The notes under the pieces: generated by a model
The model's input: the letters and a program-made list of their open reading frames with translations, nothing else
What the model was told of the DNA's origin: nothing
Databases searched by the model: none
Made by a program: the position numbers and the translations under genes
Assembly (NCBI GenBank): GCA_963575745.1
Contig: CAUYUJ010000239.1
Location: forward strand, 1 to 64,000
Length of the DNA: 64,000 nucleotides
Direction: 5' to 3'
From: Prorocentrum cordatum
Taxonomy: Eukaryota
Shown: positions 1 through 64,000 of the stretch, in pieces
Layout of the letters: the number at the start of each line of letters is the position of its first letter
Numbering within the stretch: position 1 is the stretch's first letter

Positions 1-690
1 CAGTCGTCGTGCTGCTGGTCGCAGTCGTGGTGCTGGTCGTTGTCGTGGTGGAGCTGGTCGTAGTGGTGGTGGTGCTGCTGGTGGCAGTCGTGGTAGTGCT
101 GGTTGTGCTGGTGGTGCTGGTCGTGGTAGTGCTGCTGGTCGCTGTCTCGGTGCTGCTGCTCCCGGTTGCAGTCGTGGTGTTGCTGGTCGCTGTCGTGGTG
201 CTGCTGGTCGTGGTCGTGGTCGTGGTGGTGCTTCGGGTCGCTGTCGTGGTGGTGGTGCTGCTGGTCGCAGTCGTGGTGGTGCTGCTGCTGGTCGCAGTCG
301 TGGTGCTGCTGGTCGCAGTCGTGGTGCTGCTGGTCGCAGTGGTGGCGCTGTTGGTCGCCGTCGTGGTGGTGCTGGTGGTGCTACTGGTCGTGGTGGTGGT
401 GCTGCTGGTCGTTGTGGTGCTGCTGCTGGTTGCAGTCGTGGTGGTGCTGGTCGTAGTCGTGGTGGTGCTGCTGGTCGCAGTCGCGGTGGTGCTGCTTGTG
501 CTGGTGGTGCTGGTGGTGCTGCTGGTCGTGGTGGTGGTGGTGCTGCTGGTCGCAGTCGTGGTGCTCCTGGTCGTGGTCGTGGTGGTGCTGCGGGTCGCTC
601 TCGTGGTGGTGGTGTTGGTGGTGGTTCTGCTGCGGGTCGCAGTCGAAGCGATGGTGCTGCTGGTCGCCGTTGTGGTGGTGGTGGTTCTGC
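1..690. repeat. Mosaic trinucleotide low-complexity array (GTG/GTC/CTG), runs off window start
   Basis: Mixture of GTG, GTC and CTG triplets; reverse complement of the array at 1580-2745. The poly-V/L ORF 9..809 is a by-product. Confidence 0.9.
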
Positions 691-783
691 TGACCTCCTC
701 GTGGTGCCCGCTGCCGTGTCGGGGGTGCTCCCGGCGCTCGTCGGAGCCCCCCGGGGCGGCCGTGCTGGCCGCGGCGCCAAGCA

Positions 784-1522
784 TCAGGGGCGCGCTGGCA
801 GGCGGCTAGCGGGTGGGCCGGCGGAGTCTGCGAGCAGCACTTCGGCCAGGTCTGGGTCGTCCTCCCCGGCGGCTCCCCCCAAGGCTAGGTAGCCGTCGCC
901 CGTCAGGGTGGCCATGAGCGAGTCCTGGGCCGCGACGCTCAGGAACCCCCTCCAGCGGTTGGTGTACGCGAGCTCCGCGGAGCGGCGGAGGAGGGCCGGC
1001 GCGGCCCGCGCCTTCTGCTTGGCAAGCAGGCGTACCAGCTGGAGGGAATCGCGGCCCCACCTGCCTCCGACCTCGCAGGAGAGGACCAAGAGGCGGCCTG
1101 AATGGCCGGTCGTGAGTTCGTGGTACCTGCGTCGTTTGCGCCTTTCGGCCCCAAGTAGCGCGGCGCCGTCGGTGTCGAAGGTGCGCGGCCGGTGCCAGCC
1201 GTCCCTGCGGAGGGGGGACACCATGGTGCTGTCGCAGCACAGCGGGACGCCGTTCGGCGAGATGCCGTAGACGACTAGGTCTAATTGTCTGCGGTCCAGC
1301 GGGTTGTGGACAACGGCGTTAGTGTCCCGCAGCAGCTGTTGGGGGACAAGTCTCCCTCCTGCTTCTCTGGCGACCCTCGCCCAAGCTCGTTCGAGCGGTT
1401 TCGCGCGTCTGGCGAGAAGCCCCGTGCGTGGGCACGCGGCTAGGTGGTCTCCCAGCGTGTCCAGCCGGGCCCGGCAGCCTGGGTGGCCGGCTGCCCCGCA
1501 GGTGTGCGGGAGGAGCGGCAGC
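784..1522 (-). mobile_element. 3' end of a 5'-truncated CRE-like (RLE-type) non-LTR retrotransposon: Zn knuckle plus restriction-like endonuclease
   Basis: Minus strand reads LPLLPHTCGAAGHPGCRARLDTLGDHLAACPRTGLLARRA (C..C..H..C knuckle), then RQLDLVVYG...LCCDSTMVSPL...AERRKRRRY.EL...LSCEVGGRWG, the D..D..K..Y..E-G layout of RLE domains; stop at 784-786. Confidence 0.75.
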
Positions 1523-1580
1523 TACAACTCTGGGGTCAGCCCTGGGATCAGAGCGTGTACGAACGGCGAGCAGTGGCAGC
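1519..1580 (+). pseudogene. Isolated PPR repeat fragment (SYNSGVSPGIRACTNGEQWQ)
   Basis: Nearly identical to units of the PPR array at 3.3-5.8 kb, including the 12-bp SPGI insertion. Confidence 0.85.
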
Positions 1581-2745
1581 ACCACCACGACTGCGACAAG
1601 CAGCACCACCACCACGACTGCGACCCGCAGCACCACCACGACCACGACCACGACCAGCAGCACCACGTCTGCGACCAGCAGCACCACCGCCACTACGACC
1701 AGCACCACCACGACTGCGACCAGCAGCAGCACCACAGAGACCAGCAGCACCACCACGACCAGCAGCACCACCAGCACCAACACGACGGCGACCAGCAGCC
1801 CCACGACTGGGACCAACAGCGCCACGACTGCGACCAGCAGCACCACGACTGCGACCAGCAGCAGCACCACCACGACAACGACCAGCAGTACCACCACCAC
1901 GACCGCGACCCGCAGCACCACCACGACCACGACCAGCAGCACCACGACTGCGACCAGCAGCGCCACGACCGCAACCAGGAGCAGCAGCACCGAGACAGCG
2001 ACCAGCAGCACCACCACGACGAGCACCACCAGCACAACCAGCAATACCACGACCGCGGCCAGCAGCACCACCACGACTACAACCAGCACCACCACGACCG
2101 CGACCAGCAGCCGCACCACAACGACCAGCAGCAACACCACCTCGACCGCGACCAGCAGCACCACCACGACTACTACCAGCAGCACTACGACTGCCACCAG
2201 CAACACCACGACCACGACCAGCAGCAGCACGACCACGACTGCCACCAGCAGCTCCACCACCATGGCCAACACCAGCACCAGCACCACCACTACTACGACT
2301 AGCACCACCACGACAAGCAGCACCACCACAACCGCGACCAGCAGCGCCAACACGACTGCGACCAGCAGCCCCACGACTGCGACCTGCAGCGCCACGACTG
2401 CGACCAGCCGCAGAACCACTACCAGCACCACCACCACGACTGCAACCCGCAGCACCACCACGACTGCGACCAGCAGCACCAAAACTGCGACCAGCAACAC
2501 CACGACTGCGACCAGCAGCAGCACCACCACGACTGCGACCAGCAGCAGCAGCAGCACCACCACCAAGACCAGCACCACCAGCACAACCAGCACCACCACG
2601 ACTGCGACCACCAACGCCACCACGACTACGACTCGCAGCACCACGACCGCGACCAGCAGCAGCACTATCATGACCGCAACCAGCAGCAGCACCACCAACA
2701 CGACCACGACCAGCAGCAGCACCACCACGACTGCGACCAGCACCA
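1580..2745. repeat. Mosaic trinucleotide array (ACC/GAC/CAG)
   Basis: Recurrent CACCACGACTGCGACCAGCAG motif; gives poly-T/S and poly-H/Q/D ORFs. Confidence 0.9.
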
Positions 2746-3324
2746 ATTCCGACCGGCAACACGACCCCCAGCAACGACGGGCACCACCTGCAACGACCAG
2801 CAGCAACGACGCGCACCTGCACGACGGCGCGCACCGACGACGCCCACCGCCCCTTCCCCTCGCCTTTCCTTCGGCCTCTGTCCCCTCGTCTCGGTCCCGT
2901 CTCGTTCGCCCCCTTCCCCCGCGTCGTTCGCCCTTCGCCGTTCGGGCCCGGCTCGTGCCCCTCGCCCCCTCGTCCTCCGTCCCCCGCCCGCCCCACCCCC
3001 GCCTGGAGTCCAGACCCAGCCGCGCCTGCGAGACAAGGGAGCAGTGGCAGCAGGTTGTGGCGCTGCTGATTCCCAAACTGGGGCCCAACGTCATCAGTTG
3101 CATCGATGGGGCCAGCGCACGTGCGAAAAATGGGCAGCGGCAGTGGCAGCGAGCCAGGAAGGAGAGCGAGGCGGCAGAGGAGGAAATAGAAGAGGAGGAG
3201 AAGGCAGCGGACGAGCAGGACCAGGTCGAGGAGGAGGAGGAGGCGAAGATAACCGCGCTCGACGTCAGCAGGCAGTGGCAGCGAGCCAGGGAGTCAGGAC
3301 GTGGAGGAGGAGGAAGACGGGAGG

Positions 3325-6056
3325 TGATGGCGGAGCCAAGCGTCATCAGCTACAGCTCTGGGATCAGCGCACGCGCGAGAGGCGAGCAGTGGCAGCGGGC
3401 TCTCTCACTGCCCAGCGAGATGTGGGAGGCGAAGGTGGAGCCAAGTGACATCAGCTATAGCTTTGGGATCAGCACCTGCGCGAAAGACGAGCAGTGGCAG
3501 CGGGCCCTACTACTGCTCAGCGGGATGTGGGAAGTGAGGTTGGAGCCGAATGACATCAGATACAGCTCTGGGATCAGCGCGTAAGCGAACGGCGAGCAGT
3601 GGCAGCAGGCTCTCCCACTGCTCAGCGAGATGTGGGACGCGAAGGTGGAGCCAAGCGTCATCAGCTACAGCTCTGGGATCAGCGCGTGCGCGAAAGGCGA
3701 GCAGTGGCAGCGGGCTCTATCGCTGCTCTGCGAGACGTGGGAAGTGAGGTTGGAGCCAGATGCCATCAATTACAACTCTGGGATCAGCCCTGGGATCAGC
3801 GCGTGTACGAACGGCGAGCAGTGGCAGCGGGCTCAATCGCTGCTCTGCGAGATTTGGGAGGCGAAAGTGGAGCCAAGCGTCATCAGCTACAGCTCTGGGA
3901 TCAGCGCGTGCACGACAGGCGAGCAGTGGCAGCGGGCTCTATCGCTGCTCTGCGAGATTTGGGAAGTGAGGTTAGAGCCAGATGCCATCAGCTACAACTC
4001 TGGGATCAGCGCGTGCGCGAACGGCGAGCAGTGGCAGCAGGCTCTCCCACTGCTCAGCGAGATGTGGGAGGCGAAGGTGGAGCCAAGTGTCATCAGCTAC
4101 AGTTCTGGGATCAGCGCATGCGCGAGAGGCGAGCAGTGGCAGCGGGCTCTCTCACTGCCCAGCGAGATGGGGGAGGCGAAGGTGGAGCCAGATGCCAACA
4201 GCTATAGCTCTGGGATCAGCGCGTGCGCGAAAGAAGAGCAGCGGCAGCGGGCTCTATCACTGCTCAGCGGGATGCGGGAAGTGAGATCGGAGCCGAATGT
4301 CATCAGCTACAGCTCTGGGATCAGCGCGTGCGCGAAAGGCGAGCAGTGGCAGCGGGCTCTATCGCTGTTCTGCGAGATGTGGGAAGTGAGGTCGGAGCCA
4401 GATGCCATCAGCTACAACTCTGGGATCAGCCCTGGGATCAGAGCGTGTACGAACGGCGAGCAGTGGCAGCAGGCTCTCCCGCTGCTCAGCGAGATGCGGG
4501 AGGCGAAGGTGGAGCCAAGCGTCATCAGCTACAGCTCTGGGATCAGCGCATGCACGAAAGGCGAGCAGTGGCAGCGGGCTCTATCGCTGCTCTGCGAGAT
4601 GTGGGAAGTGAGGTCGGAGCCAGATGCCATCAGCTACAACTCTGGGATCAGCGCGTGCGCGAACGGCGAGCAGTGGCAGCAGGCTCTCCCACTGCTCAGC
4701 GAGATGCGGGAGCCGAAGGTGGAGCCAAGTGTCATCAGCTACAGCTCTGGGATCAGCGCACGCGCGAGAGGCGAGCAGTGGCAGCGGGCTCTCTCACTGC
4801 CCAGCGAGATGTGGGTGGCGAAGGTGGAGCCAGATGCCATCAGCTATAGCTCTGGGATCAGCGCGTGCGCGAAAGAAGAGCAGTGGCAGCGGGCTCTATC
4901 ACTGCTCAGCGGGATGTGGGAAGTGAGATCGGAGCCGAATGTCATCAGCTACAGCTCTGGGATCAGCGCGTGCACGAAAGGCGAGCAGTGGCAGCGGGCT
5001 CTATCGCTGCTCTGCGAGATGTGGGAAGTGAGATCGGAGCCAGATGCCATCAGCTACAACTCTGGGATCAGCCCTGGGATCAGAGCGTGTACGAACGGCG
5101 AGCAGTGGCAGCAGGCTCTCCCACTGCTCAGCGAGATGCGGGAGGCGAAGGTGGAGCCAAGCGTCATCAGCTACAGCTCTGGGATCAGAGCGTGTACGAA
5201 CGGCAAGCAGTGGCAGCAGGCTCTCCCACTGCTCAGCGAGATGTGGGAGGCGAAGGTGGAGCCAGATGCCATCAGCTATAGCCCTGGGATCAGCGCGTGC
5301 GCGAACGACGAGCAGTGGCAGCGGGCTCTATCACTGCTCAGCGGGATGTGGGAAGTGAGATCGGAGCCGAATGTCATCAGCTACAGCTCTGGGATCAGCG
5401 CGTGCACGAAAGGCGAGCAGTGGCAGCGGGCTCTATCGCTGTTCTGCGAGATGTGGGAAGTGAGGTCGGAGCCAGATGCCATCAGCTACAACTCTGGGAT
5501 CAGCCCTGGGATCAGAGCGTGTACGAACGGCGAGCAGTGGCAGCAGGCTCTCCCACTGCTCAGCGAGATGCGGGAGGCGAAGGTGGAGCCAAGTGTCATC
5601 AGCTACAGCTCCGGGATCAGCGCGTGCACGAACGGCGAGCAGTGGCAGCGGGCTCTCTCGCTGCCCAGCGAGATGTGGGAGGCGAAGGTGGCGCCAAGTG
5701 TCATCAGCTACAATGCTGGGATCAGCGCGGGCGAGAAGAGGGGGCAGTGGCAACAGGCATTCGTGCTGCTCAGCGCGATGCTGGACGCGAAGCTGGGACC
5801 CGACGTCGTGGGTTACGGCAGGCGGGCAGGGCCGGCGGGCGCTGCGGCCGCGGGCCGCCGGGCTGGGGCAGCTCTGGCGGCCTTCGCGGGCGGCCTTGCC
5901 CGGGCACGGAGCGGAGCCGGCCGGGCCAGGGCTTCGAGCGCTCCCGCGGCCTCGAGGCCGAGGCACACAGGGCGGCTCGGCCGGGCGGGCGGCGGGCGGC
6001 GGCGGCTGGCGGCGCGAAGACCGCGCGGTGGCCGGCGGGCCCGCCGGGCCGCCTAA
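3325..6056 (+). CDS. Intronless tandem pentatricopeptide-repeat (PPR) array, about 23-24 units; in-frame stop at 3582-3584, open 3630-6056; function uncertain
   Basis: 35-aa/105-bp units VISYSSGISACAKGEQWQRALSLLSEMWEAKVEP(S/D), then an Ala/Gly/Arg-rich tail. Confidence 0.85.
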
Positions 6057-6167
6057 GGCGACCGCGGGCGTCGGCAGCCCAGCCAGGGGGCCAGCCGGAG
6101 GGAGCCAGGTGCAGCGGCCCCTTTCGCTGCGGACTCGGCCAGGGACTGGGACTGGGACTGGGAGAGG

Positions 6168-7750
<1,583 letters not shown>

Positions 7751-8550
7751 CGCCTGGCGCCCCTGCGTCCTCCAGCCTCTGCCGCTCGACGAAGACCTGG
7801 CCAGAGAGTCCAGGCGGGCCCCCGGCTTGGCGCCCGTGGCGTCCCGCGACAGGCGCGCCGCCGGCTTCTGGAGAGCGTCCGCCTCGGCACCGGGGCCAGC
7901 AGCGCGCAGCATTTCCGCAGCAGCTCCCAAGGCGTCAGGTCTTCTCGGCGGCCGCTGCTGCGCGCTCCTTCGGAGCCGGCGGCCGCACCGACCATTGGCG
8001 AGGCCGCCCGGCCGCCACGTCCCGCTCCCGAGCGCTGGCAGAATTCGCGGGCTGATCGCGACGAGCCGAGCGACCATCTGGGCCACTCAACCGCACGCCT
8101 GCCGGGCGTGCCGCGCCGCACCCGCGGCAGCAGGCGCGGGACTGGTCGCAGGGAAAGCCGTCGCAGGGTGGCGGCACTGCCAACAGGCCCCGCGATTTGG
8201 GGGTGTCGCCCCGCTGCCCGTCTAGGCCACGACTAGGCTGGCGGACGAGCGACTCCAGCAGCTCCAGGGCCGAGGCTCGCCCAGTGCCGTCCTGCCCGCC
8301 GCGCTGCCGCCGCCGCTGCCCTCTGCCCTGCCACCCCTCCAGACAGGATGAAACAACATACATTGTTTGTTTGTTTCTTTTTTCGGAGGGGGGGTTCTCC
8401 CCGCTGTCTATCCCGCTCAGAGCGGTTGGCGGTGGGAGGTCGCCACGCCGTCCACCCAGATCCACGCAGGAAGCCGCCGCCTCCAACCGCCAGCGCGGCC
8501 GCCCCAGCTGGCAGCCCCGGATGCGAGCGGAAATCGGGCGCCTCCCCGCC

Positions 8551-8552
<2 letters not shown>

Positions 8553-8637
<85 letters not shown>
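8553..8637. repeat. (CTG)n microsatellite
   Basis: Perfect CTG run. Confidence 0.95.
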
Positions 8638-9289
8638 GGTTTGTCGTAATCGTAATCGTAATCGTGGCGTTGCTGGTCGCCCCCCCCCGCGCCCCCCCCC
8701 AAAAAAAAACCTACGGAGTGCGCGCGCACGCACGCAGAGAGGCCGAGAACACCACAGAAGAGCGCAGGCGCAAGCTCCGGGCAACGTACCCCCACGCCTA
8801 CCCAACGCTTGATAAGGTCGCGCCAGGAGTTGTTAGCGAGGCCGCGCCAGCGCCAGCCGACCACCGCCCCCCCCGCCCCCCTTGTGGGCACGATCAGAAA
8901 CTAGCGGGGGGACATTTGACAAGCCTCGGGGCGAGGGGGGCGGGAAAAAAACACGTAAGCTCCCCACCCGAGAGGGGTGGCACCACGGCCCGCGCCTACG
9001 AGGGGAAGGGGGGTCGCAGAGAGGCAAGCGGCGGAGAGCGACCGCAGAACGCACGGAGACGCTTCACACCACGACCACAATAGAAACGTGCTACGCTTCC
9101 AGAGAAAAAGAAGCTAGACTACAAGGGTTCTGGCGAGAAGGGACAGTGAAACCCAACCCACGCGACTCGCACACGCGCGGAGGCTGGAGGGCACCCCAAT
9201 CGCAACCGCCCTACAACATCCCGATAGGCGCGCTCTAGGTGGGGAGGGGGCGAGGACGGGAGGCGGAAGAAAACAGAAAACGAACGAGA

Positions 9290-9291
9290 GG

Positions 9292-9325
<34 letters not shown>

Positions 9326-12300
9326 AAACAAACAAAAAGACAGACAGACTGACTGACTGACTGACTGACTGACTGACTGACTGACAGGCAGGCAGGCAGG
9401 CACGCACGCAGGCAGGCAGGCAGGCAAGCAGACAGACAGACTCTCTCGGGCTCGCACGTCGCTGGGGCAGACAAGACAAGACAGACATACTGAGAGACAG
9501 ACAGACTGACAGACTGACAGACAAATAAACAGACAAACATAGAAAGAACTGGAAAGGCTGAGAACGAAAGAAACATATAGACAAGACAAGACCAAGACAA
9601 GACAAGACAAGACAAGACAAGACAAGACAAGACAAGACAAGACAAGACAAGACAAGACAAGACAAGACAAGACAAGACAAGACAAGACAAGACAAGACAA
9701 GACAAGACAAGACAAGACAAGACAGACAAGACAAGACAAGACAAGACAAGACAAGACAAGACAAGACAAGACAAGACAAGACAAGACAAGACAAGACAAG
9801 ACAAGACAAGACAAGACAAGACAAGACAAGACAAGACAAGACAAGACAAGACAAGACAAGGCAAGACAAGCCAAGGCAAGGCAAGACAAGACAAGACAAG
9901 ACAAGACAAGACAAGACAAGACTTACCAATTGACTGAATAACAACCAACAAACAAACAAACAAACAAACAAACAAATAAACAAACAAATGGGCAGACATG
10001 CTGATTGACAGAAAGACAGACAGATAGACTGACTGACAGACAGACAGTCAAGAATAATGACAGGAGCAGAGAACAGACACAGACAGACAGACTGACAAAC
10101 AGACAGACAGAGACAGCGACAGACACAGAGACACAGACACACACACACACACACACACACAAACAGACACGGACACTGCCAAAGACACGGACACATACAC
10201 AGACAAAAAACATAGACAAATACAGAGACAGAGACAGAGACCGAGACAGAGACAGAGACAGACAGAAACAGAAACAAAGAGACAGAAAGACTGACTGAGA
10301 GACACACAAACAAACAAACAAACAAACAAACAAACAGATTGACTGACAGCCCCTCGGGGCCTCACGTTGCCAGTCCGCCGACTGGCCACGCCTCACAGGC
10401 GCGCCCCAGCCGTGCCCAAGGAACGACACGATGGCATGGATCGCCGCGCGGCGTCCAAAAGAAGTGAACCCCGGTCGGATTGCACCGGTGCAATCGCGGG
10501 GACTTCAGAAGGCTGTCGTGCCCGCCGTGCACGAACGCACGCGCCGGGCACGCCGTGGGAGAGAGAGAAGGGGGGGAAGAGGGGAAGGGAGAGGAGAAGG
10601 GATTTAAGCAAAAACGACTAAAAAAAACGCTTTGGTGGAGGGAGGCCCGGAGTGCGGGGTTGCTAGCAAGGGCCGTCTCTGACGGAACCTGGGGGCTTCC
10701 GATGGGCATTTCACCGAAGCCGCCCAAAGACGGCACATACCTGGAAGCGTGGAGCCAGGCGCGCGAGAAAGACTGACTGACTGACTGACTGACTGACTGA
10801 CTGACTGACGGACTGCCTGACAAACTTACTGACTGACTAAATGCCAGACAAACAAGAAGATGGACATGCAGACCGACAGACAGACCGACACAGACACATA
10901 TAGATAGATAGACAGACACAAGCATACGGACAGACATACAGACAGACCTACAAACAGACACACACAGACAGACAGACAGACAGACAGGCAGACGCAGACA
11001 GACAGCCAAACAGATAGACAGACAGACAGACACAGACACAGACAGAGACACAGACACAAACACTGATATATAGACAGGCACAGACAAACTGAAATACAGA
11101 AGAGCAAACAGACAGACAGACAGAGCAAACAGAGAGACAGACAGACAGACAAGACAAGACAAGACAAGACACGACACGACACGACAAGACAAGACAAGAC
11201 AAGACAAGACAAGACAAAACAAGACAAGACAAGACAAGACAAGACAAGACAAGACAAGACAAGACAAGACAAGACAAGACAAGACAAGACAAGACAAGAC
11301 AAGACAAGACAAGAGAAGCCAAGCCAAGCCAAGCCAAGCCAGGCCACGTCAAGTCAGGCCACGTCAAGTCAAGTCAAGTCAAGTCAAGTCAAGTCAAGTC
11401 AAGTCAAGTCAAGTCAAGTCAAGTCAAGTCAAGTCAAGTCAAGTCAAGTCAAGTCAAGTCAAGTCAAGTCAAGTCAAGTCAAGTCAAGTCAAGTCAAGTC
11501 AAGTCAAGTCAAGTCAAGTCAAGTCAAGTCAAGTCAAGTCAAGTCAAGTCAAGTCAAGTCAAGTCAAGTCAAGTCAAGTCAAGTCAAGTCAAGTCAAGTC
11601 AAGTCAAGTCAAGTCAAGTCAAGTCAAGTCAAGTCAAGTCAAGTCAAGTCAAGTCAAGTCAAGTCAAGTCAAGTCAAGTCAAGTCAAGTCAAGTCAAGTC
11701 AAGTCAAGTCAAGTCAAGTCCAAGTCAAGTCAAGTCAAGTCAAGTCAAGTCAAGTCAAGTCAGTCAAGTCAAGTCAAGTCAAGTCAAGTCAAGTCAAGTC
11801 AAGTCAAGTCAAGTCAAGTCAAGTCAAGTCAAGTCAAGTCAAGTCAAGTCAAGTCAAGTCAAGTCAAGTCAAGTCAAGTCAAGTCAAGTCAAGTCAAGTC
11901 ACAAGTCATGTCACAAGTCAGTCAAGTCAAGTCAAGAAGTCAAGACAAGTCACAAGACAAGACAAGACAAGACAAGACAAGACAAGACAAGACAAGACAA
12001 GACAAGACAAGACAAGACAAGACAAGACAAGACAAGACAAGACAAGACAAGACAAGACAAGACAAGAGACAAGACAAGACAAGACAAGACAAGACAAGAC
12101 AAGACAAGACAAGACAAGACAAGACAAGACAAGACAAGACAAGACAAGACAAGACCAGACCAGACCAGACCAGACCAGACAAGACAGGACAAGACAAGAC
12201 AAGACAAGACAAGACAAGACAAGACAAGACAAGACAAGACAAGACAAGACAAGACAAGACAAGACAAGACAAGACAAGACAAGACAAGACAAGACAAGAC

Positions 12301-12480
12301 AGACAGACACGCGCGCAGGCAGGCAGGCAGGCAGGCAGACAGACAGACAGACAGACGAATAGACCGAACAGACCGAACAGAGCGAATAGACAGACAGTAA
12401 AATAGACAGACAGACAGACAGACACACAGACAGCACAGACAGACAGACAGACAGACAAGCATAGGAAGAGAGAGAGAGAG
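9290..12480. repeat. Compound microsatellite field: (GACAA)n, (GTCAA)n, (GACA)n, (GACT)n, (AAAC)n, with a unique island at ~10350-10770
   Basis: GACAA at ~9590-9920, 11150-11310 and 11940-12300; GTCAA at ~11350-11930. Confidence 0.95.
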
Positions 12481-14439
12481 AGAGAAACGAAAAAAGAACA
12501 GAAACAGAGGCGACGGAGGGAATGGAGGCAGGAAGGGAAGAAAAGACACACACGACTGGTACCCCCGAGCAAAGTCTAAGATTGAAGAACAGAAGGGAAT
12601 CATTGATGCCAACGGAGGAAGGCCCGCCGCACACGGCAAGTCTCCTCAAACCCGCGCACCCGCTCGGCTATTTCCAGCGCGGCTCGCAGCTTCCGCACAC
12701 CCCCTCCAAGTGTTGCAGCAGAAAGCCGAAATGACGGCGGCCCTGTCCCTTTGAGCGAGCCGGGAGTGCCCCGGAGCGGAAGTAAACAGCGGAGGGCGCC
12801 GCGCTAACTGCCATCAGCTGACGGGGGCAAGCGCAACAACTCGCGCTCGCGCTGAAACGCTGCACCAGAGCTGCGAGCAGCCCCTGTTATTCAACCTTCG
12901 GCCCAGGGCTGGCGATTTCCGCGACGTTGCCAACCCATTTTGGGAGAAGCAGCCTGCCACTACAGTGGGGACGTGCATCTAGAAACCAAATGCTTTTCGT
13001 CAGGGTACCCTGGGTTTCTTTGCTCCGCGCGCTGCAGCGTGGTGATTTCCAGAAGCTGTTGAAGAAGTTGCTACCACCCATTTGCATTTCGCGCTTGCGG
13101 GTTTTCATGGCTGGGTGTGTTGCGAGGGTTTCTTGCGGCCGCGTCCGCACTGTACACCCTGCTTCGCCCCGAAAGCCTCAGGCGCCGCCCCAGCCTGGCC
13201 CACGTGGCCCAGGTGCGGCGGTTCTCCCCGCTGTGTAGGGCGGCTGCGGCGCATGCTCAGTCGCTGCCACCAGCGCCATGAGTAAGGAATAGCTGGCGAA
13301 GCGCGGCCCCTGCAAAGAATCGGGGCTGACTCGACCCTGGCGCGCTGTGAGCGCGAGGGCAAAATCCGACCGTAAAGCGTGACTATGGCAGAGGCGAGCC
13401 GTTGGGAGACGACTGAACTTGCCCACAGTGCTGCTTCGCAGAGGAGTTGCGCGAAGACTGCCGTGCCGAGCTGGGAGAGTGGCCTCTGCTTCGACCAGGC
13501 TGCCACCACAGTCATGCATCAGACAAGAGCACCGAATCCAGCCGGGAACATTGCGGGCGCTCAGGCGAGAACCACCAGGCCACGAGAGAATCCACACACC
13601 GCGACCCCCAAACGAGTGTCTAGCGCCGCGGCCAAAATACGGCTCCAATGTGGAAACGAAGCCTGCGCTGCGGCGGGGACAGCTGTGCCATATTACGATG
13701 CAGATGTGCTGATATATCTACATGTATATACATTGATACCCATATATATATATATATACACACACATATATATGTATATATGTATATGTATATGTGTTGT
13801 GTGCGTGAACGGCTTTGGCTGCGCTTGCCAAACCTGGTACGTATGTATCGAGGAAGCGATCAAAGATAACGAGAGGTAAGCGGGGCGCGTAGTGAAAACG
13901 ATGATGCGATGGCAGTGTCTCAAAACGCTCTGGCTCCTGTCGTCTCTCGCTGGCACGTAGAAACAGAACAATGGGCACGGTGAAATGATTGAGTACATGA
14001 GCAGGCTCATCGACAAGCCGCCAAACAAGACAATAAGAGAGAAACTCAAGAAGTGGGTCTGCGACACCTTCTCCTGGATTAGCTCGCGAGCGCAAAAGAG
14101 TGATGTGGCGAACGCGCAAGTGTGCATTTGGTATGCAAATACAAAAGCATGAAAGTGTTGAGGCAGACAGACCGCATCAAAATATCGTGACGCCCACAAA
14201 ACATCTGCACTCTGCTGACCTGACGCCGCCTAGAAGGAAGGGCGGAGCACAAAATGAGACATACATATAGACAGACAAATCCGCCAGAGTGCCCTGAGGC
14301 ATGAGCTGGAGTTGTCGCCAGGCCCCTTGGAATTATGCGTTCTCGGGCCTGAGTGAATGCAAATTAAGGGGCACGGACCCCAACAACTCTCACATCTCTT
14401 GGGGCGCGTCGCGGCTCTCCCGGGGTTCCCCCAAGTTCT

Positions 14440-15660
14440 CGCATGACTTTCAGAAGCCAGAAGGCCTCAAGAAGGGGCCGGAGGGCCTCCCAGGCCCCCA
14501 GGACGGCCCCATGGGGCGCCGAGCCGACCCAGAAGTGCTCCAAGATGCCAAAGATGGCCTCGGGCCAAGAGGCCCCCAAAATGCCCCAAGAGAGCCCCGA
14601 GAGCCGGCCCAAGATGGCCTGGAGGGGCGAAAATCTTAGAATGTCCGATGCCTTTTGAATGATTTTAGCGTTCTCGCCGTTTCCAGCACCCGACGCTCTA
14701 AGACGGCCCAAGACGCCCTCAAGATTGCTCCAAGACGGTCCAACAAGCCCCCAAGAGGCCCCAGACGGCCCAAGAGGGCCCCAAGACGGCCCAAGAGGCC
14801 ACCAAAACGGCCAAAGAGGGGTCCAAGAGGGGGCCCAGAGGGGGAACACGGCCTCCAAGAGGCTCCCGAAAGCCTCCCAAGAGATGCCCACAGGCATCCA
14901 AGAGGCCTCTGACCTACAACCCAGGCACGGTGGCGAAACGGGCCACCTGTGGCTTGCCGCAGGGGTGAATGGCGTGCTAGACGTTCTGAAAAGTTTTTGG
15001 TTTTCTGAAACTCTCCGCGGGGCTTTGGCACATCGCGCCAACCAGCCGGAAAGGGTGTTTAGCAAGGTTCGTCCTGCTCCAAACAGCTCCAAGATGGCCC
15101 ACGATGGCCTCCGAAACGGCCGAGATGACCCCAAGTCCGCCCGAGATGGTCCAAGGTGGCCTCCTAGACGGCCCAAGAGGGCCAAAGACCAAGAAGCCTC
15201 ACAGACGGCCCAAAACGGCCCAAGAGACCCCAAGAAGCCTTAAGACGGCTCATAAGGCCTCCAAGAGGTCCTCCAGGAGGGCCCGAAGAGGCCAAAATCA
15301 TTGATTGCCCCTAGGTTCTTGAAACATGCTGGCATTTCCGCATGTCCAGCCTTCCAACGGCCAAAGACGGCCCAAGAGGCCCCCAAGACGGCCCCAAAAA
15401 CGGCCCAAGAGACCTCCAAGACGCCCAAGATGGCCTCCAAGACGGCCCTGGAGCGCCCTGAAAAGGCCCAAAGACTGCCCAGAGAGGCCCCTAAGGCGGC
15501 TTCCGATCCGACTGCGTCAGACGTGTTAGGAAAGCCCTGCGACGGCCAAACAAGCCCCGAGAAGCTCCCGAATGCCCTCAAGAGGGCCGAGGAGGCCTCC
15601 AACAGGCCCCTCTTGTAGGAAGCTTCCAGGAGACCCCAGGAGTGCCCCAACAGGCTCCCG
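14440..15660 (+). repeat. Dispersed CCAAGA(C/G/T)GGCC ~11-bp degenerate repeat family (other copies ~18170-18720, 19970-20250, 21950-22430, 42650-42990 inverted, 43330-43850)
   Basis: Recurrent CCAAGACGGCC / CCAAGAGGCC / CCAAGATGGCC units; homologous core sequence at ~14940-15005 and ~43180-43250. Confidence 0.85.
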
Positions 15661-15759
15661 AGAAGCCTCCTCCTCCTCCTTTTTCCTCTCTCTCCTCTTC
15701 GTATTAGTATTTATTTATGTATGTACTTAGCTATGAATCAAATCACGTAGCTATTTAGT

Positions 15760-16290
15760 AATTCCGATATGTATGTATGTGTGTATGTATGGATGTTTGT
15801 ACGTATGTACGTACGTACGTATGTATGTATGTATGTATGTATGTGTGTATGTATGTGTGTATGTATGTGTGCATGCATGCATGCATTGTATGTGTGTATG
15901 TATGTGTGTATGTGTGTGCATGTATGTATGTATGTATGTATGTATGTACGTATGTATTTATGTATGTATGTATGTATGTATGTATGTATGTATATATATA
16001 TACATATATGTGTGTGTACGTACGTACATATGTGTGTATGTATGTATGCATGCATGCATACATGCATGCATGTATGTATGTATGTGTGTATGTATGTATG
16101 CGTGTATGTATGTATGTGTGTATGTATGTGTGTGTGTATGTTTGTACGTCTGTATGTATGTATGTGTGTGTATGTATGTATGTATGCATGTATGTATGTA
16201 TGTATGTATGTGTGTATGCATGCATGCATGCATGTATGTATGTATGTATGTATGTATGTATGTGTGTATGTGTGTATGTATGTATGTATG
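15760..16290. repeat. (TATG)n microsatellite; degenerate AT-rich continuation at ~17050-17900
   Basis: Direct reading. Confidence 0.9.
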
Positions 16291-16599
16291 GGTTGCGTTA
16301 TGCCGTTGTTTATTATTCAGTTATTGAATTATATGTTTACGCGTTTATTTACTCATTCATTCATTCATTCATGCATGAATTCATTCATTCATGTATTTCT
16401 TGACTTCTGGATACGTATTTCCCCAATCAGAGCTTGCCTCTGTAGGGGTCCTAGCGGATACATCTGGTTTGGTTAGCTGCGCCGCAGATTTTGGCGGCCC
16501 GCCCAGGTGCCCCAGTGAGGGGTGCCCAGGTGCCCGGGAACTGCGACGCCGATTTCGGCGGCCCGCCTGGGTGCCCGGGTGCAAGGGTACCCTGGTGCC

Positions 16600-17000
16600 C
16601 CATGCCTATAGCCCTACAGCCCTATACCCCTATAGACCTACAGCCCCCCTATAGCCCTATAGCCCTATAGTCTCATGCACCAATCGCCCAATGAGCTACA
16701 GCCCTATAGCCTTACAGCCCTATAGCCCTATAGCCCTACAGCAATCTAGCCCTCTAACCCTCTAGCCTTCGAGCCCTCTAGGCCTCCAGCCCTATAGCCC
16801 TATAGCCCTACAGCAATCTAGCCCAATAGCCCTATATAGCCTTATAGCCCAATAACCCTATAGCCCTGTAGCCCTGAAGCCCTATAGCCCTGTATCCCTA
16901 TGGCTAAATAGCCCTAGCCCTATAGCCCCACAGCCCAATAGCCCTATGGCCCTCTAGCCATCTAGCCCTCTAGCACCATAGCCCTATAACCCCACAGCCC
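16600..17000. repeat. Degenerate (TATAGCCC)n 8-mer minisatellite
   Basis: Direct reading. Confidence 0.9.
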
Positions 17001-20000
17001 GAAGGAAGATCATGAGTGGGGTGTCTCTCTGGTATCACTCTGTATTTAAGTATGGTTTCATGAACGGATTGGGTTATATACTTAGTTAATTATGTACGTA
17101 TGAATTCATTGATGTATCTATGCATGTAATCAGTTATGTTTTATGTAATGTACGTTTGTGTTTTATGTGTGTAGGAATGCATGTAGGTATGTGTAAACAG
17201 GTTTCAGTTGGTTGGTATGAAGGAGCTTGTGTGTATGTACGATACAAATATGTACAGTCATCGATGGAGTGATGTAATTATTCATGTGCGCAGGTGTGTA
17301 TGTAATCACGTACCTATTTAGTTTCATGTTGTATATATATATGTGTGTAAATGTGTTTTTGAATAGTCGCTTTAAGTATTGCTTCATGTGTTGATGTTCA
17401 AGTCCTTAGTCACCTAGGTGTTCATTTACTCATAATTTACGCAGCTAATCATGTATGTATGGATGTGTGTATGTCTTCGTATACGTATTGACGTAAGTAT
17501 GTAGGTGTGCAGTTATGTACGTATGATTGCACGTATGTAATAATTTAGTTATGTTAGTAGCTACCCCTGCCTCCATCAATGTTATGTATACAGTTGTGTC
17601 CGTGTGTATGTAGTGTCTTACGTATATGGTTGTTTATGTGTTCATGCATATAGGTATGCATGTTTCGTGTATTCAATTATTGATGTAAGTGTGCCTGTGT
17701 ATGCATGTGTTTGCTTAGTTATTTATGCAGTATGAACAGCATCAGTGTTAGCATCAGTATCATCTCGCTTCGCATTACTAATGTTAGTGTTGTTCGTATT
17801 CGTAGTATGTCCTTTTGTGAACTGTCTGATTACTAGTATATGTAATATTCGCCGTGTTGCTACTACTGTTAGTGTTCAATGTGCTGTTACTGTTATTAAT
17901 CATGTTCTTAGTCTTTCAGATTTCAATAATGGTAGATTGTCGTGTTCCCCGAAGGGCTTCCACAACGGCTGGGGGGACTAATAGTCCGATAGATTGACCG
18001 AGCCATGGCCACAAAGTTCGGCCACATATGCGCTTCCAAAAAGACAAGGGGCGGCAATAATTCGCCGTAGGCGCTTCCGATCCAAGTTGTACTTCCTTCT
18101 CTAAGGAGCCCCCAATGGGTCTCGGCCCAACCTGGCGGCCACCCCAAAAGTCTGGGAAAATTCGGTCTCCATTGGCCCCATCGCGTCCAATACGGTCAAG
18201 ATGGCTCCAGATGGCCTCCAAGATGCAAGACGGCCCCAAGATGGCGTCAAAGACGGTCCAAACATGCCTCCAAAACCGCCAAGATGTTTCAAGAGGACCC
18301 AAGACGGCCTTAAGTTATTGAAGGGTTCTGGCGGTTGCTTCTAAACGGCCTTCCGACGGCCCAAGACGACCAAAGGTGCCCCCCAGAATGCCTCAAGATC
18401 GCCCAAGAAACCTCCAAGATGGTCCCAGGACGGCTCAAGAGGCTCCCAAGACGGACGGCCCATGAGGCCTCCAAGACGCCCAAGATGGCCTCCAGGACGG
18501 CCCTGAAGCGCCCCAAAAGGACCGCAAGATGGCCCAGAGAGGCTCACAAGACAGCTTCCGACGGCGTCAGACGGGCCAGGAAACGCCATAAGACCGCCAA
18601 AGGGGCCCCCAAGAAGCGCCCGAAGGCCCCCAAAAGGCCCAAGGAGGCACCCAAGAGGCCTCCAAGGCCCCTGGAAGCTCCCAGGAGGCCCCAAGAATGA
18701 CCCAAGAAGACCAAAACAGGTCTCCTCATCCTTCTCTTCATGCTCCTTTTTCCTCCCTCTGCTCCTCCTCCTCTTCCTCCCCCAAATGCTCCCCGAAGGG
18801 CTTCCGCAACGACTGGGGGAACGCATGGTCCACTAGCGTGGCCAAGCTTTACCCAAAGGTTTGGCGCCACACATACGAGATAAACGAACTGTCATCGCCG
18901 CAGAGGGCGACCCAAAGATGGGCGACAAGCGTGCGCGAGCACGCTGGCCCTTCGGGAAGGACCTGGTAAAATCAGCGCGGTGCATTCACCACTCAAATCC
19001 ATGAGAAGTTCACGAACTCATCTTCGTGCTTGTCCCAAGCGGCGGTCGTGGCCGCATAGGTCCATTGGTCCCACTGTTTAACAGTTGCGAACACGACCAA
19101 TTCGGCTTCCCATCTGCGAAATCTTCCTGGCCGATATCTCACCGGCCGCGAACGTGAATGTTTATCTTGGTGGCTCCACCATTCCTCAGAGGCAAGGGGC
19201 GGCGGTGATTCGCCGTAGGCATCTTCGCTCCAAACACATAAGACAGACAGATAGACAAGACGGACGGAAGGAAGACTTGCACGCACGAGTTGGGCCCATC
19301 GCAAGATACGCACCCAATAAGGGTTGCTGGACACGCGGTGGAAGAGCAGACCGGGGGGGAACGGAAAGAGGGAGCGGAGAGATAGAAGAAGGGCAGGCGG
19401 CAAGCTGAATGCGCTCGCGCCAAACCTGACATCCCACCCCTCCCACACCTCACCTCTCACCCACCCCTCCGCCGAAAGGTGCCGTAGTGGGCGTGGACCC
19501 ACCCCAAAGATCCCGCAGTGTTATCCGCATTCAGAAAAGGAGGAACGATGCACATTGGAGGAGGAGGGGATGGCGGATGAGCAAGAAAATGAGCAGGAGG
19601 AAGAGAAAGAGGACGTGGAAGACGGAAAACTATGAGGAGCAGCAGCAGCAGCAGGAGCACGAGTAGCGGGAGGAGCGGGAGAACCAGGGAAAGCAGGAGG
19701 AGGGGAAAGAAGCGGGGCGACATTGACGAGGCAAGACTCGGATCCAGAATTGTGGTTCGCGACGGGGCTAGAATGTCATTCTGAACGACGGAAAAAAGCG
19801 TCGATCCGATAATTGGACCAACGCTGCAGCGACAGCACCATTTGAAACACCGAAAGACAAAAACACATGCTAGAATCCCTCCCCCCGCTAAACAACAACA
19901 TGCAGGAGAAAAGCTGCACCACACGGGCCGGATCTGGAGAGTGAGGACATATGAGCGATTCCGGGACTGCCCTAAAGGGGGCCCAAGACGGCCAAAGATC

Positions 20001-21480
20001 GCCCCACGAGGGCCCGAAGAGAGGCCAAGAGGAAGAACACGAACCGAAAATCATATCTTTCCGCCCCGAGAGGCCCCCAGAAGCCCCTAGAAGCCCCCAA
20101 GCGGCCCAAAAGAGCCCCCAATAAGCCTCACGAGGCCCGCAAGAGGCCCAAAAGAGGCCCCAGAACGGCCCCCAAGACGCTTCTCTAACAGGCTCAGCCA
20201 CGCCCCTAAACAGTTCCCAAGACGCCGACGAGTCCCCAAATAGCGCCCAAGAAGCACACGACACGTCAACCGTAGACTCCCCGCCTCTTCTGGTGGTCGG
20301 CGGAAAGGCGGAAGCCTCTTGAATATCTGTATTGAGCAATTGTAAAGGAGGCAGAGAGGGAGAGGAGAAGAAAGGGAGAGGGGGAGAAGCGAGGGAAGAG
20401 TAGAATGGAGCGGGGCGAAATAGGGATGGGCGAAAAAGAGAACACACAAGCGGAGAGGAAAGGGGAAGAGGGGGAAGCGGGGACATGGGGAGGACAGTGG
20501 GGACGAGGAGGGGATGGGGGAGATGTAAAGCGGGTTTGGAGAGAGAGCGGTAAAGAGAAAGAGAGTGTGTGTGCGTACGGGCATGTGCGGCGAGTGAGGC
20601 GGAAAGAAGGGTAAGGAGGGAGAGAGAAAGACGAGAACTGTTGGAGGAAAGGGGGGGCGGGACGAGAAGGAGAAAGAAAGAGAGAGAGAGAGAAGAAAAA
20701 AAAATGGACGGAGGCACAGAATCCTGTCTCGTCCTTATCTTCCACGCCCCCTTCCACCTCCAGCTGTTCATCATCACCCTCTCCCCACTACTCCGACTGC
20801 TCCTCTGCATCCTGCGTCTGTTACGTTTCCTCCACCTCCACCTCCTCCTCCTCCTCCTCCTTCTCCTCCTCCTCCTCTTCCTCCTCCTCCTCCTCCTCAT
20901 TATCCTCCTCATTTTCCTCCTCCTCCTCCTCCTCCTCCTCCTCCTCCTCCTCCTCCTGTTCCTTTTCCTTTTCCTTTTCCTTCTCCCCCTCATCATTGAC
21001 CTCGTTTTCCGCACCGTTCTCCGACTGACATGCTTGCACTCGTCGTTTCGTCGCTTCCCTCCGTTTTGCCAAAGAAATCCTGCGGATTGCGCATCGCCAA
21101 CCACGACTTGCCAGGGTCCACGGCGTCATCCTGAAGGGCAGCCTCAAGCACGGTGGCGAAGAGATTCGCGCCCTTTTCTGGGGGGGGGCGAGCACAAGAA
21201 GGAAAGGAAAAGAAGGACGAGGAAAAGGAGGACGAGGACGAGGAGGAGGGGAAGGAGAAGGAGGAGGAGGAGAAAACAGAGGAGGTCGAATCCCCGGGCC
21301 CCTTGGGGCCAACAAGCTGTGTGGCATCCCTCTTCCCTGCACAAGTTCTGGCGTGAACGTTTCCAGCGTTCGAACTGCAGGCTGTCTGGCTCAAGCAGCT
21401 TTGCCTCGTGGCAGAACACACGAGGACGCCAGGCCGAAACCCGCCCCACTGCGCACAGGACACCCCAGAATACAACATAT

Positions 21481-21668
21481 TCGCGTTCCCGAAACCAGAA
21501 GCCCTCCTAATGTACGACGCGAACCCGCCCGCGAGACCAGAGTCCCCCATACATTACGACACGCTCGCGCCCCCGAAGCCACACACGCTTGTAGTGCTGG
21601 AAAAAGCTCGCGTTCCCGAACCCACAGCCCATTACAAATTACATCGCGTTCGCCCACCCGAAGCCCTT
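21481..21668 (+). repeat. Five degenerate copies of a 42-bp unit, core TCGCG(T/C)(T/C)CCCGAA-CCA
   Basis: Cores start at 21481, 21523, 21565, 21608 and 21650. Confidence 0.65.
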
Positions 21669-22756
21669 TGCGCGCGCCCCCCTACCCCCGACGCGAAGAG
21701 AGGGGTTGAGGGGCCGCTCTTTCTTGAGCAACAAAGAGCTGCAGGATGCCGGGTCTCCGCCCGAGCAGTCGACTTAAAATTTGGCATAAACCTAGTTACA
21801 AGCACGCCCACCAACCAAATATTCCTATCTTAATAATCTCACACCAGGAAACTGACACCGAAGGGTCCCACCCACCCCCAATAGGATTTGGCGGCCCACT
21901 GGAGACTCCTGGACCGCCACGGGGGCCTCCCGGACCTCGACTTCGGCCCCCCAGACCCCCTTGATGGCTTCGAGCAATTGCCGAGACGGCCCAAAAACGC
22001 TCCAAGACGGCTCAAGATAACCTCAAGACGGCCCCATGGGCAGCCAACGAGCCCACAAGGGCTTCAAGCGCCCCCCGAACAGCCCCCCGAGAGGCTGAGA
22101 TCGATCAAGAACCTATAGGAAATTGATAATTTCCGCCTTCTAACTTGATCGCCTCTTATCAGCCTCCGCGGCCTCAATGCGGCATCCAAGAAGCCCCCAA
22201 AGAGGCCCAAAAGGTCCCCAACAGGCCCCAAGAAGCCCCCAAAGGCCCCCAAGAACACCTGCAAGGATTCCAGAAGGCTCTGCAAATACCCCCCAAAGCC
22301 CCCAAGAGGCCCCCAAAAGGCTCCCAAGAGGCCCCAAGAGGTCCCCTGGAACGCCCCGAAGCCCCGTAAAGGCCCCCAAAGCCCCCCTACATATTGCAAG
22401 AGGCCCCAGTGCCACTCCGAACCACCCCCGAACTCCCACAAAAGCCTACCAGCTCTCCTTCCTGCTCTTCCTAACCGCCTCTCCCGAACGCTACCTCGCA
22501 CCGCGAATCCCAGACGGACTTCCACCTCCAAAATACCACAAGCGCCCCAACATGTTCATCTAGCCTTCATACTCAAATGGTGGTCCGTATCCTTCCGAGA
22601 CCGTCTTCAGAGCCTACCGGCTCTCCTCTTTCCCTTCTTACCACCCCTGCCCATTCCCTCCCACCTCCCCACGCCGCTCCCCCGCGCTCTCCATGGTCCC
22701 TCCTGCCATGCCGGCCGCTGCTGCAGGCTCAAGCCTTATCGCGTGACGGCCGTCAA

Positions 22757-25700
22757 ATGCCACCGAAGCGCTCAACCTTGACTTGCACGCAATGCCATCG
22801 ATGCTTGGACACGTCTGCCTTTTCGGCCACGCAGTTGCACTCTTCATCTCGGACAGCCCGATGCAAGGAGTGCTGCTCCACCGCTAATGCCCCTGTACTT
22901 CTGCGACCCTGCGCCAGCTGCGGGACAGAGCTCGCGCAGGCTGAGTACGCGCCGGACCAGTGGCGACGAAGTGCCCGCAAATGTTTGACCTGCACAAGAG
23001 CCGCGCTTCAGCGTAGCGGGGCACTTAGACAGCATACCGACATCGTCTGCTCCAGGTGCGGCGTCTGCTGGCCCACCGACATGTTTCCACGGCGGGCCCC
23101 GAAGCGGGTTGGCCCAGTTTGCTTCAACTGTGCCGCGCCCGCCCCCGACGGCGGCCGCCCACCGTCGACCCTCGCCTCCATTTCTTTGGGGGACATGTCC
23201 ACCCAATGCGACCACTGCGGCGCACTTTTGTTCAACTCGGAGTCAAAAACGTTCTGTTGTAATGCCGGGAAGTACTTCGTCAACTTTGACACCTATTTCC
23301 AATGCCCCGACAAACCCCTCTGCGACATCTTCGCCTCCCACTGGCCGCTCACAGACGACCGCGGAGACAAGATGCACGACACCACCACCAACGAGCTTCG
23401 GTGCACTGGCTTCACGGCGCAGCCCAGGCGGTACAACAGCCTCTTCGCCCTCGCACAACACGAAATCCAGCGCAGCACTGGAGACAAAGAGCTTCGATTC
23501 GGAGACGCCCGCCGGCCAGCAAACATCCGTATCCATGGGACGATTTACCGACGCGCATTCTCTATGGCTGACCAGGTCCCTCTGCGATACCTGGTGCACG
23601 ATCCGTAAGACCGCTTCGTCACCGCCGCGGCGCACGGCCTCAACAAGCAGACCACCAAACAACTCGAACAGCTCATAGTGCCGAGAAATGCCCACATGCG
23701 TATGATTCAGCGTTTGGCCCGCCAGTCCAAACAAGCAGCAGACGCGAATATCATCTTGGAGTGGCACGAAGGAGTCAACGAAGTGGCTGGAATACTGGAC
23801 GTCGACCCCACCCCTGACCGCAACAAAAGGTCCATCGTCTTCACATACAAGCTCCACGACACGCCGTCCTACTTGCACCCGCTGAGCCCGTTTCACGAAC
23901 CCTTGAGTTACCCCCTGTGGTACCCGTTAGGCGGCCGCGGCTGGAGCACAGACGTCATCAGCGCCACCGGCCACAAGGTAACACAAATGTGGTGGCATCG
24001 CCAACAATTGCTCCGACTCCCCCACATGCACCTTTGCGGACGGCTGCTCAACGAGTGGCTCATCAACATGTTCACGCGCATGGAAGACGAGAGGTTCTCC
24101 CACATCCGTCATCAACAACGACAGCGTAGCGCCACTCGCCAGGAGCTCTGCGAGGTGCTCGCCAACGACCCCGCCAAGGCCGGAACGGTTGGCAAACAGT
24201 ACGTTCTGCCATCGAGCGTCCCAGGATCACCTCGCCATCTTCGCCGACTGCGCGCTGACGCCCTGGAGCTGGCGCGACGCAAAGGCCCGCCGTCGTTCTT
24301 CATCACGTTGACTTGCAACCCCTACTGGCCAGAGATTGTGGGTCAACTGCACCGCGGACAAACCGCCGCCGACAGACCCGACATCGTCGTCCGCGTCTTT
24401 CACGACCGGCTGCAGAAGATCGTCGCTTTCTTGAAGGATTCTTTCTGCGGGGCTCGCCGTTACCTCATCAAAGTGATCGAGTACCAGCTCCGCGGCCTTC
24501 CACATGCGCACATCGCTCTGGCTGTCCTCAACCCGCCCGCCACTCCGGACGAGGTCGACCTTCTCATCTCCTGCGAGCTACCCCGCGAAGACGGACGACT
24601 CCGCGAACTCGTCCTTCGCCACATGGTCCACAGCTGCAACCATTCTTGCCACCCTCAAGACCCCGCTCAAGACTGCGTGAAAGGATGCCCCTGGCCGTTT
24701 CCGGACGACAGGGTCTTCGACGCGCGCGGCTACCCCCACCACCGGCGGCGACCATGCGGCGGCCACTGCCCGAATTGCCGATCTGGCCAGGCCATGTACG
24801 GGAAACACGACGTCTGCCTCAATCGGCTCATCGTCGAATACAGCCCCGTGGTGCTTCAACTCTGGGAGGGGCACGCCAACGTCAAGTACGCAGCGACGGT
24901 GGAACTCTTCGAATACCTATACAAATATTTGTTCAAAGGCCCTTCCAAGACGAACTACGACGTCACGCTAGATGCGAAGGTTGCCGACGAGATTTCCGAG
25001 TGGCTCAAAAGCAGATATCTGTGCGCAACGGAGGCAGCATGGCGCATGTTCGGATACAACACCTACGACAGATGGCCGCACGTCGTCTGCTTGCCCGTGC
25101 ACCTGCCCGGACAACAATGGATTGTTTTCGCGGAAGGAGAGGAGGCCAATGCGCTTGAAGCCCACGTGTCACCACTTCAACGGTACTTCTACCGACCCGC
25201 GGGTCCACCGTTCGACGCATTGGCCTACCACGAGTACTTTGAAACCTACATGACGTCCCCATCGTGCCCATCGCAGGCCGCTGCCGTGTTGGACCGCGCC
25301 CCTCCGCCAAAACAGTTCTTCGTGTACCCGAGGCTGCGTGGCGAGCCCCCGTTGTGCCGCCTCGAGATGAAGTTCCCGAAGCAAGGCGACGTCTTCTACC
25401 TCCGACACATCCTGCTGAACTTCCCCAAGGCGTCCTTTGCCGATTGCAGGACGCACAACGGCAAGGTGTATCCTACTTACGAGGAGACGCTACGGGCCAC
25501 GGGCCAATTCGTCCGCGACGACGAAGCCCACGCCGTGCTCGACGAGCTCATTGCGCTCCGGTACACTGCAGCCCAACCTCGCTTCGCGTTCCTGGTTCTA
25601 CTCGAACAAGATGCCGCCCCCGTGTCTCTCTACCGCAAGTACGAACGACCGCGTATGAAGGACTTCCTGGACCGAGGTCTCGGCGTCCGCGCCGCCCAGA

Positions 25701-27320
25701 AAAATCCCCTGGCCCTGCTGCGAGCCACCTGGCTGCAGAACGGCAACAGCGACGAAAATTGGAAGCTGGGCGAGATCACTGACGGGGCTCCCGCCGACGC
25801 TACCGCAGGGCCCCCCTCAGATACTACAACGCCTACCCCCACCCCGACGACCGCTCTGCTCGCCCGCATTCGCCAATGCCCCGGGCAACGCACAGCTTAC
25901 GACCACATTCTCACTTGCTGCCACCGGCGTCGCGAAGCCTTCGTGTTTGTGGAAGGCCGCGCGGGCACAGGGAAGACTACGTTGGCTACCTGCCTCACGC
26001 AAGCTCTCGAAGCCGATGGGCACCAGGTACTCAACGTGGCTACCACGGGGCAGGCCGCCCTCTTGCAGCCTCACGGCACCACGGCACATTCCGCCTTCGC
26101 CATTCCAGCGCACGACGACGCCGAATTCACGTGCTCTTTATCAATGACGTCGGCCCAAGCCATTACAATATGCAAGGCCACTTTGATCCAGTGGGATGAA
26201 TTCCCTTCTGCAAGAAAAGCAGCGTAGGACGCCGTTATTGCATTGCTGCGCGCACTCGCCGATCGTTACCCGGACACATACGTCCCGAAGACCTTCGTCG
26301 GATACGGGGACTGCAAGCAAATCCCACCAGTCGTCCCCAAAGGGACTCGGCAATCCATCGTCTCCAGCAGCGTCCGCTCCTCAGCTTCATGGCCCCAGTT
26401 CGCCATTTTCACGTTGGACCGAGTGCACCGCCAGGCAGACGATCGGCATTTCGCAGCATGGCTGGACACCATCGGCCCCGGTGACGCGCCGACGATAACC
26501 AACCACAGGCAGCCCTGGCAACTTCAAGCTGCACGACATCGCCACCGCCCCATCCGAAGACGACGCCCTCAAGTACTGCTTCCCCGCGCCGAATGACCCG
26601 CACCAGTGCGCCGAATCCAAAGTTCTCGCCGTCCTCAATTCTCTCGTGGACGCCTACAACGAACGCATGCTGAACCTGCTGGCGCGCACCTACCAGTGCC
26701 CTTCGCATCGTGCCCTCAGCGCGGACACGCTCGACATCGATGCCGCGGGAGCAGTTGAACAACACATCACCGCCGAATTCCTCAACCTCCAGACCTCCCC
26801 CGGCGCTCCCCCCCACTGTCTGCACCTCGTGGAAGGGGCCCTCTACGAACTGATGCGGAACTTCAACCCAAAAGACCGCCTCATGAACAGGGTCCCCGTG
26901 ATACTTCGCAAAGTCCACACTCACCACGTGCTGATAGAGACCCTCGACGGTCGGGCATTCCCCCTCCCACGGATCACGTTTCGATGGCAGATCGTCAACG
27001 GCACTTCCACGATGGCTCGTCGACAGTACCCTTTACGACCAGCTTATGCATCCACCTACAACTCTGCACAAGGACGTACCCTATCCAGCATGGTGCTGGA
27101 CGTGCGCCACAACCCGTTCAGCCACGGCCACCTGTATGCCGCCCTCACCCGGGCGCGGCACCGCTCTGATATTCGTGCGCTCGCTTCGCCCGACCACGTG
27201 GACACAGACGGCTGGGCCATCGTGAAGAACATTGTTTGGCCTGAGCTGTTGTTGGCCGTACCCACGAAGAGTTCCAGGCGACCTCGCCCAGCCATGAAGA
27301 GGCCTGCGTCCTCCCGCTGA
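22757..27320 (+). pseudogene. Helitron RepHel transposase (HUH Y2 Rep plus Pif1 SF1B helicase), disrupted by two in-frame stops (23606-23608, 26225-26227) and a frameshift near 26500
   Basis: Zn finger LGDMSTQCDHCGALLF..FCCNAGK; Rep motifs FFITLTCNPYWPEI, VIEYQLRGLPHAHI, YLYKYLFKG; helicase motifs EGRAGTGKTT, ATTGQAA, TAHSAF, IQWDEF, GDCKQIPPV, RRQYPLRPAYASTYNSAQGRTL, FSHGHLYAALTR. Likely start MPPKRS at 22757. Confidence 0.95.
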
Positions 27321-27939
27321 CCAGAGGACCAGAGGCCCTCGTGTTTCGACTCGTCTCACCCCGCGCGCAGCCCACAAACGCAGATTTCTCGTCCTCGTCC
27401 TCGTCATCGTCTTCTCCCTCCCCATCTCTCCTGTCATTCTCCCTTCCGCCGTCGCCCCCGCAACCTTCCCCCCCCCTCCGTCTTCGACGCGTCGTTTCTC
27501 CAGGGCCCCCGCGAACCTCCCCAAACTCCTAGGAGACCCCAACCGGCCCCCAACGCACGCCACCAATCCCCGAGCACCCCGGCACCCCGATGGGTCCCCA
27601 CGAAACACCATGAGGCTCCCAGCGGCCCGCAAATGCCCCCAAGCCCGCGAAAGCCCCAAGAGACAATACTAGAAAGCCCCCGTCACCCCCCCAACCCCCG
27701 CACCCACATAGAATACGCTGGTCACGATTCCTTCTCCTCCTCCTCCTCCCCCCCCTCCACTTCCCCCCCCTTCCCGCGGTGCTTGCCTGCAACGGTGACC
27801 CGCCACGCGGCTTCCAGCGAACGGGATCGGCCAAGGCTGGATCAAACAGTGCGTGTGTGGTATTTAACGTGCCCGTTCGGCATCGTGGAACCCATCGCGT
27901 GCTTTGGGGCCTCTCCGTCATCTGCTCCTCGCCTTCGGC

Positions 27940-29290
27940 GGCGGGGACACACATACATTCACCAGCCAGATTTCCAGGGACAGCTTCCGGGGAGATTATA
28001 CCAGTTGGCTTACGCCATTCCGCTGACACCCAGAAGGAGTGGAACCTTGCGACGGCCGTGGAATTCCCTGATAGCCTTCAACCTCACCCTTGCCACCGTG
28101 CCTGGGCTATCGGTCGGGAACTCTTCACTTCATATGAGGGTCTCTTGAGGTGCCCCGGAGGGTGCTCCTGAACAGCTCCTGGGGCCATCTGGCAAGTGTC
28201 TTGCGTCCTCTTCGAGGTTCTGGGGCCTTCTCGGGGCTCTTCGGCCGTTTTGGAGGCCTTTTGAATCCCTCCTTGCTCACCAGTCTGTGTGCGTATCCCT
28301 CGCAACGTCCACGCACCCAGATCCATGCACCACACCTGCATGCATATATGAGCACATCAGCCGCCATTTGCGGCGACAGCTTCCGGGGAGATTATACTAT
28401 TTGGCTTCCGTCGTTCCGCCGACCTTCAGAAGGATTTCAGGACTTGCGACGATGATGGAAATCATATGGTGGCACTCGGCCAAACCCGCACGAGCGTCGC
28501 TGGCCTCATGGTCAAGACCTTTCTGATGAACATGAGGGTCTGTTGAGATACCTCCGAGGGGTCTCTGGGACATACCGTCGCTACGTCCACCACGCAGTTC
28601 GATGCTACAAACATGCATGCACACATGTATTCATCAGCCAGACTTCCAGGGACAGCTTCCAGGGAGATTATACCCACTGGCTTACGCCATTCCGCTGACA
28701 CCCCGAAGAGTGAGCCCTTGCTACGCCGCAGAACTTACCCGGTGGCCTTCGGCGAAACCCTTGCCACCGTGCCTGGGCTGTCGGTCAGGAACCTCTTGAA
28801 TTAATATCAGGGTCTCTTGGGATACCTCGGCGGCCCTCCTGGAGAGCTCTCGGGGCCATCTGGCAAGTGTCTTGCGCCCTCTTGGAGGCTCCGGGGCCTT
28901 CAGGGCTCGCTGGGGCCGTCTCGGAAGCCTCTTCGGACCCTTCCCTGCTCACCAGTCTGTCTGCATATCTCTCTCAACGTCCACGCACACAGATGCCTGC
29001 ACCACACGTGCATGCACACATACACACGTCAATCGGCATTCGCGGGGACAGCTTCCGGGAAGATTATACGATTTGGCTTACGCCCCGCCGACCTCCAGAA
29101 GGATTAAGACCTTGCGACGATGGTTGAAATTATCTGGTGGCGCTCGGCCACCCCCGCGCCACCGTGCCTAGGCTGTTGGTCAGGACCTTCTCAATGAACA
29201 TGGCGGTCTGTTGGGGTGCCTCAGAAGGGCTCTTGGAGGCATCTCGGAGCTTCGTTGCGGCCTCTGAGAGCCTCCCGTGCCTCTGGGGAG
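27940..29290 (+). repeat. Diverged 2 x 672-bp tandem duplication, each copy built of related 396- and 276-bp subunits
   Basis: GACAGCTTCC(G/A)GG(G/A)AGATTATA anchors at 27978, 28374, 28650 and 29046, with homologous flanks. Confidence 0.8.
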
Positions 29291-29806
29291 CTTCTCGAGT
29301 CTGTCTTCGAGACCTCTTCTAACCTCTACACCGCGCATCGGGGGCCCCTGCGGGGCCATTCGGATCATCATCGGGAGAGACGCTCGAAACGACAGGTCGC
29401 CCCGACCTCGACGCCCGAAACGACACCCGCAACGTCCCTACGGACGCCTTAATACGAACAACGCGCAACAACGAAACATACACGTTCAAAGATTATGTTT
29501 TCACACGCGCGTGGATCTCTGCCTGCGCCGACGAGTGCAACCTGTTTGTTCGAAGCCCCCATCGCTGACACGTGCGTCGGTCCCTGCCAGCGCCGACGAG
29601 TGCAACCCCTTTGTTCGAAGGCCCATTCTCTGGACAGCTTCCGGGCTAATTACTTGCCTTCCCCTGCCTTACGACCGTCGGCCCATCTGGAGTCGGTATT
29701 TGACAGCCCCGAGCCCAACATCAGCCACCAAAGGACGAACATGTAACAATGAACATCGTCGCGGTGTGTCCACCAGACGCCTGTGCCCATTCCCCCCTCA
29801 TGATTC

Positions 29807-29828
29807 TCCGTAGCCATTTTTGCTCAGG
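29807..29828 (+). promoter_or_regulatory. Relic dinoflagellate spliced leader (DinoSL)
   Basis: TCCGTAGCCATTTTTGCTCAGG versus DCCGTAGCCATTTTGGCTCAAG: 20 of 22 match; 43 nt upstream of ATG 29872. Confidence 0.9.
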
Positions 29829-29871
29829 CTCCGGCGCGGATTGCTAGTCTGTTCGTCCCCGCTCGTGCTCA

Positions 29872-31685
29872 ATGCGCGCCTCACGGTGCCTCCAACTTCT
29901 GGCATTCTGCATTCTTTGTTTCACATCGTGCTGGGCGGCACGTTCCTCTTCGGACTCCGACTCGGAGTCAGACGCGTCCGTGTTTGGAGACGGGGTGCCT
30001 GTGGCTTCTTCCGCATGCACTGTTGCCCGAACCTTCTCAGCAACCCCGTCGGACGCTAAGTTTTATCAGCGCTCCTGTGGCGAAGTCCCCGTCTCACAAC
30101 CTCTGTTCAGTTGTTTAGACCATATGCGATGGGTAAAGCTGGTGCAACTTTGGTGCGACATCCACGGGTTTCACGAATTTCCTTTCTGCTGCGTGCTACA
30201 AACCTGCAGCCGGCCCATGAATGCTCTTACCGCCCCATGCGGGCCACAGTCGGGTCCACGCCCTCGGGTGCGAGGCCGAGGCCACACTTTCGAGTCGCCA
30301 TCTGAGTTCGTGCGCCGAAGCACCAAAGGCCTTCTGGACATCAAGAATTACGGGTTCAACAATTATGCATCAGGCTTCGACTATACCAACATGTTCCTGG
30401 ACATCGTCACTGGCGCGGCGTCGTCTCACGCGCAAGTTCTGCTCAACATGTTCGTTTGTAAGGTATGGCTCAACCACGGGTCTTTTTTCGCCATGTTCTT
30501 GATAGCATACGCTTATGTGCAGACGCAACCGCGCCAGGTGAAACTTCCACGTTTGGTGGAGAGGTTCCGACAGCACCTTTCGTCTTACCTGTCGGCCCAG
30601 AGCCTTCGAGATGCGTCATTCGCCGCCGTGCTCACATCTGAGAACATGGATATACACATGATGCTCCAAGCCGCGGCTATTCGTTGGCTTCTCCACAGCC
30701 GCAAACAAGCAAGAACCGGGTACAATATAGGATCTTTTGCGAATGAGACTCCGCTGGCACATCCTCGTGTCCGGTACATCAAGCTGCGAACTCGACGCAG
30801 GAATGGTTGGAAGCATATCCAACGGCCGGTCCTCGACGGCGTTCACATCCCTCGCAAATTTGTCCTGGTTCTGCCTCGGTTGGAACGACTGCGACAATTG
30901 CTGCTTAGCAATACCCCATTTGAAATCGCATACGGAAGGCTGCCGCCGACGCGTCCCACACCCAGGACCCCCCACGCTGATGTTTCCGTGGTCCGCCCGC
31001 TCGCTATGGCGAGCATCCCAGAAGGCCCCGTGACCCCTTCCCCGACGCCCCTAAGAAAGCTACGCAATGCCAAGCACGGCTCCCTTTTTCATTAGACATG
31101 TTCTCCAAGCCGCCATCGCGGGGGCCTGCGCGAGCGGGCCGCGGATCCACGCTGCCATGCCAGGTAGGTCCGTTTGTGGCCATGCAGATTCTCAATGCGT
31201 TCCACCGGAATGCTTTGTCGTGCAAGCTCTCAGGCACGTCTATCATCACGCGGCTCTGCGAAAGGAGGCAGATATATCCTGGCCCTGGGACACGCGTCTT
31301 GCTAGGATTGCGCGGGTTCCCCAGCGGGCTCAAGGGCAAGAAGAAGAAGGCGCCATCCTCCCGCATGCAAAACACATTGGACCGGCGCGACGCATTAATG
31401 CGCGACGCCGCGTTCGCAGAAATGGCATCCCAGTGGGGGCCGACAGGCAAGCGGGCGGCCGAATTGCTCGGCATGGCTCACCTGCGTAGCTGCGGCTTTG
31501 CCGAAGAAAGCACGGTCTGCGAGATCGGGTCCAATTTATCTCGGTCGCGAAAGCGCGCCCGCGCCTCGCACTGGCCAGACGATATCCGCGATGGCTTCGT
31601 GCTGTCATTGCGCGCACTGTGTTTCGCAGAGCGTCGGGCTCTCTGGACGCGCTTGGCCCGGCGCAAGGTCGCCGAGGTCGTCTGA
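29872..31685 (+). pseudogene. Frameshift-split gene (29872-31095 plus 31098-31685) resembling the 5-hmdU DNA kinase helical domain / aGPT-Pplase1 family (HhH-GPD-related)
   Basis: N-part YGFNNYASGFDYTNMFL...VLLNMFVCKVWLN; C-part VGPFVAMQILN...YPGPGTRVLLGL...EESTVCEIG. The order matches my recollection of the family pattern Y-F-N..R..D / F..FN / GPF.AYQ / GPGA..GL / E..LCE. Recognised by eye only. Confidence 0.6.
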
Positions 31686-32910
31686 GCGCAGCCCCGTGCA
31701 CAGTTTTTTGCAGACCCGACAGACAGAATGACCCCGCAAACAAAAAAGCACGCGCCTGCCGTGCACGAGAGAAAGGAAGACGGAAAAGAGGGCGAGGAGG
31801 AGGAGGAGGACGACGAGGAGGAGGAGAAGGGCAGGCAGGAGCAAGAGCAAAGGAGAAGCAGCATTTGTAGGACAGCTTCCGGCGCAATCCACACCTTCGT
31901 GGACCATCGGACCAGACATGGCAACATGGCGCCGCTGATATGGAAATCGCTTCTCGGGAGCTTCCAGGCGAATCCGGAAAAGGAAAGGAAATGATACGAA
32001 GAAGAGGAGGAGGAGGACGACGAGGAGGAGGGGGGAGGAGGAGGGAACAGGCAGGAGCAAGAGCAAACGGGGGGGGGCAGCAGAAAGAGAACGCAGCATT
32101 TTTAGGACAGCTTCCGGCGCAATCAACACCCTCGTGGAACATCGGAACGAACATGGCGCCGATGACATGGACATCGGTTTCGGGGGCTTCCAGGGGAATC
32201 CTCCCCCCCCGATGCCAAACAAAAACAACCCTCTCCATTGAGGCGCGCCTGGCTGTTTACACGGCCATCTCAAATACGCTTGGCACGTGTGCCGCGCGAT
32301 TTTTTGGGCGCCCCATCTCGCGGGCAAAGGGGTACATAATCGTCAGTTGTTTTGTCCCGATTGGCATTGTCTGGGCGACTCCCAGGGCAGTAACCTACCT
32401 CCAGGACAGCCAGAGAAATTCCACGCCCAACGGCAAGGCAACTCTCGGGACAGCTTCCGGGGGATTTCACTAGCCAATCCCCCCCCCCCTCCATGGCAGC
32501 CGAACGACAACTTGGACCCGCCTTGGGACAGCGATTTCTGAGACAGCTTCCGGGCAGATTCGGCGGGCGCGCGTCTCCGGCTCGGGGCCCAAATTTATTT
32601 TCCTACCTGCGCGATTGCAGGCAGCCCGCCATTCGATTGTTTTCCACCGATTCTGCCTGCGCCTGATTGTGCACTCCCAATGATGCAACCCCAGCGCGGC
32701 AACGCACAAAATCGTTGTGGCTCCCCGTGCGCACACACTGCCACAGACATTATCCGGACAGCTTCCGTGCCAATAACAGTCGCCCCGCCGCCCGCGGACA
32801 ACCCCGAGCTCCCCGCAGCATCTGGCCCGCAGCTCCTCAAGCAGCTTTGCGCTCACCAACGTCCGACCGCCAACTCGGCAGCCCCCCCCCGCCGCGCGTC
32901 CCAGCTCGCC

Positions 32911-33749
32911 ATGGCCCGAAGGGCTCGAACGCGACTTACGAGTACGCCCCGGAGCAGACCGCAGCCACCACTGCGAAGGCGGCAGACGCGGGGAAGAACC
33001 GCGACTACGTGTCGCTCTACACGGAACACATCCACATCGAGCTCCTTGACATCAACAAGAAGAAAGCGAACGGGGTCCGCGTCACCATCGCCGACGGCGC
33101 GAGCTTGCGCTTCCGCGAGGAGCGCAAGACCCACGGCCTCACCACGCTGTGGAAGGACGCCGTCGCCGTCCACGACTTGGACGAGGCCCCCGCTGGCGTC
33201 CAGATCGCGCAGTGTGGCTTCACCAGGGCGCTCAGCAAGGGCAACCCGAATCCGAGCTGGGCCAACGTCCACGTGGCATTCGGCCAGTCCGCCCGCGCCA
33301 CAGCCAACGCGCAGAAGCACGTGCTGCAGACCACCGCAGACCTACTCCAGCACAGCTACATCGAAGCCGATTTCGTCGTGCCGCCGACGGGGAAACACAA
33401 CGGTTTCACAGTCTCCAGCGTCCGCGACCAGAACCGTGTCCAGCTCACTCGGTCCTTCAAGATGCTCGACGGCACCGACCGCACGGTCACGGAGTTGCAC
33501 AACTTCTGCGTCGTCGTCGCCAAGAACATCCCCGAGAAGATCCTCGCGCCGCTGCGCAGCCTGCAGAAGAAGTACCCGCAGTTCATCACGTGGACCACGT
33601 GTGACCCGAACACGGCCATGGTGGACACCGTCCCTTCTGCCCTGACCGCCAAGGCGCCGGCCGCCCCCACGTCCGGCAAGAAGCGCCCGGCGGCGGCCGC
33701 CGTCGGCGGTGCCGTCACGAAGAAGCCCGCCAAGAGGGCGAAGAACTGA
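32911..33749 (+). CDS. Intronless hypothetical protein (~280 aa) with basic C-terminal tail; start probably MAPK with a 1-nt indel
   Basis: Very strong G/C third-position bias and a globular-looking sequence; GCCATGGCCCGAAG would read M-A-P-K with one more C; tail KKRPAAAAVGGAVTKKPAKRAKN. Confidence 0.8.
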
Positions 33750-34317
33750 CGTGAGGTCTGCAGCACGCCGCTTCCACGCGCATCCGCTGGCCCCTGCTAG
33801 CCTTCCTTTTTCTCGGCACTCGTGCCGGTGCGATATTTGCCCGGCAACCACTCCCTCTACTCCCCCCCCGCCAGTAGGATCGCCTGCTCAGCGAGCCCGC
33901 ACCGCGCTCGCTTGCCAGCACCGTCGTGGCCACTTTTTGTGCGCCAGAGGACCGATAAATGACCCTCGCCGCAACCCTCACTCCTCATCTCTCGCATGCG
34001 CGTTCCCAGAGCATCCCCCCGGACACCTTCAGAGGCAATCACGGCGCCCTGAAACGACAGAGACGAAAAAGTGCAACACACATTGAAGGAGAAACTTAGG
34101 ACAGCTTCCGGGCTAATTCTTCCTGTCGTTAGTGATGGCACCCGCCCTTCTGCACCCTCGCACGCGCACGCCCACCCGCGCGCGCGCGCGCGCGCCCCCG
34201 TCGTCCTCGTGCCGGCGTGTCTTGCGATGTTCGTCCAGTTCTCGGCCCTGCGCACACTTCCTTGCACAGCCCAACGGCCGCCTTCGGCCCACGCCTCACT
34301 CCCACCATGCACTATAC

Positions 34318-34354
34318 CAAGACTTTCAAGCGAAGCGCAGCGAGCTTCAAGTCT

Positions 34355-34356
<2 letters not shown>
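34318..34356 (+). terminator. Candidate Helitron 3' terminal hairpin
   Basis: CAAGACTT-tcaagc-GAAGC-gcagcga-GCTTC-AAGTCTTG: a 13-bp bulged stem ending in CTTG just before (TA)n. Confidence 0.55.
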
Positions 34357-34403
<47 letters not shown>

Positions 34404-34503
34404 NNNNNNNNNNNNNNNNNNNNNNNNNNNNNNNNNNNNNNNNNNNNNNNNNNNNNNNNNNNNNNNNNNNNNNNNNNNNNNNNNNNNNNNNNNNNNNNNN
34501 NNN
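34404..34503. other. Assembly gap (100 N)
   Basis: Run of N; adjacency across it is not proven. Confidence 1.
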
Positions 34504-34537
34504 GTGCGTGTGTGCTGTGTGCGTGTGTGGGTGTGTG

Positions 34538-34570
<33 letters not shown>

Positions 34571-34586
34571 GCGCGGGCGCGTGCGC

Positions 34587-34646
<60 letters not shown>

Positions 34647-34689
34647 GCGCGCGTGCGCGTGTGCGTGTGCGTGTGCGTGTGCGTGTGCG

Positions 34690-34734
<45 letters not shown>

Positions 34735-34750
34735 GCGCGGGCGCGTGCGC

Positions 34751-34810
<60 letters not shown>

Positions 34811-34900
34811 GCGCGCGTGCGCGTGTGCGTGTGCGTGTGCGTGTGCGTGTGCGTGTGCGTGTGCGTGTGCGTGTGTGTGTGTGCGTGTGCGTGTGTGTGT
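34504..34900. repeat. (GCGT)n/(GT)n microsatellite
   Basis: Direct reading. Confidence 0.95.
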
Positions 34901-34964
34901 TTGTCTGTAATTCTTAATATCTATAAATATGAATGTAAATATAACAAATAAGAAAAACATCTAG

Positions 34965-37900
34965 CACCTCTCCCTGGGCGCTGGACGCGTCTCGGCCTCC
35001 AGCCGAAAAGCTCGAGCAGGGCACCATATTTGCGGTCTCTTCCGCGGGCCTCCCGCGGACCTTCCGCGGGGCTAACCGCCGGGGCAGGCGCGGGAACTCC
35101 CGCTGTCAAAGTCGGCTCAGCTTCGGCTGTCGCAGTGTTTCCTGCGACCATCCGTCTAGCTCCCGTCGTGGATCCCTTGAGAGCTCTCGGGACGATCTCG
35201 GCACTCGCTCTTGAGCGCCTCGACAACTTCTGCGCGGCCTCAGGGGTGCTCAAGTCCTGGAGGTTGATCCTGATCAGGGGTCTGCGCGCCGTGGCATATA
35301 CTCTCAACTGGTCGATATTATTGGCCCGTCTGTCAGACAGCACGCTGCCCTTCTCGAGCAACCTCGTGATCAAGTCGCTCTTGAGACCAGACACGCGCAG
35401 GCCGCTGGCTCTCCAGATCCGATTCAAGTCGACCGAGAAACGCGTTGAAAAAGCTTGCGCCTCGCTCCTCCGCCCAGTCGCGTTGAACGTGGCTCTGAGC
35501 CAAGTCCTGTCTTGACCTCCTTGTCGGGCGTACCCTGCTGGAAGTCGGCGCGCCCAGGTGCGGGGCGAACCGTTTCCTGGATCAGGTCCGTCGCGAGGTA
35601 GCTCTTGCCGCAGCATGCGCACACGAATCCTAGAACGAACACCGCAGCGATCACCACGAAGACTCTCGTCTTCAGGGTGATCCGGAACTCCTCTCTTCCC
35701 ACGTGGCGAAGCACAGGAGCGGGGCAAACCGCGGCCTGAGCTGGCTCCTCGGACACCGCCCCCTTCTCGCCTGACGGAGAAATCACGACTTCTGGTCTAG
35801 AACGGCGCAGCGCCTGAACATCTTCGACCACTCGCTGTACTCGGCGAAGATGCGCGCAATCATCTCGTCGGTATCCTCCTTCAGGAGTTCGAGCGCCTTG
35901 AGTCGCAACCGCTCCCGTACACGTAGGAACCTCAGCTCTAGGTGCCTGACCTTGCCCACGCCCTCTCGCGAACGCATGCCCCGCCCAGCGGCGCTGTAAC
36001 TATAGATCCTCTGGTTGCTGGGCCGTTGGGTCTCGATCAGGCACGTCTTGCACTGGAGCCCTCAGGCAGTCGCACTGCCTGTGGCATACATCTCGGAGCC
36101 CCCTGAGCTCAGGGCAATCATACCCTGCGTCACCGAGTAGCAGTCCCACGCACGATCCCCGTTGCGCACAGCTACTCCACTCGTGGATCGCCCCTGCAAC
36201 TCGCTCGCAGGTGCCCAGTCTGCATCTCCATCCACACAGATGCCTTCAGGAGTGCCCGGCAAAGGGTAGCATGAGATTAGCACGGGTTTGCCTTCGCAGT
36301 ACCTCCCAAGCCGCTGAAACCTCGCATGCATCAAGGACATCGGGGTTAGAGACGGGCTGCAGGCTGCATCGTGGCCCTGCTGGCGCACATCAAGTCGAGC
36401 CTGTCCAAAGAAAGGTAAAGCGCCGCGCCCGCCGCACCTGCAATTTCCCAAGCTGGGTCCCTGGAGAGAAAGTCCAAACTGTCTCATCGGCCTTGTCCTG
36501 TCGCTTTCGTTCCTGGAGTGGGAACTGCCTTGCACCCTCGCTGCTGCGCCCGTTGGATCATGCAATCCACGTGCTTCGGACCTGCTGTCCAGGAGAAGCC
36601 TAGATCCCCAGAGCCCGGTAGCTGGTCTGTGTAACTGGCAATCCTCTTGAGGTACTTCGTCTGCCCAGGTCATCCTGCACCCAGTCTGGCGATCGCTGTG
36701 ACCTCGAACTGCTGCTTCAGCATCTCGCCCAGCTCGTCTAGCTGCTCGTCATGGCCTTCGGCCAGGCAGTCGTCTCCGCGGCTGATCGCCGTGGAGTCCT
36801 CGTCGGAGGCAAAGACGTTGAGGTCGCTGGCGGGTAGAAGACTTTAGACGTCGCCATCAACGCCATCAAGCAACCCCAGTGAGCGTCGTCCACGGTGGCC
36901 CTTACCATCTCTCCCCACATCTGCGAGGCCTTCCTGGCGCCGTTCATTGCCCTGCGGAGCCACCAGCACCGTCCAGGAGGGCACAACTGGCGCCCAGGAT
37001 GCACGTAGATCACCTCGTCGAGGTCGGCCATGAAGAAAGCCGGCCTGACGCCCCAGACCTGGATCATCCGGTGGTGCTCGCCTGTGCAAGCATGGCTCGA
37101 CGCGGCACGGTTTCGCGTCGCTTCCACTATCATGAGCGGCGGCGTGCCTTGATGGTTGTCCTCGCGCACCTCGTGTTTGTTGATCTCTGTCGCCACGAAC
37201 CTCCACCTGACCCTCCCCTGTCCATGTGGGCGATGGTGAAGCCTCCGATATGATTGCCATCGGTCGCTGTCGGCGTCGCAACCTCCACGTAGACGCCGTA
37301 GTCCTTCATGGCTTGCAGCTCGTCATCGCGACCTTCCTGGTACATATCCTCGTCCAAGGGCTCTCCAACGCAGTAACCGTAATGCATCGCACTTGGGCTC
37401 CATTGGTCGTGTTCGTGCAACTCGGCGCTGACATCAACCAGCTGCTCAATATGCTCGTCGTCTGGATCGCCGAAGTAACTCCTTACCGTGCCGATGTTGC
37501 TCATCAGGCAGCGCCTGCATGCAAACTCACACCGGTGGCATTCTCTCATCTGGCATCTTGACACACGCTTCTCGCCCCATCCAGGAGATCCTGGAGCTTC
37601 GCTTCGGGCATGGATCCCACGTTGGGTCGAAGCTCGCGTCGTAGCCTTCCTCACAGACTGCTAGCTCGCAGACAGAGAGCATGCCGATGGATGCTACTCT
37701 CGGCTTCTTGACCTCCAGCTCTGGCCTCTCCTCTCCAATGGCAGCTCGCTGGAAGTCGCCCCTTATATGTTCGGGCTCCGTCTGCATGGCAATCTCTGCC
37801 TCTTCTGAGACAGAAGGCATGGCCAAGGCAGCCACAGCAGGGGCGGCAGGCCCCGCGACCTCACTGCTGCTCGATGCCGCTGCTGGTCCAGCTGCTAGCC

Positions 37901-37980
37901 CAGGCGCGGGGGCTCCCGCAGCCAGGGCTGGCACCACAACCGTGGCCTCAGGGGCCTCAGGATCCCTTCTCCCTCTCCAA
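34965..37980 (-). mobile_element. Ty1/Copia-type pol remnant, copy 1 (RT, RNase H, C-terminal extension with SAP motif)
   Basis: ELQAMKDYGVYVEV; VRPAFFMADLDEVIYVHP...CWWLRRAMNGARKASQMW; RGDD at the catalytic site; RNase H DADWA...RSTSG...QGMIALSSGGSEMYA...GKVRHLELRFL. Multiple frameshifts; no LTR seen. Confidence 0.9.
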
Positions 37981-37982
37981 CC

Positions 37983-42640
<4,658 letters not shown>

Positions 42641-44009
42641 CGTCACTCTGATGTGGGGCCTCTCAGGCCGTCCTGGGGCGGTTTGGGGAGACTCTTGGGC
42701 CACCTTGGACACCGTGAAGACCAAAGAAGCTAATATGCTAAAACGCAAGTTTTCATAAGGGAATGGGGCGATGTTTGCCTCTCGGGGGTCCCCTTTGGGG
42801 GCCTCTTGGAGCGTCTTGGGGGCCTCGTGGGCTGTCTTGAAGCCACGTTGGGCCTTCTTGGGCCGTCTTCGGGCCCTCTTGGACCTCTCCGACGCCATCT
42901 TGGGCGTCTTTGGGGTTGTCTTGGGCCGTCGCAGGGGGCCTCTGAAGCGCTCTTGGGGCTGACTTGGGCCGTCTTGGGCCGAAAATGGTCGCAATTCGGG
43001 CGATTGGATCTGGGGCTCCGACTGCTTACCCCCCCGCCCACCACCTCTCCCGACTGACGGATCGCGACGCTAAGCGCGCTTTCCGACATCTGGGGCCGCG
43101 GCTGCCAACTCCCCCGCCCCCCCTTGTTATTTCCCCCGACTAGCAAATCGCGACGCTACGCGCGCTTTCCGTCATCCGCCGCCCCCTGTTGGTTTGCCAC
43201 AGGGGTGCACGGCGCGCCAGACGTTAGGTAGTTTTTGGTTTGTTCAAAGGTTCCCAGTGAGCCTTCGGCCCCACCCGCTGGCCACCCTGAAAGCCGCCGA
43301 AAACGTCCAGAACGTTTTTGTTTTCCCCTCCAAGTCGGCTCCAAGATAGCCTCCAAGAAGGCTTTAGACGGCCGCAAGAGCCCAAAATGGCCAGAATATG
43401 TTTCCACGACGGCCCAAGATGCACCCAAGACGGCCCAAGATGGCCTCAAGATGGTCCAAGATGGCCCAAGAGGCTCCCAGGACAGCCCGAGAGGCCCCCA
43501 AGATCGCCCCCAGATCGCACAAGAGGCCTCCAAGATGACCCCATGAGAACCCAAAAGGTCCCCAAGACGGCCCCAAGAGGGCCCCAAGACGGCACAAGAG
43601 GGCCCCAAGCCGCTCAAGATGGCTTCCAACACGGCCCTGAAGCGCCTGGATTGAGCCCAAAGTCAGCCCAGAGAGGCCCGCAAGACAATGTCCGACGGCG
43701 TCAGACGGGCCAGGAATGCCCCAGGACGGCAAAAAATGCCTCCGGAAAGCTCCCAGGCCCTGAGGAGGCTCAAGAAAATCCCGAAGAGGACTCCAAGAGG
43801 CCCCCACGAGGCTCCCAGGACGCCCCAAGAGGCTCCCAAGACACCGCCTCCTCCTCCTCCTCCTCCTCCTCCTCCTCCTCCTCCTCCTCCTCCTCCTCCT
43901 CCTCCTCCTCCTCCTCCTCCTCCTCCTCCTCATCCTCATCCTCATCCTCCTCCTCCTCCTCCTCCTCCATTTCTTTGTGAATAACCTCTCCGTGTCGCAT
44001 CCCGAGGCC

Positions 44010-46430
44010 AATGTTTAGGGCGGGCCAGGCGTTTCGCCTGAGACTTCCTGACCATGTATGACCCTGAGGCGTGAAAATTGGCAACAGCTTCACAGATGGA
44101 GGGCGGGTGGTTTCCAAAATGTGGCTGCCGCCGTAGCGCCGCGTACATTCGTTCTACAAATTTGCAAGAGCTTCACGGATTGAGGATAATCCATTTTCAA
44201 AATGTAGCTCTCGCCTTAACGACGCGTACTTTCGTTTTATGAATTCGCAAGAACTTTACGAATTAAGGATAACCCGTTTTCAAAATGTGGCTCTCGCCTT
44301 AGCGCCGCGCACATTGGTTCTAAAAACTTGCAAGAGCTTCACGGATTGAGGGTGGTTCCTTTTCAAACTGTGGCTCTCGTCTTAGCGCCGCGCACATTCG
44401 TTCATAATTTTTGCAAGCGTTTCCCCACGATCAACGTATCTGAAGCGGTGTTTTGGAAGAACTCTGGATTTAGAGGGTGCAACACTTACGTTGATTCGCG
44501 GTGTTGAAATCCTAAGGATGGCGTTCTGGCACAATCCAGGATCGTCAAGACGCAACAGTCAGGTTGATCCGTGGCGTGGGAAACCAGAGAACAATGTTTT
44601 GGCATGCTTCCGGGTTTTCAAACGGCTGCCTTCCAACGAGGCAGATCCCTCAGTGGAAATGAATCGTTGTAGGGGCCTATTAAGAGGTAGCTTGGAGGGA
44701 GGGTGTATTCCAACATCGTTGATGCCTCTTGGGTTTACACTGTTCCTCCTCCTTCTCCTACTCCTCCTCCTCCTCCTGCTCCTCCTCCTCCCTCCTCTTC
44801 CTCCTCCTCCTCCTCCTTCTCCCCCTCCTACCGAGGCTGGTCGAAAGGGCGGGCCAGGCATTTTGCCCGAGACATCCTACCATTCATGATCATGAGTTTT
44901 GAAAATTGCAGAAGCTTCACGAATGCGGGGCGGTTCCTTCTAAAAATGTGGCTCTCGCTGTAGCAGCACGCACACTCGTCTCGAAAATGTGCAAGAGCTT
45001 CACGGATGGAGAGCGGTCCGTTTTCAACATGTAGCCTTCGCCGTAGCACCGCACACATTCGTCGTAAAGTTTGCAAGCGCTACAAGGATGCCGAGCAATT
45101 CCTTCTCGAAATGTGGCTCCCGCCTTAGCGCCACACACCTTCGTCTAGAAGTTTGCAAGAACTTCACGGATTGAGGGCGGCTCCCTTTTCACAATGTGGG
45201 TCTCGCTTTAAATCTGTGCACATTCATTTCAAGAGTTTGCAGCGGATTCAAAGTTGACCATGGTTGTCCGTAGAAGAAGTGGTGTGTTGGAACGATGTCG
45301 GCATGTCAGGTCGCGACAGTTACGTTGATTCGCGGTGTTGGCGTCCCAGGAATGGTGCTCTGAAACGATTCAGGATCGCCAAAACGCAACAGGATGTAAC
45401 GGTGATTCGCAGAATTGATGTCCCAGAAACGGCGTTCTGGCACAATTCCGCATGTTCAAACGCTTGTCTTTTAACGGGGCACTTCCCTCAGTGAAAACGA
45501 ATCCGTGTAAGGTCTATGAAGAGGGAGGTGGCAGGGAGGGTTGGTTGCACTATCGTTGATGAGTCTTGAGTTTAGACTGGCCCTCCTACTCGTTGTCCTC
45601 CGCCTCCTTCTCGTCTATCTCTTTTTATAATGAATGAATCCTGCCTCTCGTACCCCGAGATGTGTCAGTAGGGCGGGCCGGGCGTTCCGCCTGAGGCATC
45701 CTCACAGCTGTTGACCCTGACGCGTGAAACTTTCAAGAGATTCACGGATGCTGGGTGCGTGACTTGAAAATGTAACGCTCGCCTTAGCGCCGCGCACCCT
45801 CGCCTTCAGAATTTGCAAGAGCTTCACGGAAGGAGGGCGGCTCGTTTTCAAAATGTGGCTCTCGCCTTAGCGCCGCGCACAGTCGTCTCAACGGTTTGGG
45901 CAAGTTTCACTGATGGAGGGCGGTTCCTTCTCGAAATGTAGTTTTCCTCTTAGCGCCGCGCAAATTCGTTTCAACAGTTCGCTCGAACTTCACGGATGGA
46001 GGGAGATTATTTTTCCACTGATGGCTCTCACCTTGGCGCAGCGTACATTCGTCTGAAAAGTGCACGACAGGTTTAAGGATTCGTATGGTTGACGTCCCAG
46101 GCGTGATGTTTTGGCACGAGTTAGGATTGCCAGGGCGCCGCAGACGCGCTGATTCGCGGTGCTGGGATCTCAGGAATGATCTTGTTCTGGCAAGATTCTT
46201 GATTACAAAACGCAGAAGGAACGTTGATTCGCGGCGTTGATGTCCCAGGAAAAGCGTTGCGGCACACTTGAGGATTCACAGACGCTTGTCTTCCAACGGG
46301 CACTTCCCTCAGTGAAAATGAATATGTGTAGGGGTCTATGAAGAGGAAAGTTGGAGGGAGGGCTCATTGCATGCACTATCGTTAATGCGTTTTGGGTTTA
46401 CACTGGTCCTCCTCCACCACCTCCTCCTCC
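44010..46430 (+). repeat. Higher-order satellite: 3 x ~825-bp units, each with about four ~88-bp subunits
   Basis: GGGCGGGCC(A/G)GGC anchors near 44018, 44847 and 45670; subunit GAGCTTCACGGA..GAGGGCGG..TTTCAAAATGTGGCTCTCGCCTTAGCGCCGCGCAC. Confidence 0.8.
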
Positions 46431-48429
46431 TCCGCTTCTTCCTGTTGTTTCTCCTCCTCCTCTCTCTCTCGTGATCCTTCCCCTCGTTTGGCCAAGTTAT
46501 CGCCAAACGTTTTGCCACAAAGGCACTTCCAAAAACGGCAGGGGGCGGCAGTGATTTGCCGTAGGCGTTTTCGATATATACAACTATAAGTGCCTGTGTG
46601 TATGTACGTATGGGCCCCAGATGGTGAACGCTCCATTTCATCGTCGTCGCCCTCCTCGTCCTAATTACGCATCCTGGTCTTCCAGATTCGCCTCGTCTTC
46701 CAGTCCTTCCCCATCGTATATGTCATGGAATGATCTGCCTTTGGAAGGACACACCTGCCAACCCACTGGTCAACCTCGGACGACCGTCTGGCCGACCCTG
46801 GCCGCGCCTCCCAGACAACCCTCCCGCCAGCCCTGGATAGGGCAAGGCTTCCTCCGAGACGTACGGATCCTCCTCCGTGCCTTTCGCGGCCCCACGCTCT
46901 TCCTTCCCCCGTGCCCCCGCGTCCTCCGGCCTCCGGCCCGCGGACGCCCACGCCGCGGGACTACCGCTCGCCTGCGGGAGAGGGGGGGGAGCGGCGACGA
47001 CCGTGTGACCACTTGGGCGGGGAGGGGGGCTCGGAGACCCTGGCCTCGCCCCGCCCCTCCCTCTCCGGAATCCCCTCGCGTCACGAACAGATCACGGCAG
47101 GTAGGTGATATTTCTTGCAACTTGCCTTCGGGTAAAAAAAGTGCCCTGAGGAGGGAAGCATACACACGTTTTCGGAAGTCCGCGCGGATTTCCTGGGTCG
47201 GCGCTGGGCCCCCCTTCACAGACGCCTGGGCGTCCGTGGCGCCGCCCCAGGCACGGTCCGCGCGCTGGGTGGGAAGGGGGGTCCAGCGCCGACCTAAGCA
47301 ATGCACACTGACGTCTTCTTGAAGGTTATGCAGACTGGACTTGTTCTACACTCCCGTCCGTCGGGGGTTGCCAGAGACAACTGGCCCAAGGTGACCACAG
47401 ACTCTTCAGAGAGACCCAGGGCCCAAATGGCCTCCAGAGCGGCCCTCACAATGTCCAGGAGGCCCCATGGGATCATCAAAGAAGCGCCAAAGGTGGGGGA
47501 GTCTTCAGCCAGGGTCACCTATGGCAGCCTCCGACTCCGTCGCCTCTCCTTGCCTCATCCCCGATCCTAGCCCTTGCTCCCTCGCTCAGTCGGACTGCAT
47601 CTACCCAGTATTTGGGACCATCGGGGAAGCCGGTGCCATGACACGGGGGCCAGCGCTCGCAGGCGCGCCATGTGCCATAGCACCTACGTGACGACAGGCT
47701 CGCGGCACGCCAGAAAAACTGCTTATTTTTTCAGCAGGGCTCCTGAGACCAAAACCTCCGATACCAAGAAAAGATTCACAGCCCAACAGTTTTTCAGCTT
47801 GGGCCTCGAGGACCCGTTTCGGAACCCAGGACCGTCAAAAATGACCCGCGACGAGAAAACTGGCCATCGGCGCCAAGTCGAGACCTCCAGGGCTCGCACT
47901 CTGAAAAATATGAGCGCTGGAGGCCTGGAAGAGTGAGCGCGCTGCAACCTCGTCTGGGCAACTGTGGCTGATACTCGGAGGCGAGCGGCAGGCACGTGGT
48001 CGCCGACGCGGGAAGAAATGCCCCGCTCCGAAGTGGGAGGGAGGCACTGGATCATCGCCTCACCTTGCCTGACCTGGATATATCCCTCGCTCTCTAGAGA
48101 TGTACAAATACATACATACAAACATAGATATGTGTCCATTCAAACATATATATATATATATACATATATATACATATATATGTATATATATATGTATATA
48201 TATAAATAAATAAATATATATATATATATATATATATATGGTCGCCCCCCCCCCTGTGATCATACATCTCCGTCTTCCGTGTTCGCTCTCTCCCTCTCTC
48301 CTTCTCTCTCGCTCTATCCCTCTCTCTCGTTTTGTTGTTCTCTCTTTGCGTTTGTTTCTCGCGCTCTCTGTGATTGTCTGCTGCTGTCTTCGACTGTTTG
48401 TCTTTCACGCTCTCTGTGATTGTGTTTGA

Positions 48430-49325
48430 GCTTTTCCAGCTTCTCCGAAAGATTACCCTCGTGAAAAACCTTCTGTGTTCCAGCCTTTTCCCGCTTTTCC
48501 AGCTTTCCCCAGAGACTACCCTGGTGAAAAACCTTGTGTTTTCCAGCTTTTCCAGCTTTTCCAGCTTTTTCCAGAGACTACCCTGGTGAAAAACCTTGTG
48601 TTTTCCATCTTTTCCAGTTTTCCAGCTTTTCCCAGAGACTACCCTGGTGAAAAACCTTGTGTTTTCCAGCTTTTCCAGCTTTTCCAGCTTTTCCCAGAGA
48701 CTACCCTGGTGAAAAACCTTGTGTTTTCCAGCTTCCCCAGCTTTTCCCAGAGACTACCCTGGTGAAAAACCTTGTGCGCTCCAGCTTTTCCAGCTTTTCC
48801 AGCTTTTCCAGCTTTTCCCAGAGACTACCCTGATAAAGGTTTTTCACAAGGGTAGCCTCTGGGAAAAACTGGAAAAGCTGGAAAACACAAGGTTTTTCAC
48901 AAGGGTAGTCTCTGGGAAAAGCTGGAAAAGCTGGAAAACACAAGGTTTTTCACCAGTGTAGTCTCTGGGAAAAGCTGGAATAGGTGGGGAAGCTGACAAA
49001 CACAATGTTCTTCATCAGGGTAGTCTCTGGGAAAAGCTGGAAAAGCTGGAAAACACAAGGTTTTTCACTAATGTAGTCTCTGGGAAACGCTGGAAAGGCT
49101 GGAAAAGCTGGAAAACACCAAGTTTTTCACCAGGTTAGTCTCTGGGAAAAGCTGGAAAAGCTGGAAAATATGGAAAACACAATGTTTTTCACCAGGGTAA
49201 TATATGGGAAAAGCTGGAAAAGCTGGAAAAGCTGGAAAACACAATGTTTTTCATCAGGGTAGTCTCTGGGAAAAGCTGGAAAAGCTGGAAAAGCTTGAAA
49301 ACACAATGTTTTTCACCAAGGTGGT
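48430..49325. repeat. Fold-back minisatellite: CCAGAGACTACCCTGGTGAAAAACCTTGTG(TTTTCCAGC)n array that inverts at ~48835
   Basis: Left units forward, right units reverse complement. Confidence 0.9.
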
Positions 49326-49329
49326 CTCT

Positions 49330-50060
49330 GGGTCCGCGTCCGCCACGGAGGGGCATCCGTTTTTCGGGTGCCCTCCAGAGTAGCGCCGTGGAAGCGCTTT
49401 GCAGTGTCGAAGTTTTGGTTTGATGTGTGGTATCATCACTGATGCTGAGCCGTTGCTGGTGTCCTTGCTTAACAGGCGTCCGACCATGTGGCCTTGTGTT
49501 CGGGCACAGTAATGGTAACCCGTTGTTTGGGTTCCCTCCTGGGTCCGCGTCCGCCACAGAGGGGCATCCGTGTTCGGATGCCCCTCCAGAGTAGCGCCGT
49601 AGAAGCGCTTTGCCGTGTCGAAGACTTGGTTTGTGGTGTGGTGTCACATCACTGATGCTGAGGCGTTGCTGGTGTCGTTGCGTAACAAGCGTGCGGCCAT
49701 GTGGCCTTGTGTTCGAGCACAGTGATGGGAACCCGTTTTGGGGGTTCCCTCCTGGGTCCGCGTCCGCCACGGAGGGGCATCCGTTTTTTGGATGCCCCTC
49801 CAGAGTAGCGCCGTGGAAGCGCTTCGCAGTGTCGAAGTTTTGGTTTGTTGTGTGGTATCATCACTGATGCTGAGCCGTTGCTGGTGTCCTTGCGCAACAG
49901 GCGTCCGACCATGTGGCCTTGTGTTCGGGCACAGTGATGGTAACCCGTTTTTTGGGTTCCCTCCTGGGCCCGCGTCCGCCACAGAGGGGCATCCTTTTTT
50001 GGATGCCCCTCCAGAGTAGCGCCGTGGAAGTGCTTTGCAGTGTCGAAGACTTGGTTTGTG
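49330..50060 (+). repeat. Tandem repeat, about 3.4 x 212 bp
   Basis: GGG(T/C)CCGCGTCCGCCAC anchors at 49330, 49541, 49754 and 49966. Confidence 0.9.
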
Positions 50061-50329
50061 TATGAACATGTGGGGAGGAGACAGGTTGAAAGGAGAGGGT
50101 GGGGAGGGAGAGGGGGAGGATGAGGAGGAGGAGGAGGAGGATGAGGATGATGATGATGACGAGGAGGAGGAGGAAGAGGAGGAGGAGGAGGAGGAGGGGA
50201 GGAAAAGGGGGAGGATGAGGAGGAGGAGGAGGAGGACGACGACGACGACGATGAGGATGATGATGAGGAGGAGGACGACGACGAGGAGGATGAGAAAGAA
50301 GGCGAAATGTATGATCACAGGGGGGCGAG

Positions 50330-50369
<40 letters not shown>

Positions 50370-52189
50370 CGAACAGCCCCCCAGCACTCACGTGTCGTTT
50401 TCTAATATTTTAACGGTGTTCTCATCTCCTCTTCCTCTAAGTTCGTTCCCTCCTTTTCCTCATCCTCCTCCTCCTCCTCCTATTCCTCGTGTTACGCTTG
50501 CGCTCGTCTGAATACTACTCTCCTCTCTTCCCTGGTGGCGTCCGGGAATTGTCTGGCACCCTTCCGCGTGCTGGTTTTTTACACACTGGATTCCCTGGAG
50601 TTGGATGTTCGCTTGGGTTGTTTTTTCAAAATGCTGCTCTCGCTGAGGCGCTGGCCTCATTTTCGGGCTACCGTCCGTTCCGATTCATGCTCCCGCTGCA
50701 GCACTGGCCTCATTTCCACGCTTCCGTTCGTCCCGAATCGTGCTCCTATTGCAGCATTGGCGTCATTCGTTCCAGCGACATGCCACGGCATGGTTTTCGG
50801 TCCTTCCAAATAGGCCCCAGAATCTAAAAAATGGTCCCCCGAAGAAACCATCGGACGTGATTACACATTCGGTGTCGATTTGTTGATTTTGGGGCTGCAG
50901 AGACCCCCCCCCCAACTTTGGGGCGTCGCAACGCCATGCTATGTCATGTTACGCGTTGATCTTCAACACCATGATATGCCAGGAATGCTATGCCATGATG
51001 CGACATCCGATTGTGCGAATAGAAAGGAGATCTACGCCATAGTAAGGGATGGGAGGGAGGGGTAGGACGTCAGATATGACGCGAGCGCACATAGCTCGTC
51101 CTCCTGCCCCTCCTCCTCCTCCTCCTCCTTCTTCCGACGAAGCCGAGAGACAGAGAGGCAGAGAGAGAGGGGAGAGAGAGAGAGAGAGAGGGACTAGAGG
51201 GAGCAGCTAGCCCTTGGAAGTTGCAAGGCTTGCGAAGTAACGAGGCGCCAAACCCTGTGAAATCAATCGGGAGTTTGGAATTTCTCGTACAAGACTACCA
51301 GGGGCCATGCGATTGAATTTGGATGTGTGTGCGCTGCTTGATTATCAACCATCCAGCACATATCAGCCAGGGTTGACTCCAAATAGATAGGAGGACAGGA
51401 GGAGGACGAGAGGAGGATGGGAGGAGGACGAAAGGAGGACGGGAGCAGGACGGGAGGAGGACGGGAGGAGCAAAATCAAGCAAGCGCAAGCAAGCAAGCG
51501 GAAGCAAGCAAGCGCAAGCGAGCAGCAACAAGCAAGCAAGAGCCAGCGATCAAGTGCAAGCAAGAAAGGGCAAGCAAGAGCAAGCAAGCGATAGCAAGCA
51601 AAGAAGCGCAAGCAAGCAAGAGCACGCAAGAGCAAGCAAGGGCAAGCGACTCACAGGAATACATAGGAATCCATAGGATTCGCCACTGGAACTAGCTGGG
51701 GGGTGCCATTGGAAATACGGGGGGGGTGAAATTGGCAAAAGTGGAGGGGAGGGGGGTGCCATTGGAAATAAGGGGGGCATCGGAAAAAAAGCGGGTGCTA
51801 AAGACCAATTACGTATGATGAGCTAGGACTCCTATAGGGCAAGCCTCATTGAAAGATAGGCATGGGCATAGGCATAGACATAGGCGTAGGCATAGGAGTT
51901 AGGGGGAGGCATAGGCATAGGCATAGCTATAGCCATAGGAATTGGAGGGGGCATACGAATTAGGGAGGGGAACGGACCAATTAATAGAGAATGAGTTAGA
52001 CCAATGAGTTAGAACTCCTATACGGAAAGCCTGTTTGGAGAAAACCCACGCTACAGTCCCCCAGTGCTCCTAACCCCAGATGGTGATTTGCCATAGGGGA
52101 GGAAAAAAACAGACAATCAAACAAACAAACAAACGAAAAAGGCAGCAGCAGCAGCAGAAGCGGCAGCTACACCAACAAAAACAAAAATG

Positions 52190-52238
<49 letters not shown>

Positions 52239-52267
52239 GCAGCAACAACACCAACAACAGCAACAGC

Positions 52268-52304
<37 letters not shown>

Positions 52305-52693
52305 GCAACGACGACGACGACAACATCAACACCAACAGCAGCACCAGCAGCAGCAGCAGCAACGACGACAACAGAAGCAACAACAACAAAACCCGCATGC
52401 ATGACCACGCGATTTCACAAAAATAGTTGCTCCATCGAGTCGCACTCTCTGTCTCTCTCTCTCTCTCTCTCCCTCTCTCTCTGTTTATATGTCCCTTCTT
52501 CCTCATTGGACGAAGCGGAGGACAAGGAGGCCTCCTCGTCCCCTTCAGATGCCGCAGTGGGACAGGGAGACATAAAGAACAGAAGAGACTAGAGGAAGCA
52601 GCGGTCCCTATGAAATTGCCAGATTTGTGAAGTAAGGGGGCACCGAACCCTGGGATGTCACAGGGATCGCTGCTCCCTCTAGGCTCTCTCTGG

Positions 52694-52733
<40 letters not shown>

Positions 52734-52749
52734 GGCTCTCTCCCTCTCG

Positions 52750-52782
<33 letters not shown>

Positions 52783-52810
52783 GTTCTCTCTCTCCCGCTC
52801 GTGTTCGCTC

Positions 52811-52848
<38 letters not shown>

Positions 52849-52957
52849 CCGCTCTGTCTCCATGTCCCTCCGCCTCAGCGAACAGGACGCAGGTGATAAT
52901 GATGACGATGACGATGACGACAACGATGATGATGACGAAGATGAAGAATAAGGAGAA

Positions 52958-52988
<31 letters not shown>

Positions 52989-53139
52989 CAGCGCCCTCCA
53001 AGGCAGAGCTCCGTGAAAACACGCGCCAAGGAAGAGGAGGAAGGACAGGAAAAAGAGGTGGAGGAGGAGGAGGGAGAGGAGGAGGGAGAGAGAGAGAGAG
53101 ATAAAGAGCGAGAGGGGGAGCTGTATATGTACATATATG

Positions 53140-53171
<32 letters not shown>

Positions 53172-53204
53172 CGCGTGCCTCCCCATCTATGGTCCCCCCT
53201 CTTC

Positions 53205-53790
53205 CTATTCTTCGAAGCCCGAAGGTTTTAAAGGCTTGAATGTTTGAAGATTTGACGATTTGAAGATTCGAGGATTATGAATCAAAATCTCGAAGGTTTG
53301 AACATTTGAAGACTTGAAGATTTGAGGATTTGAAGATTTGAGGATTTGAATAATTTGAAGATGTGAAGACTTGAAGATTCGAAGATTTGCAGATTTGAAG
53401 ACTTCAAGATTTGAAAATTTGGGGATTTGGAGATTCGGAGATTTCAAGACTTGAGTATTTGAAGATTTGAAGATTCGAAGATGTGAAGATGTGAAGATTT
53501 GAAGATTTGAAGATTCTTCAAATCTTGATTTCTTCACATCTTCACATCTTCGAATCTTCAAATCTTCAAATCTTCAAATCTTGAAATCTTCGAATCTCCA
53601 AATCCCCAAATTTTCACATCTTCAAACCTTCAAGTCTTCAAATTTTCATATCTTCAAATCTTCAAATCTTCCTATCTTCAAACCTCCAAATCTCCAAATC
53701 TTCACATACTCGAACCTTCAAATCTTCGAATCCTCAAATCTTCGAATCGCCGAAACCCTGAATTGCGGTTCTGCGAACCTATGAGCCTGC
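53205..53790. repeat. Fold-back 8-mer array, (GAAGATTT)n then (TCTTCAAA)n, inverting at ~53520
   Basis: Direct reading. Confidence 0.85.
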
Positions 53791-54103
53791 AAATCCTTGA
53801 AGCTGAAAACCTCAATATTTGCCTCGCTTCTCTCCGTCCTTGTAAATTTCAAGCTTTTGCAGAGGTTCGTCGGGCTCAGCAGCGCGCTTAAGCATTTGAC
53901 TTGTATAATTTACATGACGCCGAGGTGCTCAGTTGAATTGCTTCTCCCCAGGAACCTTAGCAGTCTTGAATGGCAAATAGTTGCCACACATTGACATGCG
54001 TGTCAGGCTGGAACCTATAATTTCGATGCCACGCGGGGTGATACTGGCAGCTGCATTTTTCGTAGAACGCTGCAGGCACAAACTTGCAGACTTTTCTCAG
54101 GCC

Positions 54104-56709
54104 ATGGACGCCGCAACAGAGAAAATACTTGATGATGAGTTCAAGTACTATGAACTCGGAACCCAGTGGCGGTTGCAGTCATTGGAGGAGCCTCGCGTGA
54201 GGGACAGTGCCGCGGGCGAGGAACACAGCATATCTGATCCTATTTCCGTGGAGCAGTTCCTGCAGGCCGCTACGCGTGATGTCGCAAGCGTGAAGATCAC
54301 GCGCCTCCTGCTTGACCATAACCTCACCCCAGCAGCATCATTGGGCGACGTCGACTTTGTGGAGATCGTGAAGAGCCAGCAGCTCGATGCTTTGCCTCAG
54401 TCTGTTGCGCCGCGGTCTACTCTACCAGCGTACGCGAAGGTTGGGGCCATCATCGGCGACCGCCCCACTGGTGTAAAAAGCCTCTTAAAGGCGTACGATC
54501 TCAACGGTGAGATGCCGTACCCGATTGCCATGGCGCGGACCTTGTTGTCGGGGAGCGGCCACGTCCCTGCATTTCGCCCAGGCCCGTGGTCGGTCCAGAA
54601 GACTGTCGAGAGCCTTTTGGATCGCATACCAGGGCAGGCTGTCTTCTGGGCAGCGATCGAGGATCAGAGTGCGAAGCGCGCCAAAACTGGGGACGAGGCG
54701 AACACGGGTTGGCAGCCCACGGCCGAGGAGATCACAGAAGGCTTGCGGCTCATCGAGGCGGAGTGCCCCGAAACCAATGGAAACGACCAGCTCGAGTGGA
54801 TTTTGAAGAATACGTACTTGGGGAATGCTCCACTCAAAGGTTGGCCAAAGACTATGATAAAGCAGACAGTCGATAACAAGTCGAAGTCCACGCATGCAGC
54901 TGATGCCGAACGCTGGCCCCCATGGCTCATCTCTGATTACGTTGATGTTCTCCAGAGCCCCATCCTGCCAGCTGTCATGCCGCTGTTGACCAGCCACGGC
55001 TTGTTCTCGGGAGGTTACCCAGGTCTTGGAAAGACGCCATTGGCCAAAACGCTCTCCATGGCGCAGGGGCGTTTCACTACTCGCACTCACGACCGCGAAA
55101 CTAAGCAAGCTGGGTTCCGCGTCGGAAAGCACCTGGAGGTGTTCCGCAACCGAGCAGGCGAGGTCGAGATTGGCGACATCTGACACGATCCTGATTTGAC
55201 GTCTATGGACATCGAGGAAGCTCTGGCGTTTCTGAATGCTGGGGAGACGGGGCTAGTCACCAGAACTCGGTACAGCCCTGCTAAGTTCAAGAAGAACCCG
55301 TTCAGAGCGATCCTGAGTAACATGTTCGATGAAGACATGGAGCCGCCCGCGGGCGACCGCACGAGCATCACCTTCGATGAGCTGCGCAATATGATCGGTC
55401 GCTCTTTAGGACCTGTGAAGCCGCAGTTCCTGATGGCTTTCTTGAAGAGATGCGTTGTCTTCACAGCTAGACAGCATGGCTTCTACCTCCGTCTGCCAGG
55501 CGAGAACGAGGACATGGTTACCCATCGTTTTGATGACGCGTGCCTGCGGAAGGGTGGAGACTGGGCGCAGCCAGATCACAAGGCAGAGCACGCCTTGTTC
55601 AAGGGTGGCGCTTGTGAACGATATGAAGGCTACGCCGAGGCCGAGCAGGCTGAGTCCGCCATCATCGACAGCTTATGTTCGAGTGTTTCGGGAGTTCCCG
55701 TGGCGGAGGTCGCGAGCCGTTGCAACGATGCCGTGTCTTCGTTCTTGCAGGGGCGCCAGGCGTTCAGCCGAATGACGCCAGGCCCCACGGCCCTACCCCG
55801 CCGGGAGAAGTCGTCATTCGGCCTGGCGTTGCTGGCCAGTACGCCGACCTGGGTTACCGCATCCCCCAGGGAGAGGCTACTGCGACTAAGAAAGCGAGGT
55901 TTCGCTTTGACCAGTCAGGCGGCGCAGCCTGTGGTAGCCGAGACGACTACCGAGTAGCGGGGAGGGAGCACGCTGTGAAAGCCGAGGCAAGTGAACGACC
56001 TGTTGGAGAGAGTGACAGGTCGTCGGCCGCTGGATGTGATTCGCCCAGGCCGACGCGCGCCCCGTGCACCGACGCCGCCGAGGACATGGCCGAGTTGCAG
56101 AAGTTTCTCTGCTCGGCGGCAGCTCACCACAACGGAGAAGACATCGACCTTCTAAGCCCTAGCTTCTGCGGCGATCCGAGCGACCTGCTGGAGGTGCAGA
56201 AGGTGTTGTGGGCGGCGGCGCGCGACGCCCACCAGTCCGAGATTGATTTGACGGCTTGCGATGGCGCTGGTGTTGATGAGCCCCATGGCATTGGCTTCCT
56301 GCTGCTCGAGTTTGCCACCGGTGTCGCCAAGGAGCGCCCGCGGCGCGACGTGTGCCTGATCCGCGTTTTGCGGAACCTGGGCGTTCCACTGCAGCACTGC
56401 AGAGACGGCCCATTTTCCATCAGCCAGGTTCAGCACATGATGACCCATCTGAGCTATCGTTTAGAGCACGTGCCATTACACTCATATGTTGCCGCGCCTC
56501 CTGGCAGCTATGTGGTGACATACCGCCCTGCTGGAGCTGCCACGGGGCATGCAGTCGGTCTCGTTGTTGCAGCCCCTACGGCGGGATGGACATTCGATGA
56601 TGGCGATGTTAGGAAGTGGTCTGGGAGTTATCAGTTTTGCAGTTTAGTGGGCGATGCCCCGGCCGATGCGCGCACGCAGTGGCGCGTGGTGAGGGGACCC
56701 AGCCAGTGA
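54104..56709 (+). pseudogene. Large decayed ORF: SF3-helicase-like P-loop ATPase plus C-terminal papain-like Cys-His-Asp domain; in-frame stop at 55181-55183, frameshift near 55800
   Basis: Walker A GYPGLGKT; Walker B-like GDI*HD; RYSPAKFKKNPFRAILSN resembling SF3 motifs B'/C; C-terminus DVCLIRVL...GHAVGL...FDDG. ATG 54104 follows a pyrimidine tract and AG. Confidence 0.55.
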
Positions 56710-57223
56710 GATTGCACTGCGCGGTTTCAATCTGCGACGTCGCGTGGCTCGCGCAGGAGCCGCGCGCGGGGCGCAGCGGATTGCGTCACCAATACAGAGG
56801 TTTGAGCGACCTTGACGGGCATTTCAAGTGCGCGCGCGTATCTGCGTTCACCGTGACCGCAGAGAACGGGACTGCAGCGTTCAGGTCGGTCTTGGCCGCG
56901 GGGGTGCGCTGGCCGAGTGAAAAAGAGAACCGTCAGTTGAGCTCTGTGGTTTTGCTAAGCGGTTGTGCCAGATGAAGAACGCGACGCTGATGAGGGCATG
57001 GCGCAGCGTGAAAGGCTGTTCGATCACCTCTTCTGGGTTGCCTGGCGCGGTCTAGCGCAGGAGTCGCGCCTGCGTTGGTTGGAGACATCCCTGGAGGCAG
57101 CCCAGATATCTCAGAGACCTCTTGGAGGCACATCTTGGGATTTCAGCACGCGTTCGTCATGCCCCGCTGATGCGCGCCTGGCCGTGCCACGTCGTCGTTG
57201 CCGTCTTCTCGTCCGCACCTTGC

Positions 57224-57246
57224 GCCGCAGCCGTTTTGGCTCGAAG
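57224..57246 (+). promoter_or_regulatory. Degenerate DinoSL relic
   Basis: GCCGCAGCCGTTTTGGCTCGAAG: two substitutions and one insertion relative to DinoSL; about 190 nt upstream of ATG 57435. Confidence 0.65.
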
Positions 57247-57340
57247 ATCAGGCAGGGCGCCACGCTTTACAGATGAGTACGTTTGTTCCGAAACGCGGCA
57301 AGGCCCGCGATGGCAATGGATTTCAGCGGGTCTTGAAAGC

Positions 57341-57376
<36 letters not shown>

Positions 57377-57434
57377 GCAGCGGGCGCGCGCGAGCGCATC
57401 GCACACGGCGTCTAAGTCCGCTGAGCTAAGGAAG

Positions 57435-58489
57435 ATGAAGGGGCGGCCCCGCGCATCGAAGAACCCCATCGACCTTGCGAAGATGTCGGACGACGAAGTT
57501 CTGGGATTCAGGCGAGAGTTGGGGGTTGCAAAAGACCTAACAGGCTTCAAACGCAGCAAGTGCAGGGTCGGCGCGCACGGGCCCGAACAGAGCCAAACAG
57601 ACGGGCGACAACCCGTACACAAGTGCACAAACAGAAGACTATGTCGTGGAGCCAGCGCCCCGCACTCCACAGTGGACGGCGCTCTGCTACCCCGCGGGAG
57701 CAGCTGATGCACTTGCTCGGTCTATCGGCCACGAACTCTGTCGCGGCGACTGCTCAACTCACTGGGCGCTCTGAGAAACCGATTGCTAGAACTCGATACA
57801 TATTGCAGATGGCTCGGAAAGCTCACGTGCAAAAGATCGAGAGGAACATGACTTTTGGACTTTCGAAGCCGCCGCCGCCGCCGGGGTGGCCTGACATCGA
57901 GGTGGAGGAGGCAAGCTTCGGAAAGATGAGCCTTCGGCCTCTTCGGCATCCAGACGACAAGGTTCAAGCGTGGGAAAACTGGATTGGGATGGTAAGACGT
58001 GGTCATCCAAAAACACTCCTTCGCATCAGGTCTACAAATGGCCCTACTCTGGTGCGGTCACCTGGGCCCGGCCCAATCACCAAGGAGCAATGGCGGGACA
58101 TACCTCGCACCTACTTCAAGGACCGCCACGTCGTGGTCCATTCTGATTCTGCGCGCGCCTACCCCGAAGTCAAAATACCAGGCACGGTCCGCGATCAGGT
58201 TGTTCATAAGAAGCGCAGGGTTTACAACAGCACGAAAAAGAAATTTGTTTGGTTGAAACCCAAGTACGTGAAAACCGTCAAGCATACGATTTGCGGCAAA
58301 ACTGTTTGGAGGAAAGCTGACACTCAATCGATTGATTAATGCTGGAAGTTTCTCAAGTCCCGTCTGAGAGTTAACCGGGAGCTCAAGCCAGGATCCCGAG
58401 CATTTGCGTTGGCGGTGCGATCAGCTCAGTATGAGTATTAGACTCGCGGCCAGGACCCGTGGGATGCGCTGGCTGCTCTTTGCCAGTGA
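57435..58489 (+). pseudogene. IS1595/Merlin-like DDE transposase, decayed (frameshift near 57640, stops at 58337 and 58439)
   Basis: N-terminal Cys cluster (KC...HKCTNRRLC); DIEVEEASFGK, WIGMVRRG, VVHSDSARAY, VVH, DTQSID*CWKFLKSRL correspond to the IS1595 pattern VE.DE / G..ER / .TD...Y / V.H / HTN.IE..W..LK. Confidence 0.75.
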
Positions 58490-59259
58490 TGCGAGGGTCA
58501 ATGATCTGCAACATATCGCGGTTCGTGCAGGAGCTGCGTTGCAGCTCTGATGTCGCCTATTGTGCCAGTACAGTGGCACAGGCGAGCCAGGACATGAATT
58601 TGAATTTGCGCGCGGATGCACATGCGCATGACCCGTGGTAGATCAGCCTGCCGATTCGAAGTAGTGTCAATTGTGGATGCGCACTAGCTAGACTGGTTAC
58701 AAAAGACAAACCTTTCTGCGTCAAGATGGTGCTCGATCGTTTTTAGCGCCTGTCACATTTATGGGAGGGTATCTGCTCGTGCCATGTAATATGATAGAAC
58801 GTTCACTGTCAAGGTAGTGCTCGGTCTAATCGCCGGCTGCGTTCATGCGACGCCATTATTTCATGATGTGTATGGCTTCGTCGAATTCTTTTAGTTCAAT
58901 GATTATATTGCAGTTGTTGTGATGCAGTGTGTCCAATGGACTGCTTCATGTTCTATCGTAATATAACTTACTCGAATTAAGGCTGTAATAGTCTTGTTGA
59001 TGCGTACCGTCGGAAGGCTCCCAAATGGGCTTCTCGGTGCGATCTGCATTGCAAAAACCAGAGGTTTTACTCGGCTTCGAGACCCCCTCCTTTTCTGGGT
59101 TTGGGGGGTCTCAAACGCGGCTCGGAAACCATTGTTTCATTGCAGCGGGCTGGTATTTGCAACACAATGCTTTGTTCCAATAACAAGAATACTGTATGAA
59201 GTCTGCTTACTAAACTTGCCAAATTATCCTCGTTGGTCGGTTTGGAATTTGATATCGGT

Positions 59260-59430
59260 AAATCTTCAAATCGTCGAATCTTCAAATCTTCAAATCTGCA
59301 AATCGTCAATCCTTCGCATGTTCGAAAATCCAAAAAGGTGCTACCCTTCAAATCTTCAAATCTTCAACTCCTCAATTCTGTAATTTTCCGGTTCTTTACA
59401 AATTTAAACCTTCGAATCCTCAAATGTGCA
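59260..59430. repeat. (TCTTCAAA)n degenerate array, same family as 53205-53790
   Basis: Direct reading. Confidence 0.75.
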
Positions 59431-60439
59431 AGCGCGCAGAAACTGCTGGAACCGATAGGGCCGCAACCCGCATCAAAGTGTGAGGTTTTTTGTGGAGCAC
59501 TTTCTAAACAAATCCCCTTCCCAGATTATATGTCATATGAATGATTGTTCATTGTTTCATTTACAAATTTATGGTTGATGCTTGGTGGGTTGTAACGAAC
59601 AACCGCGCATATCATTACGAATTTCACTAAAACACAGAGCACGCACGAACGAAGCACAACAGCATGGATAGGAGGATGATGACGAAAACAGAGAGGAAGG
59701 GAGAGAAACGACATATCGAAAACACAAATAAAATCAGAAGGAATAAGAGCATCTTAAAGCAGAACAATGCGGATAACAAGGAGGAGGAAAAGGAGGAGAA
59801 AGAAGAGGAAGACAATGATGAGGAGGAAGAACAGCAGAAAACGGAAGGATGTAACAGGGGAAGGAGCACGAGAGCGAAGAAGTGAGGGAAAAGGAGGAAG
59901 AGGAGGAGGAGGAGGAGGAGGAGGAGCAAAGGACGACTCAGCAAAGGGACGAGCAGGACGAGCAGCAGGAGAACGCGAGCGGCAATTGTATTATCTGTAG
60001 TGAGTCGGTTCAAGTTGTGGGCGTTCCGTATCGTATTTTGCCTCGCCTTCGAGTAATGGTGAAGGCGGGAATTGTTGCTGATGTCGAAAAGTTCAGTTCG
60101 TCTGAAGAGTTGTACAGGTATTACAAAGAATGCAAATTGGACTCAACCACATCTTGATGGCCTGATGAGTGCGAGTTCAGAGACAGACTTGTTAAATGTT
60201 GTCCGGCCGCTGCCGCCAACCAATGATGGCGGAAATTGCCGCGGAGCAGCAAATTTCTGGGTAGCGCTTTGGATAGAACAGGCAAGCAGAAACGCGAAAC
60301 AGGATATATCTCATATTCATGCTATGTCTTTGACAAACTATCCGCTCTACTCCAGAAAGTAACAGAGGCAGAGGAAGGGAGGAGTGAGGAGGTACAGGAA
60401 TGACGTAAGTCGCTTGTGGAATGTCCTATTTTTTGTGGC

Positions 60440-62340
<1,901 letters not shown>

Positions 62341-62410
62341 GTTCACAAAAATAGCACGCCCAGTTCGAGCACAGCGGAGATAAGCCAATCAGCCGAGAGA
62401 GTACGCGACC

Positions 62411-63251
62411 ATGTTTTTTGTCCTGTCGGAGCTTTACAGCAAAACGGGGATGCCGAAACAATGCAAACTCACAAAAGCAATGGCCAACAGCACTTGGTGC
62501 ATTTCTTCAATGATGGGTTTATTTCAGATACACGATCCCGGTGTTCAGTGGGACCCTGTTCCTGAATATTTGCGCAACTGCGTGGGTGAATTTAAGTTGC
62601 CCAGCGGCAAATTTCCAGGTGGGTTAACAATTCTGCTTTGTATGATAGCCAGCGCGGGCGATCGTCATCCCTGTCAAGCTTACTGCGGGATCAAAGGGTC
62701 ATGCAGGTTTTTGACGACGAGTGGAGCAATCAGACAATCGACAAACTGCGCTACACAATTGTATCTCCCGAAACTGACTCCAAAGGCGTTCGTTTGGCGG
62801 AAAGATCAACCAGCGAAGTAAAACGTTCCCCTAGGCTGTGCCATGTTAATTCCGGTTACCACACGGACTGGGTGCGGGATTTCATGGTTCATTGCGACGC
62901 ACCGGGGAAAATATTTGAGTCTTTCTCAGAGTCATTCAAAATCCTTTCGAATATTGCAGGCACTGGTGCTTTCCAGGGCCGTGCATATCTTTCTATGGCT
63001 TTTTATCGCGTATAAGATGGATTTTTCCTGTGCCAGATGATATGCTATACGATTTGGCTGGACCAAACGTCAGAGAAATGGAAAAGATGTGCAAATATGC
63101 GGGCTTCATTTATGGCGGGTTATACAAAATGATCAAGGAAGAACTGCCCCATATTGAGCCAATGGAGTATGAGGTTTGGACGTGCAAGGTAGTGAATGTC
63201 CTCTTCCTTTTGAAAATGGAAAAAAATCCAAAGCTGTGCGGCGGCGGTTGA
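62411..63251 (+). pseudogene. Frameshifted lower-GC ORF with HhH-like motif; possible distant relative of the aGPT-Pplase/HhH-GPD superfamily
   Basis: Three staggered frames (62411, 62638, 63030); LSNIAGTGAFQGRAYL...LAGPNVREM...EYEVWTCKV. Confidence 0.35.
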
Positions 63252-63454
63252 CAAAGAAGCAGAACATGATGTAGTTTATGTAGTGCGCTTTTATTTGTTG
63301 TGTGTTGGAGGTGCCTGTGTGAAAGAAAATGGTACACCATATGATACGATCCTATTGTCTTCAACTCGTACCGCGGCCACGCTGAGGTAACCATTCGAGG
63401 TGTTATTGATGTAGGCTTCGCGGGAATCTCGAAAAAATGTCCTTGGTTTGTCTG

Positions 63455-64000
63455 TATCTAGAGTGTTGTTCGTTATCGCACTTTTTCTTGATTATGCCAC
63501 AGCCTAATGTTTTCGTGAGTTTCAAATGCCCGGCATCCAACAAAGCGAAAACAAAAAAATGTGCTATGACTGCTTCGATTCAAGCGCGACAATATTCAAA
63601 TCGGTAGCTTTTGCGTCGTTCGCTACGTGCCTCTTCAGCAAGCAATACCAGAAACGCACGTTTGCTTGAGGGCGGCGGATCTCATATCAAGGAAAGCGCA
63701 AAACAAAAAAATAATGTTGCGACTTATTGACGCAACACACATTAGACAATGTATTTGGTCTGTTTGCTTCTAAGGTGTTGTTCGTTATCGCACTTGTTTC
63801 TTTGATTATGCCACAGTCTAATGTTTTCGTGAATTTCAACGATCTGACATTCAACAAAGCTGAAAACAACAATGTTGTGCTATGGCCGCTTCGATTCAAG
63901 CGCGACAAGAGTCAATTCGGTAGCTTTTGCGTCGTTCGCTACGTGCCTCTTCAGCAAGCAATGCCAGAAACGCACGTGTGCTTGGGGGCGGCGGATCCCG
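63455..64000 (+). repeat. Two copies of a ~315-bp tandem unit, running off the window end
   Basis: GTGTTGTTCGTTATCGCACTT..GATTATGCCACAG at ~63463 and ~63776; both copies end GGGCGGCGGATC. Confidence 0.85.

What the first reader, a model, noticed from the sequence alone, without database searches (positions are those of the whole stretch)
27978..34111. Eleven same-strand copies of GGACAGCTTCCGG-N3-(A/G)AT punctuating the cargo region
Seen: copies at 27978, 28374, 28650, 29046, 29632, 31870, 32105, 32448, 32541, 32756 and 34099, each with at most one mismatch, all intergenic and on the + strand, most followed by AAT or GAT. Some lie in local duplications, but those at 29632, 32448, 32541, 32756 and 34099 have unrelated flanks. 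The copies at 29632 and 34099 share GGACAGCTTCCGGGCTAATT and bracket both cargo genes. Inference: iteron-like protein-binding sites, element-specific promoter motifs, or recombination sites for cassette-like gene capture.
Basis: partly seen in the sequence, partly recalled or inferred. Interest (0 to 1): 0.75.

Follow-up and report, generated by a model that had tools for sequence, protein, structure and literature searches.

The report
Oriented repeated motif behind dinoflagellate Helitron
A 13-letter DNA word, part of a module of about 30 letters, occurs eleven times on one strand in the 6 kb behind a Helitron transposase gene of a dinoflagellate and is kept far better than its surroundings, so it looks like a recognition site, but what reads it is not known.

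Summary
GGACAGCTTCCGG (at most 1 mismatch) occurs 11 times, all on the + strand, all within 27978-34111, against 0.17 expected. There are no further copies at up to 1 mismatch in the other 58 kb.

Six copies lie in two local tandem duplications and five have unrelated flanks, giving 7 independent contexts. The conserved unit is an unstructured module of about 30 nt: A(t)T-N4-core-G-NN-(a)AT(t).

It is not a hairpin, not a spliced-leader relic and not an Rfam RNA, and it lies in non-coding DNA. Inside the 4-copy array it is the best-kept block (p=0.0004).

The window is dinoflagellate DNA (Prorocentrum cordatum-like). The array starts 658 nt behind a RepHel gene and punctuates a retrogene that carries a spliced-leader relic and a member of an orphan protein family with a wider spread.

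The motif is absent from 79 related Helitron loci. The one relative with downstream sequence has the same layout with its own 11-mer repeats.

Best reading: a constrained, orientation-dependent recognition site. It is most likely cis-regulatory for the tail genes, with RepHel binding as the main rival. Genome-wide counts and RNA evidence could not be obtained. The scan's earlier notes held no look-alike on other DNA.

The parts
22577..27320 (+). RepHel (Helitron Rep plus PIF1-type helicase) gene. This copy has two in-frame stops (TAA at 23606, TAG at 26225) and a frameshift near 26490-26505.
   Evidence: Pfam gives PF14214 at 1.3e-40 and PF05970 at 1.4e-23. tblastn with the intact 1818-aa RepHel of L048 aligns its residues 324-1817 to 22760-27299. 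The stop codons were read. Contigs of run X1 read C at 23606 and carry 2 extra bases at 26504.
27978..27990 (+). motif copy 1 (exact), in tandem unit G1
28374..28386 (+). motif copy 2 (1 mismatch), in G1
28650..28662 (+). motif copy 3 (1 mismatch), in G1
29046..29058 (+). motif copy 4 (exact), in G1
27948..29330 (+). G1: a tandem array of 396+276 bp units (672-bp period). Each unit is headed by the motif, and the long units also hold an inverted piece of the CCCCAAGAGGC satellite.
   Evidence: the repeat finder families D14-D19; alignment A3; inverted satellite match scoring 36 against a null maximum of 19.5
29632..29644 (+). motif copy 5 (exact) with unrelated flanks. It lies 174 nt upstream of the spliced-leader relic and 240 nt upstream of the ATG at 29872.
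29806..29828 (+). Dinoflagellate spliced-leader relic (2 mismatches over the 21 positions compared), marking gene 1 as a retrocopy
   Evidence: script scan; sequence read
29872..31685 (+). Gene 1: ORFs 29872-31095 and 31098-31685 in different frames. It is probably one gene that is broken or split here.
   Evidence: ORFs. Homologues at 39% identity, P0005 (525 aa) and P0006. The C-terminal stretch of P0005 shown looked by eye like the end of the second ORF; this was not aligned.
31870..31882 (+). motif copy 6 (exact), in tandem unit G2
32105..32117 (+). motif copy 7 (exact), in G2
32448..32460 (+). motif copy 8 (exact), unrelated flanks
32541..32553 (+). motif copy 9 (1 mismatch), unrelated flanks
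32756..32768 (+). motif copy 10 (1 mismatch), unrelated flanks, 155 nt upstream of the ATG at 32911
32911..33749 (+). Gene 2: an orphan-family protein of about 280 aa with a basic C-terminal tail. In the window it is shifted out of frame by one base just after the ATG.
   Evidence: Four P. cordatum paralogues at 95, 89, 77 and 61% identity. An X1 contig has an extra C behind 32914, which joins the ATG to the long frame. GC3 is 0.90-0.93.
34099..34111 (+). motif copy 11 (exact). Its 20 nt are identical to the copy at 29632.
34313..34362 (+). Imperfect hairpin abutting a (TA)22 microsatellite. It is a possible end of the element, but unproven.
   Evidence: DNA fold of -10.9 kcal/mol, z -2.83, with 1 of 200 shuffles folding as well; (TA)22 at 34359-34403

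Best explanation
The motif is the core of a module of about 30 nt (A(t)T-N4-GGACAGCTTCCGG-G-NN-(a)AT(t)). A sequence-specific factor reads it in one orientation, and selection keeps it. It sits in the non-coding stretches of a same-strand gene cluster that follows a Helitron RepHel gene in a Prorocentrum-type dinoflagellate.

The most likely role is cis-regulatory, meaning a promoter-proximal or RNA-processing signal for the genes in the tail. On this reading five copies precede the retrogene at 29872, five precede the gene at 32911 and one follows it. Copy number grew by local tandem duplication.

Shown: the copies, their strand, their clustering, their independence from flanks, their better conservation, and the absence of structure.

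Inferred: that a protein (or RNA) binds them, and that the effect is on transcription or RNA processing.

My odds are about 0.7 that the module is a functional recognition site of some kind. Within that, about 0.35 overall that it is cis-regulatory for expression.
For: There are 11 copies against 0.17 expected, all on the + strand.

Seven independent contexts are all on the strand of RepHel and of both tail genes, a two-sided binomial of 0.016 (my arithmetic). All lie within 6.1 kb of a 64-kb window.

In five copies the flanks are at shuffle level while the core is 13/13 or 12/13. Neutral decay of one old repeat cannot give this.

The 'N' positions vary between copies while the core does not. 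That is the pattern of a binding site.

In the 4-copy array the module is the best-kept 20-nt block of the unit, with 18 of 20 columns invariant. The core has 11 of 13 invariant columns against 118 of 264 elsewhere (Fisher p=0.005). The 30-nt module has 23 of 30 against 106 of 247 (p=0.0004).

Positions fit upstream elements. The copy at 29632 is 174 nt before the spliced-leader relic of gene 1. The copies at 32448, 32541 and 32756 are 463, 370 and 155 nt before the ATG of gene 2.

The array lies in DNA without coding periodicity.
Against: RepHel itself has no copy upstream. Neither do the other + strand ORFs of the window, such as the PPR gene at 3630 and the ORFs at 53981-58339. If it is a promoter element, it is private to this locus.

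Four copies (G1) lie 580 nt or more from any ORF with coding signal.

No RNA run was available, so no transcript start or leader-addition site has been seen. Nothing is known about dinoflagellate promoters to compare with.

The better conservation inside G1 rests on 4 sequences and could partly reflect gene conversion.

The related element L048 carries its own repeats right behind RepHel. That fits a transposase-linked role as well as a regulatory one.
Confidence: 0.35

Rival explanations
1. The copies are RepHel-recognition repeats (iteron-like). The module is bound by the Helitron's own Rep/helicase, or by its zinc-finger N-terminus, on one DNA strand, and serves transposition (loading, pausing or end choice) rather than gene expression.
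For: The array begins 658 nt behind the RepHel stop. It ends about 200 nt before a hairpin that abuts (TA)22.

L048 and L054 (RepHel 58-59% identical in the best segment) are, by their matching repeat positions, one element and the only relative with downstream sequence. It shows the same layout. RepHel stops near 5686. Then come four clusters of tandem 11-mers of the ATAACGGAAGG type at 6065-6895, then a perfect spliced-leader relic and an ORF. Eleven of 13 + strand CGGAAG hexamers of that 12-kb locus lie in those 820 bp.

The motif differs between the two elements, as expected if site and protein co-evolve. Both contain CGGAAG, but in opposite orientation.

Strand specificity is natural for an enzyme that acts on single-stranded DNA.
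Against: Iterons are not described for Helitrons (recalled; the listing shows no paper on it).

Copies are scattered over 6 kb and between genes, not packed at an end. None lies on the 5' side of RepHel. No hairpin or nick-site context is present. The ends of the element are not established.

The parallel rests on one other element, whose clusters have partly homologous flanks. A shared hexamer is weak evidence, roughly 2-5% by chance by my estimate.
Confidence: 0.25
2. The copies are junction scars of a copying or recombination process. The module is a site at which segments were repeatedly joined, for example a cassette-type recombination site, a long target-site duplication of serial insertions, or repeated template switching at one microhomology. 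Unrelated segments therefore ended up separated by the same word.
For: Unrelated segments of 93 to 2238 bp lie between successive copies, all in one orientation.

The copies at 29632 and 34099 are identical over 20 nt and bracket both genes.

Gene 1 is demonstrably an insertion, a retrocopy with a leader relic.
Against: The leader relic starts 162 nt after the end of the 13-mer at 29632 and does not abut it. I saw no matching duplication at the retrocopy's ends by eye.

No recombinase is evident: of the 16 long ORFs scanned against Pfam, transposon-type domains were found only in the two RepHel pieces.

No isolated half-sites stand out. 'N' positions differ between copies, unlike fresh duplications. 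No palindrome or hairpin is present.
Confidence: 0.15
3. The copies are remnants of one ordinary tandem repeat, without function, broken up by later insertions and decay.
For: Six of 11 copies do sit in tandem duplications with homologous flanks. Tandem arrays inside or next to Helitron-type elements are common (recalled). Weak extra motif-like sites occur inside the 235-bp unit.
Against: Five copies keep 12-13 of 13 core bases while their flanks are no more alike than shuffles. In the array itself the core is kept better than the rest of the unit. Equal neutral decay cannot produce either result.
Confidence: 0.12
4. The module is the start of a small repeated leader exon or non-coding RNA gene. 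In G1 the conserved block runs about 60 nt, from the motif to CAGAAG|GA, which could be an exon end.
For: In alignment A3 conservation extends from the motif through about 60 columns and drops after ...CAGAAGGA. P. cordatum uses GT, GC and GA donors (passage of PMC10666404).
Against: There is no Rfam match in 17000-36000 at E up to 1 near any copy. No stable fold is predicted. The 60-nt block is not shared by the copies outside G1. No RNA data are available.
Confidence: 0.05

Closest known systems
Repeat array behind the RepHel gene of metagenome loci L048/L054
   Same: The order of parts is the same: a RepHel ORF, then a low-complexity spacer of a few hundred nt, then about four modules 90-410 bp apart that each carry a short same-strand word, then a spliced-leader relic and an ORF.
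   Different: The word is different, being tandem 11-mers of the ATAACGGAAGG type. It is confined to 830 bp, and the cluster flanks are partly homologous. There is no sequence homology to the window outside RepHel. The shared hexamer has the opposite orientation.
Internal tandem repeats of Helentron/Helitron-derived elements (DINE-1, HINE, oyster satellite-carrying elements); recalled, not read here
   Same: A rolling-circle-type element carries an internal array of short tandem units. G1 and G2 here are such arrays.
   Different: There the units are whole repeats with homologous sequence throughout. Here five copies share only a module of about 30 nt, and they are spread between genes.
Subterminal transposase-binding repeats of cut-and-paste transposons (Ac/Ds, En/Spm, P); recalled
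   Same: Many copies of a short word sit within one element and are recognised by the element's own protein.
   Different: Those repeats sit within a few hundred bp of both ends, often in both orientations. Here there is one orientation, a 6-kb spread, one side of the transposase gene only, and a different enzyme class.
Iterons of rolling-circle replicons (geminiviruses, plasmids); recalled
   Same: Direct repeats specific to one Rep lineage, with strand polarity.
   Different: Iterons lie next to the origin hairpin and nick site. No hairpin accompanies these copies, and the spacing is hundreds to thousands of bp.
Homotypic clusters of transcription-factor sites or promoter-proximal elements
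   Same: Several copies of one conserved word lie upstream of genes, with a fixed core and free flanks.
   Different: No dinoflagellate promoter element of this kind is on record in my searches (listings only). The strict single orientation and the absence from neighbouring genes are unusual.
Relic spliced leaders in front of dinoflagellate retrogenes
   Same: Short same-strand words in front of genes in this genome. One true relic lies in the region, at 29806-29828.
   Different: The sequence upstream of the motif aligns to the leader no better than background: scores 4-7 against a background median of 4 and a 95th percentile of 7.

Membership tests
Helitron (RepHel-encoding rolling-circle transposon), for the element that the array follows | Rep (HUH) domain of the Helitron_like_N type | tested here: met
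   PF14214 at E 1.3e-40 in ORF 23678-26227
Helitron (RepHel-encoding rolling-circle transposon), for the element that the array follows | PIF1-type helicase fused behind Rep | tested here: met
   PF05970 at E 1.4e-23. Colinear with residues 324-1817 of the intact 1818-aa RepHel of L048.
Helitron (RepHel-encoding rolling-circle transposon), for the element that the array follows | Defined ends: 5' TC, and 3' CTRR preceded by a hairpin, inserted at A|T | tested here: inconclusive
   A hairpin at 34313-34362 abuts (TA)22, but no CTRR follows it and no 5' end was found. Whether 27.3-34.4 kb belongs to the element is therefore open.
Helitron 3' terminus (as a reading of the motif) | Stable hairpin a few nt upstream of the end | tested here: not met
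   All 11 copies were folded as DNA with 38 nt upstream and 20 nt downstream. Z-scores ran from -1.50 to +1.72 and no common stem was found.
Iterons of rolling-circle replicons | Direct repeats adjacent to an origin hairpin or nick site | tested here: not met
   No hairpin at or near the copies. Spacing is 93-2238 bp.
Iterons of rolling-circle replicons | Bound by the cognate Rep | not testable with these tools
   Needs a binding assay.
Relic dinoflagellate spliced leader | Sequence similarity to the 22-nt leader | tested here: not met
   Local alignment scores are 4-7 for the 11 copies, against a background median of 4 and a 95th percentile of 7 over 18276 windows.
Plain tandem satellite | All copies embedded in homologous repeat units | tested here: not met
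   Met for 6 copies (G1, G2). Not met for 29632, 32448, 32541, 32756 and 34099.
Cassette recombination sites (attC-like) | Imperfect palindrome able to fold | tested here: not met
   The core pairs only as GGA/TCC (3 bp).
Cassette recombination sites (attC-like) | Cognate recombinase gene next to the array | tested here: inconclusive
   Of 16 long ORFs scanned against Pfam, transposon-type domains were found only in the two RepHel pieces. Shorter or split genes were not examined.
Known RNA families (Rfam 15) | Covariance-model match | tested here: not met
   In 17000-36000 at E up to 1 there were two unrelated weak hits, neither at a motif copy.

The most novel reading that the evidence does not exclude
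Dinoflagellate Helitrons of this lineage carry, directly behind RepHel, lineage-specific arrays of a short oriented word that the element's own RepHel reads. Such 'Helitron iterons' would co-evolve with the protein (GGACAGCTTCCGG here, ATAACGGAAGG-type 11-mers in L048). In this element they have spread between retro-inserted genes, so they mark where host retrocopies were taken into the element. That would be the first internal cis-site system for a eukaryotic rolling-circle transposon.
Probability: 0.2. Interest if true: 0.75.

Novelty: new variant of a known kind. Interest (0 to 1): 0.45.

Why it matters
Almost nothing is known about what directs transcription, RNA processing or transposition in dinoflagellate genomes. 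No internal cis-sites are described for Helitrons beyond their two ends.

A short, oriented word that stays intact while everything around it changes gives a concrete handle. It could be used as bait to fish for the factor that reads it, either the RepHel itself or a host protein. It could also be counted in the roughly 4-Gb genome to see which genes or elements share it.

If it proves to be a private regulatory element, it would be one of the first candidate dinoflagellate promoter elements. If it proves to be RepHel-bound, it would change how Helitron gene acquisition is pictured.

If neither holds, it remains a well-documented local oddity.

Tried and rejected
Whole-genome count: no genome is held for this window.

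RNA evidence: no RNA holder was listed. The four runs laid were all contigs, so there were no starts, ends or strands. Those contigs cover 22306-34139 at about 99% identity in run X1 and show no joints at motif positions among the rows printed; 32 joint rows were not shown.

Public collections:
- The motif with N3-RAT in viral contigs gave 47 single hits on both strands, one per contig, which I take as chance level.
- Relatives of gene 2 in metagenome contigs: none.
- 79 loci of RepHel relatives (431 kb): 0 hits at up to 1 mismatch, 8 at 2 mismatches, and no profile hit below E 3.

Homology of the downstream or upstream DNA to the 8 closest loci: none beyond a low-complexity match. The spacers of the window and of L048 are not alignable.

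Other readings of the motif that were rejected:
- Hairpin.
- Spliced-leader relic.
- Rfam family.
- Half-sites standing alone.

Identity of the tail genes:
- Pfam gave nothing for either gene.
- The protein atlas gave nothing.
- A profile search against PDB sequences gave nothing.
- The first fold with 5 sequences was useless, at pLDDT 30.
- A second fold with 25 sequences was confident (pLDDT 82.7) but found no convincing fold: Foldseek TM up to 0.15, and VIA-align best Z 6.3 among ribosomal, eRF1-middle and RNase H-like folds, below the level that means more than a common arrangement.
- The ORF behind L048's array is unrelated to either window gene.

Earlier notes of this scan: no look-alike of the motif region, the G1 unit or gene 2.

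Literature:
- The two 11-mers occur in 93 papers. The 15 listed are primers in unrelated work (listing only).
- 'dinoflagellate' + 'Helitron' gave 34 papers, none in the listing on cis-motifs.
- 'dinoflagellate' + 'promoter motif' + 'intergenic' gave 6 papers, none relevant by title or abstract.
- In the P. cordatum genome paper I read only the passages found for 'motif', 'spliced leader', 'promoter' and 'Helitron'. It has no occurrence of 'Helitron' or 'promoter'.


Full report
**Observation.** The 13-mer GGACAGCTTCCGG occurs 11 times at up to 1 mismatch (7 exact, 4 with one mismatch), at exactly the coordinates given. All copies are on the + strand. Shuffles give 0.17 expected, and 0 of 100 reached 11. 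Relaxing to 3 mismatches adds only chance-level hits, 28 found against 26.2 expected. A profile of the 32-nt module finds nothing else in the 64 kb except three weak sites (E 0.13-0.49), two of them inside the 235-bp duplicated unit. All copies lie within 27978-34111, which is 6.1 kb of a 64-kb window.

**Anatomy of the copies.** I compared 120 nt on each side with the core left out.
- 27978, 28374, 28650 and 29046 belong to a tandem array of 396+276 bp units (G1).
- 31870 and 32105 belong to a 235-bp tandem (G2).
- 29632, 32756 and 34099 score at shuffle level against everything else.
- 32448 and 32541 score against each other only because their test windows overlap physically.

This gives seven independent contexts, all on one strand. 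Lining up one copy per context shows a module of about 30 nt: A(t)T, four free positions, the 13-mer, a G, two free positions, then (a)AT(t). The free positions differ between copies while the core does not. The copies at 29632 and 34099 are identical over 20 nt.

**What the module is not.**
- It is not a hairpin. Each copy was folded as single-stranded DNA with 38 nt upstream and 20 nt downstream; z-scores ran from -1.50 to +1.72 and no stem was shared.
- It is not a worn spliced leader. The upstream sequence aligns to the leader with scores of 4-7, against a background median of 4 and a 95th percentile of 7.
- It matches no Rfam family.
- It lies in DNA without third-position GC periodicity, whereas RepHel and the gene at 32911 show strong periodicity.

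**Conservation.** In the four-unit alignment of G1 the module is the best-kept block of the whole unit. The best 20-column window has 18 invariant columns and lies on the motif. The core has 11 of 13 invariant columns against 118 of 264 elsewhere (one-sided Fisher p=0.005). The 30-nt module has 23 of 30 against 106 of 247 (p=0.0004). The five copies with unrelated flanks keep 12-13 of 13 core bases. Taken together, this argues against neutral remnants of one old repeat.

**Surroundings.**
- The window is dinoflagellate DNA. The gene at 32911 has four named Prorocentrum cordatum paralogues, and earlier notes of this scan on the same genome say the same.
- ORFs 22577-27320 encode a Helitron RepHel: PF14214 at 1.3e-40 and PF05970 at 1.4e-23. 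It is colinear with residues 324-1817 of an intact 1818-aa RepHel from metagenome locus L048.
- The window's copy is slightly damaged. It has in-frame TAA at 23606 and TAG at 26225 and a frameshift near 26500.
- Contigs of run X1, about 99% identical over 22306-34139, read C at 23606 and have two extra bases at 26504. They also have an extra C behind 32914, which puts the ATG at 32911 in frame with the long ORF. A more intact version of the whole region therefore exists.
- Depth in that run is similar over RepHel (12-46) and the tail (8-26). The region thus looks low-copy at 85% identity or more, although contig depth is a poor measure. The CCCCAAGAGGC-type satellite at 22172-22607 reaches about 17,000.

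**The two tail genes.**
- Gene 1 (29872-31095 plus 31098-31685, in different frames) is preceded at 29806-29828 by a spliced-leader relic with 2 mismatches over the 21 positions compared. It therefore entered as a retrocopy of a processed mRNA. Its only relatives are two metagenome proteins at 39% identity.
- Gene 2 (32911-33749) has P. cordatum paralogues at 95, 89, 77 and 61% identity. It belongs to a wider family of about 270-aa proteins, with 51 clusters at E up to 0.001 in the representative library.
- With 25 family members the fold prediction for gene 2 is confident (pLDDT 82.7). Pfam, PDB sequence search, Foldseek and VIA-align give no convincing match, the best being Z 6.3.
- Whether these genes are Helitron cargo is open. 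I found no 5' end. At the 3' side there is only a hairpin at 34313-34362 abutting (TA)22 (z -2.83), without the canonical end motif.

**Relatives.**
- RepHel's nearest relatives are unnamed metagenome proteins at 53-68% identity.
- I fetched 79 loci (431 kb) around such genes. The motif is absent from all of them: 0 hits at up to 1 mismatch, 8 at 2 mismatches, and no profile hit below E 3.
- Only one relative element has sequence behind RepHel. It is L048, with L054 apparently a second contig of the same element, since its repeat k-mers recur at one fixed offset.
- L048 shows the same layout with different words. RepHel ends near 5686. Four clusters of tandem 11-mers of the ATAACGGAAGG type follow at 6065-6895. 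Then come a perfect spliced-leader relic at 7076-7097 and an ORF at 7174-8574, and further on four same-strand hairpins at 9201-10100.
- There is no sequence homology between the two tails, and the ORFs are unrelated.
- Both words contain CGGAAG, in opposite orientation relative to RepHel. I rate this as weak evidence.

**Interpretation.** The data show a discrete, oriented, unstructured word that is kept while its surroundings change. That is what a site read by a sequence-specific factor looks like. I put about 0.7 on the module being functional.

Which factor reads it is inferred, not shown.
- The expression reading (0.35) fits the single orientation shared with all genes, the non-coding location, and the positions 155-463 nt before gene 2 and 174 nt before the leader relic of gene 1. 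It is weakened because RepHel and the other genes of the window lack the word, and because four copies are far from any gene.
- The RepHel-binding reading (0.25) fits the position right behind RepHel, the parallel layout in L048 with a lineage-specific word, and the strand polarity of rolling-circle enzymes. It is weakened by the 6-kb spread, the absence of a hairpin or nick context, the unproven ends and the single comparison.
- A junction or recombination reading (0.15) fits the unrelated segments between copies and the 20-nt identity bracketing both genes. However, the retrocopy does not abut a copy, and no half-sites or recombinase appear.
- Plain satellite decay (0.12) explains six copies but not the other five.
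- A leader-exon or small-RNA reading (0.05) rests only on the 60-nt conserved block in G1.

**What could not be done.** No RNA run was listed and only contigs could be laid, so transcript starts and leader-addition sites are unknown. The DNA around the paralogues P0001-P0004 could not be fetched. These are the decisive data.

**Novelty and score.**
- I found nothing in print on this word or on internal cis-sites of dinoflagellate Helitrons. This rests on listings only, and on passages of PMC10666404.
- The closest known things are internal tandem repeats of Helentron-type elements, subterminal transposase-binding repeats, and iterons of rolling-circle replicons (all recalled), and homotypic clusters of regulatory sites. 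The array differs from each of these.
- I file it as a new variant of a known kind. It is real and statistically solid but functionally unresolved, and I score its interest at 0.45.

Noticed in passing
window 29806-29828: A near-perfect dinoflagellate spliced-leader relic (2 mismatches over the 21 positions compared) lies 44 nt before the ATG at 29872. This marks the 407-aa ORF as part of a retrocopy. It is the best leader-like site of the whole window.
   Followed up: partly
window 23606, 26225, ~26504, 32914: The window's copy carries two in-frame stops and a frameshift in RepHel, and a 1-base shift just after the ATG of the gene at 32911. Contigs of run X1 (about 99% identical) read C at 23606, +AT at 26504 and +C at 32914, so a more intact version exists (strain, allele, paralogue or assembly error).
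   Followed up: partly
window 22172-22607; also 18180-18710, 19970-20270, and inverted at 28130-28275, 28800-28935, 29200-29300: A degenerate satellite with a 10-11 bp period (CCCCAAGAGGC type) reaches a summed contig depth of about 17,000 in run X1. It lies upstream of RepHel in one orientation and inside the G1 units in the opposite orientation (alignment score 36 against a null maximum of 19.5).
   Followed up: partly
window 21390-21408 and 32836-32855: An 18-of-19-nt identity, CTCAAGCAGCTTTGC(G)CTC, lies upstream of RepHel and upstream of the gene at 32911. At 21375-21395 it overlaps a weak leader-like site whose last 9 nt match the spliced leader. This may be a shared 5' leader of the two transcripts, or chance.
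   Followed up: partly
window 34313-34362: An imperfect hairpin (DNA fold -10.9 kcal/mol, z -2.83) directly abuts a (TA)22 microsatellite, about 200 nt after the last motif copy. It is a possible 3' end of the element but lacks the canonical end motif.
   Followed up: partly
window 49340-50020: About 3.5 tandem units of 212 bp, each with a strong hairpin of the GGAGGGGCATCCG-loop-CGGATGCCCCTCC type. They recall the hairpin arrays behind L048's ORF and the hairpin-ended elements that earlier notes report in this genome.
   Followed up: no
window 3594-6725: Seven copies of the hairpin GAGCAGTGGCAG-CAGGCT-CTCCCACTGCTC lie inside the region of the PPR-repeat ORF (3630-6056; 16 PPR_2 stretches). 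They probably belong to the Helitron-like elements between PPR repeats described in earlier notes.
   Followed up: no
window 34965-35733 and 39618-40377: Two direct repeats of at least 770 bp at 95-97% identity lie 4.65 kb apart. Each follows long microsatellites: (GTGC)n before the first, and (CGTG)n, (TGTGTGT)n, A95 and (AC)52 before the second. This may be a segmental duplication or an LTR-like pair.
   Followed up: no
L048 6065-6895, 7076-7097, 9201-10100 (same element in L054): A metagenome Helitron (RepHel 58% identical in the best segment) carries three features. There are four clusters of tandem 11-mers (ATAACGGAAGG type) right behind RepHel. A perfect 22-nt spliced-leader relic precedes the next ORF. 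Four same-strand copies of a perfect hairpin (GTGCAAAAGCGACG/CGTCGCTTTTACAC type) follow, two of them with GCTAG about 30-36 nt after the hairpin and one with CTCTAG about 8 nt after it. These look like multiple 3' ends.
   Followed up: partly
window 32911-33749 and proteins P0001-P0004, P0117-P0166: The gene belongs to an unnamed family of about 270-aa proteins (51 clusters at E up to 0.001). The predicted fold is confident (pLDDT 82.7), but it has no Pfam match, no PDB sequence match and no clear structural match (best Z 6.3). It carries a basic C-terminal tail.
   Followed up: partly
window 18060-18085 and 19205-19230: Two copies of a leader-like word (CCGTAGGCGCTTCCGATCCAAG and CCGTAGGCATCTTCGCTCCAA) are each preceded by GGGGCGGC..ATTCG, in repeated units upstream of RepHel. 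Their meaning is unknown.
   Followed up: no

What the first reader, a model, noticed from the sequence alone, without database searches (positions are those of the whole stretch)
29807..31685. Helitron cargo gene resembling a phage thymine-hypermodification enzyme (5-hmdU DNA kinase helical / aGPT-Pplase1) in a host lineage with 5-hmU DNA
Seen: a frameshift-split ORF with ordered motifs YGFNNYASGFDYTNMFL, LLNMFVCKVWLN, VGPFVAMQIL, YPGPGTRVLL and EESTVCEIG, headed by a spliced-leader relic. Established: this family acts on 5-hydroxymethyluracil in DNA in phage hypermodification pathways (phiW-14, ViI, M6), and dinoflagellates replace part of their thymine with 5-hmU. Inference: a rolling-circle transposon may carry a protein that reads, modifies or masks 5-hmU, for example to escape silencing or mark its own DNA. 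Caveats: the match is by eye, some expected residues differ, this copy is disrupted, no P-loop kinase is visible nearby, and the N-terminus looks like a signal peptide.
Basis: partly seen in the sequence, partly recalled or inferred. Interest (0 to 1): 0.92.

Follow-up and report, generated by a model that had tools for sequence, protein, structure and literature searches.

The report
Broken retrocopy of a glycosylase-fold gene
This is a disrupted, spliced-leader-tagged copy of a gene from a small, unnamed protein family whose predicted fold is that of DNA base-flipping glycosylases and of phage thymine-hypermodifying enzymes; that matters if it acts on 5-hydroxymethyluracil DNA, but nothing shows that the neighbouring Helitron carries it.

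Summary
All five motifs, the two reading frames and a 22-nt dinoflagellate spliced-leader relic lie where stated. The break is not a simple frameshift: 239 nt stand where intact homologues have 8 residues.

The ORF belongs to a real but tiny family: 23 hits among 1.84 billion representative proteins, and one intact 525-aa member. No Pfam, PHROG or PDB sequence match exists.

An AlphaFold model (pLDDT 81, pTM 0.83) gave a coherent structural result. The 25 best chains of 48,161 solved chains are all HhH-GPD-type glycosylase folds, and they include the phage 5-PmdU glycinyltransferase (ADDT). The only BFVD row among the 50 shown with TM above 0.3 is a 5-hmdU DNA kinase helical-domain protein.

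Sequence-level kinship to HMUDK_hel/ADDT is marginal (hhalign P about 0.08). A block-collinearity test was negative.

Membership in the phage families is not shown. The Helitron-cargo idea has no support: the leader relic marks a retroposed mRNA copy, 2.5 kb from a decayed RepHel, with satellite DNA in between. A conserved signal-peptide-like N-terminus argues against a plain nuclear role.

The parts
29807..29828 (+). Full-length (22-nt) dinoflagellate spliced-leader relic, followed by a 43-nt leader up to the ATG
   Evidence: single match in the window, 2 mismatches, none in 100 shuffles; sequence read
29872..30924 (+). First part of the coding sequence. It holds a hydrophobic signal-peptide-like N-terminus, an acidic Ser/Asp stretch, the FPFCC...C cysteine cluster (30178-30192), the FNNY...D.TN motif (30349-30399), WLN(N/H)G, and RTGYNIGSF (30712-30738)
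30925..31163 (+). Copy-specific 239-nt stretch where homologues have 8 residues. Frame 1 runs on to a stop at 31093-31095 and frame 3 opens at 30981. Either an insertion plus frame change or an unspliced intron
   Evidence: homology break; 23 frame-restoring GT/GC/GA..AG combinations, none giving the homologues' spacing; not repeated elsewhere in the window
31164..31685 (+). Second part of the coding sequence, stop included. It holds the GPF motif (31164-31193), the PGPG helix-hairpin-helix turn (31275-31304), the EES..CE motif (31503-31529) and SHW (31566-31574)
31738..31748 (+). Short A-rich run about 55 nt after the stop; possible degraded poly(A) remnant (weak)
   Evidence: sequence read; inference only

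Best explanation
The stretch is a processed (mRNA-derived) and now interrupted copy of a gene for a lineage-restricted protein of the HhH-GPD (DNA-glycosylase-like) superfamily.

Shown:
- The family exists and is conserved.
- Its predicted fold matches base-flipping DNA glycosylases and the phage amino-acid:DNA transferase.
- It carries a helix, G-x-G hairpin, helix element and a conserved E-x-x-x-C-E motif near the C-terminus.
- The copy starts with a full spliced-leader relic.

Inferred:
- The intact protein binds nucleic acid through the hairpin and everts a base, most likely a pyrimidine, into a pocket lined by the conserved Cys and Glu residues. In the phage enzyme PUGT the matching Glu-Thr-x-x-Cys stretch holds a metal at O4 of thymine and attacks C6.
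- The family would therefore be a distant eukaryotic relative of the phage HMUDK_hel/ADDT clade, acting on T or 5-hmU rather than being a classical repair glycosylase.

The copy in this window probably makes no full-length protein unless the 239-nt stretch is spliced out. Its position 2.5 kb downstream of a decayed Helitron RepHel is best read as co-residence in a repeat-rich region, not as cargo.
For: Family:
- 23 proteins with E<=1e-3 among 1.84e9 representatives, 7 of them at E<=1e-30.
- One intact 525-aa member, P0001.
- P0005, from a transcriptome collection, is identical at 109 of 116 residues.

Fold:
- AF2 on the 25-row alignment gave pLDDT 81.3 and pTM 0.83.
- BFVD: of the 50 rows shown, only the HMUDK_hel protein of phage Lucky3 has TM above 0.3 (TMt 0.49, prob 0.54).

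Motifs:
- C-E is present in 8 of 8 rows that cover it.
- Glu four residues before the Cys is present in 7 of 8 rows.
- The G-x-G hairpin is present in 9 of 9 rows.
- GPF is present in 6 of 7 rows.
- The hairpin sits between helices 384-392 and 400-406 of the model.
- M6 gp55 (HMUDK_hel, 8e-56) has GPF, GPG and E-x-x-x-C-E in the same order.
- In PUGT, Cys247 is the nucleophile and Glu243/Thr244 bind the metal (passages of PMC11472151).

Profile comparison:
- The best hhalign alignments of the family to HMUDK_hel and to ADDT both lie in the GPF-to-hairpin segment. The realigned ones start at the GPF/GPW motif, which also links those two phage families to each other.

Retrocopy:
- Leader relics are the accepted tag of dinoflagellate retrogenes (abstract of PMC6050394, seen in the listing).
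Against: No sequence method reaches significance for the phage families:
- Pfam gives nothing at E<=10.
- hmmsearch --max gives a best score of 1.8 bits.
- hhalign gives Prob 0.7% and P 0.077. In an empirical null, 2 of 40 block shuffles scored at least as high.
- Of the 8 most conserved HMUDK_hel blocks, only 1 has its best match at the expected site. The collinear chain score (35.2) is below the permuted-order mean (42.4 +/- 4.7); 95% of 3000 permutations scored at least as high.

Structural limits:
- Foldseek E-values are all above 0.1.
- Four of the five AF2 models had pLDDT of only 66-69.
- QNG1 and the repair glycosylases score higher than ADDT.

Other points:
- A hydrophobic N-terminus followed by an acidic stretch is seen in the window copy, P0001, P0008 and P0016. 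It looks like a signal peptide or anchor, which fits poorly with a nuclear DNA enzyme.
- No 5-hmU kinase, TET/JBP or other partner was found among the ORFs scanned between 9 and 48 kb.
- Residue-level superposition of the Cys/Glu pair on PUGT could not be made.
Confidence: 0.55

Rival explanations
1. It is an ordinary, if divergent, HhH-GPD base-excision glycosylase that removes a damaged or modified base (possibly 5-hmU itself). It would have no special kinship to the phage hypermodification enzymes.
For: Repair glycosylases and QNG1 fill ranks 1-16 with higher Z than ADDT. An acidic residue at the start of the helix after the hairpin is present in 6 of 7 rows, read by eye; that is roughly where the catalytic Asp of the superfamily sits (position recalled). 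No sequence test favours the phage families.
Against: No Pfam HhH-GPD hit at E<=10 either. The invariant C-E pair is not a feature of repair glycosylases (recalled) but is the catalytic signature of ADDT. The only BFVD row that stands out is HMUDK_hel.
Confidence: 0.2
2. It is a QNG1-like hydrolase that works on free nucleotides or nucleosides, or on ingested nucleic acid. It would act in a secretory, vacuolar or extracellular compartment to release a base for salvage.
Against: No Pfam hit of any kind, so none to the queuine-salvage family. Rows whose Z differs by less than 1 are tied with NTHL1. The helix-hairpin-helix turn and a long basic beta-hairpin (residues 296-321) point to a polymer substrate.
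Confidence: 0.12
3. One reading: the gene is cargo of the adjacent Helitron and serves the transposon, for example by masking or marking 5-hmU.
For: It lies on the same strand as, and 2.5 kb downstream of, a RepHel ORF (Helitron_like_N 1.3e-40, PIF1 1.5e-23). 5-hmU is reported to mark and silence transposons in dinoflagellates (abstract of PMC11572971).
Against: A full leader relic and a short 5' leader show arrival as a mature mRNA copy. The RepHel is itself broken: an in-frame stop at 23606-23608 and a frame change between 26224 and 26499. About 1.3 kb of roughly 670-bp tandem repeats lies between the two. No terminal hairpin was found in 27200-33500. No second copy is in the window. No other locus of the family could be fetched.
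Confidence: 0.07
4. The fold assignment is an artefact of a shallow alignment, and the family is a helical protein of some other, unknown kind.
For: The alignment has only 25 rows, many of them fragments. Four of the five models have pLDDT 66-69. The 4-row alignment gave pLDDT 39.5. All Foldseek E-values are above 0.1.
Confidence: 0.1

Closest known systems
HMUDK_hel (Pfam PF18723; 'aGPT-Pplase clade 1'), e.g. Pseudomonas phage M6 gp55
   Same: The GPF, G-P-G hairpin and E-x-x-x-C-E motifs occur in the same order, and hairpin-to-Cys distances are similar, about 70 residues in both. It is the only BFVD row with TM above 0.3 among the 50 shown. The best hhalign alignment covers the GPF-to-hairpin segment.
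   Different: No HMM match. The protein is about 200 residues longer, with a signal-like N-terminus, an acidic stretch, a Cys cluster and a basic beta-hairpin insert. It is eukaryotic. No P-loop 5-hmU kinase was found nearby or fused to it.
ADDT / PUGT (Pfam PF18724; PaMx11 gp46, PDB 8z2m; M6 gp51)
   Different: No HMM match. hhalign gives P 0.1. ADDT acts after a dedicated kinase has phosphorylated 5-hmU, and no such kinase is seen here.
QNG1 / DUF2419 queuine salvage enzyme (PDB 7ugk, 7u07)
   Different: 6-7% identity and no Pfam hit. QNG1's substrate is a free nucleotide (the entry title says queuine salvage; the substrate is recalled).
EndoIII/NTHL1, MutY, OGG/AGOG, AlkA, MBD4 (HhH-GPD DNA glycosylases)
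   Different: No PF00730 match at E<=10. The invariant Cys-Glu pair, the added N-terminal region and the beta-hairpin are not theirs.
Dinoflagellate retrogenes tagged by DinoSL relics
   Same: A 22-nt leader relic directly upstream of a short 5' leader and the ATG. This is the tag described in the abstracts of PMC6050394 and PMC5585692 (listing).
   Different: No clear poly(A) tail or target-site duplication was found. The coding sequence is interrupted by 239 nt.

Membership tests
HMUDK_hel (PF18723) | Match to the Pfam model at or above its gathering score | tested here: not met
   No hit at E<=10 for the two window halves, P0001, P0002 or any of the 25 rows of A3. A home-built HMM of 47 viral members gave a best score of 1.8 bits.
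HMUDK_hel (PF18723) | Profile-profile similarity | tested here: inconclusive
   hhalign gave Prob 0.7%, P 0.077 and 37 columns on GPF..GPG. 2 of 40 block shuffles scored at least as high. The same method gives only Prob 33% for HMUDK_hel against ADDT.
HMUDK_hel (PF18723) | Collinear conserved blocks | tested here: not met
   1 of the 8 top blocks has its best match at the expected site. The true-order chain score is 35.2 against a permuted mean of 42.4 +/- 4.7.
HMUDK_hel (PF18723) | Shared fold | tested here: inconclusive
   BFVD row A0A2P1CFV2: TMt 0.49, prob 0.54, E 1.2. No solved structure of the family is found by sequence.
HMUDK_hel (PF18723) | Neighbouring or fused P-loop 5-hmdU DNA kinase | tested here: not met
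   119 ORFs were scanned, 20 across the window and 99 between 12 and 48 kb; none matches a kinase. No longer fused form was found, which is weak evidence.
ADDT (PF18724) | Match to the Pfam model | tested here: not met
ADDT (PF18724) | Catalytic Cys with a Glu four residues before it | tested here: inconclusive
   The motif is present and conserved: C-E in 8 of 8 rows, Glu at -4 in 7 of 8. Its equivalence to Cys247/Glu243 of PUGT could not be checked residue by residue.
ADDT (PF18724) | Shared fold with the solved member | tested here: met
HhH-GPD superfamily | Two-lobed helical glycosylase fold | tested here: met
HhH-GPD superfamily | Helix-hairpin-helix with a Gly-x-Gly turn | tested here: met
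   G-x-G in 9 of 9 rows, between helices 384-392 and 400-406.
HhH-GPD superfamily | Catalytic Asp after the Gly/Pro-rich loop | tested here: inconclusive
   An acidic residue at the start of helix 426-441 is present in 6 of 7 rows. Equivalence was not checked in 3D.
HhH-GPD superfamily | Pfam PF00730 match | tested here: not met
Helitron cargo gene | Lies between the defined 5' and 3' ends of the element | tested here: inconclusive
   No terminal hairpin was found in 27200-33500. With a single copy in the window, ends cannot be set.
Helitron cargo gene | Recurrent linkage to RepHel at other loci | not testable with these tools
   No genome is held. Metagenome and viral scans gave no loci. The tool that would fetch P0006's 320-kb contig is closed.
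DinoSL-tagged retrogene | Leader relic at the 5' end of the gene | tested here: met
   29807-29828, 2 mismatches, unique in the window.

The most novel reading that the evidence does not exclude
Organisms with DinoSL trans-splicing, whose DNA is rich in 5-hmU, possess a eukaryotic offshoot of the phage thymidine-hypermodification enzymes. It would be an HhH-GPD-fold protein that everts T or 5-hmU and uses a Cys/Glu pair at C6/O4. If so, 5-hmU in these genomes would be further processed, read or exchanged by a dedicated enzyme family not yet described, and a further thymine derivative might exist.
Probability: 0.2. Interest if true: 0.9.

Novelty: new variant of a known kind. Interest (0 to 1): 0.6.

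Why it matters
5-hmU replaces much of the thymine in dinoflagellate DNA. A TET/JBP-type enzyme that makes it was identified only in 2024, and 5-hmU was linked there to transposon silencing (abstract of PMC11572971). No enzyme that reads, removes or elaborates it is known in these organisms. [quoted passage not shown]

A conserved glycosylase-fold family with the Cys/Glu signature of the phage amino-acid:DNA transferases would be a direct, testable candidate for such a step. My literature searches turned up no paper linking these phage families to dinoflagellates.

If the family instead proves to be a secreted salvage hydrolase, it is still an undescribed branch of a well-known superfamily. The locus in this window is a damaged copy, so the window itself adds little beyond pointing to the family.

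Tried and rejected
- Own-genome search: no genome is held.
- ESM Atlas: no usable hit.
- tblastn of P0001 against 50,697 phage records at E<=10: nothing.
- PDB sequence search with the family profile: only noise, best E 0.2.
- First AF2 run on a 4-row alignment: pLDDT 39.5, unusable.
- Foldseek against PDB: only noise with TM of 0.2 or less. Without the VIA-align wide search the fold would have been missed.
- Protein comparison of A3 against the single phage proteins: uninformative, since only 233 match columns were used.
With A5 and with the window's own protein it found no metagenome locus and no viral locus.
- Search for longer, fused forms: none (weak evidence by the tool's own note).
- Earlier notes of this scan: nothing.
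- Intron reading of the 239-nt stretch: 23 frame-restoring donor/acceptor pairs exist, but none reproduces the 8-residue spacing of homologues. Neither the intron nor the insertion reading could be excluded.
- The paper by Iyer and colleagues that defined the aGPT-Pplase families is not held. What I say of it comes from PMC8989533.
- A second, degraded leader relic just upstream was considered by eye and dropped, because no match within 3 mismatches exists.
Full report
**What is in the sequence**

On the + strand two frames are open, 29848-31095 and 30981-31685.

Directly upstream, at 29807-29828, lies a full 22-nt copy of the dinoflagellate spliced leader with two mismatches. It is the only match in the 64 kb, and none appeared in 100 shuffles. 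The first ATG follows 43 nt later, at 29872.

tblastn with an intact homologue shows that homology runs from 29986 to 30924 in one frame and from 31164 to 31679 in the other. Between these points the homologue has 8 residues and the window has 239 nt. So the damage is an extra stretch of about 215 nt (not a multiple of three), not a one-base slip.

A script found 23 donor/acceptor pairs (GT, GC or GA to AG) that would restore the frame. None gives the homologues' spacing. The stretch is not repeated elsewhere in the window. Whether it is an insertion or a retained intron stays open.

**The family**

- A word-based search found two relatives: P0001 (525 aa, intact) and P0002 (381 aa).
- A full HMMER pass over 1.84 billion representatives with a profile found 23 proteins at E<=1e-3, 15 at E<=1e-10 and 7 at E<=1e-30. 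Most are fragments from short metagenome contigs.
- I looked up all 23 for names. Only P0005 carries a taxon label, a EukProt transcriptome entry named Pyramimonas sp. CCMP1952. The rest have no name or 'hypothetical protein'.
- P0005 is identical to the window ORF at 109 of 116 residues. So a near-identical copy is transcribed somewhere. The label sits oddly with the dinoflagellate leader relic and I could not resolve this.
- No relatives were found in IMG/VR, in phage genomes or as longer fused proteins.

The alignment shows these conserved features, in order:
- a hydrophobic N-terminus followed by an acidic Ser/Asp run
- FPFCC...C
- (R/Y)FN.(Y/F)...D.TN
- K.WLNNG
- RTGYN(I/V)GS
- QP.LDG..IP.KF
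- GPFV.MQ
- YPGPG.RK
- EE(S/F)..CE
- HW

Pfam, which holds HMUDK_hel (PF18723), ADDT (PF18724) and HhH-GPD, gives no hit at E<=10. This holds for the window halves, for P0001 and P0002, and for all 25 rows of the family alignment. PHROGs gives only noise.

To test further I fetched phage M6. I confirmed that gp55 is HMUDK_hel (8e-56) and gp51 is ADDT (1.4e-46). I then collected 80 HMUDK_hel and 45 ADDT loci from viral contigs and built non-redundant alignments of 47 and 26 sequences.

- hmmsearch with all filters off scored about zero in both directions.
- hhalign of the family against HMUDK_hel gave Prob 0.7%, P 0.077 and score 22.1. In 40 block-shuffled controls the mean was 16.4 +/- 2.5, and 2 of the 40 reached the observed score.
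- I also ran a test designed to be blind to my expectations. It took the eight most conserved 9-residue blocks of HMUDK_hel and placed each at its best site in the family profile. Only the GPF block landed where the by-eye alignment puts it, and the C-E block came second-best there.
- In that test the best collinear chain in the true block order (35.2) was lower than for permuted orders (42.4 +/- 4.7). Of 3000 permutations, 95% scored at least as high.

So by sequence alone the claim is not established.

Two things temper this. First, the same hhalign procedure links the two phage families to each other only weakly (Prob 33%, P 4.5e-4, 28 columns at the GPF/GPW motif). The method is therefore near its limit for this superfamily. 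Second, the family's best realigned alignments to HMUDK_hel and to ADDT both start at that same GPF/GPW motif. A greedy alignment also runs collinearly through the FN..D.T, TG.Y, GPF, GPG and C-E sites.

**Structure**

With the 25-row alignment AlphaFold2 gave a model of P0001 with mean pLDDT 81.3 and pTM 0.83. The other four models had pLDDT 66-69, and residues 1-47 and 413-420 are disordered.

Foldseek found nothing significant in the PDB.

In BFVD all rows had E above 0.1. Among the 50 rows shown, one stands apart: a '5-hmdU DNA kinase helical domain-containing protein' of Microbacterium phage Lucky3. It has prob 0.54, TM 0.49 on the target length and rmsd 8.5. No other row exceeds TM 0.22 or prob 0.16.

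The search that does not depend on Foldseek was decisive. VIA-align compared the model with 48,161 representative chains. Its first 25 rows are all members of the HhH-GPD glycosylase-fold superfamily:
- NTHL1 (7.5), Tm1821 Ogg (7.1), EndoIII (7.0)
- AGOG, MagIII, MIG, CacOgg, MutY/MUTYH, OGG1, Mag1, AlkA, ROS1 and MBD4

**Reading the motifs on the model**

- The YPGPG turn lies between helices 384-392 and 400-406, which makes a helix-hairpin-helix. The G-x-G is kept in 9 of 9 rows.
- The C-E pair lies in helix 464-478 and is invariant in the 8 rows that cover it. A Glu four residues before the Cys is present in 7 of the 8.
- M6 gp55 has E-x-x-x-C-E and M6 gp51 has E-T-x-x-C.
- In PUGT, Glu243 and Thr244 hold the metal that contacts O4 of the everted thymine, and Cys247 is proposed to attack C6. 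In M6 gp51 and ViI gp247, mutating the Cys or the Glu abolishes activity (passage of PMC8989533).
- I could not obtain a residue-level superposition, so the equivalence of these residues is inferred, not shown.
- A long basic beta-hairpin (residues 296-321) and an N-terminal Cys cluster have no counterpart in the phage proteins.

**What argues against a nuclear 5-hmU role**

The window copy, P0001, P0008 and P0016 all begin with a 15-residue hydrophobic stretch (Kyte-Doolittle mean 2.1-2.4), followed by an acidic Ser/Asp run. That looks like a signal peptide or a signal anchor and would put the domain outside the nucleus.

No kinase, dioxygenase or other modification gene is nearby. I scanned 20 large ORFs across the window and 99 further ORFs between 12 and 48 kb. 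These showed only PPR genes at 1.3-7.7 kb, the RepHel, a weak Copia-type RT fragment at 36741-37322, and a weak ZIP hit.

**The Helitron**

A RepHel is real: ORF 23609-26224 has Helitron_like_N (1.3e-40) and PIF1 (1.5e-23), and the helicase continues in 26499-27317.

It is not intact. An in-frame stop separates it from the upstream open frame 22475-23605, and the helicase changes frame after 26224. From its end to the leader relic is 2.5 kb, which contains two to three copies of a roughly 670-bp tandem repeat at 27948-29250. I found no hairpin typical of a Helitron 3' end in 27200-33500, no second copy in the window and no other locus of the family to compare.

The full leader relic with a short 5' leader is the accepted mark of an mRNA-derived retrogene in dinoflagellates (abstracts of PMC6050394 and PMC5585692, listing). 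It says that the gene came here as a processed transcript. A Helitron could in principle pick up a retrogene later, but nothing here shows it.

**Verdict**

Family membership fails the formal tests and the transposon-cargo story is unsupported.

The interesting object is the family, not this damaged copy. I rate it a new variant (an undescribed family) within a known superfamily. I put roughly one chance in five on it being a eukaryotic enzyme acting on 5-hmU or thymine in DNA.

Noticed in passing
window 22475-27317 (+): Helitron RepHel (Helitron_like_N 1.3e-40, PIF1 1.5e-23) that is itself degenerate. An in-frame stop at 23606-23608 separates a 377-aa upstream open frame, and the helicase continues in another frame from 26499.
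   Followed up: partly
window 27948-29250: Two to three tandem copies of a unit of about 670 bp (80% identity over 626 nt) between the RepHel and the leader relic. A short motif (GGACAGCTTCCGG-like) recurs 10 times between 27970 and 34120.
   Followed up: no
window 1323-7747 (+): Long array of pentatricopeptide-repeat coding sequence (PPR_2 1.9e-96 in 3585-6053), spread over several adjoining open frames.
   Followed up: no
window 36741-37322 (-): Weak Copia-type reverse transcriptase fragment (RVT_2, 8.1e-5, below the gathering score). It suggests that the region is a graveyard of mobile elements.
   Followed up: no
window 34476-34915: Dense microsatellite-like array with 8- and 12-nt spacing (33 overlapping copies of a 164-nt reference).
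   Followed up: no
protein P0005 (no locus): The only relative with a taxon label, 109 of 116 residues identical to the window ORF, is filed under a Pyramimonas sp. transcriptome in EukProt. The window carries a dinoflagellate spliced-leader relic. Mislabelling or cross-contamination of that transcriptome is possible but was not tested.
   Followed up: no
protein P0006 (no locus): A divergent family member (347 aa) sits on a 320-kb contig of a public assembly. It would give genomic context, but the tool that fetches such contigs is closed.
   Followed up: no
window 20730-21290 and 31760-32070: Long CCT/GAG-type triplet-rich tracts on opposite strands form imperfect inverted repeats about 10.8 kb apart, flanking the RepHel and the ORF. 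They are low-complexity, so probably not meaningful termini.
   Followed up: no
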